Counted from the whole stretch's first letter, positions 1 through 63,784 are shown. The stretch: 63,784 nt of DNA, filler included, from Intoshia linei (GCA_001642005.1; 4 parts of 4 records of this genome joined end to end with filler, not necessarily neighbours in it); one strand, 5' to 3'. The notes: generated by a model from the letters alone, not told the origin. Translations and numbers: made by a program.

Positions 1-1373
1 AAGAACCACTTTGGCGATGACCTTTTTGACTGACGTAGACATTAGTTGTGGATAAACAGTGGGTTGACCAGTGGGGTTGTAGAAAAACGAAACGAATAAT
101 ATTTTTAAAGTAACATTTAAAATGACAAACGCAACTCGAATAGATAGCGTTAAATGTTGTTGATTGCGAATTAGTTTTTCTATTTTAAAAATACACACTT
201 TTAGTGCTAATTAGCCATAGAATTCTAAAATTTTCGATAAAAAAATATGACACCCTAGTTACTAGGGCCAAGTACATACGTTTTATATCTTTAAAATATG
301 CATCGAAACAAACCGATCTCATTTAATGACCAATGTTGAGAATTCTCTCTTCTCTCTGCAGACATCAAAAAATAATGATGTACAAATGTGTGTAGTTTTG
401 AAAAATATTATTATTACATTTTTTATCCGCGTTAAAAATGTAATAAGTACAATCGATTGTGCTGAATACAAGTATTTATTATGACCATATTAATAATACA
501 GCATATCCAGTCCAGTATATTTGAATAATCCAGTAAAATAGTGCTTTCAATTATGGATTATAAATTTTAAGACCTCAGAATTAAAATTAAATTTCGATGA
601 TATTTAATCACTTCTACACCTAGATACGTAGAATGAATTTTTTCATTAATTTTAAATGCACTTGATACACCTTAAATTATTTATTTACATAATTTATCTT
701 TCAGTTTTGTTATACTTTTAAATATAATATTGAACAATAATTATCATTTTGTTAGATTACTAGACCTCGAAAGAGTGTCACAAGCAGAAAATTAAGTATC
801 ATTTTACAAAATGTATAAAGTATGTAATCAATCTTTTAAATGTATGTTCGTAGTTTTTAAGTTCGTACATAACATAACAAAAGTACAACCGCAATAATAT
901 AACGTAGGGATACTTAGTTTTACGTCAACAATATCTAAACAGTTTATTTTTTAAAACGAGCATTTAAACAACAGTAAACAGAATTTAACAAAATTTCGAA
1001 ACTAAGAAAAAATTATGCATTTAAATTTTAATCACGTTAATTAATTATAAACAAAATAAGGTAAACTATAAACCTGTTTCATAAATATCTGGTACTGCTG
1101 AAATGTAGATACAATGGAATAATTAGTAGAGTAATTAAGCTTGCTGTCTTGTTTACTGAACAATATTCAAAGCCAATTTTTTAATAATTATCTACTGTGA
1201 CACTTGATTAGCGTCTCATTTTATCATTTAATTAATACTAGAGATTGAATATAGTTTTATATCTCAATTTGTTGATTTCCGACTATCTTGATGTGTTTAA
1301 CTACAACGTCCAGCAATATTAAGATATTTTATTTACATTTATCAAATTTAAAATGCTTTTCAAGAAATGAAAA

Positions 1374-4300
1374 ATGCCCATTGAACATCTGACTCCACAG
1401 ATTTGCACCGCTAAAAGAAGTGAATGGCCAACCGATCCAGATAAATATATCTGGATGAATCTTATAGGTATTTTTTTCAACACCTTATTTTATTTTTTAG
1501 TTTATTTTTTTGTAAAAAACTTTACAAATGTTTATTTATGTATTTTATTCAATTATTTAAATTAGGATGTGGTTCAACTTCAAAAGTTTACCTTTCTTAT
1601 TGTATAACAACTAAGTCAAATTGTGCTATTAAAAGAATTGATTATTATGATTATGAACCCGAAAATATCAAGCATATGATGGTAAATTTAATCTTATTCA
1701 CATGTTTTAATAAATTAAATATAAAATATAATATAATATAACAAATATGGACAGCTTCATCTAGTGCGGGGATTGCCACACTTATTTCGTAGTGGATACC
1801 ACTTTTCAATATATAAACCCCATTGAATCTTAAAAAATAATGAATATACCACATTCCAAAGAATAAAAAACACTTTTAATTTGTCCTAATGATTCTTTAA
1901 TCATAAGAAAATTTGATGGAAATATCCATATTTAACAATGTAACGATCTTAGTCTAGATTCTAGACCAGGGTGCACAACCTTTCCACCAATTTAGCCGCA
2001 AATTTTGAGAAAGTGATCAAAGTCAAAAATTGTAACTTTTTGATAAAAACATTTAAAATTTTCCTTGAATAAAATTTGATTTAAACTTTTTCAATTTGAC
2101 GTAAAATGGTACACATCATTGTACGATATACAATAAATCAACCACAAAATTTAAATTAAGTCATTTTAAAAAGATGCCAACATTTTAACATGTTTTAATT
2201 ACACATATAAATAATAATGCACATTTGGTATCTTATGAAAAACTTGAATCGGCCCAAAGATATCAAAATTTCGAAAGTTTATTCCAATTTGAGAAACTGG
2301 GCAAAGTCTAAAATTTACATTTTTGATTAAAATATTTTAAATTTCTCTTGAACTAAATCTGATTTTAACTTTTCAATTTTAAGTAAATTGATATATTTCA
2401 TTATGATCACATGCCCACAGCCGCATGGTGTGCACCCCTGTTCTAGACTCTACCGAGTAGAGTCATATATAGTCTATATCCATATAAAGTCATAGAGTTA
2501 TATATAGTAGAGTCTACTGTATATAAATAATATTTGATTAATTAAAAAAATTTTTAATAGAATGAAATACATCATCATTCTAATCTAAACCATCCGAATA
2601 TTATAAAATATTATACATCATTTCTTTATTCATCGGAATTATGGATTGTTATGGAATATTGCAATGCTGGTACACTGCGAGATGTCATTAATAAAACCAG
2701 GTCAATGGGAGATAACGGCGAAGGTGTTTTATCCAAAGAACTTATTGCCATCATTTTACGGAAAGTTTTAGAAGCTCTAATTTACCTACACACTCAATTA
2801 ATAATTCACCGGTAATTTTATATATTTTCGTGGATGGTTCTGATCAAACAAATATGGCTATGATGTAGTTTAGAAACGTTAAATATGTCCTCTAACTTTC
2901 AGTAACAGTCCAGACTAATAAACCAATAATATTATAAAAATTTAACGGGCTTAAATTTAAATTTTATTTTACCTATTACAAGGGAGGGGTAGAAGGAGAG
3001 AAGAGAGATAGGAGGTAGACATTTATTTTATTTTAAACAACGAATGTTTCAAATTTAAGGTGTTAATTTTTATTTATTTATTATTTATATATATATTTAT
3101 TATTATCTAAAAATAATTACTCGTCCATAGACCATGACGTGGAAAGGTGCTAGGCGGCCATATGACCCGACCTACAATCATGAGGGACCTAATTTTTAAA
3201 TTTATTTATAGGCAATGTTGGAAAAATTCGATAACCAATGCGATTTCCAACAGTTATTTTATTTATAAATAATGAACGATCGATTAAGCAATGTAGAGGT
3301 CCCATTTGTAAAATTTTTTTATAGACCTACTGCTGGCTCTCTACGGCTTTGACATCACACCCGTTTTAGATTATTATACTATTTATTTGTTTTAATAATA
3401 ATAATTATTATTATAATTAGTTATACTTTAGAGATATAAAATCAATCAATATTCTTTTAACTACCGACGGATGTGTGAAAGTAGCCGGTAATGTTGATTT
3501 TATATTGATTATGAATAAATACATTTAAATGTATAATTATTAATTAAGAACTGCAAAATTATGCTATTATATAAATTTGAACTAATTATAATAGAAACCT
3601 TTAGATTTTGGCGTATCAATTGGTATGAAAACAGAAAATGGCCGAATTTTAAAAATAACAGATTTTTCTGGAACACCTTGTTGGATGGCTCCTGAAATAA
3701 TGGAAGGCGTAATGAATCCACCAACAAAAAATATTAATACCTTTTTAGGAACCATACGATGAAAAGGTTGACATATGGAGTTTGGGTATTATGGCATTGG
3801 AACTGGTTACTGGAGAAGTACCATATTCTCAATACAACCCTTCCAAAATTATTCTCATGATAACGGATAATCCGCCACCTGGTTTAAAAATGTATGACAA
3901 CAAAAATTATTACAAAAACTACAGAGGATCTTTTAATTTCATGTTACAAAGATGCCTAACAAAAAACGTCAATTTTAGAGCAACATCTAATCAACTAATA
4001 AATGATCCTTTTTTCAATAATGTTAAGGTAAATTCATTTGAGTCTTCTTTTTTTAATTTTATTTTTATTTAGAAAATAAATCGACTTGTCAAACATTTGA
4101 GAAAGATAAACGCTCAAGATATTCATCAAGTTATAAATATGATTAATCCGTCAAAGTCTATGAAAATGTCTATTGCTTATAGAAACCTTGTATTCAGCAT
4201 GGAGCGGTACAAGGATCCATCCAATGTGGTAATTTTAAAATACAATACTGAAACAGCTTAGATTTTGAACCTATCAGACAAACCTCCTACATGAAGTTTG

Positions 4301-7300
4301 TTTATAATTTATTTACTGTTAATAAAAATAAATTTATATTATTTACTTAATGCAATTAATTTGTAATAGCTATAATTCCAGGCGTATAAATTGTTTCGTT
4401 GGGTTAAATTGTAGTTTTTTGGTTTAATTGATTTCATTTTCATACATATTGCTGTGATTAGCAAATATCCAATTGGGAGAATTTTGGGAACATTTACTGT
4501 GCATAAATGTACTAGAAAATTAAAAACATATTTACAACCTTATAAAAAATAAGATACCTGCCCGTATCTGGAAACATTACGCTAACCCTGATCGTTAATT
4601 GTCGAACTTTGTCTTAAATATTGATTATTTATTAAACAGGTGAAATTAACATTATCCCAACAACAGTTTTGTCATCAAAAATCCTGCTACAGATCATTTG
4701 AAAAATTTTATCCGCACAATCATGCTATACTGCGGATGAAGTAATTTTAATTCCAAAAATATATGTACAGTCCAACCTCGGTTTAGTATTATTTTTTAAA
4801 TAGTTTCAAGCACTTAGACATAAGGTTTGATACAATAATTTTTTCATTTACAGCAATCTATCCACTTTCATAGTATAAAATTGGCTGGTAATATATTTAA
4901 GCCGGTTAAGGCAAAAAAAAATTTCCTATAGTAAAATTTCCATATTGTAATGATTCAGATTTGTTGTGTCATGTTATTAATTATTAATATTTTTAACTGG
5001 TTCCATATAAATTTTCAATTATATTATAGTCACTATAATATAGTGCATAACTACTATTCTGTATAAAAAAATTATTCATCTCCGATGGCCAATAAGTTTG
5101 GAAAGTCTTCGAATCGAAGACTGTTCTTTTGATATATAATGTTATGCTTTGATCTGGGTACTATAACAATGTTTAAAAAAACTGGCCCAAAATCCCATAC
5201 ACCACGCTGGTTCCAAGACAGGTTAGGACTGTATTATATTATAAGTGAAACAATTCCACGTTACACTTAAAAATACATAATACTAATGATTTGTAAAAAC
5301 GTATTATTAGATCCAAAGATAAACATCTGCACGACATTGGATTTGTCATTAACAAAGATGAACCCGTGGAATCAATTATAGCAGATATGATACAAGAGGA
5401 ATTAATTTTTAAAATGAATGGACATACAAGTAACATAATAATACATAAAAAATAGCAACTCTTTAAATACGGCTCCAACGTAAATTATATTTAGTTGAAA
5501 AATTTTTCAATTTAAATTGATAATAAAAAATAGTGTATAAAGGAAAAAGTTTACGTGTAGTCTTTATCGATTACCCATTTTGCATTAAGCTACATTATAT
5601 ATTAGCTTGACTGTTACGTACTTTGTACAAACATCATCCTAGCTCTGCCGAGCTTAGACTTTTTTAATTCTACCAAAAAAATAAATTCAATAATAAAATC
5701 TTACTTAAAAATGTGTAGAGGTTCAATGCCTTTTTTTTAAATTCTAGAATGAATATTTTCATTTTTAATTCTAATCAAAACATTTGAAAAATATATTAAA
5801 TTATTTTTCACCGGGAATGCGTAAATTTCTGGGGTTGAAATTTTGTATCTATATCAAGTGGAATAATCTGTATCAGAATAATCATTTTTTTTTTAAATGT
5901 AGAACCGTTAATTATTTCAAATTTTTAGAAAAATAATTAATACTAAAGTGCTTTTTTGACCGTGAAGTCGTCACTTTGTCGGATTTAAATTTTTTGTGTT
6001 TTAACTGGATATAGCTGTATCAAGTGTAATTTTTTTTAAATTCTAGGAGTCTTTTCATTTTTAAATAAGGTAATTTGTGGTTATGGCCGTGAAGGTATAA
6101 GATTTTGAAATTTAGCATATTGTTGATGATGTTAAAATCTTTATCAAATTGTATATTTTTTATAATTCTAAAACTTATATGAATTTATAAAAAAAAAATA
6201 ATTGGTGTTTTAGACCTTGAAGGATTCTATTTCTGAAAATGAAATTTGGTATAAAACATTGTGCTCGAAAAACTGTATTAGAAATTTGTATTCTTAAAAG
6301 TCTACACTTATTACTTTCTTAAATAAATTAATAGGCATACATTTTTAATTAACTTACTTTATATGAGGATATCATCAGTATTTTGAGTGTCCAGAGTATT
6401 GCACTCCTGGTCCACTCTCGTTGAGTTGGGTATATGGCAGAAATCATTTGCGAAAATTTTTTAGGGGCCTACTTGTTATTTTCCAGGACCTCGAGCATGG
6501 CAGGTTCGGCTATCACTAATAGGAAAATCCCAGTTGGAATAATTTTTTTACTTATTGCATATAAAAAATTAGGATTGGGTGGATTATCTACTGTTTTCTG
6601 GGTAAATTTATATTCGAATTTAATTCTTCTGATATTCTAAAAGTTGTTCTACAAAAATGTTCAGTTTCCTATTTTGAGAATAAATAAGGCTTTCACTATA
6701 CTATACGAAGTGGTGGCAAGCCGCTCTTAAATTTGAAATGGATAACATATTAGCTAAGTAGAACGTATTTGTTTCTGATGAAAATTGTTTTTACTTTCAT
6801 AAAAACAAAATGTTCCATTCTTCCAAAAAATCTTTAATAATTATTATAATTTGGTGTATAATGTGACGTCAAAATAAGTTAACTTTTATCATCAAGATAA
6901 AATTAAGTCACGAATCGTGACTCACGATACAATTTAGCCGCTTTCCCCGCCCGTTACAAAAGTTTAACTGTTGATGTAATTTAATTGTGTTTACTTTAAA
7001 ATTAGTTGTACAACAAATAGAAAAAATGATGTCGAATGACTTTGTCGAAGGCAACTTAAAGTTTGCATTGGTAATTTTATTCATCAACAAAATTATTATA
7101 ATTGAACCCAATGCTTTAATTATTTTATACTAATTTTCAATTATAATTAATTAATTTCAGTGAAATGTCAAATAAGGAAATGTTAAAAATAATTAATTTA
7201 TACATCTATATGATTGTACAAAATTAATTATTAATGAATTTAGGAAATAAAACATGTCGACTTTCCAAAATACACTGGCACCAAAAATTTTATAGGTTAT

Positions 7301-7360
7301 GGACGATTAATGTACAATAAAATTAAAAATATCGATCACCTACTCCAACATGTGGATTAA
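1374..7360 (+). CDS. OXSR1: OSR1/SPAK (Fray)-family Ste20 Ser/Thr kinase with C-terminal CCT domain, multi-exon
   Basis: Exons 1374-1467, 1566-1681, 2561-2811, 3432-3487, 3605-3708 and 3749-4027 give IGCGSTSKVY, AIKRID, HPNIIKYYTSF, HRDIKSINILL, DFG, GTPCWMAPE and DIWSLGIMALELVTG. Later exons (4640-4740, 5311-5428, ~7006-7070, 7244-7360) give ILRMKSKDKHLHDIGF...NLKFAL...NFIGYGRL, matching the OSR1 CCT pattern LRLRNSKKELNDIRF...VTFKL...LIGFAQL. Linker exons at 4073-4510 are less certain. Confidence 0.9.
1967..2440. mobile_element. hAT (Charlie/Buster-like) MITE in kinase intron 2
   Basis: TIRs CAGGGTGCACAACC / GGTGTGCACCCCTG; perfect 8-bp TSD TTCTAGAC at 1959-1966 and 2441-2448. Related copies at ~11747-12645 and ~37940-38140. 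Confidence 0.9.
5601..6310 (-). mobile_element. Non-autonomous Helitron-like element, 3' portion, in kinase intron
   Basis: Shares GGGAATGCGTAaATTTCTGGGGTTGAAATTTTG and TTTTTGACCGTGAAGTCGTCAC blocks with the other copies; carries the 3' module CGGCAGAGCTAG...AACAGTCAAGCTA on the minus strand. Confidence 0.75.
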
Positions 7361-7623
7361 AATACATTATTTTGTGTATATGTATAAATTAATAAAACTT
7401 TTAATTAATGTTAACTAAATATAATTACCTACCATGATAAAAAAAATCTTTTCGATAGACGCAGTTGATTAAATTACATGTTGAGATATTGTTATCAGTA
7501 ACATTTAAACCAGTTAATTAATTTACAATTAAATAGTGTAGCAGATGACTAGATTTACTTTCAAATTACATTAAAAAAATATATTGAACAATCAAAAATA
7601 AAAATTATATTCAATACAGTTAA

Positions 7624-10600
7624 ATGAAACAAGTAAAATTAAAAAAACAACTAGGGCTATTTTCAGGTATAGGAATTACTATGGGAGTCATAATTGGTTC
7701 GGGTATATTCATTACCCCAGTAACCATGTTGAGTGGAACTAAAAGCATAGGAATATCTTTGATTATGTGGAGCATAACCGGAATAATTTCATTATTCGGC
7801 GGTCTCTGTTTTGCTGAATTGGGATGTTTAATTACTGAATCTGGTGGTCTTTATACTTACGTTCACCATGGATGCGGCGACATGTGGGCATTTTCTCTTT
7901 TATGGTGTTCCTCATTAGTTATGTATCCAGCATCAGTGGCCACCATTGCCATTACTTGTTCTAGAAACTTTATACAACTTGCATATATGGGCTGTGAGGC
8001 TGAACAACCCGATGATTCTGTTATTCTACTTTCTATTTGTGTCGTGTGTAAGCTTTAATCGATTCTTAATTCAATTTTTAGCTGTAATTGTGGGTATAAA
8101 TGTTGTTAGCGTCAAATTGGCTACAACGTTTCAAAATTTTATGACATTTATGAAAGTATTTATTCTCTGTGTCATCATTTCTATTGGAATTTACAATATA
8201 TCTATCGGTATTTTTCTTAAATTTTCGTCATTATTTTTAAAAAAATTTTAGGTAAAGTTGAAAACTTACAAAAGCCGTTTGAAAATTTTTACAACAATAT
8301 TGGACCAGGTTACGTTTCTGCATTGTATAGCGGCATATTTGCTTATTCTGGGTGGTGCACATTAAATTTTATTACGGAAGAAGTTATTGAACCGAAAAAG
8401 TAAATTAATTTGTTTTGTTTAAGGGTAACATAGAAAAATGGTTCTGAAACTAGGTGCGATAGAATAATTTGAATGAATTGGAATTTTTAAATAAAAGGTG
8501 AAAATGAAATTTAAGGGTAATAAAATAATTGTAAAGGTTGCCTCGCGGTAAAATTTTCAAATGGAGAGTAAACCTTTATTCGTATTTAGAAAAAATAAAA
8601 TATATTTTACATCATTTGTGCGAGAAAATCATGTCAGTTAAACTTTATTTTAAAGGTGACTCGGATTAATTAATTAATCATTGTTTAATTACAACCAATT
8701 TAGTCGATTAATTTTATAATTATATTTTGTTGCTTAAAATCGTGGCTCCATACCGGTAGATTTTGTTGCGTGAATTTTACGGACCGGTTATACCCTAATC
8801 GATAATTGTAAGTATTTTTATACACATTAGTAAATGAAGGGTTATCATTAGGGCAAGTAAAAGTTAATTTTTTATATGTTAATTAACATGCAATTCCAAG
8901 CATGATCATACCAATATTACGTTTATTAATTAGCTAATTAAAATTTTATAAAGTTAATAAAGTCATTTTATTGAAATTGAAAATAAACACTTCTATTTCA
9001 TTCTAAAAGCTTCACTTTTCCAGGAAAAATTTTGATTATCACGAAATGATATAACATTCATTTAGCGTGCCAAAAATTATTAAATCTCTTCATTTCAAAA
9101 TGAACAACATAATGAATGTATCCTAATGAATTCAAGAGAACTGATAATTCACTTAGTTCTATAAATTGCAATTTCACGGTTACCTATGAAAAAAGGCACT
9201 TTATTAAAATTCACAGAAACTCAAAAAAACAGATTGCCAAACGATACTCCTCCTCTACCTAAATTTTTAAAAATTTATCAGGATTTTACTGACCAAATTT
9301 TGGAGGCATTTATATCTGCGGATATTCCACTCTATAAACTGAACAACCCTAAAATTAAGACCTTATTTAATGATTTAATAATAAATCGAGCTAAAGCGGC
9401 TGTCAACCAACTTGGATTAGACAATGCTTTGATTCAAATATGTACATATTTATCTCTGTTAGATGTAATAGAAATGGCTCAAGAATCTTCATTTAGCATA
9501 GAAAAGGTACAATGTATAATGTAATTTATCCTTTGATTCGGATCCCTGCAGCATAAAGGATTATATTAAGAAACGTCTAACGAAAAACGACATATATGCC
9601 ATTATGAATAATTTAGATTCAAACAAATCCCCAATATTATATCATTCTTTAAGGAACACTGCTTCTACACCCGTCAGCGTAGAAAGAAGTTTTAGTCTAT
9701 TCATTTAAATTAATATTTGGTATATTAAATATATCTGAATATTGAGTATGAAGGACATTCTTAAAGGTAAACAATAGAAAGTTATTTTTTTAGAGAAAAA
9801 AAATTTCACTAAATATTTTTAATTTTCAAATGGTACGAAATAAAAACATAAAAAATACTTGGAAAAATGAAAACTAATCGATTGAAGTTAACAAGATTCA
9901 AATTAGAGTTGTATACAAAAAAAATTTTTTAAAGTTACTAATAATAGCTAAAAGTAACTAAAAATCAGTCGTTAGGTTATTTAAAAAATTCCCCTAGTTA
10001 TCATTGATATGGTAGTTTGATCGTAAAGGATTTACGATTTGAATTTGGTAATTAGTCCTTCTTTTCATAAAATTGTTCTTATTGCACAGCTTCGGTTCCA
10101 TTAAAAAAAGTAAATTTTTATTTAGAATATTAATCAGAAGTATTTGTATATCATTACCTATAATAATCTTTATATACACTATGGTGAATGTTTCATATTT
10201 TACTGAATTATCCTATGAAGAAATGCTTAACTCGAATGCTGTGGCTGTTGTAATTATCATGAAAATTAGGGTGCCGTTAAATATTTTCCCGTGTCGTCAC
10301 GTTTGATGGTTCTTAGTCATTATCTGAAATATACAGTTTTATAATTAAACTGGTCGACGAAGTTTCACTTTTTTTAGCAACTAAAACTTGCATCGAATAT
10401 ACTGAAACCATTGTTCAATTTTTCATGAATTAAGTAACTACTGTTTTATTAATTTACAAAAATCTGACAAATTTTGATTCTAAAAAAACCTTCAAGAGTT
10501 ATTTGAGTAAAAATAAAGAAATACCATACTGCCGTGAAAAATAACTAAAAACTAACACATGACAAAATTTTGCGCAAAAGCATATACCAAAATTATATAT

Positions 10601-13600
10601 TTGTTGGTGCTGACAGATAATCTTCATCAGATATAATAATTTGCAAGGAATATCTGGAAATTTAAAAAAAAATTAAAAATTTGATTTAACTGGCCCTTTG
10701 TGAAATGATATATCAGTGATGGCAAAAGGTGTTTTCGTGTTGAAAATATTGACTTGACATTTTTAATTACACTTCCAAAATTAAATTAAAAGAAATTCAA
10801 TGAGTAAATAAGGTTCAATTGCGCATCATTGAATTCTAAAAGCTTTGTCATTCCATTGAAAATCTTGTGAAAAATGTTTTCTCATATACATTTGTAGGTA
10901 AAAAAATTAGCTTTGGTTTCAATCGGCGGGCTGAATAACAATTTTTTCGCTAGCTACACATAAAATTAGCTGTGGCGCGTCGTATGATAAGCACTGGAAT
11001 TACTATGAATTTACGGTAGTCTTGATACTGGCAATTACAGGCTAATTCCTCTTAAATTATATGCCTGGGGTCCGTGATATTCAAATAAAATTTTGTCAAC
11101 TTTTGTAAGAGTTGTTTCTAGATGTTGATTATCCTAAAGCCTAGAGGACCATTATAGTACCATTTCAAGCCCTCATAGAAAAATTGACTTACACCGATAT
11201 TCTTTTCAAAAATCCGATTTTACGAAATCTTATGAAAAAAATCGACTTCATCAAACTACAAAATATAATTTTCCCACCCTTAATGGAAAAACATGCTTTT
11301 TCTTAAAACCTCTTATTCCAACAACAAATTACTAACGCTTAAGGGAATTATCCTCTTTTTCCAATACTATTTTGAAAAATATTATGAGGTGTTACTAATA
11401 ACGTCCTAATCCAAAAGAAAAAATGAAATTTTACAAATTCTAAAAAAAAATTTTTTCCAATATTATACTAAATCCTATGAGAAACCTAATTTCCCTTGAG
11501 TGACAAAAAATGAATATTTTGGAATTGGTGTGCGTACACTGTTTTAACCAAAAACCACTACATTAAAACAATGATTTTCATTTCACTTAACGGTTAAGTT
11601 AACCGATATTTGCAGGTCATGTCATATTAATAATTATTATCATCCATAATCAAGAAGAAAATAAAATATTTTACGTATTTAAAGCTTTTATCTTGAACCG
11701 AAAAAGCTGTTTGATGTTATTACAATTATGATGCTAGTCATTATACCAGAAGTGCACAACCTTTCCACCAATTCAGCCACAATGCTACTTTTCTCATTGA
11801 TACTACGACCGCACAAAATTTACTTCGATTTTAAATTTTAATTTTAATAAGCCAGTTTTAATTAATAATTTTCATTTAAAATTAATCCTTAATTCACTCA
11901 AATAAATTAACACCATATTTGCCATTTAACTGAATCTGAATAAATAGCAATAGCATGATTAATGCAGTGCATCTCATGGGGGTGACTGGTCACCCCAAGG
12001 TGTGAATACAAAAATTTAGATGATTGTAGCCTAATCTACAATGTTCAACGGATTGCATTAAATAATCCAATTTAATATAATCTTATGAGAAAAAATCAAA
12101 ATTTTACCAACCCTTAAGGAAGAAATCCCTTTTTTACCAATATTGTTTTTAAAAATCCATTTTTACTAAAATTTTAGAATAAAAACTACCCTATCTGATT
12201 CTAAAAGAAAAAACCACATTTTACCAAATTTTTAGATCAATAATTCTGACTGAATATATAAGAAAAAACCTGATTTAAAAAAAATTAAAAAATATCCTTT
12301 TACTAATAATTTTTTGAAAAAACTTTAATCATTAATTTTTCGGTAAATTATTAATAATGATTGGACAACAGAAAAAAGTTCCATTAAAAACCGATTTGTT
12401 CATACATTAGAGTTGAAGACAAAAAAATATATAAATATCAATGACATAAAAAGATATCAGTGACTGCCTTTATTTTGTGTGCCCAACGCTAACATTTGAC
12501 AAACTGGGGCAAAATCAAGAATGTAATTATATGATTATATTTTAAATAGACCTTGAATAAAATTTCATTTTAACTTTTCAATTTAAAGTAAAATGATATA
12601 TTGCATTATGATCAGATGTATTGCCCATGGCCGCATATTGTGCACGTTAAAATTTAACCAAAAATTGAGTCCGCTAATCAAAAATTTTATTCCGTTAAAC
12701 AGGAATTAGTCTGTATAAGTATACTCTAATAATTGCATAGTATACATTTAGTCATTTGGATTTAAAGTGCACAAAACGTTTGCATATATTGTTCCATTTT
12801 TTGTTGGATGTTCTACATTTGGAAGCTTAAATGGTGGAATGCTCAGTATACCAAGGTATTATATACTACAATGTAAATGTTTTGAATGAATTTAAAACCA
12901 CCGATTTATAGAGACTTCATTTTTTCGGTAAACTGAATTTAAACTACTTAAAATTCGTTAAATTTTTATCTCCTCCGGCCATGTCAATAGTTTCCAGAAT
13001 TCAAGGACAGATACATAAAGAAATATTAGTTATTAAATGGCTAATAAGATTAGTATAATCGTTATTTCCAGATGTATTATCTAAAATTAATAAAACATGT
13101 TTATAGAATGTATTTTGTTGCTGCAAGAAATAATCATCTCCCGGAAGCTTTTTCATTTGTGAACAGAACGAAAACACCTGCATTTGCTATTATTTTTTGC
13201 GTAATTTTATTTTATCGTAGCAAAATACTTATACATAAAATATTAGGGAATGGCGTCAATTTTTTACTTATTTGTATTGGACACGTCAAGTTTAATCTTA
13301 ATGGCTACATTGGTTGAATCGTCAGCTATATTAGTATGTATGGTAATATTGATAAATTTAAGGAAAAAATCGAAAAAAAAACTGGTATCTCCACCATGTA
13401 AATCAAATAAAAAAATATTTTAGAACCACGATGCAGTGATATACTCATTTTTTGTAATACAATTAATAGTTACATTAATTCCAATAGTATATGAACCATT
13501 GTTATCATTATTTGGATTTATAATATTTCTTACATCATTTCCAGTCTATACTTACGTCATTAAAATGAAAAAAAATCGTATAAATTTAGAAACAATGAAC

Positions 13601-13666
13601 AAAACGTTTCAAAAATTATGTATGGCATTACCAGAAAATAGGAATTTTATTTATACATACAAATAA
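7624..13666 (+). CDS. L-type amino acid transporter light chain (SLC7/LAT family, APC superfamily), 8 exons
   Basis: Exons 7624-8047, 8082-8207, 8252-8399, 10126-10249, 12752-12855, 13107-13200, 13247-13384, 13424-13666. Motifs IIGSGIFITP, LCFAELG, SGGLYTY, ALYSGIFAYSGWCTLNFITEEVIEP, STFGSLNG, RMYFVAARNNHLP, TPAFA. Confidence 0.93.
8849..9996 (+). mobile_element. Internally deleted hAT transposon with transposase relic, in LAT intron 3
   Basis: TAGGG...CCCTA termini with perfect 8-bp TSD GTTATCAT (8841-8848, 9997-10004). Internal ORF 9186-9524 (AFISADIPLYKLNNPKIK) and a downstream frame with TPVSVERSFS (hAT dimerisation-type motif) near 9668-9696. Confidence 0.85.
11747..12648. mobile_element. 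hAT MITE related to 1967-2440, with a nested second element starting near 11965
   Basis: Begins CAGAAGTGCACAACCTTTCCACCAATT as in the 1967 copy and ends CCGCATATTGTGCAC. Internal CAGTGCATCTCATGGGGGTGACTGGTCACCCC also occurs inverted at ~17820-17853. Confidence 0.7.
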
Positions 13667-14182
13667 TTAATCAAATAGACCTAAATAAAAAATTGTACAT
13701 TAATAATTTTAAGTAAATTTACCAAATCCATTATCACTTCCACTGTCTTCTTCCTCGCTTTCTTCTATAAAAATGGATTAATTTTATTCACAGTACAAAA
13801 ACCTTTCTTTTCCTCAACCGGGGCACTTGTAGTTTCAACTGCTGCAGTGGTAGGTGCAGATACAGTATTAACCGAAGATGCATTTGTCAATAGCGTTTGC
13901 ATATAATCTTTCTGCTGACAACATTTTGCAAAGGCTTCTAAAGATCATACATAAACACAATTTAGAAATAAATACAAATTTTATTTAATCTTAATTGAAT
14001 TACTTGTATAAAAGGGTTCGATTGAAATATCGGCGGCAGACAAAACCTTTTCCAATTTATTTTCCTAAATTATCATATATTTTCGATATGTTGTGTGATA
14101 CTGTAACGGGCACGTTGTCGTCCAACATCATTAAACATGCATAAACACAAGCCATTTCTTTATTCAATTCTACAGTTGTCAT
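13667..14182 (-). CDS. RPLP1: 60S acidic ribosomal protein P1, 5 exons
   Basis: Exons 14182-14102, 14064-14004, 13937-13803, 13764-13723 and 13680-13667 give MTTVELNKEMACVYACLMMLDDNVPVTENKLEKVLSAADISIEPFYTKAFAK...EESEEEDSGSDNGFGLFD*, with the canonical P1 N-terminus and GFGLFD tail. Confidence 0.95.
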
Positions 14183-14823
14183 TTCTAATCAAATTTCAAA
14201 ATTCACGTGTGGTTGATATTAAAATAAATAGCAATTTTTGAACTTTATTGGAACTTTATTTCAAAATTACAAATTTTCATAAAATTTAAAGTAGGACTCT
14301 TTTATATTTAATTTTACAAGTTTTTTAATTGATTTAAAAATTGTGAGTGTCCCAACTATTACACTATTATGGGATGATACACATTAACGAATTTAAAATG
14401 TCTAATAAAGCGTTTAAAAATTATTGGCGTGTTGTTCATGAAAGTTGTAAAGATTTGTTTGAGCAGCGCTTCGGTTATAGGTAATTTAAACTTTTTTACA
14501 TCTTTTTATTTTCGTAAATATTTTTGTCAAGTTTATCAGTTATAGACAAAAAAAAATGTTTATTATAAATTATAATTTATCATGGATGGATAATGTAAAA
14601 TTTTAGATTATTTATGGTAATATATTAGTAAATAAATGATTATTGAAATGATAATTGGCGCAATTATCGTACTAGTGATCAACAGGTAATTTTTTTAGTT
14701 TCATCAAAATAGATAAAACTATAGAAATTAAACATTTAAAATTGAATTTATTTAACATTTACCACAGCTTTAACAAAGTTACAAAAATTTGACTCAAAAT
14801 GGAGTAACTTAAAATTTGAATTG

Positions 14824-17800
14824 ATGTCACCTGAAAAAGTCGGTGGTATTTATCATTTTTTTATTGTTTTTGTTTTAGGAAAAAAATGTATCAAAGTCGT
14901 TTTATATTGGAATGTTGAATGGCTTATGTGTCACAGTTTTATTACAACCATTTGATTTTATTAAAACCAATATTCAAATTTCCAAAATGAATTCGTTGTA
15001 ATTTTCGTATATTTATAAAAATTTATTTAGAGTACAACAATTTTCATCCCCCACCAAATTCATTCAATATTGGAGTGGCCTTACTCCTGTAATATTTATT
15101 TCATTCGGATGTAAATACTATCGAAAAAATAATAAAATTTTTTTTAATTTTTAATTTGAATCATACATTTTTTATAATATTGTTTGTTACAGGCAATTTT
15201 CAAATTTTGACAAGCAACGTGAATAATTAGAGTAAAATAAGAGATTAAATAAGAAATTAAAATTTGATTTGAAATTTGAATTGGATTAAAAAAATATTTT
15301 CTGGTGTGAACACCATGGAATATTTTTAATTTTTTTTGTAAAATGGTTTATAGGTAAAAAATTAATCTTAATATTTCAGTTTTAACTGGGGTTTGTAGTC
15401 TAAATAACCAACTTCAATTATTTAAATGATTTTTAACTTAAATTCTTAATTTTGTTACTTAATGCTGATTTTGTTAAACTAAGCTTCCGTTACCAAAGAC
15501 AATTAATTCACTCACTCTTCAAGTTCATACATTAGAACAAAATTCGTATCAATAGATCAATTGAAATTGAATACAGCGTTTATAATTTGAAAATTGCCTG
15601 TTAACATATACAAACTTGAATTACACATTACTTTAAATTATATACATTGTATTTGTAAATTTAGTCTATACTTCGAAATATCCCTGGAATTGCTATTTAT
15701 TTTTCGTCTTTTACGGCTTTAACAAATATAAGGTTATTTTTTGTTATCATTTAAACCAGTGGTTCTCAAAAAGGGGTATTGGTACCCCATAGGGATACCA
15801 TGTCGTCTCATTCTACGACTCACACTTTATGATTTATAAATTATAAATATTTTTAAATTTCATAATACATTTATGTATCTATTTTTGATGAAGTAGAGTT
15901 TAACTAACTATTTATTTTATTTGATTTTTTTTTAATATACATGGTATCATAGTTACAATAAATAGAAATTATGGGTACCAACTGCGAAGTATGTTGAGAA
16001 CCGTTGATTTAAACCGACCATTCCCAATCTGTTTTCTTTGAGATCTCTAAAAATTGATCGACAAAACGTGTACCTTTGATGACAAAGTTCAAAGTCAACA
16101 CCAATATTTTTACCCCAAAAATTATCAATAAAATGAGATATGTTTCGTTCATATTTATATTTTACAAAAATTTCGATTTTTCTAATGTATTTCTTTCAAC
16201 TTCATGAATTTTTAATAATTCTTTAATATTTTCTCGACCATTTTATATTTTAAACGGTTTAAAAGTTGACTTCTGAAAATTTACCACAAATAATCTGATG
16301 TTAAGTTATAACAATTAAAAAAAATTTTTCAAATGTATTGGATTCAGATTTTTGGCGGCCTTATAGTCATGTAAATGTGTATATTTTTTCGTAGTTGATT
16401 TTATAATACGGCCGAGTCACCGATAATTGCCCATTCCGTGTCACTATTAAAAAAATGTATATATAAAAGTTTAATTTTCAGTAACTTCAAAGTTCTCTTC
16501 CAAAAATTTGATATTAATAATTGATAAATTTTCGTTAAATAGTATTCTTCTTTACATTTCTGAATATCACCTTCAGAATGGTGCATATGGACCTCTGTGT
16601 ATATGAAAAACATTGTATTATAATTACATTGTCTTTATATTTTCTATTGGCACTCTAGTTAATCATAAAATTGAAATTATGTTTAAAATCAAAAATTTTC
16701 CAGACCTCATATTGCGAATAATTTGTTTAGCTACAATTTCGCCATTATCTAAAATACTAACCAACCCTGAAACCTTCGAATAACAAGAGACGAATCTACT
16801 AAATTCGAGGCCACCCGAAAATAAAAAATAAGTTCATAATAAAATGTTTAGCAAACGATGCTTATTGTAAAACAGCCCCTAGCCACCTCTTCAAGTCACG
16901 TGACTTGACATTTTAAATTTAACGAATAAAATAGTTGATATTCAAGAAAATAATTTTTTAATGCAAATTTGTAAGAATGAGACCACAATTTTACAAAAAT
17001 TTCGTTGAGCTCCTCCGATAATGAGTATCGGGTACAATAGATTCGGCACTAACTCAAACACTTGGTTACTTTTTCAGAAAGTTCAAGTTAGATTTTTTAA
17101 TACATTTCTATAATTTAATTTTGCCGTTTTGTGATGGAATTTAAATTTTTTTTGGTTAATTAAAATTAAAATAATTTATTAATAAATATTACCAATTGCA
17201 TCGTTAGAATATGTAAAAAGCAATTTTATTAGATAGAAGGTGATATTGGTAATCTGAGAACATGAAATTACTATTTTATTTTTTTAGATTAAAAATGAAC
17301 AATACTAAAATGAATTCCTTTGAATTTTTTGGTTTATCCTTTATTTCTCGTTCTTTTGCTGGTATGTGTTTATTGCCGTTTACAATACTTAAAGTGCGAT
17401 ATGAGGTTATTTTAAATTACTTTTATAATTATTCAAAGGTGTGCTTTAGAGCAGTAGGTCCCGTATGAGAAAAGGTTAAGAAGCATGACTTAAAACAGCG
17501 GTGGGGAAAGTACTGCCTTATTGTCGATTTGGTGCGGCCTTCTGAACAATTTGAATTATTTTTCATTTACATTTAATAAAATATTAATTTTTGGAAAAAT
17601 ATTGGTAAAAGCGGTTTTTTTTCTTAAGAGTTGATAAAATTAGGTTTTTCTTTTGGGATCAGATAGGGAGATTTATGATCTAAAAGTTTGGTAAAATGGG
17701 GTTTTTCAAAAAAATATTGATAAAAGCTGATTTTTCCTGAAGGGTTGGTAAAAATTTGGTTTTTTCTCATATGAATTTACTAAATTGAATAAAATATGCT

Positions 17801-19309
17801 AAAAATATATCATTCACCCCTTGGGGTGACCACTCACCCCATGAGAAGCACTGCTGTATTTGATTAAATTTTATTTAGAAAGGTGCGGCCTTCGATCCGT
17901 AAATGCTTCCCCACCTCTGACTTAAACTAACGTTTCCCAACTGAATCTGAGAAATGTTGATTGTTAATGGAGTGGTTACTTTTTATGGAATAGCCTTACA
18001 TTTTTTAGATATTATTCGGTGTGCTTCTATAAATATTTATCATTATTGATGTGTGAATTATGAAAAAATTTTAAATCCGCAAAAACCATAAATGCACGAA
18101 TCAAATTTTGAATTATACATAATTGACGAAATATGCATTAGAAATAACCCAGTCATACATTATATATTTGCTGTTTATAAACAGTGTTTAGTGTTAATGT
18201 TGATATTAATATAATTTAAAGTTTAGTCTAGAAAATACCAATATAAAACTATTTTATATGGTCTCAGAAGTATTTATTATTATGAAGGATTAAGAGGTAT
18301 TTTCCTATATGTAATCCTAACTTATATATTACAATTATTATTAATTATTAATAAAACATTTGTAGTTTGTCTGTGTTATCGTTTATTTCAATAAGTAGTA
18401 ATTCCAGAATATTAAAAAACACAAATTCTAAACAGATTTGTCCGGGGACAATGTAAGATAAAATTCAATCTTAGAAACTCACATTTTAACAATCAAAAAC
18501 TACAATTATCATTTTTTTGAAAATCAAACGAGTCCTAGAGTTTAAAAAAATATATACACTCAGATACAGATTTTAAAATCATGAACATTCTCATTAATCT
18601 TTAGTGCCAAAACTGAAAATTACCCTTTTTAAAAATTATTACATTGTATTTTTAATGACGTAAGTTTTTTCTAGTTTTTTTAAATTTTATCTCATAAAAA
18701 TCAATGTATGTTTTCGCACTCAACATTTACTAATTACTTTTTACACAGTACAAAATATTCTTGTTGTTTATGAAGTATTAAATGTTTGTATAGGTTTATT
18801 TGCCGGAATGATACCTACAATTTTACGCGATTCTCCATATTCAGCTATATATGTTGCTTTATATTATAAGTTTAAGCAAATGTATGACGTTGGTAAATTT
18901 TCCAAAAATAATTTACTATACAAATGTACTATAAAAGTCTTCATTTAGGCCCTACTCTACTTCTTGTACATATTATTATTCAAGTGAATTTAGATAAAAA
19001 TGTGAATGTATATATAAATATTTCGTGTGGTTTATTGGCTGGTACAATAGCTTCAACGTTGACTCACCCTGCTGATGTTATAAAAACTAATATGCAATAT
19101 AAATCTTCAAAAGATGTAACGATTCGTCGTCAAATTCAAAATATTTATTTGGTAATAAAGAAATATATACTTTGAATACACCATGTAATTATAATTTTTT
19201 AATTTAGCGTCAAGGAATAAATGGGTTATTTTACGGCTTACCAATTAGATGTGTAAAGAAATCTCTGACATCCACTATCTCCTGGTGTATTTACGATTAT
19301 TTATCTTGA
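14824..19309 (+). CDS. SLC25A38: Mitochondrial glycine carrier SLC25A38 (Hem25) orthologue, multi-exon
   Basis: Exons give LLQPFDFIKTNIQ, YWSGLTP, SILRNIPGIAIYF (15665-15732), SRSFAGMCLLPFTILKVRYE, SRKYQYKTILYGLRSIYYYEGLRG (18227-18296), LRDSPYSAIY, THPADVIKTNMQ and GLPIRCVKKSLTSTISWCIYD*. Three carrier PxDxxK-type motifs. Start codon uncertain. Confidence 0.9.
15757..16006. mobile_element. hAT Charlie/MER5-like MITE
   Basis: TIRs CAGTGGTTCTCAA / TTGAGAACCGTTG; perfect TSD ATTTAAAC at 15749-15756 and 16007-16014. Confidence 0.9.
17496..17919. mobile_element. hAT MITE
   Basis: TIRs CAGCGGTGGGGAA / TTCCCCACCTCTG; TSD ACTTAAAA / ACTTAAAC (7/8). Confidence 0.85.
18315..18650 (+). mobile_element. 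Helitron-like element, 5' fragment, in SLC25A38 intron
   Basis: A|TCCTAACTTATAT...TTTGTCTGTGTTATCGTTTATTTCAATAA start, colinear with the copy at 22827. Confidence 0.7.
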
Positions 19310-19437
19310 CAAAATATAATTTATAATTTATCTTTCAATTTACAATGTTATTTAATGTATTATTATTAATATATTATCAATGTATTACAATGTCAATATA
19401 ATAATTCAAAATAAAATATCTTATTGTACATCTAGAA

Positions 19438-19948
19438 CAATGGTTCCCGATTCCAATAGTGTACGGACCTCATTTCAAAATATTTATTTTTTTAAACCCC
19501 AAAGGAAACATGGAATATAAAACATTTATGAAAAAATTAAAGGTTTTTTTCATAAGATTTGGTAAAATCATTTTTCAAAAAAATAGATTTTTTCTTAAGG
19601 GTTGATAAATTGGATTTTTTATATTGTTGTTGAATTAAGTGGGTTTTTTAAAAAAATATCGGTAAAAATCTATTTATCCCTGGGTGTTTGAAATGGTTTT
19701 TTTATTCACTGTAAATTTTATTAATGGTGGAGTAAAAGTGGGGTTTTTTAAATAATAATGTAGCGATCGTATAGGCTTTGGAATACATTCCAAACATCTG
19801 GTAATTCTGTAATAAATATTTAAAATTCTCCTATAAAAATAAAGAAAATTTGATAAAAATTTGTTTATATTTTATTTGAATCTCACGGATCCCATACATA
19901 TAGTTTTGGACCCCTAACGGGTTCAGGATCTTCAATCGGAAACAACTG
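19438..19948. mobile_element. hAT MITE
   Basis: TIRs CAATGGTTCCCGA / TCGGAAACAACTG; perfect TSD ATCTAGAA at 19430-19437 and 19949-19956. Confidence 0.88.
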
Positions 19949-20570
19949 ATCTAGAACCTGGAAAATTTTCAATTTTTTTTACTAGATATCAAAATTCAAA
20001 GATTTCCAAATGTTGATATTTTTATACAATCTAAGTCCATTTTAACAGAATTTAATTTTTTTAAATAAAAACCATTAAATGGTCATATTTCTTGTTATTA
20101 TGAGCTTTTGAATAATACATGACGAAATAATATACACAAAACATTATCAACGGAGACCATGTCAACTCTTGGGGTCCACAGTAGTTTTTGGGGTTCATGA
20201 AAAATTTTATCAATTTTAAATTATTTACAGAAATAAAATTAAAAATGATATTTCCGCAATGATAGTAATTATTTCTAATTAACGCAATTTAATTCAATAT
20301 CTATTAAAAATGTAATAAATTGACTTCTAATCACTAAAAAAATTAGTCTATATTTATGAGTCATTAAAAATAGATTCTAGTGCTTTAAAAATAAAATTAT
20401 TATTAACCTTAATTATATTATTAAAATTTTTGGTTCATATAAATTCATTAAAAAAAATAAATAATTCAAAATTCCGTTAATAAGGACTTAGACTTTTACA
20501 AAGACACAAATTGATCAATGATAAGTAATAATATGGACCATAAATGTTTATTACAAAATACATATCAATT

Positions 20571-21514
20571 TTATTTACGTACTTTCATATCAATTAAATG
20601 ATACAGTAAAGAGTATATTATCGGTCTAAATTTAAAGACATTATGAGTGGTTAAATCTTTTCTATTTTTGTATATTACTATTTAAAAAAAGTATTGGAAA
20701 TTACAAAAGTCCAATTTCTAATAAAAATTTTCGACAGTGATGTAGTATCGCAAATTTCACTCAAATATTGAGCCTTCAGGGTCCAAAACAGAAATTACCC
20801 TTTTTTTATAAAAACATAAAGTTTGAGGTAGTTTTTAAAGTATTTAACATTATCGTAAGTTTTAACCTCAAAAACATATTAATCCCAAATTAACTTTTTT
20901 TATATAAAATAGCGCTATAATATAAAAATAATCACATCCAATACAGCTATAATAGTTAAAAATTTGTATATTTAATTAATGATAAAAAATTGGATCCAAC
21001 ACCGCCAAAATTATACGGCACAATGTATCGCTTGACAATACACCAATATGTACAAATAAGTAATTGATGAAATTACATTTGCAAAGTATCCTTTTCAATT
21101 TGTATGCCCAATTTATTCGAAATTTCTAAAACGTTTGTACTTTCATTATGAATGCATTCTAAAATTCAAATAAATTAAATACTACCATGAAATATTTGAT
21201 AAAACACCTACCCGATTTAAATATAGATTCGGTAGAAGAATAATTTTTAAAATTCAAATACTCGTGTATCATATAATGAATGATTCCGTCAACATCCTTA
21301 AATTTTTTCAAATGTTCATCCGTCTGATAAATAGAGTTTTCAGTTTCCGTTTCATTTATACATAACAATTTAAAAATATCACTTTTAAGCTGAACTTTGA
21401 CCTGGTCTAAACTTCCACTTTTTTCCAACTTATTCTTTATAGCTAAAATTAAAAGATGGCATTTAAAAGTTAAGAAATAGTCTTACAATTTTTTAATTCA
21501 TCGCAAATATCCAT
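20571..21514 (-). CDS. CEP20: LisH-domain centrosomal protein CEP20/FOR20 (FOPNL)-like, 4 exons
   Basis: MDICDELKNSIKNKLEKSGSLDQVKVQLKSDIFKLL...IIHYMIHEYLNFKNYSSTESIFKSE...IPIIYSLL matches the FOR20 pattern (ELK...LE..G.L...KA.IRAEVF; LI.ELIREYL.FN.Y..T.SV; PLLY). Short length fits FOR20 rather than FOP or OFD1. Confidence 0.8.
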
Positions 21515-21636
21515 TAGAAATAATTAAAAATACTAAATCTTCTAAACACCGCATAAACATTTTTACATTTCATACGCAAATAAATAAAGTTGAATTAAAC
21601 TATAACGTCGAGTTTAGTTTAATTTTTAAACTTGAC

Positions 21637-22536
21637 ATGTTTGTACTTGAAACGTTTAAGGATGAAATTGAAATAAAACCTTACCAATTTGGTTCAAATC
21701 TGAAACAACAAATCGCCCTCATCATAAACAAAAAATTTTCAAATTTAGTAAATTGATTAAGTTGGCATTAAAATTTTTAAATGTACATTTAGGTCATCTA
21801 TAATGTAGGACTTGCTATGCTATTACATGATATTATAAACATTGAGAAAAATGTAATCATGACAGGTTCAGCTTCTTGTTATTGCCTAGTCAAGTTTAGA
21901 CTTGTAATTTTTCGACCAGCTATATCTGAAATAATTACAGGACGAATTTACAAATCGACAAAAGACGGTGTTTATGTTACTATCAACTTTTTTCAAGATA
22001 TTTTAATTAGACCCGAACACTGTCAACAGCCTTATAGATTGTATGACTTTGAAATTTAATTATGATTGAATACTTATTTTTAGTGATGATATTGAAAAAT
22101 TATGGGTATGGGAATACTCGGATGATAATTCAGACGAAGAAGCTGAAACACAAGAAAAACACGACATGTTTATGGAACTTAATCAGGAAATTAGGTAAAA
22201 AATTGAAATTAATTGTGATGATATTTATTTTATTCACCGTGCGATACATTTTTTTCTTATATTATTTGGCGGTCTTTTTATTTTTGTTTGCCAGGTAATA
22301 TTGTTAAAAATATTTTAGTATCTCAATTTTGACATTAATTTTAATCTTAAACTCATATTTGTATGATGTTCTATGTAATTGCTAATTTTCTTATTCAAAC
22401 TTTTAGATTACGCGTAATCGACGAAACTTTTACAAAACTAAACCCATCAGAAATTGACAAAGGTGTACCTTATCAACTAAGTGGATCTATAAATGAATAT
22501 GGACTTGGGTTAGTTTCTTGGTGGCAAAATGTATAA
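21637..22536 (+). CDS. POLR3H: RNA polymerase III subunit RPC8/RPC25, 4 exons
   Basis: Exons 21637-21747, 21793-22040, 22084-22194 and 22407-22536 give MFVLETFKDEIEIKPYQF...VIYNVGL...FRLVIFRP...FFQDILI...LWVWEY...GSINEYGLGLVSWW. Confidence 0.95.
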
Positions 22537-22826
22537 ATTATGTAAATGAAATATTGGGAAATATTGAAAAAATGTAAATATTGTAATTATAAATTATAAA
22601 TTATAAAAAAATATTTATTACATTATTAAAATATTTTCTCATGTCGTATACACTGTCGGCATGTTTTATTATGAAATGGTGATTTAATAAATCACAATGT
22701 TTCGGTCTATTTTGAGCATCTTTTTGTAAACTAAATTTAAATTAACCGAAACGAATAAATAAAAAATATAATTTTTGAAAATTTTAGTTTTATGAATCAT
22801 CAAAAGAAAAAATTTCATTGAATAAA

Positions 22827-23190
22827 TCCTTACTTATATAATATACTATGTAATATTTGTTTGTGTGTGTGTGTTACCGTTTATTTCAATAACTACCAGT
22901 TTTAGAATTTTATAAAGTCCACATTTCAATTACAGTTTTTTCCGGGTGTAAGCAAAATAAATTTCAACCTCCCAAACGCACATCTTACGGGTCAAAAAGC
23001 CCAATTGTCCTTTTTTTGAAAATCAAACGAGTTCGAGAATTTAAAAAAATATATCTTCAAGGCCAAAACCCAAATTACCTTTCTTTTTTTTAATGAAAAC
23101 AGCCCTAGAATTAAAAAAATTTTACAGGTGGTACAGTTGTATCCTGTTAACACACACAAAAAATTCCAATCTTTATAACTAGGGCAATTT
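22827..23190 (+). mobile_element. Helitron-like element, 5' fragment with intact 5' terminus
   Basis: A|TCCTTACTTATATAATAT...TTTGTTTG(TG)nTTACCGTTTATTTCAATAAC. Confidence 0.75.
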
Positions 23191-23579
23191 TTTATTGATC
23201 TATAGAATAACACAAAAACTGATCTAAAAATTAAATTTACTGACTTTATCTGACCTTAAAATTTTTGTTTGTTTCTATAGTTAATACCAACTGAATCTAC
23301 CGTACCCAAAACCTTCCTTTCGTAGGCCTTACATTAAATCAATACAATATTTAATACACCTTAATTTTAATATTCGCATAGTCCCCGATCATGATGGTGT
23401 CGGTCACTTTAAATAATAAATTAATATGAATAAAACTTAAAATAAGGAATATTTATGAGTGTAATAATAAATATGAATAATAAAAAACTACAAACGATGT
23501 AAATTTCATTGTGTCATGTTAGAGATGTTGAAAATTATTAACGTTTATTGTAGTATAACATAATATACTTCTTAACATT

Positions 23580-24500
23580 ATCTGGTAAAAATTGCCTCTG
23601 TTTAGTTAGCAATTTTTTGAACAAACTGAAACTACGTCCAATACTATTTGTGGTAGATGGCGCTTTTCTTAATAAATTGTATAGATAAGGTAATATTTGT
23701 TCAATTTTATTGTTCATTGTATCATGAATATCATTTTTTTAAGTCAGGGATGGGCATCTGCGGCCTCTCAGAAATCACTTTTGAAATCACTCATAAACAA
23801 GGAAAATATTTCACAGATTCATTTTCCATACTTGAAAGAAACTTCAAGCAACACAACACCATCAGCCTCTATTCTTAAAAGATTTGAAACATATCTCGCA
23901 TCTTTATATGATCAATATATGACACGGTTTTAAGATTTTGAAAAATTTGAACTATCAATGCAACTTGTTTTTGAGTCACGCATGGTTAAGGTCGATGAAT
24001 GTAACGATAATTTTTAACTAGAGTTGATTGAGTTGTTAAATGATAATATATTAATTGACCGATTTCAGAAAAACCAAGATATCTTTGACATCTGGCGTCA
24101 TACCCAAAATTATCCACTTTTGCGTGAAAATGCAAGAAAGCTTTTAACAATTTTTTCAACNNNNNNNNNNNNNNNNNNNNNNNNNNNNNNNNNNNNNNNN
24201 NNNNTTAATTAATTAANNNNNNNNNNNNNNNNNNNNNNNNNNNNNNNNNNNNNNNNNNNNTTTGGATCTTGTCCTATCAGAAATTCATAAATATTGAAAT
24301 TATGTCCACCCTATTGTACAATATACAATTGTACTAAAAAAGAATCCATTATAATTTATAAATGTCAATTAAAAAACATTTAAATATACAATATGTAAAT
24401 TGTTAAGTCCCTCAAACAACTATAATCGTGCCCAAGTGAGACTTGCAACTGGCACTGACCTTAATACCCTATTAAAACGAAAAACCCAAATACATATTAT
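23580..24500 (+). pseudogene. Degraded hAT transposase (GTF2IRD2/EPM2AIP1/SPIN-like), spanning an assembly gap
   Basis: Frameshifted, stop-containing segments VHCIM, IHFPYLKE, YLASLYDQYMTRF*DFEKFE, ELIELLND, DIWRHTQNYPLLRENARKLLTIFS and VRLATGTDLNTLL. Confidence 0.75.
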
Positions 24501-25667
24501 CATAATAATTATGTGTATATTTTCCAATAATTTTTTTATATATAATATACACAAATTATACCTCTGTTATAATACACACTGAATTGGATGTTTGCTATTA
24601 AAAAGTATATATATAATGTAAATGGAATAAAACCATGCATTTTATTAAAGCTACAACATTCTTGTGTTTAAGTTGAGTTAAATTCTAAAAATTGATTAAT
24701 ATTTACAATGTTAAAAAAAACATAAAAAATGAAAAAAATACTTGTAAAATTTCAATTTCCTTATCCAGCAAGTCTTTAGATTTATAAATATCCCGTTTAT
24801 TTATGGACTTGATGGCTACATCGGTATTAGTCTAAATTAAAAAAATAAATAAACCAAATAAAAAGTAATAATTTCTGAACCAATTTGTTTCTTCCTTTAT
24901 AAACCACTGCAAAAGCACCGTGACCAATAACCTCATCTCTGGTAAATGCACAATCTTTTGACGACTCCATCAAAACCAAAAAATTTAGTTTATTCCCGTT
25001 ATAGTCTGTTCACTTTTAATTTAAATTAAAATGTTGGTAATTAGAAACGTGTTACTAAAACTGTAACCTATTTAAAATGTATGTAAATTGACATGGATCT
25101 AGTAACTCTGGTTTAATCTAATAACTTTAGAAAGAGAATTAGAAAAAATTAAAAGAAGGAAAATGAAAAGTAGCTATTGGAGATTATTTACAAAGTAAAA
25201 TTTACATTGCAAAATTACAGATATAATTGCTATAAAATTTCCACTGTAATGTGTAATGTATTGACTTTTTATATACAATCTGAGTATTTATATTAGTAAC
25301 TCAATTTGAGTTTCGGATTGCTACATTGTCAGACTACATTTCACACATTTGTATGATATACAACTTTGACTCAAAGTCTTTGTGCAAATTGTCAGTTTCA
25401 ATTTTGAAGTGAAATTTAAAGTTTATTTTCAAATGCAATAAATTTCTATGTACAAAAATGACATTTAATTGACAATCAGCTAGTAATAATCACCAGTCTA
25501 AGATAAAATTTTGATTATGATTTAGTAACTGAGAATTTATTGAATTGAGTTGAAACAGGTTCGTCATGAATAGATTTTGACAATGTCTATTCATAATCCA
25601 AATTGATTATCGGGAAATACATGACGATAAGAATATATTTTAGATTTCGTTTTTATTCAAGTTTTAA

Positions 25668-27627
25668 ATGTTTAATAGTTTTACCCCGTTATTTTTAATT
25701 TTGACAATAATCAATTTAATTAGAGGTTTTTTTATTAAATTTTTCAATTTAATTAGTAAAATATAAAATTAATTAATTTTCAATATTTTTAGTATATAAA
25801 AGTTACAAACATGAATTAGACCAAGAAAATTATAATTTGTCAGAGAAAAACCAATCGAGGTTTATTGATGCTTTTGATGCAATGTTTAATTTGAATTCCA
25901 AAGAAGATTTAAATGAAAAGTTTGATAAGCAAAACCCCATGTCTTTAAAAAATGTTTCAATTTTGAAAAATGATAGCTGGATAATAGGATATAAAAATCA
26001 AGAAAACAACTCTATTATTAAAGTTGATGAACTCAGCAACGATAGTTTAGGTAGGAAATTAAATATTAATCAAAATTTGACTGAAATTTTAAAAGTAGCC
26101 GATACAAATCAAAATTTTACCTTGAATTCTACTACTACTTTGAATTTTGATGAAAATATAAAAAATTTAAATGATTCGATTCCACAGGTTATAAATACTA
26201 ATAAATCTACCGAAAATAATACCAACCCTATTGATTTTGATTCGGAGAATACAAAGCAACTCAAAATTGCTTTGAATGATAATGTAAATATCTCAAGCAA
26301 AACGAACTTTACCAAAATTAATTTTATATTATTAACCACATCAAATTCATCAGCTGTAAAAAATGAATCGAAACAAAAATTTAATGTATCTGATTTAATT
26401 GAATTTGGGAATGCAACAAATAAACTAAATGAAACAAAATTAACACAAAAATTAAGTGAATCGATCCATTTTGTCAATGTTTCTCAACATGAAGTTTTGG
26501 AATTTAAAAAAAAGGATGAAAATTACATAAACGTAAAAAATGATGAAATTACCGAATTTAAAAACGATACATTTATTGAAAAGATTAATGATACTCAAAA
26601 AAACAATACAAATTTAATTGTAAATTCAGATTTGACATTGGATGATTTATCAAATATACATTTAAACAAAACATTCAGCAATAAAAATACAACCATTATC
26701 AGTAAAAATTTTACGAAACCATTTTCTAGTGCTCATATTTTAAATGCTACCGATAATTTAATTTTTGACAATGGATATAATTCGATTAATTTCAGTGATA
26801 AAAATGTTGATGCATTTTCTAATTCTGAACCTATTAAAAACATAACTAATCTAAATTTATTTATAAAAAATACCACCATTACCGATTTGACATCGAATAC
26901 CAATGAAACAACGCACGATGAAAATTTTTCATATATAAAGTTTCCAAACAATCAAGACAATTCAACAATTTACAAGAGTTTTACTTTTTCTGATAACGAT
27001 TTAATTGAAAAAGGAAATGATTTAAAGGTTATTAATAGTACCGGAATTGATCATAAAGTAAATGAATTGGACGCGAGTTCAACTAAATCAATTAAATTAT
27101 TGAATTATACGAAACACTCTAAGTTGGTGGTTCCTAATAATTCTTTAGAAGGAAATTTTACGGTTCACGTAAATACAATTAATTTAAATTTAAATGAATC
27201 CAATCGAAATTTTACCTCAAATCACACCAACGTTTTAAATACGCCAATTGTTTTAACCTCTTTGAACGTTTCCAACTTTGATGTGTCAAATTTTTCTAAT
27301 GTTTTGAATACAATACATGCCAAAACAACAATTTCGGTTGATGAATCAAATGAAACTATTTTTAATACAACTAATGTCGATGTCGATGTAGCTATTAAAA
27401 TCACCAATGTAGATGAAAAATTTAATACCACATTTGCAGAGGATAAAGTTACCAAAAATCTCAAAAATGAGAATATGGATAATTCTGTTTATAAAGATAT
27501 TGTTCGCAAGAAACTTTTAATTGATAGTGTGACGACTACATTAAAACCACCACCTAGCAATGATTCTAGTTTAATTCCAAAAGTATGCATTATTCCAAAT
27601 TGTATTGTAATTTTTTTGTTAGTGTGA
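25668..27627 (+). CDS. Asn/Thr/Ser-rich predicted GPI-anchored or C-tail-anchored surface glycoprotein (~630 aa), 2 exons
   Basis: Exon 1 (25668-25725) encodes the signal-peptide-like MFNSFTPLFLILTIINLIR. Exon 2 (25793-27627) is in frame with the 596-aa ORF. About 45 NxS/T sequons by manual count; C-terminus SNDSSLIPKVCIIPNCIVIFLLV* resembles a GPI signal. Confidence 0.8.
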
Positions 27628-27832
27628 TTTATTCAATTATTTTGTCTGTTTTGATTTTCTATCAAAATTAAAAATATTTAGCTTGGATTAAATTGTGGGG
27701 GATAATTAAAAATCTTTTTACTAACACTAAAAAACACTAACATTTTCTGAATAGCATTGCACCAAATGTGCCGCAAAAAAGTTACATTTTTAATATTTTG
27801 GGTATACATTCATTTAATTGATCAGTCTATTA

Positions 27833-27981
27833 CAGGGGTGTCAATTATGCGGCCCCCAATTATGGAATGTGTGGCCCGCGTTATAATATACACTTTTTTA
27901 CACACATTTCTTATTTTACAGTTTTTTATATATTTTTCATGATATATTTATTCATTATTACAATTTTAACATTATTTTTAC
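27833..27981. mobile_element. hAT MITE left arm, truncated by a gap; sister of 42830-43042
   Basis: CAGGGGTGTCAATTATGCGGCCCC...ATTATGGAATGTG near-identical to the 42830 copy. Confidence 0.8.
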
Positions 27982-30409
27982 NNNNNNNNNNNNNNNNNNN
28001 NNNNNNNNNNNNNNNNNNNNNNNNNTTAATTAATTAANNNNNNNNNNNNNNNNNNNNNNNNNNNNNNNNNNNNNNNNNNNNTTTACTCTTTAATTTATCT
28101 GTATTTATTTTATCTAAATTCATTCATAAATAGATGACGATCAACATTTAATAATACATATTATAATATTAATATACAAATTAATGAAATTCACGGTTTT
28201 TTTAAATTGAGGCATTCCGTTAATTAGTAAAAACGATTTAACCGATTTCATAACTATGAAATTTACTATTAGAAATATGATAATAATGTTCAATTATTCA
28301 AATTTTGAAGTGCTCAGCTCAGGCAATTATTGTATGCAAAATATAATTAATGCCTACAACACATTTTTGTTATATTTACCAGGGTTGTTCGGGTGCCCAA
28401 ATTTTATTCCAACATGTAGACCAAACAGCAGAAATTTATAGCAATGAAAATAATAAATGATTATTGATTAATAAATAAACAAAAAAATAATTGTAATTAT
28501 GAAGTGATAAATAAGTAATTTTAAAGTTTAATAGTTTTGAAATTTGACTGAATAACTACAATAACACAACCGTATGGTAAGTTTCCATGATAGAAAGTTT
28601 ATAATGTGGATCCGCATATTTAAATATATTTTTTTAAATTCTACAATAATTAAGTATTTAATATTACTTTTATTTGATAGAAAGTTATTACTTCCTTGTA
28701 CATCTAAAATATAGTTAGTAATAATGTGCATGGACTTGAATCAATTATAATTATTTTTTGTAATCAATTAATTAAAAAATATTTTTAATGTTAGATATGT
28801 TTGTATCATATATTATTTGTATCATATATATTATATATTTGAATTATAGTTTTTATTGAGAAATTGAGAAGTTTTAATAGATAATTGAGTATAAATGATT
28901 ATACTATTTGATAAGTGCAGGAGTATTAAATTACATTATGAAAAAATCAAAAAATATTAATACCGTCAGATTTGTGGATAGTGAACATTTAGTTCCGATT
29001 TTTTTTAATGTTCACTATAAAAAAATAATGAAAATGACAGTGAAATGAAACATTATTAATCATGAATCTTTTATTTATTTTCTATATAAGTCAAGTTACT
29101 ATAGTAATATCAGTTAAGTTCACTATTTGTTTACTATCTAAAGGGTTAACTATTAACAATTCTGACTGTAGTAGATTCTTTTAGTAAATTAAGTTCTGCT
29201 GTTTTCTTGCATTTAAAAAATAGTATCTTATATTGTAAAAACAGTAAACTAATTATTTAATGAAATATATAAAATTTGGCAAAATAATACAGAGTTGGAC
29301 TTTTCATTTTTTTGAACATGACATTACCTCTAATGCTCAAAAATTTAATAATCAATTATTTGGTAGTGAAGTAAATGAAAAATTTAAATTTTACGTGATA
29401 TTATTTATCTTAACACTACAGTTTGTAATATATATAATTCTATGTTAATTAACTATTAAACTAATTAACTGAGTTGTAAGATTATATTTTCGTATAATGG
29501 AAATGTTATAATAAACTAAAATACTAAAAATTCAATAAAAGTGAAGTTATAACATTTTCAACCAGATAATAATATATTGAATGCCACCAGAAAAGTAATT
29601 CGTATACTACTACAGAAGCTGTAGAAAATAACAATCTGAACTCAACTAACTGTCACTAACTGTAAATAATAATTTAATTAAAAATGTATTACTTGATTCA
29701 AAACTAAAAACCATTATAATAACCGCAAAAAGTTCTTTCTTCATTTCTATTTTTTATAATGTAAATATAAATAAAGTAATATACAAATAATACAAATAAA
29801 AAAATGTCATAACATTATAATAATTATTTTCGCATACCATGAAGTTAAATATACCAATATGTCAAAATTTCAATTCCAGAAATCTAAGCATTGCCGGTGA
29901 AAAATAATTTTTAATATATTATCAACTAATATTTTTCAAATACAGTGTGGCCTCTCAATACCGACAATTTTGGTATTTCAATATTTATAGGGGTATTGAG
30001 AGTATATCGTTATAGGAACATTATAGGAACATTTATTAAAAATAGCTGACGTCATTTAAGCTCTTGAAGACGATGTGTATGTTGCAAACCTATTGTGATT
30101 AAATTCTTTAAAACTATCGTGATTTCTTGAATTTTACTATAATTAGAGGTTGTAATTTATGAGATCTATTCATATTTGTACATAACAAAATGGATACTTT
30201 GTCTTATATAATTTTATGACCTTTATATAATTATAAATAGCATAAATTCCATAAAAAATAAAATTATAAAAACCTATTTTGTTATTTTCAGTGTGATGAT
30301 ATATGTTCAGTACCAAATTAGTAAATACTTAAAATTACTAATTATATATTAATAATTAACCGAATCTTCACTTTATAAACATATTTTAGTTGTATTTTAC
30401 CAAAATTTC

Positions 30410-31305
30410 AAAGGATTGTAATAAATATAAAAATGATATTAACAAAGTTGTTTTATTTTCGTTGTTTAGTTTCTATTGAAATTTTATTCAAAATGTTTAG
30501 TAAATGAGAATTTAAAATTTAAAAATTGCGTAGCAATGAAAATAATAAATCAATGAAATGCAAAAAAAAAAATCAGTATGAAAAGCAATGAAATGTGTGG
30601 ACGTACAATGCACATTTTTTTTGAAATTGTAGGATCAATATTTACATTTTAATTTTTATTTTAATCGAAATATTTGAAAAATCTGGTTGATAATATATTA
30701 AAAATTATTTTTCACCAGGAATGCGTAGATTTCTGGGGTTGAAATTTTGTATTTATATCAACTGGAATAAGCTCTATCAGAATAATTTTTTTTTAATTTT
30801 CGGACCGTTAATTATTTTACATTTTGTGTTTTAATAAAATATTTCGAAAAAAAAATATATAAATACTAAAATGCTTTTTTGACCGTGAAATCGTCATTTA
30901 ATCGGATTAAATTTTTTTGTGTGTTAACAGGATAAAACTGTAACACCAGTAAATTTTTTGAAATTCTAGGGCTGTTTTAATTAAAAAAAGAAGGGTAATT
31001 TGGGGTTTTGGCATACAAGATATAATTTTTTTAAATTTAAATTTATATAATGTTTATGATTTTACAATCCGTATCAACGTATATTTTATTTTAAATTCTC
31101 CAACGCGTTTGATTTTCAAAAAGAGGGACAAATGGGGTTTTTGACCCGTAAGATGTGAAATTGGGAGGTTGGAATTTATTTTATTAAACGTCCCGGAAAA
31201 AACTGTAATTGAAATGTGGACTTTATAAAACTCTAAGACTGGTAGTTATTTCAATAAAGTAGAACACACACACACAAACAAAAATCGCGTAGCATATTAT
31301 ATAAG
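30410..31305 (-). mobile_element. Helitron-like element, long copy upstream of 7TM gene 1
   Basis: Reverse complement of 32811-33557 and 62315-63270 over ~750 bp; ends in CACACACACAAAC...CATATTATATAAGT, the element's 5' end. Confidence 0.8.
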
Positions 31306-31771
31306 TTAAGAGTTAAGCAATAAATAAAGAAAAATGTAATTATAAAAATTTGATACATTACTTTTTTTGGATAATTTTAAAATATATTAAATGTTATGCT
31401 AGGATAATAACCATTTCATAAATCAATGAAAATTAATATTTCTAATGTATAATTTAATCCTAAATTATTAGATAAATATTTAAGTTAAATAAAATGCGTG
31501 CAGAATATTTTGGTATCAAACTAACGTTAGATGTAACATTAATGGATTGAAAAGTAATTAAAATAATGAATGTATTAAACGTATAATATACATATATCAT
31601 ATAAGTACAAAATACCACAATATATTGACTAACTATATATTTCAATTATGTCAAAGTAAAATATGAAATATATAAAATTACTTAAAACAGATAAAATATT
31701 TTAAATAAATGTAATGTAGAAGTATTTTTTGAGATTAATCAATTTTAGTTTACAAAAGGAACAGTATTGCA

Positions 31772-32671
31772 ATGTATTTTACTGTTTGGTATGTAATTTT
31801 GGCAATATCTTACACAATCTTAATTTTGCTAGCGATCTGTTTACTGTTTTTATTATATTTTTACAAAGGAAAAAGATCTATGGCATACTACATTGCTATT
31901 TATTCCATTTTAGTCATAGCCGGATGTTTCAGATTATGTCAACATGCAATGTATTTAGATAATCAAAGTAGTATAATTACGGAGTTGATATCTAAATATG
32001 TGGTACAATCATGCATATATTTATGTATAGGTATAGAATTTTATGGGTTCATTGGAGTAATATCAAAGAAACATGCCTGTTACAAGGTTTTATCTAAACC
32101 GGTTGCAATGGTTATTCTAGCGATAAACGTAACACTTAACTTAACATTAATTTTAATTTTATATTTTGGAAATTTGCCTATACATACCAATTATATAATA
32201 AAAATAGTTATACATTCTTTAAACTGTTGCTTCGGAATTATTACATGTTTAATAGGGATACAAATATTTTACCTATTTATTAAGCGCAAAAATCCTACAT
32301 ATGAAATTATTGATTCTACTTATTTGTCAGAAGTTCACTGCAGAAAAATTTCAATATCTATGCATTACATACAAAAATTGCCACGATTCAAGGATACTTT
32401 CAAAATCAATGTGGAAAACCGAATGAATGTGCCATTTTTTGTAAAAATCTTTTTCCTTCAATCTATCTTTATTTTGATTAATATTGGTTTTCAGTTCAGT
32501 TCCATTGCACAATTGATAAAGTTTCTCAAATCGATGACATTGGATGATAATCAATGTGTATACAATCATCTCTTGTTATATGGTGATGTCATTGAAATTA
32601 TTTTAGGATTCAGTATGATATCTCTTTCTTCTAATGCAATATATTTACGTCATAATGTGAACTTTTATTGA
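31772..32671 (+). CDS. Orphan 7-transmembrane receptor-like protein, paralog 1 (299 aa, intronless)
   Basis: Uninterrupted ORF with seven hydrophobic segments; shares KGKRSxxYY, IFYLFxKR, FxDTFxI and PFFVK with paralogs 2 and 3. Confidence 0.85.
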   Translation: MYFTVWYVILAISYTILILLAICLLFLLYFYKGKRSMAYYIAIYSILVIAGCFRLCQHAMYLDNQSSIITELISKYVVQSCIYLCIGIEFYGFIGVISKKHACYKVLSKPVAMVILAINVTLNLTLILILYFGNLPIHTNYIIKIVIHSLNCCFGIITCLIGIQIFYLFIKRKNPTYEIIDSTYLSEVHCRKISISMHYIQKLPRFKDTFKINVENRMNVPFFVKIFFLQSIFILINIGFQFSSIAQLIKFLKSMTLDDNQCVYNHLLLYGDVIEIILGFSMISLSSNAIYLRHNVNFY

Positions 32672-32810
32672 TGTTAAAAATAAACATTATTATGTAATTG
32701 ACATTATTTAACTGCCCATGTTGTAAATCAGGGTTCTGAAACTTTTTGTAGACATTTTATTAACCGCCCACTAGTAAAATTAAATATTTAGTTTTGTTCA
32801 GTTATTTTTA

Positions 32811-33557
32811 GTATATAATATGCTATGCAATATTTTTTTGTGTGTGTGGTAAAGTTTATTTTAATAACTACAAATCTTAAAATCTTATAAATTCCACATT
32901 CTTACAGTTTTTTTTGGGGTGTTAGAAAAATAAATTTTAACCTCCCAAACTCACATCTTACAAGTGAAAAAGCCCATTGTCCTTTTTTTGAAAATCAAAA
33001 CATATTCGAGAATTTAAAAAAATATATTCTCCGATACCGATTTTATAATCATAAATATTATCATAAATTTAAATTTCAAAATCTTCAGGGCCAAAACCAC
33101 AAATTTTTTTTTAATGAAAACAGCCCTATAATTTAAAAAAATTTACAGGTTCTACAGTTGTATCCTGTTAACACACACAGTAAATTTCAATCCGAATAAG
33201 TGACAACTTCACAGTCAAAAAAACATTTTAGTATTCATATATTTTTTTTCGAAATATTTTATTAAAATGAAAAATGAAATAATTAACGGTTCAAAAATTA
33301 AAAAAAGATTATTCTAATAGATATAAATACAAAATTTCAACACCAGAAAACTACGCATTCCCGATGAAAAATAATTTTTAATATATTATCAACCAATATT
33401 GTTCAAATATTTCGATTAAAATAAAAATGTAAATATTGATCATACAATTTCAAAAAAAATTTTTTTGAACGTCTACACATTTCCAATAAAGAAATATAGG
33501 TAAAAATCTATATAATTCATTACTTTGGAATTTTTTTCATTGCTACGCAATTTTTAT
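32811..33557 (+). mobile_element. Helitron-like element between 7TM genes 1 and 2
   Basis: TATATAATATGCTATGCAATAT...TGTGTGTG start, colinear with the 22827 and 62315 copies. Confidence 0.8.
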
Positions 33558-33655
33558 TAAGACATTGTTAGTACAAATATTAAAAATTTACCTTCAATAT
33601 GTAAAATATTTACTTTGCTGTTTTCTAAAAACATTTTTAAGGTCGATAAATTGAA

Positions 33656-34552
33656 ATGGATTTTCTGGCTGCTTACAATTACATATTTTTAATAATAACG
33701 ACTACAATATGTATATCATCAATTATATTCATGATTATGATAACAATGAAGGGTAAACGTTCGATAGCCTACTACGGTGTCATACACATAATGTTATTTT
33801 TAATGTCTGGAATTCGAGCTATAAACTATATTATGCATATAATAAACAAAGAAACGTTTACACTTAGTGTTATATCCAGTTGTTCTGCCACACCATTGCT
33901 TATAGTCGCTTCTATATCTCATTTATACGGTATAATTAAAATATTAAATTCAAAATATTATGTTCGAAGATTATTCAGCAATTCAGGAGCATTGATAATA
34001 GTATTGCTAAACTTATTAAACATTAGTACGGTTATTGTGATAATAACAAATACATCTGATGACACAGTTGCTATGGCCATGTTATTGATTTGCAATGTAA
34101 GTCAAATTATCTTAGGGTTTATTGTGTGTTTGCCGTGTGGATACATTTTCTACTTGTTTAGAAAACGTACAATTGAAAAATATGACATTTTGGATGCTGA
34201 TTACCTCACAAAGTTAGAAAAGGACGTTCAAACTAAAGCTCCGCTTAGTAGAATAATTTCTTTTATGGATACTTTCAAAATTGATGTGAAAAATGAAACA
34301 AAAATTCCATTCTTTGTAAAAGCCATATTTGTTCAATGTTTTATCATTTCATCATTTATAGTAGTTAGAATGGTATTTATTTATTACTTGATAATGTCTC
34401 TAAATCACGGAATAACCCATTATAGATCTATTATGCTTAATATAGTTCAATGCCGCAGTGTAATTGAAACTAGCTATGCCGCCTTACTGTTGTCTTTCTC
34501 AATACATTGTTTATATGCAAAAAGGAGAAGCGATAAAACAAGTAAAAGTTAA
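33656..34552 (+). CDS. Orphan 7-transmembrane receptor-like protein, paralog 2 (298 aa, intronless)
   Basis: KGKRSIAYY, SSCSATPLL, LYGIIKILNSKYYVRRLFSN, IFYLFRKR, SFMDTFKI, IPFFVKA; seven hydrophobic segments. Confidence 0.85.
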   Translation: MDFLAAYNYIFLIITTTICISSIIFMIMITMKGKRSIAYYGVIHIMLFLMSGIRAINYIMHIINKETFTLSVISSCSATPLLIVASISHLYGIIKILNSKYYVRRLFSNSGALIIVLLNLLNISTVIVIITNTSDDTVAMAMLLICNVSQIILGFIVCLPCGYIFYLFRKRTIEKYDILDADYLTKLEKDVQTKAPLSRIISFMDTFKIDVKNETKIPFFVKAIFVQCFIISSFIVVRMVFIYYLIMSLNHGITHYRSIMLNIVQCRSVIETSYAALLLSFSIHCLYAKRRSDKTSKS

Positions 34553-34879
34553 ATAATAAATAAATAAATTAATAAATTCTCTTTTTTAAATAATATAAAA
34601 TAATTGACGATGGTTATACTGAGTAGCCGATATTAATATTCATCAAACGGAATAATACATATGTAAGATATAAAAAATGATGGATAATTTATTTATTGGT
34701 TACCTAATTTATTTCTCATATTAGAAATGAATGATTAAACTATTAACCTAAGCAAAGAAAAATTTGAGGATATTTTAAATATATTCAAGTTATTAACATA
34801 TCCTCTCTAAGAATAATGTTTTATAATTGTATTTAAAATTTTTAATTATGCGGGCGTCAAGAGGTTGAATTAAATTGTA

Positions 34880-35431
34880 GTGTTGGGATGTAAAAAAATA
34901 CATTTTATGTTAGACAAGTACAACCATCCTTGCGACGATTTGAAATCTTCAATTTTTAAATTTGAAGAAATTTTCAGAGCATAAGATTGTATCATTGGAC
35001 CGGAAACTGGAACATTATATTTTCTTAGTAGTTCCAACATGTTCATAACTCCTGTTTCAACTATTAGCCTTTGATATGATCAATCTGTATTTTAAAAAAT
35101 TTTTTGTATTGTTGTTTTGGATACATTATACAATTCAGCCAACTTTCTTTGAGATGAGTTTTTTTTTAATAGGATTTTGACAATTTCATTTTTTTTATCA
35201 GTTGTTAATTGTGTTATCAATTGACATCACGTGTAATTTAGTTTATACAAATTTAAATTTATTAACAATTGTAAATGTGTAACCATTGACATGTTTTAAT
35301 TTATATTTTTGGTCAGTTTTCCAAAGAGAAATTTATTTATATTAGTATGAATTTGTTATATTGTCTTAAAAAGTGGTCACTTTTGAGAGGTGGTCACCCG
35401 TTCGAAGTTGTCACTGTTCGAATTTCTACTG
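34880..35431 (-). mobile_element. pogo/Tigger transposon relic (CENP-B-type HTH)
   Basis: Minus strand reads SQRKLAELYNVSKTTIQKILK...LRKYNVPVSGPMIQSYALKISSNLKIEDFKSSQGWL; terminus TA|CAGTAGAAATTCG at 35431. Confidence 0.8.
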
Positions 35432-35488
35432 TACTAATGTTCTTTTTAGATTTATATTAAAACAGTTACAATTATGTACATTGTACAT

Positions 35489-36617
35489 TAGGGTGTTAAC
35501 TTTTTGACCGAATTTTAGAAATTAAAAAAATACAGGCCATACGGTATGAGAAATGCAATAAAAATAACATCTGGGGTGTTTGTTTTTAATAGTATTACAA
35601 AAATATCGGCCTGCTCTGCAATTTAAAAATACCCATAATATTTTGAACTGACTTTTATTATTATTATATTATTTTTTATGATTATTATTAAGTTCAAGTC
35701 GATTAACGGTGTCATTATCTAATTCACCGTCAATGCATGTAACCGATCTAATTTATGTAGGCATTTGAAAGTATTTATGGTACTGTCGTTACTTCACCCC
35801 GTAAAGAATCTGAGAAATAGTATAAATAATTTTGTTTAATAGAAGTGGAAAGGTTTCTTTTTAAAAGTAAATTCTATAATAGAACACCTAACTGAAAAAT
35901 TGTACATATGATGAAATAAACTTTTTTAAATGTATCATTATGATACAACTTACAACCATACAACTTGAATGGGTCCAACAGTTACGAATTTGGCTTCCTT
36001 AAAATTTCATCAACCTTATCTCCGTGTTATATAATTTCTGTGAGATTTTATATACGGATTACAGTTTTGTCAAAAATGTTGCTTCTCAAAGATATCTACA
36101 TGATGCTAACCTATACTTCTATCAACCTCTATTTACGTATTTATTGACGATTCCTTTTATTTTACAGATAGAATATGGAAGAAATGAAACATTGCAATCT
36201 GATTAGAATCAAAATAATTATTATTTTTCATTGAGCTGAATTTCATTATGTGATTTATGTTAATTATATTACGTTTATATTATTTTGACACAAAAAAAAT
36301 TTAGCAATTACTTATGAAATTTTGAATATAAAATAGAGAGAAAAAAATATTTTTTTGTAATTAATTAGACCCATTTTAATTTTTTCGCAGGCAGGTAAGA
36401 TTGTTGTCAATAGAAATAACAAATTTTAATAAATAATATAAACATAATGGCAAGGTTACGCACAATGTTATAAATCTTATTTATGAAAACTATTTCCATT
36501 GAGCAGGCCGATGTTTTTTAAAATTTAGGCTTAAAGAATGATACAACCGTTCTTAGAATTTTTTTCTCATCGTGTATAACCCTGTATTTTTGTTATTAGA
36601 AAAAAGTTAACACCCTA
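35489..36617. mobile_element. Non-autonomous hAT (hATm-like, TAGGGTG ends) element with long imperfect TIRs
   Basis: TAGGGTGTTAACTTTTT / AAAAAGTTAACACCCTA, with further inverted blocks (ATCGGCCTGCTC / GAGCAGGCCGAT); TSD TTGTACAT / TTATACAT (7/8). Confidence 0.85.
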
Positions 36618-37227
36618 TTATACATATACGTTATTATTATACATATTACATGTTAAAATCATGTATGTAGCATTCTGGCAAATTTTACTTGCTTTATATA
36701 TTTAGAGTAAATATATTAATTTTGACTTCCAAGTTGGCACTGTTTCATTTTTTCACATTATGGAATTGTTTAATTTCAATAATTTCATAATTAAGATCAA
36801 ATTTCTCTCATCATTCACTCTTAATGGTACAATTTATTGGTTTATAAAAGTGTTTCACAACTTTGTTTTAACGAAATCAACATTCCACGAATTTTTACTT
36901 CTTCACACTAATAAAACTGGAAATATTTATAATAAATTTATTAAAATTTGTAAATATCTTACCAACGATATCAACAGTTTTGAAGTCTGTACTCGAATCG
37001 AGTCGGTTCCAATCTTAATTTTAAGAACAAGTAAAAATTGTTTATAAAAACACTCCTAAAATTTAAATTTAAAACTAAAATTAACATTATATTAAATCTT
37101 AACTTAAACATAAATAATAAATATTTAAATATATTCATAAAAGACCAAATAAAAATAATTAGTATAATTATAATACATGTATTTAATAAATTACAATTAT
37201 GTATTAATACATAATAGTTTTATAAAT

Positions 37228-37720
37228 TCGTTGCTGTAGTGTTATAATTTAATTAAAGTTTATACAAAATGTTTTGAAAATGAAAAAAAATCCGAAGGAA
37301 TAAATTATATAGATTTTCATCCATATTTCTTTATTGCAAATGAGTAGACGTTCAATGCACATTTTTTTTGAAATTGTAGGATCAATATTTACATTTTCAA
37401 TTTTTATTTTAATCGAAATATTTGAATAATATTAGTTAATAATATATTAAAAATTATTTTTCACCGGGAATGCGTAGATTTATGGGATTGAAATTTTGTA
37501 TTTATATCAACTGGAATAAGCTTTATCAGAATAATTTTTTTTATAATTTTCGGACCGTTAATTATTAACAGGATACAATTGTACCACCTGTAAATTTTTT
37601 GAAATTCTAGGGCTGTTTTCATGAAAAAAAAAATATAATTTGGGTTTTGTCTTTGAATATATATTTTGTTTATATTTAAATTTATGATAATATTTATAAT
37701 TTTAAAATCCGTATAAAGGA
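37228..37720 (-). mobile_element. Helitron-like element, internally deleted copy
   Basis: Shares GAAATTGTAGGATCAATATTTACATTT and CCGGGAATGCGTAGATTT blocks with other copies. Confidence 0.75.
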
Positions 37721-39225
37721 AATATCAAAAAAAGGAAAGTGGAAAAATATTTAATAAAAACTTTGTTTGAAGTTACCCCAACAGAAAGATCTTTCAATGT
37801 ATAAAATCATAATGATGAATTCTTTTTTTTTATAGTTAAAGCCCATAAACTTTCTTTTTGAGTGTCATTGGCAACTCTCAAAAACCCTAGTACATTATTT
37901 TTTAAAATCATTCAACCCCTTTAAATTTTTTTTATTTTCTAGAGCCGGGTACACAACGTACGGTCGCATGCGGCCTAATAGCGTTTATTTGCGGCCGTGG
38001 GTAATCCATCTGATCATAATGTATATGATTTTAATTCAAATTGAAAAGTTGAAAACTCAGATTTTATTCAAGGACTATTCAATTTTTATATTAAAAAGTT
38101 ACATTTTTGACTTTAGCCATTTTCTCAAAATGGATTTAAACTTTCTCAGTGTCAAATAAAATTTAAAATTTTTTATAAAAATTATAACAAAATAATCTTA
38201 AGTGCTAATAATTCACTTTAAATTTATTTTTGATATTTAAATTTAACTCTACAAAAATGTTTATTTTTTATTTATTTATTTGATAATTATAAATTATTCA
38301 TTATATAAATTATATTATATTATATATTATTATATAAATTATAAATATAAATAAAGTTATTTGTAATATTATTTATTTTTAACGATTATGGTGATTTTAT
38401 TCTAATATACATGAATTTAATTTAATGCATCTCGACATTATTCAAGATAATTCGACATAATGCAATTCATCTTACTAATAACGACATAATTATGTTACAT
38501 CAGATTTTATCCAATATGTTCATTTTACTAATTTAAATTTATTTATATTATGAAATTTTACATTATAAACTCATTTCTTTTGGGGCACCTTAAAACAAAG
38601 ATTTTATATAAATTTGTTTGCATTATACTGATTTCTATATCAATTTAATCATTTTATATACTAAATTTCGTGAAAAATCTGAAATTTTTGAATATGTGAA
38701 ACACCGTAAAGGTCACTGTGATTTTTTTTGACAAAAATTAAAAATATTCATATATCCGCATCAAATTAAATGGAAAAAATATCTATAAATTTTTTTCTAT
38801 ATTTTTAAAAAAACTACAGAATGGAATAACTATAATACATACGTTATTTTCGCTTTACATTTAATGTCAAATAATTTAAAATTTTTTGTATGTATTTTTT
38901 ATGGTCACACGTTCTTAAAATTTTTGGAAATGTGAACCACGAAATAATTAAACTTGTCACCATTTTTTTTTTCTTGAAAAATAAATAGTATGTACCAATA
39001 ATTTTAATAATCAAAATAAATACAATAATTTACATTACATGACATTAATAATTATTATGACTTTCTAATAATTTTAAATTAGAAATATAATCAATAATTC
39101 GATTAATTTTTAAGTTTATACAAACCTACATACATATATTCATCTTATTTTCATTTATACTATTATAATAATATATAATTATACATTACTTTATTATACT
39201 TTCTAAAATATATAATAAGCGAAAC

Positions 39226-40125
39226 ATGCTTACATCGTTTTTGAATTGGATATATTTAGTTTTAAATCTAATTCAAGCAATTATGGCTGTAATTTTATTT
39301 GTATTTCTCATATACTGGAAAGGAAAAAGATCCATAGTGTATTATTTTGTGATACACTTCATGATACTTGTTATGTCAATAATACGATTCAGCGGTAATG
39401 TCGTATATTTGATTGGTAAAGATAGTTTAAAGATGAAAGTATTTTCCTCATGTTCTGGGGCACCACTATTACTGACTGCCATAGTAATTCAACTTTACGG
39501 AATAAATAAAATTCTTACTTCTAAGTATGTTGTAAGAAAAATATTTAGTAATCCAGTGGCATTAATTGTCATATTACTGAATATTATCAACACTTCAACA
39601 GTTATATTATTTATAGTATCTGTCAATATAAGTTTCAATTTGCTTTTGACTATGTTAATGGTATGCTGTATTATTCAAGCATGTATTGGAATTTTTACAT
39701 GCATTCCATGTGCACATATATTCTATCTTTTTAGAAAAAGGTCCTTGGAACAATTGGATATCATTGATCCAAATTATTCTTTATTGTCTGATGAACATAG
39801 AGATAATAAGAAGCGCACTGTCATTAAAAGATTGTCGTCGTTTATGGACACATTTCACATCAATATTTCAAATAAAACTCGTATTCCATATTTTATAAAA
39901 GCTCTATTAATTGAATGTCTTTTGATCATTATGTTAGTTTGTATGAAAATTGGAGGTGTCATTTTTATCGTTAAATGTTTATGGAACTCCAAGATCAATT
40001 ATGATGAAGCATTTAATTATTCTTTTTTTTTGTACGGAATAGAAAATATACTTGGTTTTCATCTGCTGACATATTGCATAAATGCTCTGTATACAAAATA
40101 TAAAAGTAGTAAAAATAGAAAATAA
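39226..40125 (+). CDS. Orphan 7-transmembrane receptor-like protein, paralog 3 (299 aa, intronless)
   Basis: KGKRSIVYY, SSCSGAPLL, LYGINKILTSKYVVRKIFSN, IFYLFRKR, SFMDTFHI, IPYFIKA; seven hydrophobic segments. Confidence 0.85.
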   Translation: MLTSFLNWIYLVLNLIQAIMAVILFVFLIYWKGKRSIVYYFVIHFMILVMSIIRFSGNVVYLIGKDSLKMKVFSSCSGAPLLLTAIVIQLYGINKILTSKYVVRKIFSNPVALIVILLNIINTSTVILFIVSVNISFNLLLTMLMVCCIIQACIGIFTCIPCAHIFYLFRKRSLEQLDIIDPNYSLLSDEHRDNKKRTVIKRLSSFMDTFHINISNKTRIPYFIKALLIECLLIIMLVCMKIGGVIFIVKCLWNSKINYDEAFNYSFFLYGIENILGFHLLTYCINALYTKYKSSKNRK

Positions 40126-40947
40126 TGTATTTTAATTATTAAATTTTAATACATCTATCTTTTACAATCTGTGAAATTACAACCATTCAAACCGTTACTA
40201 TTATAGCAATTGTATCGACTGTAGAATATTGTATGAATTCTACTTTTTTTTTTATTATAAGAAAATAAACCAATAATAATTTTCAAAATGATTGCTTTCA
40301 CGCTTATAATCCACATTCGTTTATGATTCATCAAACAATATAGGAGTCTTATATTTTTTAAAATATAATTGAGTTTTTCCAGTTAGACACAGAAAACGTT
40401 TTGTCTCAGAAATTTTCAAATTTACGCCTTACCATTAAGGCTTAATGGTAAAAACAGAATTTTATAATGTTTTTATATTTGAAGATTATTTATTTCAAAT
40501 AAAAACAGGCTTTAACATAATCACCCCTAACCATGTATAATATACATTGTATATGCATTGTATCTAATTTTTCCTTTCACATTTGTTATGTGATACATTT
40601 AAAGTGACAAACGCAACTCGCATAGATGGCGTTAACTATTTTTATTGCGATCTATTTTTATATTTATAATAATTGTTATATTATAATTATTAATACATTA
40701 TTGATTGTCTAACTGTCTAACTGTATTGACTGTTAATACATTAATTAATTGTCTTTAATTCTTACATAGGTGTGAAACTTTACAGTGCATTGGATAAGAA
40801 AGTTTAATATAACTTATCGGGGTATATATTAAATTTCAGAACATAATTCATAGAGAGGAAATACTGTTTAATGATTCATAAAATTTAGTTTTATTAAAGA
40901 CATAAATACATGTATATGTACAAATATTATGTATAATATTATGAACA

Positions 40948-43900
40948 TTATTTTCTCATGACAACAATTATAATACAAAAAAATCCACTTAAGGATAGTA
41001 TTAGAAAGGATAGATTGATATCAAATGGAAATATATAATCATTTGTTATGGACCATGCATATATATTTCCTAATAAAAACGGTCCGAGTGATCTAAGAAA
41101 CAATACATTTCATAATACATTTAAAATAATCTAAATACAGTAAAACCTCACTTAACAAAACTCCCACATTATAACAAATTAAAATACATAGAATTAAATA
41201 GAAAAATGTCTGAAACTTAATTTCATAAATAGCCAGTGCAAGAAGAAGAAACTGCTCTTTATTTTGCATATTTATAATATTTTTATATTGCGTAAATGTA
41301 AATTAGAATCTCGCTTAACCAATTCCAGCTTAACGAACAAGAATTTGGAACGAAGTGGATCGTTAAAGTGAGGTATTACTGTAATCATTAAATATTATCA
41401 TTGATTAATCATCATTATACAACTTTTTATTGTTGCGGCGCACCCAATATGGAAAAAAATATTAACACTTCAAATCATTTTAATTTTAAATTTTTTGTTT
41501 TAAAATAGTTTGATTATAATTAAAATAAAAAATACTAAAATGTACTAAAATGGTTTTTTTACCGTGAAGGCTTCACTTTTTCAAATTGAAATTCTTTGGG
41601 TGTATTCACTGGATATAACTGTATCAAAAATATATTTTTTTTTAAATTCTAGGACTATTTTAATTTTTTTAAAAAAGGGCAATTTGTGGTTTTGGTTCTG
41701 AAAATGCACTTTTTTAGGAGTGCCATTTATTATTATGTTTATCATTTTAAACACTATCCAATAATTTATGTTTTATTAAATTTTTGGGCTGATTTATTTT
41801 TTTAACAAAAGAAAAAATTGGGTTTTTGAGACTGAAGAACTTAAATTCGGAAACTGAATTAGAAATTTAGATTTTTTTAAATTTTGGGACTGTTAATATT
41901 TCCAATATACTGTAAAAAACACATAGACAGACACACAGACATTCCATTTTATATAAGTAAACTTTACTTAGTAAAGGATAATTGAGGATACCGTTTAACT
42001 ATTATATAACTATTAAACGTTTAATAAGATTGGTCAACACTCAAAAATATAACTAGAAAAAAATTATATCTCTAGGATCATCAAAGAATTCCATGAACAA
42101 ACGTGAAAGTAAGGTGAAACAGTGTTACTCTTATAAATTACTAATGCTACAAAATTTATAATAAATAGAATAGGTTAATTATTATATTGTATTATATTAT
42201 ATTGAGAATGATTGATTTTATAAAAGTTGAAAAATTTTGTATTATTTGTGAAGTTTACTGGATGAACCCAAAAAGAAGCTAAAAATTAAATATCCAAAAA
42301 GTGTAGCGATATCTATGAGTCATTTTATGGCAAAATACCACGATGAGCATGGGTTCCTACCAAATGTTGCTAATGTTTTTACATAATGCTCATGAAACAC
42401 ATTTTGAACAAGGATATAACGCAAAAAATTAATAGGTCTCATCAAATGTGTGGTGCACGAAAAACACCAATCTGTCATGATTAAAATTTTTTATTGATAT
42501 CTTGTAATTTCGATTTCAAAAAAATAGTTCTCTAAAGTTTATTTATAAAAAATATCGATCGAACTATGATATAATTTAATATATACCACAATCAGCACTT
42601 TTCAATGTATATACTCTATATAAAAATATCTACTTTATTTTAGAAAAACAAATATTTATAAAAAAACGCTGCACTTCTGCCCTAATTTTTAAAATTTTAC
42701 TGATTTTTTCTTTATAGTGTCTTGAAACTAAGTATCCAATACACACCTGTTAAAAAAAATTTGAGCAAAATTATTGGAAAGGGTCAAAATTAGTTATAAG
42801 ATTAAAGTGAAAATAACTTTACTATAAATCAGGGGTGTCAATTATGCGGCCCCAAATTATGAAATGTGCGGGCCCGCGTTATAATATAAATTTTTATTTT
42901 CATTAACAATTTTTTACACATATTTCTTATATTTCAGTATTTTTCATATATTTTTTATGATTTATTTATTCATTATTACATTTTTTACACTTATTCCATT
43001 TATATTGTTTCATATTTCAGCAAATTGAGTCTGACACCCCTGCTATTAATATAGTAAAATGTGCTACTTTATAACTCTTATATTCAACTCATTTAACAAT
43101 ATTCATTATATTTAAAAATTAAAACGATTCAGATAGAATAAAAAGTGTCACCGTTATCGCAATACCGTGAACTACACAATAAAATATAAATGGTTCTATT
43201 TAATTGAAATATTTCAAAAAATGTTGGACTGTGTAATTAAACGATATTAACGATAAACAAAATTACTATTTTTCATTAACAAAATTATTATTAAAAACAA
43301 AAATAAATAAGGTAGAAGTTAATTTAAAAATACAAAGTGAATAACCAAACATTGCGATCAACACAAGACTACTCAAACCATAACCATAGTATCTTATCAT
43401 AAAATTAGAGTATTATAATAAGTAATATAATAATATTATTATAATATTATATAATAGTAATATTATAGTAAATAAAGTTATATTTCAATTTTCGTATATT
43501 ATTTTATGGTATCTTTTAATTAACAAGCTGTTCCATAAATTTTTATCTAATTTAATTATTTTTTTCATTGCAACTATACGCGACTTTATTCGTTGATGAC
43601 AATACAATTGAAAAAAAAAGTGTTAAATATCACATTCCTACTGGAAACTGTTCATTTTACCCCTCATCACCGGTCACACTACCGTATAAACTATATTAAT
43701 ATTTACCTTATAAAGCAGCACGTTCCATAAGCAATTCCATTAACTTTTCCAACTTTACTTACATCCACAGAATTATTGATTATTAAAGTGATAAATAGGA
43801 ATATAAAGGTCTTTCCAATATTATTTATGGTAATAAGTGAAACTACCGATATAACTAATACAATTGGCCTAAATCATGTAAAAAATTAAGTACAAATAAC

Positions 43901-46900
43901 TCGGTACATCATTTACATATGTCAGGTCCCACCAGCTTGAAAATGCGAAATAACGTAGCATTGATATACATATTAATAAATACATGTATATTGCATTGAA
44001 TGTGTATAACTCAACTGTATATATTATATGGATAATACATTTAATTATTGTTAAAAAAGAGAATATGTATACAATTAATTATGTTCTATATGAAGATCCT
44101 AGAATATGAACTCATTTTAATATGAACATGACAGTTTTGTTTGAACAAACATTGATTTGACATTTCGAAACTTTTAATTATAATATTATTATCGCCATTC
44201 ATATATGTTCATATTACAGTATAATATGAACATGATCAAAACCTGGTCCCTTCATGTTTATATACAACAGAACTGACTGTATTACACTTACAAAAACTAG
44301 TTTTTAAGAGAGTTTATGCTATTTACTGATTTACTACACTCATTTTTTAATTAAAATTTAATTTTTTGAAAATATTTATTAATTAAAAAATTAATTAATT
44401 AATTTTATTTGTAAAAATGGACGTTTTGATAAAATAAATTTTAAAATAAAATAATTATATATTTTGCATTAAACTTAATCATTTGTATTAAAATTCAATT
44501 TAGACTTTAATTATTTTAGGTTGCCATTATACGTTATAATAGCTTTATCTACCTTTTGTATATTTTTGAATTCTCTATCTCGCCAACTTTTTCTAAATTT
44601 CAAGAATGGCGAGTTATAGAGAGAATACTGTATACATTTAAATATAAAAAATACATTTTTATGAACATTCGTAGATTCGGAATTAATGTTGTTGTACAAA
44701 TTGTTATGCAGCAACTGATACAATATAACTAAAAATTCACGATTATATATTATGACTAGGTTGACTGTTATGTCTACGTACAAACAGAACCTAGCTCTGC
44801 CGAAGGCACATTTTTATTCTACCAAAAAAATACATTCACGTTGAAAATCTAATTCATTTACTTTTAGTAATCGTTGTTGTAGTTTTAATTTAGATTTTAT
44901 ACAAAATAATTTAAAAATATAAAATTTGAGATTTAAAAATTGTGTACCAATGAAAAAAAATCCGAAGGAACGAATTACATAGATTTTCACCCATATTTCT
45001 TTATTGGAAAGGTGTAGACTTTCAATACACAGTTTTTTTGAAATTGTAGGATTAATTTACATTTTCAATTTTTATTTTAATCGAAATATTTGAAAAATAT
45101 TGTTGATAATATATTAACAATTATTTTTCATCGGTAATGCGTAGATTTCTGGGGTTCAAATTTTGTATTTATATGAACTGGAATAATATCTATCAAAATA
45201 ATTATTTTTTTTAATTTTCGGAATTTAATTATTTTACATTTTTTGTTTTAATAAAATATTTCGGAAAAAAATATATGAATACTAAAATGTTTTTTTGACC
45301 GTAAAGTCATCACTTATTTGTCACATCACTTTTCATCACAATTTAAAAAAATTACAAAAGTAATATCGATTTTATAAAGCAATCTAGTCGAAACTAATAT
45401 CAATATTATTGGCGGTAAAAAATATGTTGCAGATAAATATTTTGATATTTCACGAGTGTCCAAATGCAGTCCACCTATATATATAATATATATACTTGTA
45501 TATATAAATTAGAAATAGGTAGAATTAAAGATACCTAATGTGTAAATATTTTGAAATAAAATTTTACTAGTACTAGTAATAAAAAAAATGTTGATATAAC
45601 TGAAAATTTTGTTTGCAAGTGCAAAATTTCTTAAAAAATATTAATATTAATATTAACAGTAGATCATATATTAATACCTTGGTATACTGAAGTTGACAGC
45701 CATGAAAACAGAATTGAATCCTGTGGGATGATAGCAAATGATATGAAACAATATGAAGCTATTGAACATATAATGTTGCGAGTACTAAACAGTTGATTGT
45801 ATTATAATAATTATATAATAATAATTATTATATTTTATTTTAATCAATGTTTAAAATAATCTAAGACAGAAACTTACACCATTTAAAAATAAATTTTAAA
45901 AAAAGTAATGTTAAATATAATGGAATACAATTAAATCACAAATCAAAAATAGCCTTTCGGCTCAGTATCATATAATAAGACATGAAAATCCCCGAAATCT
46001 AACCATTACGGAGTTTCGTATTAGACATGTAGACCAAATAATTGACAGTAGTTTGAATAAAATCTATCTATTTAAAAATAAAATTACAATTTTACAATCT
46101 ATGCATTTTGTAAATTATATTTAAAAACATTTTGCCAGTGTTCTACAATTAAATGATCTTGAGGTTGGAAATTAATTTTTTATGTAAATACATTTTTATT
46201 ATCTTAAAGTAACAATTATCCTTAAATGCACATTAAAATGTCATTCCTTTTAGTTTTTCAGTATATTTATTTCTTATGTATAATGTCTTGATTAATATCG
46301 TATTTTTAGAATAAAAGTTTGTTTTGAAATCAACTTTACTTTTTTTGAAATTAACCTTTAAATAGTGTAGACTAAGTGTTTATTCTTAAGATTTTATGAT
46401 TAATAACTGATTCTGATTAAGGTTAATCACTGGTAAAGAATAAAAAAAATACCAATAATTGTTATAAAGTTTTGTGCATATTTGTTTCAACGATTTTGTA
46501 TTTTTATTTATTACTTTTATATCTTTAATTGATCTAAACAATTCAATATTCATAAATACATAAGACCAGTCATTAAACAGACCCACATGGATGATAACAC
46601 TGTACAACATTTTTCGAAAATTTTCAAAATAGCAGCAAAAAATTTATTTTATTGTAAAGACCGCATTGTCAGGATTCGAACATTATATCTGATTATGTAT
46701 GATCTGATTGTAATTATTAGATAGTCTCTAATTAAAAAGTATACATAAGATAATTTATATAATATATAGAATACAGTTATGTTCTATCTAAACTAAATTG
46801 AATTTTTTAACTGATGAAAAATAATGGAAAAATCGAGAAAAAAAATTTGACCGTATTTAATAGATCTATATATTTGTAATGTGAGTTTTTTAATTTAAGT

Positions 46901-49566
46901 ATAAATCAATTAATAAAGATTTTAATGATCAGAAAAATATATTTTTAAGTTTCTGTTATTGATTTCAAAATGCACGAGATAAAATGATTTGATTGATAAT
47001 ATAGTAATTCATTACTAATAGGTAAGTTAGTTTCACGCCAAAATATCATAACCTTAAAAAAATGAACTCTTCGACACTATGTGAGAAGTTGGCTCTAAAC
47101 ATGACCTGTTTTTTGAAATAAAAATTGGTATTTTATGAAAATAGCAAAACTTTTATACATATATTATATTTACCTGAAAAAGAAGTTACCATTGTATCAA
47201 GCAGTTTATAATGTTCTGGTCTTAATTTTTCATTTTCTCAGTTTAAAAAAAAGTTTTATTATGAAAATATATAAAAATTTTATTATAATACAAATACGTA
47301 AATAAATTAAATATGACAATGTGGTGTTTTATATGAACCACACATAATCCTTTATCAATAATATTATTTTCTTTCCAGCAAATCTGTCCTCAAATTATTT
47401 CAGTGTTTGATGAAACCGTTCACTATGCTGATCGGAGTGTATTTTGCAATTAAATGTAGATTTCACACTCTTGTCAGTCACACCTCAAGACTTTGTTTTT
47501 CACTGATTGTGTTCGATGCTTTGCTAATACATATTATATCATTCAAATCTTTCATTCCTGGTACTATTTTATTATCATTAAAACTAGGATCCTAGGAATC
47601 ATAATTGCTAGTATCGATACCAGATGATAACCTTCTGGGTACATTTTCTAATTGGAATATATTTTGTACTAGATATTTGGAGGAAATAATATCTGGTATA
47701 CTTGGCAATTGTTAAATTTGTTATACATATATAACATATATATTCTTATGTATATAATTAATATCAAAATTTTGTTTAATACTATACTATTTATAAGAGT
47801 AATTTCATGCAACATTTTGAAGGGAAATTAACTTCTCTAGAACTAAATCTTAAAAGCGACTAAAATTTAAACGATTAAACATATATCATATATAGACATA
47901 TATAATTTTTAGCACATTTTAACTACATAGTATATAGATTTTATTTTGCTATTTTTTTAGTGTTGTACAGTGTAATTAATTAAAGTTATATTTTAATATT
48001 ATATTAATGAACAATTATAATATGTATATTAGAGTGATTAACAAATTGGAATCTGAAATTGAAATAAAATCAACCTTTGATAATCTAATATTAATCAATA
48101 CAGTTATTGTTAGCATTATAACATATTATATTTTATTAACACCATTATTAATATTTTTTATTAAATTACTTTTTTGGCTTATGCTTTGGCATCATCAGAA
48201 AAGACATGATAATAGCTAATATGCAGAGAAAAGAACAAAACATACCGGGAAGTGAATATGGATAATTTTTAAAAAATACGTATTTTTCTGGGTCCATATT
48301 ATAATATTTAAGTGGATTCGTTATGTATCCTAAATATATGTTAGATACATTTAAAAAATACAACATATGACATATGTATACAATATTATTATTATAATTG
48401 ATATAATGTATATGCCAATTTTGCTTATTTACCAGTTATAGATGAACTCAATACTAAACCTATCGCCATTCCAACGGTGAATGCAGTTGCATAAAAACTT
48501 TCGTTTTCCGGTGACGAATAAAGTCTAATTGCCGATTTTGAAATAATCACTGAACCTAAATTTTAATATTTATTTATATTACTTAATTTTTATTCTAATG
48601 TTAATTAGTTAATCCAGCTCATAAAATCAAATCGACTGTTATTTAACAGTTTATTTAAAAAATTAATGTCACATCAATTTAAAAAACAGTAATTATGGTT
48701 TATGTTTATTTGTGGCGACAATACTACAACTTTTAATTTGAGCACGTTGCATTACCACGATCAATGAAATGACTATTTTGTTGCCCATATTTTTAAAAAT
48801 ATTTCATCAAAATAGTAATTGTTTTTACAGTTTGTAAAAATAGTTGTACAATATTTTTTTAAATGATTTATATATAAAAAAATGAAATACAAATTTAAGT
48901 AAAATTTTAATACACTTGTATTTAATTTCTTAATTTGGTAGAATTAAATAATTTGCCATCAGCAGAGCTATATATTGTTTGTACAAAGTATATAACATCC
49001 CAGCTAATAATTAATGATTATTACCCGAAGATAATCCTAATAGCATCTTAAAAAGAACAAGATAATATATACTTCCACCAAATCCATAAAAAAATGTGCA
49101 TAATCCTGTTAATAGAAATGTAATCATCAAAAGCAATCTTGTATTGAATTTATCAAATAAATAGCCCCATATCACACTAAATAAGCATATTAAAAAAAGT
49201 AAATTATTATTAAATTAATTTTGAAATTAAATTAAAGATAACCTTGATACGCCTTGTGCTACGTAATATGATGAATTTATTAATCCCATATATTTGGCAA
49301 TTACATCTTCATTTCTTAAAATGCTCTATAATGTTAATTTTCAGGATAAATATTTTTTAGAAACATACAATGATTTGTTCTGGCATAAATAACTGATTGT
49401 AGAAATTTGAATATATGAAAATTAACTAAAACCGAAATTTAAAATATTCAAAAATAATTATTTATTTTACGGAATTGACTGTTAAGCATATATAAAGCTT
49501 AAAATCTACTTCAATGTCAGTGTTCGACAAAACGATTCTTTTTATAGATTTACACAGTAATTTCAT
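40948..49566 (-). CDS. MFS transporter, ZIFL (zinc-induced facilitator-like)/DHA1 type, full-length multi-exon gene
   Basis: Exons give EDVIAKYMGLINSSYY, VIWGYLFDKF, KMLLGLSSGSVIISKS, GYITNPLKYY...FKNYPYSLP, TRNIICSIASYCF...FSWLSTSVYQGGLHL, LIINNSVDVSKVGKVNGIAYG and RSLGPFLLGNIYAWS...FPFDINLSF...RK*. Central loop exons are uncertain. Confidence 0.82.
41138..41381. mobile_element. pogo/Tigger-type MITE
   Basis: TA|CAGTAAAACCTCACTTAAC ... GTTAAAGTGAGGTATTACTG|TA. Confidence 0.85.
41500..41958 (-). mobile_element. Helitron-like element, diverged 5' portion
   Basis: Ends ACACATAGACAGACACACAGACATTCCATTTTATATAAGTAA, the element's 5' end with microsatellite. Confidence 0.7.
42830..43042. mobile_element. 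hAT MITE
   Basis: TIRs CAGGGGTGTCA / TGACACCCCTG; TSD CTATAAAT / CTATTAAT (7/8). Confidence 0.88.
44756..45320 (-). mobile_element. Helitron-like element with intact 3' terminus
   Basis: Minus strand ends TGCCTTCGGCA-GAG-CTAG-GTTCTGTTTGTACGTAGACATAACAG-TCAAC-CTAG|T (hairpin plus CTAG); interior colinear with other copies. Confidence 0.8.
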
Positions 49567-51862
49567 GTATATTTTATTAAATTTTAAATAAAGTATTTAT
49601 TGACATTTTATAAGGTGTGGACTTTAAACAAATATTTATTTATAAAATTCTATAACTATTAAAGTCTGAATGAAAATCTGGAGGTGACTGTGTGAATCAT
49701 TTTTGGGATATTTTTAAATGTGACATCACAGTTAAAAACTATTTATTTATCAAAATTATTTTGCAAATTATCTCATGTATACGTACTATTTACATGTTTG
49801 TACAATGTACATTAATTCCGAAATATCTACACTAAAAATGCTATAAATTTATTTATAATGTTAATAAATTATAAATTATAAATGATATTTATTTGCTTAA
49901 AATTGCTGATTTAAATTAAATAATATTTTATTTATTTATTGTTTATTAATAACATCATTAAAACAATTTAGATAAGCATATGTATGTCTGATTGTAGCTA
50001 CAGGCACACCTATGAATAGCGCCACCCCTCAATACCTCAATATAATTAATTTTTTTAATGTTTATTAATTATGTATTTATTCGTTACAACGTTATACTCT
50101 CAATAGCGTCATAAATATTGAAATACCAAAATGGCGGTATTGAGAGGTCTTACTGTATTTATTTAAAAAAATAAAATGGGTAGAGTTTTAAAAATACAAT
50201 TTCTAATACAGTTTTATAGAAAATTTCATTGTAAAAAATTGTATGGTTCATGTAAAAAACTCATATTGTTGCTTATTTTAAATCAAACCAGTCCTATAAT
50301 TTATATAAATATAGACACTGACATAAATTTTAACATGATAAAGATAATCATAAATTTCAAAATGTTATACATTCATGGTTAACACCCCAAATTACCCATT
50401 GTTTTAAAAAATGAAAAATCAAATAGCACTGGATAACACAAAAGTCAAAATTGTAATCTCATCACGATAATATATGATTACATGAAATTAATACATCTAC
50501 ATTAGGGAATCATATTTATTTTAAATTTTGCTATTTTTCAAAAACCACCAGGTAGATAATATCTATATTTGAATAGAAATCACTATGTCAAAAACTGTAT
50601 TTTAAAAATATTATTAACGAAGTTGCGCTTATCAATTAAGAAATTAAAAAAAATAACTAAATGTAAGTTTCTTTTCGTATTTTTCTTAATTTTTTTTTAC
50701 AAAAACGTAAATTCCTGCTTCGTTTGTATTTAAAATGTTAAATTTTTTTCATATTTGTTCTAATCTCATATTGACTAATCAAATAAATAATTTGATGGTC
50801 AGTCATTCGTTTTCTAACATCGTTAAGCTACTAAAATAGTAATAATAATTATATAAAATTAATAAGTAATAAACTACAGTTCAAATTTCTAAAATAATAA
50901 ATATCATGCGTTTTAAATATAGACAGAGAAAATTTCAATTAAACGTATTAATTTGTGCATATTCGTGATCAGCACACAAAAACACACCTATATGCAAATA
51001 TAATTTTTGTTTCTTAAAAAAGTGCATACCCTAATATACCGTTGAATTCTTTTCATTATCTGAAGATGAAATTATCTTTTATTTTCATAAATTTAATAAT
51101 CTTTTATTTTGCGCTGAAGTAGATGCAATTTTAATTGAAAATTCTATTACATCATCTGCAACAGAAACAACCCATCAAGAAATAATTTGTGCCACAATAT
51201 CTAAACCTATTATCATAGTTAATTCTATTTAAGAGGAATCCAAATAACGTTATATATAAAGTCCACATTAATTACGCGTGAAAAGTTTTTTTTGGTATCT
51301 AAATATTTCATCTCCTCAATAAGAAATCGACTCAATTATGAAATAATTGATCCACTGGTGTTTTTAAACAAATTGAATGAAAATAATTTTTTTAATTAAT
51401 CTTCACCATTTTTTATATTTGACAATATTTTCAACCAATTTTTTATTTCTGTTTTTATATAATTTGTTAATTCCACTATTTCAAAACAGTTTTTATCTAC
51501 ATTTAGCTACCATTTTCGTTATTATGCGTGATTTTGATTCAATGGAAATTGTGAATTAATGAAACAATAAATTGGTGAAATATTTATTATAAAATTAAAA
51601 TGTCCCGTATGCTTGCGCGATTGTAAATTATATTGATTAATCTCTGGCAGTGATTACCTGATTTAAAATTTTTTCAACCTCGTTATAAAATTAAATTGGG
51701 TTACCATGAACATCCGAAATTGGTTATATTGGACAATAAAACCGGTTTTGAAATTTTAGGTAAATTTTACAACACTAACTACAACCTATTCACATATATC
51801 AATACTAGTTCTGTAAATAACTATTAATTTTTTAATTTTAGAAACAAATTGGAAGTTTAATT

Positions 51863-53700
51863 TTATTTCCTTATAACTATAAAAATAGTACAAATGAATC
51901 CATTAAGTGATAAAATTATAAATGATAGATTGACATCGAAAGGAAATGATAATATTTTCTGGGATATTGACCAAGAATATATTATACCAAAAAGGTATGG
52001 ACTTGCTGCTCTAAAATATATATTCATAATGATGATTATGAAATTTTCTTTAATTCATTAAAGTATTTAAAACAAACCTGATGAGTGAACACAATCCATA
52101 AAGAATTCCATTGAGTTTGCCGACTTTGTCTATAGATACAGAATTGTTGATAATCAGTGTAATTAATAGAAATATAAAATTTTTTCCTATTTTATTTATA
52201 GTTAACATAATTATTAAAACAAATTTCATCCAAAGTTTTCTATATTTAAAAATAAATGTAATACTACTATTAAATACGTTTTAACCAGGATTTGAATTAG
52301 AGGTAACCACATTGTAGTTAATATGACAAGCCAACACATCAAACAATATAACTAAAAAATTATTCAGATATACATGTATAGTATAATATATATGGTATAA
52401 TCAAAGCCACACAGAATACGATCGCTCAACCAATGAAACGTCGAATGATCATCGCTAAGATTATCAAACAATCCAACATATCAAATATAATATCAAATAT
52501 AATATCAAATATCAAACTATTATACAACAAAATATCAAACAAAATATCCAACAAATTATCATGCCTTTAAAAATATATCACTCCTATATAATTTGTTCAT
52601 TACATTTTCACGTGTCAAAGTTTACGTTGTATGGAATTTTTATAACACTTATTACGCTTTTTTGATACTCCAAAAAACGAATGACAGTGAGGCCTCTCAA
52701 TACCGCCACTATTTTTTCAATTTTGTAACAAACTTATAAGGAAAATTCTCAATACCGCCACAAATTTAAAAAATTTCAAAAAAAATTCGTCAAAATGTGT
52801 TAAAATATAACTTAAACTTTATACAAAAATATGGTAGCATTAGTTTACCATAAATTAGTTCATTATATATTTTACTTTATCGTTAATTCTACTTCATAAT
52901 TCATTCTATCCTCATTTACAACTAATTCAAAGTTTACATACGATTTGTAATATAGTTAATTTTTTAAAGCATAATAATTTTTTATAGAAAATGGCGAACA
53001 AAAAGAGATCTAGATTAAATTTTACAGAAAAATTTGAAATAATTCGATTTCTACAAATGAATAAAAAATAAAATTATTTACAATTCTTAGTTTTTTGTAT
53101 TTTTAAGATAATAATTATATATTATTCATAGTATATTATAGCTGTTATAATAATATAATAAACATATTCACTATTTTGTACTAATTCATCTTCTCTAAAA
53201 ATATTTGTATACTGTTAGGGAAGTCGACAATATATTTTTTTGAAACCACTGCTCTAATGGCCAACGAAGTGGCACATTATATATATTAGGTTGGTAATAA
53301 CTTTGTTATTAAGATTTATTCAAATCTAATCATAATGATGTTGAAGTTTAATCATTATTTACCTCAGTGATATTATATTTTTTTATAAATTTTGATGAAT
53401 AAAGAATAATCAATATCGGTGGCAAAATATAGGCTGCTATTAAATGGTTGGATAATTCTTTACTGTTAAGATGTAATCCGCCTGTAAAATCAATTAACGT
53501 TGTAATTATTTTTAATATACCTTTGTAAATGGATGTAGATAGCCAGGTAAAAATAATTGTATCAAGTGGAATAATAAGCAAAGATATAAAACAATAAGAA
53601 ATCACTGAACAAATTACATTACGTGTACTAAATAGTTAAGTTTATAAAATATACAATGGTAATAAGCAAAATCTTATGAACAGTTTCCGGAATTGACTGA
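51863..53700 (-). CDS. Second ZIFL-like MFS transporter, only the C-terminal half visible (tandem paralog of 40948-49566)
   Basis: Exons TRNVICSVISYCFISLLIIPLDTIIFTWLSTSIYKG|GLHLNSKELS...|LYCLMCWLV...|LIINNSVSIDKVGKLNGILYG|RAASPYLFGIIYSWS...FPFDVNLSF...RK* have the same exon structure as the downstream paralog. Confidence 0.8.
52685..53075 (+). mobile_element. pogo/Tigger relic, left end plus transposase N-terminus
   Basis: CAGTGAGGCCTCTCAATACCGCC terminus (related ends at 29943 and ~50133-50156) and ATG at 52991 encoding MANKKRSRLNFTEKFEIIRFL, a psq-type HTH start. Confidence 0.65.
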
Positions 53701-53754
53701 AAAATTACAATAGAAAAACAATCATATACAACATACTAAACTGATAATACCATA

Positions 53755-54155
53755 CCCGGGTTTTCTTCATATTGAACACATACTACCAGTTCCTCAACAA
53801 TATTATTGGACCAATCTTTACATCTACGACCGTCAAAGTGAAGACTTAATTTTTTGGTAGATATATAATTTTTTAATTGATTAAAATGTCTCATAAACAG
53901 GTTGCGTTTTTTTCTCCATATTGAGGACGTTAATATTCCACAATATCCAAATACATCATCTCATATTCCCTGACAGGTTCTGTAGGACAATTTGAATTTG
54001 GTACATAGGTTTGATGATAAAGTTTTAATATATATTTCACTCAATTCACCATTAATTATTCTAAAAACGAATACTTTTATACTTTTTTCAAACATAATAT
54101 TTTTCGAAGAACATCTTTTCTTGAGGGTATTTTATTTAGGTTCAAATCATAATCA
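53755..54155 (-). pseudogene. Degraded DNA-transposase fragment (hATm-like) next to an assembly gap
   Basis: Minus-strand frames PSRKDVLRKILCL and TSSIWRKK...KLSLHFDGRRCKDW...EELVVCV; LHFDG(K/R) is typical of this transposase group. Confidence 0.55.
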
Positions 54156-55418
54156 ANNNNNNNNNNNNNNNNNNNNNNNNNNNNNNNNNNNNNNNNNNNN
54201 TTAATTAATTAANNNNNNNNNNNNNNNNNNNNNNNNNNNNNNNNNNNNNNNNNNNNTTACACGCTTAAGCATTAAATTAGACGACCACAGTACTTTTTAA
54301 ATAATGTTAATTTAATTAAATTATGCGTTATAAATATTAAATTAGATGCTGAAACTATTAAATTAGTCGGAGCATTAAATAGTATCCATTTTATATTAAA
54401 TTTATTTGAAATAACCTTTAAATTTTGACTGTTCCATTAATAGTATTTAGAGTTGTCAACTGCATTATTTTCCCCCTGAGACTTCGGGTTAAGTGATAGT
54501 TCTCAGGGTAATTTAATTATTTGAATAAAAATCATCAAATCAGACATATTTTGTTTATATTAAATGAATATGCGAATTACAGTGTAATTACACAAAATTC
54601 AATATGCCTTATCATAAAATTATAAATACCGTGTTAGGAAAATTCGTTATCTATCACGAATAATCATCAGTTATTACTCAATTACTTAGTAATTTCGAAT
54701 TAATATATAATTCTATCTATTATTGATATTTAACGTGAAATACATCATTGTAATATTATGAGTCATCTATCTGAAAGTGAAAATGAAACCTCTAAGAAGA
54801 AAAAAACAATCGTACTTAACATCTTTTAAGTATTCATTTTGAAATTTGCGATAAAAATTGTGTGTAAACTGTTATTATTTTTTGAAAAAGAGACCAAAAC
54901 TAAAAGAGGGCCCCAAAAAATTTATTAAATAACAAAAAAAATAACACAGTTCGCTGCGCTTCAGCAAAATTTTACAAATTTTACAGATTTACAAATAAAG
55001 ACAATCAAAACTTTTTAATACGAAGAAACAATATTTACTCGGCTTTTATTTCAATGGATTGATTGTTTAGTAGTATTACTGGCATCTAAATTATAATTTA
55101 TATTGATAAATTTGCGACTATTATGTAATATATTTATTCAAATTAGGTTTAAAATAAAATTGAATTGTCAGCTTTGGTCAATGGAACTAAATAAAATCTT
55201 CATTAAATAAATTAATCCTATAAAACAAACTTGACGCAAAGTATTAAATGCAAAAATCAAAAGTTACAACAGAAATACGGTTTTGCTTATCTAAAGCTTG
55301 TAATTTTAATTGAAAAAGCTTTAGTATAACTATGATGCTAATCATTTTAAGTTAAAATTTAACAGAATTTTTGTAGTTCAGAAAAATTCACAGATTGTTA
55401 ATCGGGTATTTTTTTCCG

Positions 55419-58400
55419 TTAAATAGGAATTAGCATGTGCAACAAATTAAATGTGTTTACCTAAAATTCAAGGTAGAAAGGGCATATATATAAATAATTA
55501 CATTAATAATAGTGTTGTTTTTGCATTTTAAATCATCATTATTTTTTGGGTTTACGACAAAATTGTTGCAATCATCTTGTCTATTAATAGTAGAACAAGT
55601 ACTTACTTCTTTAAAGTAATGTTCCTAAAGTAAAACAATACATTTAGTTTTTTCAATTTCTCAAAAACTTTTAAATTATAAAATATACCTTTTCATTTGA
55701 GTGAATAGAATCAATACTAGTTTCACATACGCCTATTCCACTATCATAATATGTAATTTTCTTATTTTTTTTAAATAGTTTGTATTTAAATATTTTTGAA
55801 TAAACAATAATTTCTTCTAATAATGTCGTCTACAATTAAAGTTACAATACATAATTTTTATTAGTTATGCATGTACAATATTATTAAACTGTATATCGTA
55901 TTAATTATCGTATACCATTATAATTCGAATTACATTATTATACTTATGTACATTGTACATAATGTATATTAAGTGATTTATGTAAGCTTTTAAAAATAAA
56001 CTAATAATCATCAAATTAAAACATAAATCTGATTTATACTACTCAAAATTTTATAAATGGGACAGGATCCTATAATTATAATTCAGTAAATTAACTGTGT
56101 GTAATAAAAACTAAAATATAGCCTTATGTTAGCTTAGTGTTTGTATCGTTCGGATTAAATTTCGTTAGAAATTTTACCATTTGTTTAAGATAGTTTTCAA
56201 CATGCAGAAATATTTAAAATTGAGACAAAACGTATCAAAAAAAATTGTGAATCAACCCTATTACAAATTATGAAAACATTAGAAACCACTTTAATTATAT
56301 ATTTATATTATAATAAAAAGAATACTCACTTTATAACAATGTTCACGTAATTCGTGCCTAGTTATATGCTTTGCTGGCATTTGTTTTGAAAAAAAGCATC
56401 TTTGGCACATATTATATCTCAAGCATTTCATACATCGAAATCTAAAAGCCTAATTAATAATTATTGTATATTAAAACTGGAAGACTCAACAGAGTTGACG
56501 GATATAAAGATATTTAATTTAATTAGATTTAAAAGCGATGATTTTAAAGTGTGTGTTTTCGATGAAACAATAAAAAACAAACAAACAATCGATAATTCCC
56601 AATCTTTTCAGTTATTTAACATTAACAATAAATCGAATTAAAAACATTCAAAAATAATTTGGTTTTTCATCTTAAATGTCTAATATAAAATCCTTTATTA
56701 CCGTAAAAATAAAAGTGAATGTCTGAGTGTGTCTGTTACCGTTTATTTAAAATATGAACAGTCCTAAAATTTACAACAACCTAATTTCAAATAGAGTTTA
56801 TCGAGAATGATGTTTTAATAAAGGTTTCATTTTGAAAAATTGAGTCATTCAGGGTCAAAAATCCAATTTTCTCTTTTTTTCAAAAATAAAATGAGTCTAA
56901 AAATTTAAAAAAACAGAAATTCTGGGACGCGTTCAAAATCATTAACATTATCGTAAATATCAGCCTCAGACACCTACATCTTATGATCAAAACCACAAAT
57001 TACCCTTTTTTCAAAAATTGAATCCTATAAGTACTAATTAAAATTCTAAAATTTTATAAAGCATAAATTCTCGGATAGATTTTAAAATCATCAACTTATC
57101 ATAAATCGCAACCTTAAAATTGAATTTTCAATCAATTGAACAAATGAACAATCAAATAGAATTAAAACATTTCAAACAATATATAATATTTTAGGGACAC
57201 ATTTGTCACACCAGGGAGGGGCGGCCGCCCTGCACACCACCTATATGCGCTACTGAATATGGGTTCCAATCTCATAAATTGACCCCTTGTATTTTTTTAA
57301 ATATACACAATAATTTATAAATAAGTTTGAGTTGATATTTTAGTGTCAAATACATTTAAAAATTACCTTAAACCATAAAATGCAGTAGATAGACAAGCTC
57401 TACATTTGACATTATGTTTTTGAGTATTTGCCAAAATGATCCGATGATATGTTGGAACCCAAAGAATAAAAAATGGTTCATGTGACAACAATTTCACCAA
57501 CAATGTCCTAGATATATCATCTTTGAGTTCATTCTTTGACTATTTAAAATATAATAAAGCATTATTCAAAAGTTACCAGTAGCGTTAATTAATTTATTTA
57601 CTATTCTCGTGAATTAACGCGAAAAATAATTTAAAGGTATTTGTGATGTAGATACATACATGATGATATACTAATTATACAATAATATATTTTTATACTA
57701 CAAATTATGTACTCATAAATTACGTATAATGCAAACTTATAATGTATTACATACATATACTACATATTAGTCAGAAATTCTATTAATTAATTAAAATTCT
57801 GACTCAGAATATAAATAAATCTAGTGAAATTTTTCCATGATTCATATTCACAAAATGTGCGTCTTCGCCGAAAAAATCTTATATACTTAATTTATTATAT
57901 GACCCTTGTGGGTTTTTTTCAATTTTTCAGAATATACATTTTTAACATTCTCAATCACATAATACAATTTTGATGAAATCATCAACAAATGTTTGACATA
58001 CAAATGTCCTGTTTATAATATAGGCCAGTGTTTTATGATTAAATATTATTATTACAATGTACATTGTACATTTTACTTTTGTAATCATTGCATGTATATT
58101 TTTAAATAGGGAAGTATTTTATTTGTCAGTATTTTTAACAAAAATTGTCAGTATAAATATTAAAATGTCAGTAATAAAATGTACTTTGTCAGTATTCAAC
58201 TAAATATTTGTCAGTTTTTAATTTAAATACTAACAGTATATTTAAAGTACTGACACCTAAAATACTGAAAATCCATTATATCAACTGACAATTTAATATT
58301 TATACTGACAAACCATCTAAAATACTGACACATTACGGATTAAAATACTAACGCGATAAATACAAGCCTTTTTAATATTACCTGAAATATATTTTTAGAG

Positions 58401-61400
58401 AAAAATGTAGCATTCTTACTGCAGTATAATTCAGATTCTGATATCCAAATTGGTATAGACATGCAAATTTCCACAAATATAATGAACGAATTAAAATTAA
58501 TACAATTGTTGTCAGTTTTATTTAATAAAACATTATGCATTTCTAAAACATAAGATTTTACATCAAAGTATTAAGATAATTATTATAATCCTTATATTTA
58601 TGTTTTACGGTATAATTCAGAGATCCTCATCCTTTTTTATGTATGTTCACATTTTATAATTTTAATAATTTCGTGGCACCAAATTTATCCGTTACTTATA
58701 TAAAATTGAATGCCTAATTATTATGTATTTAATTGTTAATTATTTTACATTTTTTGTTTAATAAAATATTATATATATTAAAATATATAAAAAAATATAT
58801 GAATACTAAAATGCTTTTTTGACCGTGAAGATGTCACTTATTCTGATTGAAATTTTTTATGTGTGTTAACAGGAAACAACTGTACCACCTGTAAATTTTA
58901 TGAAATTCTAGGGCTGTTTTCATTAAAAAAAGGGTCATTTGGGGTTTTGGCCCGAATATATATTTTTTTTAAATTTAAATTTATGATTTTAAATCCGTAT
59001 CAAAATATACATTTTTTAAAATTTTCAAACTCGTTTGGTTTTTTTAAAAAAAATGACAATTAGGCTTTTTGACCCGTAAGCTGTGAGTTTGGGAGGTTGA
59101 AATTTATTTGGCTAACACCATGAAAAAAACTGTCATTGAAATGTGAACTTTATAAAATTTTAAGAGTGGTAGTTATTTAAATAAACGGTAACACACATAC
59201 ACAAACAAATATTGCAAAGCATATTATATAAGTAAGGATTTGCTCAAAGTTGCAATGTTCGCATTACAGGAACTTAAGATTTTACAGAAATGACTATATT
59301 AGGAAAAATGGATGAAAACTGTTAGAGAAAAAATGTTAAGAAAACAGAAAAAAGTAAATAACCGGTGTTTTTGGGACCAAAATGAAAAATATTTATATTA
59401 TTCCACAGCAAATTAAATTGGGACATTACCTATATATTTCTTTTTTACATTTCAAAAAAAGTCCTAAATAGAATCACCCTAATATACACCTAAACTTTTA
59501 TAAATTAAAAATACCCATATATTTATTATATAGTTTAGCTTTACAAAGTAAAATGAGAAAAATTTTAAAGTGTATAAATGATATTTGTCCAGTTCTATTA
59601 CTAAAATAAATAAAATAAAATAAACGAATAAATAATGCTAACTGATCAAATATATCAATAACGACATTTAAAATTAAATCAATTGAAACACTCAAAGCCT
59701 TCATGCTAATATTTTCGCCATAATTACTATTCGTAATTAAATTGAACAATTTGGTAAGATAACTGACAATGAGAGTTATAGACACATTTGAATAATTATC
59801 TAAATTCAAAAATTCTTTGCAATTTGAAACTGTAATAATTGCAGCGATTTTAATTTTATCAAGATACAATCGCCTTTGCAAAAATGCAATCTTAGTGGCA
59901 ACTCTATACGCAGCATATTTAATATAATTGAAATCCTCCAATCCTTGTATAATTATTTCAATCAAAGGATGATCCCATTGAGAATCGTTAGTGTAGTTAT
60001 TGATATAATATGGTGTTTTTTTATCAGATACAAAACGCTGCCATGGCTTATCCACAGATATATTCAAAAAATGTTGAGATTCGGAACCAAATTCTAAATC
60101 AATCTTTTCAAGATCACTGCGCCTGCTTTCCAATCCAATTATAAGAGTATCTTTCCTCTCTAGAAGTGTATTTCTAAAGGTATGAACCTTTTCAAAACAT
60201 TTTATTCCATTTTCAAACAATTGGTCAATCAAAACTTGTAATTTTATAAACATTTCATCATAATCTATTAACGATTTTTGCATATTTTTACAAAATTCAA
60301 TCTCATTATTTAAATCTTGAAGTAAAATTTCTTTGGTAGGTTTTAAATTATCAAACTCATTCATTTTTTCACGTAAATTATCATCACACTCTTTATATTT
60401 TTTATTAAATTCTGATAATAATTTTGAAACTACGTCAGAGTGAGTTGTCAACTTGTTTAATAAATTTTCCAAATCAGTCCAATCCTTTTTCAATTCTTTT
60501 AATTTCTGATAGGCTACATTTAAATTTCCAACCAAATTTTGCCATTTTGGAATAATGTTGACTGAATAAGATATAAAATTGGAAACGTCTTGTATGTTCA
60601 TTACACACTCTTTGTATTGATTGTATTTTGATACGTTATTTTTTATAGTAGTCAAATTATTACCGTATTCATCAACGGAAATATTTATTAATATTATAGA
60701 TTGTGATTCTTTAATGATATTACATACTGATAATTGCGTTTTGTTTAAGTGAATTAGAAATGTAGACCAATGATCATTGTTACTCAAAAATGATATCCAT
60801 ATATGATTAAATTTTTTTAAATGTGTTTGAATTAATGATTCTTTGTTGTCTATGTTTCCTCGTTCATCATTTTCGACATTTTCTATTGCATCTGTTGTAC
60901 TTTTCGAAATTGCATTTTTCAAGTTTGTTGTAACTTTATAATTATGTTTTGAAGCTGTGAAACTAAACGATGTTTTTTTCAAGATTTCTGGGCTACTTTT
61001 TAAGTCGAGTTTGAAAGATTGGTTGTAATCTTCTATGACATCATGGTTTAATTGTGTTTTCACTTTTCTCGAGTTTAAATTTATGTTGTATTTGTGACAT
61101 CGAATATCCTTGTTTACTTCCTAAAATTATAATTGTACATTTTACATTAGGTGAGCTGAAATAATCCTTATTATTATAAAATTAAATGTGCAGTGCGCAT
61201 GTCTGTAAAAATAAATTATAAGGCTTACAAAGCGCTCAATAGTTCAATATTTTCATAATTGAAAAAAAAACAAAAAATATTAAGAAAGTTAGGTATATTT
61301 GATAAGTTATCAAATCAAAAGTATGTACCTGACTTTGATAAAATTGATAAGTAATTACCATAATTTTGTTACATACATTTTTAAAAGTTTCTAAATAATT

Positions 61401-61560
61401 ATCCTTGCTTTCGTCTAGATTTAAATCACACTGTTTTTCTAAAACTATCAATTTATCATTTAAGTTTTCTGTCCAATCTATAAAATTGCTATTTTCATTA
61501 GCTAAGTCTTGACTCTCTACATTAAATGAAGTGTCCTGCTCCATCATTAGTCTCAAATTT
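55419..61560 (-). CDS. DMD: Dystrophin/utrophin-family gene, 3' portion (spectrin repeats, WW, EF-hands, ZZ)
   Basis: FGSESQHFLNISVDKPWQRFVSDKKTPYYINNYTNDSQWDHP (WW); FNYIKYAAYRVATK and DLILNVVIDIFD...RTGQI..FKI (EF region); EPFFILWVPTYHRI...HNVKCRAC (~57539-57367) and FRCMKCLRYNMCQRCFFS...H...HELREHC (~56441-56332, ZZ). Both ends are uncertain. Confidence 0.9.
56691..57110 (+). mobile_element. Helitron-like element, 5' fragment, in dystrophin intron
   Basis: A|TCCTTTATT...GAATGTCTGAGTGTGTCTGTTACCGTTTATTT start. Confidence 0.7.
58121..58337. repeat. Foldback-like palindromic array of TGTCAGT / ACTGACA motifs
   Basis: Five TGTCAGT units at ~20-22 bp spacing, followed by about five inverted ACTGACA units. 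Confidence 0.75.
58730..59238 (-). mobile_element. Helitron-like element with intact 5' terminus, in dystrophin intron
   Basis: Ends AAACGGTAACACACATACACAAACAAATATT...CATATTATATAAGTAAGGA|T, the reverse complement of the 22827 start. Confidence 0.8.
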
Positions 61561-62099
61561 CTAGCACCCCTTGTTATTCTATTAATTTAATTTAATAAAG
61601 TGTATACACAATAGGAAAGTGTTTTTCAATTGTGCTTTAGCAAATTTTTTGTGTGCCCAGAGAAAAATTCAAAATTAGTTATATACCATTTTACAAATGG
61701 TGAGGTCCTTTAAATTTTTTTTGTACTCACACAACGTTTTTTAAATTTTCAGCTTTTCCTATGAAAATCTTATACCATAGTAAAGATTTTTCATAAACAC
61801 TAAAAAAATATAAAATTTTTATTATTTTGTCATTTTCAATGTTTTAATTAATTTAAATTTTTTAATTCATCTTACATACGCACAATGGAAAAAAGGTTAA
61901 AAAACACTGCATTAAGTATCAAATTTGGTCACTTTTTCCATAAGATTGAAAAGTATTTTTCAGTATTGTTACATTTGGTAATTCTTAGTCAGAATCTGAA
62001 ATATTAGACCATAATTTTTAAAATTTAACTGGGCGATCACTTTTTTTGAAAAATTTTTTGTAATTATTTTTATCTTTTACTTACTATTCTTACGTACTA

Positions 62100-62313
62100 C
62101 AGTGAAATCTCTTTATAAACAAACCCCTCTATAAACAATTTATCATGCTTTTAAAAATATATCAATCCTATATAATTTGTTTATTACATTTTCACATTTT
62201 AAAGTTTACGTTGTATTGAATTTTTATGATACTTATCACGCTTTTTTGATACTCCCAATAACAAATTAGTCGTTAAATTTTAAAAATCGTTGGTTTATAA
62301 AAAGGTTTCACTG
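62100..62313. mobile_element. pogo/Tigger-type MITE inserted into a Helitron 5' end
   Basis: TA|CAGTGAAATCTCTTTATAAAC ... GTTTATAAAAAGGTTTCACTG|TA; interior repeated at ~52555-52680. Confidence 0.85.
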
Positions 62314-63270
62314 TATATAATTGAATGTCTGTGTACATGTGTCTGTCTGTTACAGCTTATTTAAAAACGTAATGAATGTAAAAAAACCAAAGTCAAATTT
62401 AATTTTCAGCAAATCATGTTTTTATAGATGTTTAAGTTCCAGAAATTGAGTCATTCAAGGTCAAAAACCCAATCTCCCCTTTTTTTTCGAATTAAATCAG
62501 TCCTACAATTTAAAAAAACATACTTTCTGAGATGCGTTTAATTAACATTTTCGTAAATCTTAGTATCAGAAAATTAGAGCTTCGCGGCCAAAACCACCAA
62601 AATGAAAAAAGTCCTAAAATTTTATATAACATAAATTCTTGCATAGAATTTTAAATCATAACCATTATCATAACTCGTAACCTCATCAAAGTGAATTTTT
62701 ACAAACAATTCCCAGATTACCCTTTTTTTAAAAAATTAAAATATTCCCAGAATTTCATATAAAATAACAGCTAATACAGTTATATCAAATTAAGACACAC
62801 AAAAAAATTCAAGCTAATAAAGTGACGCTTTCACAATGAAAAAAGCGCTTTGGTATTCATTATTTAATATTTTATAACTATTTTATTAACACAAACAATT
62901 TGAAATAATTAACGGTCCGATAATTTAAAAAAAAAAATTATTTTGATAGAGCTTATTCTAATTGATATAAATCCAAAATTTTAAATTAGAAATCTACGCA
63001 TTTCCGGTGAAAAATAATTTTTAATACATTATCAACCAATATTCTTCAAATATTACGATTAAAATAAAAATTGAAAATGTGAATATTGATCCTACAATTT
63101 CAAAAAAAATGTTCATTGAACGTCTACACATTTTCAATAAAGATTTGATTTGATTTTTGATTGCTACGCAATTTTTAAATTTCAAAGTCTCATTATCAAA
63201 ACATTTTGAATAAAATTTAAATAAAAACTACAACAACGAAACTAACAGTAATACAACTTTGTTACCAATA
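62314..63270 (+). mobile_element. Helitron-like element, longest copy in the window
   Basis: TATATAATTGAATGTCTGTG...TGTCTGTCTGTTAC start; colinear with 32811-33557 and the reverse complement of 30410-31305. Another partial minus-strand copy lies at 63545-63784. Confidence 0.8.
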
Positions 63271-63784
63271 AAAATTAAAAATGAAATTTAAATATTCATC
63301 TTACAATTTTAAAAAAAGTGGTAATTGACCGTATTCATATTTGAAATACAAAAATATGCATTTCAATCTCATAAATTAATTCCTTCTGCTTTTTTATCAT
63401 TGCTACGCAATTTATAATTTTCAAAAACTTACAAAGTTTAATTTAAACTTTTAATTCTAATTTTTAGAGTCAACATAAGTATAACTTTGTTGATTTATTA
63501 TAATAATATTATTAGTAATAATTTGTATATTGATTGTATATTGGGAATGCGTAGATTTCTGGGGTTGAAATTTTGTATTTATATCAACTGGAATAAGCTG
63601 TATCAGAATAATTTTTTTTTTNNNNNNNNNNNTAACACACTGTAACAAAATGAAAATTATATTGGAGCATTATGAATGGAGAGTCTCTATTGGAGACGTG
63701 TTCCTACTGAAATATGCTAAATTGGCGGAGAAAAATATATGAATACTAAAATGCTTTTTTGACCGTGAAGTTGTCACTTATTCG

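What the first reader, a model, noticed from the sequence alone, without database searches (positions are those of the whole stretch)
31772..40125. Cluster of three intronless orphan 7TM receptor-like genes: candidate undescribed chemoreceptor family
Three same-strand ORFs of 299, 298 and 299 aa each have seven hydrophobic helices and almost no N-terminus. Basic loops after TM1 (KGKRS), TM3 (SK...RK/YK), TM5 (KR) and at the C-tail imply N-out GPCR-like topology by the positive-inside rule. They lack DRY, CWxP, NPxxY and a retinal Lys, and do not show the inverted insect Gr/Or topology. They are intronless while every conserved neighbour is intron-rich, highly diverged from each other, yet intact and length-conserved. 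This is the pattern of a lineage-specific, tandemly expanding chemosensory family, for example for host or mate finding. I cannot assign them to a named family from sequence.
Basis: partly seen in the sequence, partly recalled or inferred. Interest (0 to 1): 0.85.

Follow-up and report, generated by a model that had tools for sequence, protein, structure and literature searches.

The report
Orthonectid-only family of cryptic GPCR-fold genes
Three neighbouring intronless genes of the parasite Intoshia linei encode very divergent seven-helix proteins with the shape of G-protein-coupled receptors, from a small family seen only in this species; a sensory role is plausible but untested.

Summary
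Three same-strand ORFs of 299, 298 and 299 aa are the only long ORFs in the 26-kb piece. Chance expects about 3e-8 such ORFs. They are paralogues (25-39% identity).

Each has seven hydrophobic helices. K+R counts are 18-21 on the predicted inner side against 2-5 outside, giving N-out/C-in topology.

The piece is a contig of the orthonectid Intoshia linei. A profile search of 1.84 billion representative proteins found relatives only there: five further loci on other contigs. No Pfam or PDB sequence match exists.

DRY, CWxP and NPxxY are absent. Cytoplasmic loops are conserved and extracellular loops are not.

Best reading: a lineage-restricted, highly derived rhodopsin-like orphan GPCR family. 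The closest analogue is flatworm PROF1. A chemosensory role is only inferred; expression could not be tested. A language-model resemblance to the GPR137/TOM1 group remains a rival.

The GenBank models of all three genes are truncated or mis-spliced.

The parts
31772..32671 (+). g1: intronless gene for a 299-aa 7TM GPCR-fold protein, the most divergent of the three. The GenBank model (P0003, 263 aa) starts at internal Met37 and so lacks TM1.
33656..34552 (+). g2: intronless gene for a 298-aa 7TM GPCR-fold protein. The GenBank model OAF68256.1 (P0002, 293 aa) starts at Met26 and carries an artefactual extra 3' exon.
   Evidence: ORF. Seven hydrophobic segments. Source names, including 'GPCR family 1 profile domain-containing protein'. 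The tail of the annotated model maps to 34919-34981, antisense to a transposase remnant.
39226..40125 (+). g3: intronless gene for a 299-aa 7TM GPCR-fold protein. The GenBank model (P0001, 250 aa) starts at Met50 and so lacks TM1 and part of TM2.
39838..39903 (+). Most conserved block of the family, shown here in g3 (residues 205-226, SFMDTFHINISNKTRIPYFIKA). It covers the end of intracellular loop 3 and the cytoplasmic start of TM6. D208, F210, P221 and F223 are invariant in all 8 members.
   Evidence: Alignment A2. Region-wise identity.

Best explanation
The three ORFs are functional paralogues of a small family restricted, as far as public protein data show, to the orthonectid Intoshia linei. 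There are at least 8 loci. Each encodes a minimal protein of about 299 aa with seven TM helices and almost no N-terminus. The N-terminus faces outside and the C-terminus faces inside, and the helix bundle packs as in G-protein-coupled receptors, most like class A (rhodopsin-like).

I read them as highly derived rhodopsin-like orphan GPCRs. They have lost the canonical DRY, CWxP and NPxxY motifs. Only possible remnants stay at equivalent places: S-K-Y at the cytoplasmic end of TM3, IFYLFRKR at the end of TM5, and N-x-L-Y followed by basic residues at the end of TM7.

Inferred mechanism:
1. A ligand is bound on the variable extracellular side or in the pocket.
2. The signal passes through the bundle. 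Family-conserved polar residues lie there: Arg54 in TM2 and Glu275 in TM7.
3. It reaches a conserved cytoplasmic face made of KGKRS in ICL1, the TM5 end, and the SFMDTF...IPFF(I/V)KA block entering TM6.
4. That face engages one common intracellular transducer, most likely a heterotrimeric G protein.

Shown here: gene integrity, paralogy, topology, fold, the conservation pattern and the taxonomic restriction. Inferred: receptor function, G-protein coupling and any sensory role such as host or mate finding by the free-swimming stage.
For: - Integrity and paralogy.
- Organism and family: one search found only 8 true hits among 1.84 billion representatives, and one search shows the five hits from outside the window are named I. 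linei proteins. The contig length of 26,075 bp equals the piece.
- Topology: seven hydrophobic segments. K+R inside 18-21 against outside 2-5. An N-glycosylation sequon lies in the predicted TM4-TM5 outer loop in 4 of 5 sequences.
- Foldseek: the top 50 are all GPCRs for the g3 model, and GPCRs plus a few xenorhodopsin chains for the g1 model.
- Source annotation: UniRef names g2 a 'GPCR family 1 profile domain-containing protein'.
- Receptor-like conservation: intracellular loops are 33-78% identical, extracellular loops 10-17%. pN is 0.41 against pS 0.71 overall, but pN is about equal to pS in the outer loops.
- Precedent: the flatworm PROF1 family is intronless, N-out, rhodopsin-like with only motif remnants, has no BLAST homologues and is mostly missed by gene models (PMC3261222).
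Against: - No sequence-level link to any GPCR family: no Pfam hit at E up to 10 for any of the 8 members, and no PDB sequence hit at E up to 10.
- Foldseek E-values (0.006-0.03) miss the tool's 0.001 line.
- The models rest on only 3 and 8 sequences (pLDDT 71-73). AlphaFold may pack any 7-helix protein in a GPCR-like way.
- The hallmark class A motifs are absent.
- The motif 'remnants' were placed by eye from helix ends, not from a residue-level structural alignment.
- A protein language model places g2 and g3 nearest to THH1/TOM1/GPR137 clusters.
Confidence: 0.6

Rival explanations
1. They are divergent, expanded members of the ancient THH1/TOM1/TOM3-GPR137 group. These are 7TM-only, GPCR-like proteins of lysosome or vacuole membranes that regulate processes such as mTORC1 recruitment. 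They are not surface sensory receptors.
For: - Language-model feature search: for g3 the best named cluster carries PF06454 (score 0.90) and another carries GPR137_N.
- For g2, 15 of 30 named hits are THH1/TOM1/TOM3 clusters (0.91, 173 shared features), plus GPR137_N. Nine of the ten best hits with a family share a family or clan.
- The architecture is the same: a 7TM domain only, no extra domains (PMC12716839).
Against: - hmmscan finds neither PF06454 nor PF27607 in any of the 8 members, even at E up to 10.
- The exhaustive profile search found no such proteins at E up to 0.001.
- Atlas scores of 0.89-0.93 are in the range the tool says shuffled proteins reach 4-10% of the time.
- GPR137 is described as broadly conserved across eukaryotes. 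This family is multi-copy (8 or more) and fast-diverging, with variable outer loops.
- No solved GPR137 or TOM1 structure appeared for comparison, so the fold test cannot separate the two readings.
Confidence: 0.17
2. They are 7TM membrane proteins of some other function (transporter, channel subunit, scaffold) that merely share the common seven-helix up-down bundle.
For: - No sequence homology to any receptor.
- Weak single-member Pfam hits to ABC_membrane_3 (E = 1e-4) and the sterol-sensing domain (E = 0.013).
Against: - The stray Pfam hits each occur in only 1 of 8 members.
- No SWEET/PQ-loop, PAQR or insect Or/Gr (7tm_6/7tm_7) Pfam hit.
- N-out topology contradicts the N-in insect Or/Gr and PAQR families.
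Confidence: 0.15
3. They are untranscribed or decaying ORFs, for example relics carried by mobile elements. g1 is bracketed by an inverted pair of a roughly 700-bp interspersed repeat.
For: - No expression evidence was obtained.
- Repeat copies lie at 30590-31303 (+) and 32812-33483 (-), flanking g1.
- A Tc5 transposase remnant lies between g2 and g3.
Against: - Three 299-codon frames stay open at a stop frequency of 0.09 per codon, although synonymous sites are saturated.
- Length is conserved at 298-299 aa, also in P0004 on another contig.
- pN is well below pS in the TM and inner regions.
- The same repeat also occurs where there is no receptor gene (41.5 kb, 44.9 kb), so it is simply dispersed.
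Confidence: 0.04
4. They are microbial-type (retinal-binding) rhodopsins.
Against: - No Lys in TM7 for a retinal Schiff base.
- No Bac_rhodopsin Pfam hit.
- Microbial rhodopsins drop out of the top 50 for the better g3 model.
Confidence: 0.01

Closest known systems
[quoted passage not shown] 2011, PMC3261222)
   Same: - Intronless genes.
- 7TM with an extracellular N-terminus.
- Restricted to one spiralian parasite-rich lineage and multi-copy.
- No significant BLAST homology to other GPCRs.
- Only remnants of rhodopsin motifs.
- Mostly missing or wrong in automated gene models; here all three GenBank models are truncated or mis-spliced.
- Ligands unknown.
   Different: - PROF1 keeps recognisable remnants (TM2 [LI][AS]..[DE], D[RK][CM] at TM3/IL2, [NS][FG]..[YF] in TM7) and a few members pass a rhodopsin HMM.
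- The Intoshia family has S-K-Y, no acidic TM2 residue and N-x-L-Y, and no member hits Pfam 7tm_1.
- PROF1 transcription was confirmed by RT-PCR. Here it is untested.
Class A (rhodopsin-like) GPCRs, Pfam PF00001 / PROSITE PS50262
   Same: - Seven helices, N-out/C-in, with short loops.
- A Tyr plus a basic cluster at the TM5 end, and a Tyr plus a basic stretch after TM7.
- UniRef labels one member with the family 1 profile.
   Different: - No 7tm_1 HMM match.
- DRY, CWxP and NPxxY are absent, and there is no TM4 or TM6 Trp.
- The N-terminus is extremely short (about 7 aa) and the C-tail is about 9 aa.
- A conserved 50-aa ICL3 carries the family's strongest motif.
THH1/TOM1/TOM3 and GPR137 7TM proteins (PF06454, PF27607)
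   Same: A 7TM-only protein with no other domains. Nearest named neighbours in the language-model feature search.
   Different: - No HMM match.
- GPR137 is broadly conserved and lysosomal, whereas this family is multi-copy and fast-evolving.
- Localisation of the Intoshia proteins is unknown.
Nematode serpentine chemoreceptor families (Pfam 7TM_GPCR_Sr*) and insect Or/Gr (7tm_6, 7tm_7)
   Same: Lineage-specific, clustered and rapidly diverging 7TM gene families of about 300-400 aa.
   Different: - No Pfam match to any of them.
- Insect Or/Gr have the inverted N-in topology and a different fold. Here the topology is N-out, and no Or/Gr structure is among the top 50 structural matches.

Membership tests
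Class A rhodopsin-like GPCR (PF00001 / PS50262) | Seven TM helices, extracellular N-terminus, cytoplasmic C-terminus | tested here: met
   Seven hydrophobic segments. Seven helices in two AF2 models. K+R 18-21 inside against 2-5 outside. This is prediction only, not experiment.
Class A rhodopsin-like GPCR (PF00001 / PS50262) | Significant match to the 7tm_1 profile HMM | tested here: not met
   No PF00001 hit at E up to 10 for any of the 8 members. No PDB GPCR sequence hit with the family profile at E up to 10.
Class A rhodopsin-like GPCR (PF00001 / PS50262) | Match to the PROSITE family 1 profile PS50262 | tested here: inconclusive
   The profile could not be run here. UniRef's name for the g2 model (A0A177B200) is 'G-protein coupled receptors family 1 profile domain-containing protein'. 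The other named members are only 'Uncharacterized protein'.
Class A rhodopsin-like GPCR (PF00001 / PS50262) | Signature motifs E/DRY (TM3), CWxP (TM6) and NPxxY (TM7) | tested here: not met
   A regex search finds none in any member. Possible remnants are S-K-Y, IFYLFRKR and N-x-L-Y.
Class A rhodopsin-like GPCR (PF00001 / PS50262) | GPCR 7TM fold | tested here: met
Class A rhodopsin-like GPCR (PF00001 / PS50262) | Ligand-dependent coupling to heterotrimeric G proteins | not testable with these tools
   Needs heterologous expression and signalling assays.
THH1/TOM1/TOM3-GPR137 (PF06454, PF27607) | Match to the family HMMs | tested here: not met
   No hit at E up to 10 in any of the 8 members.
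THH1/TOM1/TOM3-GPR137 (PF06454, PF27607) | Overall resemblance in learned sequence features or structure | tested here: inconclusive
   Atlas feature scores are 0.89-0.91 with 160-173 shared features, and 15 of 30 named hits for g2. The tool rates such scores as leads only. No solved structure of the family appeared for comparison, and no library of predicted cellular structures was on hand.
PROF1 (flatworm rhodopsin-like orphan family) | Intronless, N-out 7TM, no BLAST homologues, rhodopsin-motif remnants D[RK][CM] / [NS][FG]..[YF] | tested here: inconclusive
   The intronless structure, topology and orphan status are met. The motif remnants differ: S-K-Y and N-x-L-Y (against Table 3 quoted). 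Sequence homology was not tested because no PROF1 sequences were on hand.
Microbial (type I) rhodopsin | Retinal-binding Lys in TM7 | tested here: not met
   No Lys within TM7 of any member.
Insect Or/Gr 7TM ion channels | Inverted topology (N-in) and a 7tm_6/7tm_7 HMM match | tested here: not met
   The positive-inside count gives N-out. No Pfam hit. Absent from the top structural matches.
Nematode serpentine chemoreceptors (Pfam Sr* families) | HMM match to any 7TM_GPCR_Sr* model | tested here: not met
   No hit at E up to 10.

The most novel reading that the evidence does not exclude
The genes belong to an orthonectid-specific chemosensory GPCR family, invisible to standard GPCR HMMs. The free-swimming ciliated stage, which has only a handful of neurons (my own background knowledge, not checked here), would use it to find nemertean hosts or mates. 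The family would signal through one conserved ICL3/TM6 interface. It would add a quarter or more to the 32 rhodopsin-family genes reported for this genome.
Probability: 0.25. Interest if true: 0.65.

Novelty: new variant of a known kind. Interest (0 to 1): 0.48.

Why it matters
Intoshia linei is one of the most reduced bilaterians. Published counts give it 32 PF00001 genes (PMC6543705) or 56 curated GPCRs (PMC5620054).

This family has at least 8 genes with a GPCR fold that Pfam does not detect and whose GenBank models are truncated. Receptor inventories of such fast-evolving parasites may therefore be undercounts. The family also supplies concrete candidates for how the short-lived free stage senses host or mate.

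It is also a second spiralian case, after flatworm PROF1, of an intronless, motif-eroded, lineage-private rhodopsin-like family. That makes it useful for asking how far a GPCR can drift and still signal.

Practical result: corrected gene models for three loci.

Tried and rejected
- **Pfam** on the three proteins and on all 8 members at E up to 10: only scattered single-member noise.
- **PDB sequence search** with the family profile at E up to 10: nothing.
- **Word-indexed protein search**, with the single protein and with the 8-sequence profile: only self hits.
- **Exhaustive profile search:** the one non-Intoshia hit, P0009 (E = 3.5e-4), is a low-complexity repeat protein and was rejected.
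- **Further copies or pseudogenes inside the piece** by tblastn: none.
- **dN/dS:** synonymous sites are saturated (pS about 0.7), so only pN against pS is reported.
- **Shared promoter motif** in the 150 bp upstream of each gene: nothing beyond AT-rich resemblance.
- **Expression:**
  - The look-up of sequencing runs listed six holders, none on record as RNA.
They were masked in the repeat script, and the Rfam and tRNA ranges stop beside them.
Full report
**What is there**

The piece (28082-54156, 26,075 bp, 23.5% GC) holds exactly three long ORFs, all on the + strand:
- g1 at 31772-32671 (299 aa)
- g2 at 33656-34552 (298 aa)
- g3 at 39226-40125 (299 aa)

Every other stop-free stretch in the six frames is 113 aa or less. 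With this base composition a codon is a stop with probability 0.09. A 299-codon open frame therefore has P = 6.5e-13, and about 3e-8 are expected in the piece.

The three are paralogues. tblastn gives E = 2e-63 for g2 against g3 and 1e-19 to 6e-33 for g1 against the others. No further copies or fragments lie in the piece. Alignment identity is 37% (g2-g3) and 25-27% (g1 against the others).

**Source and family**

An exhaustive profile search with the three sequences was run against 1.84 billion representative proteins. It found nine hits:
- Three are the database's own models of g1-g3.
- Five are other proteins: P0004 (299 aa, full length) and P0005-P0008 (fragments of 93-196 aa).
- One is a low-complexity repeat protein, which I reject.

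The exact look-up names P0002 and the five other-contig proteins as hypothetical proteins of Intoshia linei, an orthonectid. P0001 and P0003 carry no name or accession. The g2 model is OAF68256.1 / A3Q56_03998 and sits on a contig of 26,075 bp, which is the length of this piece. The five others lie on five different contigs.

The family therefore has at least 8 loci in I. linei and no detectable relative elsewhere in the protein collections searched.

In the tree, g1 is by far the longest branch. P0004 and P0005 pair with support of 100/99. By pairwise identity, the nearest relative of g3 is P0006 on another contig (50% over 122 residues). Synonymous sites between the three window genes are saturated (pS 0.68-0.72). 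These are old duplicates, partly dispersed, not a fresh tandem burst.

**Gene models**

The deposited models start at internal methionines: residue 50 of g3, residue 37 of g1 and residue 26 of g2. They therefore lack TM1 and, for g3, part of TM2.

The g2 model also replaces the natural stop by a splice to 34919-34981. That stretch lies antisense to a Tc5-type transposase remnant.

The full ORFs are the better models, for three reasons:
- All four full-length members (g1-g3 and P0004) are 298-299 aa.
- They share a hydrophobic first segment followed by (K/N)GKRS.
- All members except g1 that reach the C-terminus end in a short basic tail right after TM7.

**Topology**

Hydropathy gives seven hydrophobic segments in each protein. 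Two AlphaFold2 models each give seven long helices, and both have a disordered 45-50 residue loop between helices 5 and 6:
- The g1 model used the 3-sequence alignment (pLDDT 71.0, pTM 0.71).
- The g3 model used the 8-sequence alignment (pLDDT 72.8, pTM 0.71).

K+R counts are 18-21 on ICL1, ICL2, ICL3 and the C-tail, against 2-5 on the N-terminus and ECL1-3. The positive-inside rule thus gives N-out/C-in.

An N-glycosylation sequon sits in the predicted TM4-TM5 outer loop in 4 of 5 sequences. Sequons are common in this N-rich proteome, so this is weak support.

**Fold**

The Foldseek top 50 are all GPCRs for the g3 model, and GPCRs plus a few xenorhodopsin chains for the g1 model (probability 0.9-1.0, TM 0.4-0.6). 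The best E-values are only 0.029 and 0.0058, which is above the tool's 0.001 line.

The GPCR-type seven-helix arrangement is therefore well supported. The class is only suggested. The models come from shallow alignments, and AlphaFold may favour this packing for any 7-helix protein.

**Sequence-level assignment fails**

- No Pfam family matches at E up to 10 in a consistent way across the 8 members.
- No PDB chain matches the family profile at E up to 10.
- DRY, CWxP and NPxxY are absent, and there is no Lys in TM7.
- The only sequence-based pointer to class A is the UniRef name of the g2 model, 'G-protein coupled receptors family 1 profile domain-containing protein'. I could not reproduce that match here.

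Family-conserved features are:
- (K/N)GKRS..YY at ICL1 and TM2
- an invariant Arg54 in TM2
- YG..KI..SKY..R at the TM3 end and ICL2
- a TM5 end reading IFYLFRKR
- EIIDPxYL and SFMDTFKIN..NK..IPFF(I/V)KA in ICL3 and the TM6 start (D208, F210, P221 and F223 are invariant in all 8)
- an invariant Glu275 in TM7
- S-x-N-x-L-Y-x-K-x-K at the TM7 end

By position relative to the helix ends, S-K-Y, the TM5 Tyr and N-x-L-Y sit where class A receptors have DRY, Y5.58 and NPxxY. This is my inference, not an alignment result.

Four of five sequences have a Cys at the top of TM3 together with a Cys at the top of TM5. g1 lacks both. This is compatible with the usual TM3-ECL2 disulphide, but it is untested.

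**Conservation pattern**

Mean pairwise identity is 0.78 in ICL1, 0.39-0.44 in ICL2 and 0.33-0.37 in ICL3. It is 0.10-0.17 in ECL1-3 and 0.25-0.39 in the TM helices.

Nonsynonymous divergence is well below the saturated synonymous divergence overall (pN 0.41 against pS 0.71 for g2-g3). The two are about equal in the outer loops (0.57 against 0.60), where the alignment is also least reliable.

A conserved cytoplasmic face with a free-running extracellular face is what one expects of paralogous receptors. Such receptors bind different ligands but use one transducer.

**Rival: the GPR137/TOM1 group**

The language-model feature search puts g3 and especially g2 nearest to THH1/TOM1/TOM3 and GPR137_N clusters. 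Scores are 0.89-0.93, and 15 of 30 named hits for g2 are of this kind.

These are ancient 7TM-only GPCR-like proteins of lysosome or vacuole membranes (PMC12716839).

Against this reading:
- There is no HMM match.
- The scores are in the range the tool calls leads only.
- The family's copy number and divergence are unlike a conserved housekeeping protein.

No solved structure of that group appeared in the lists, and no library of predicted cellular structures was on hand, so I could not test it structurally. I keep it at about 17%.

**Neighbourhood**

- g1 and g2 are 1 kb apart. g2 and g3 are 4.7 kb apart.
- That 4.7-kb gap holds a Tc5 transposase HTH remnant (34873-35079, minus strand; PF03221, E = 5e-8).
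- A dispersed repeat of about 700 bp has copies at 30590-31303 (+), 32812-33483 (-), 37279-37717, 41509-41782 and 44871-45318. An inverted pair of these brackets g1 at 80.7% identity.
- Downstream, on the minus strand, lie two tandem multi-exon MFS transporter paralogues, at about 40951-49214 and at 51866 to the edge of the piece. Evidence: MFS_1 on one exon, E = 7e-6; exon-by-exon identity of 51-72% between the copies; one exon of copy B is split by an intron in copy A.
- No Rfam family or tRNA is present.

**Comparison with what is known**

The closest described analogue is PROF1 of flatworms. It is intronless, N-out and rhodopsin-like with only motif remnants. It has no BLAST homologues and was largely absent from gene predictions (PMC3261222).

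Published inventories credit I. linei with 32 PF00001 genes (PMC6543705) or 56 curated GPCRs (PMC5620054).
- No paper in the library mentions these accessions or orthonectid chemoreceptors.
- The held supplements of the 56-GPCR study do not list the accessions.

**What could not be done**

- The runs that hold g3 are of unstated or DNA type.
- I therefore could not read the other family loci, complete the fragmentary members, or count unannotated copies.

**Verdict**

These are real, intact, intronless paralogues of an Intoshia-restricted family with a GPCR fold. They are most likely highly derived rhodopsin-like orphan receptors (0.6).

A chemosensory role is a reasonable but untested guess (about 0.25). 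This is a new variant of a known kind and is moderately interesting.

Noticed in passing
window 30590-31303 (+), 32812-33483 (-), 37279-37717, 41509-41782, 44871-45318: A dispersed repeat of about 700 bp (70-94% identity between copies). An inverted pair at 80.7% identity over 719 bp brackets g1. An 80-bp core at 29863-29942 recurs at 90-92.5% identity. The element type is unknown (MITE- or SINE-like?).
   Followed up: partly
window 34873-35079 (-) and 34919-34981 (+): A remnant of a Tc5/pogo-type transposase DNA-binding domain (PF03221, E = 5e-8). The GenBank model of g2 (OAF68256.1) uses the antisense of this remnant as a spurious terminal exon.
   Followed up: yes
window 40951-49214 (-) and 51866-54156 (-): Two tandem, multi-exon MFS transporter paralogues. 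Exons are 51-72% identical between the copies. One exon of the second copy (53351-53635) is split by an intron in the first (45673-45792 / 45353-45475). The exons were not joined.
   Followed up: partly
window 31772-32671, 33656-34552, 39226-40125: The deposited protein models for all three genes start at internal Met residues (37, 26 and 50) and so lose TM1. The short family members P0005-P0008 on other contigs may be truncated in the same way.
   Followed up: partly
They were left out of all later searches.
   Followed up: no
window 39226-40125 (runs X2, X4, X5): Three 2024 runs of unstated library type hold 72-91% of g3's sampled words. One of them carries a different organism label (organism B). 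Whether any is RNA, or a host sample carrying the parasite, could not be checked.
   Followed up: no
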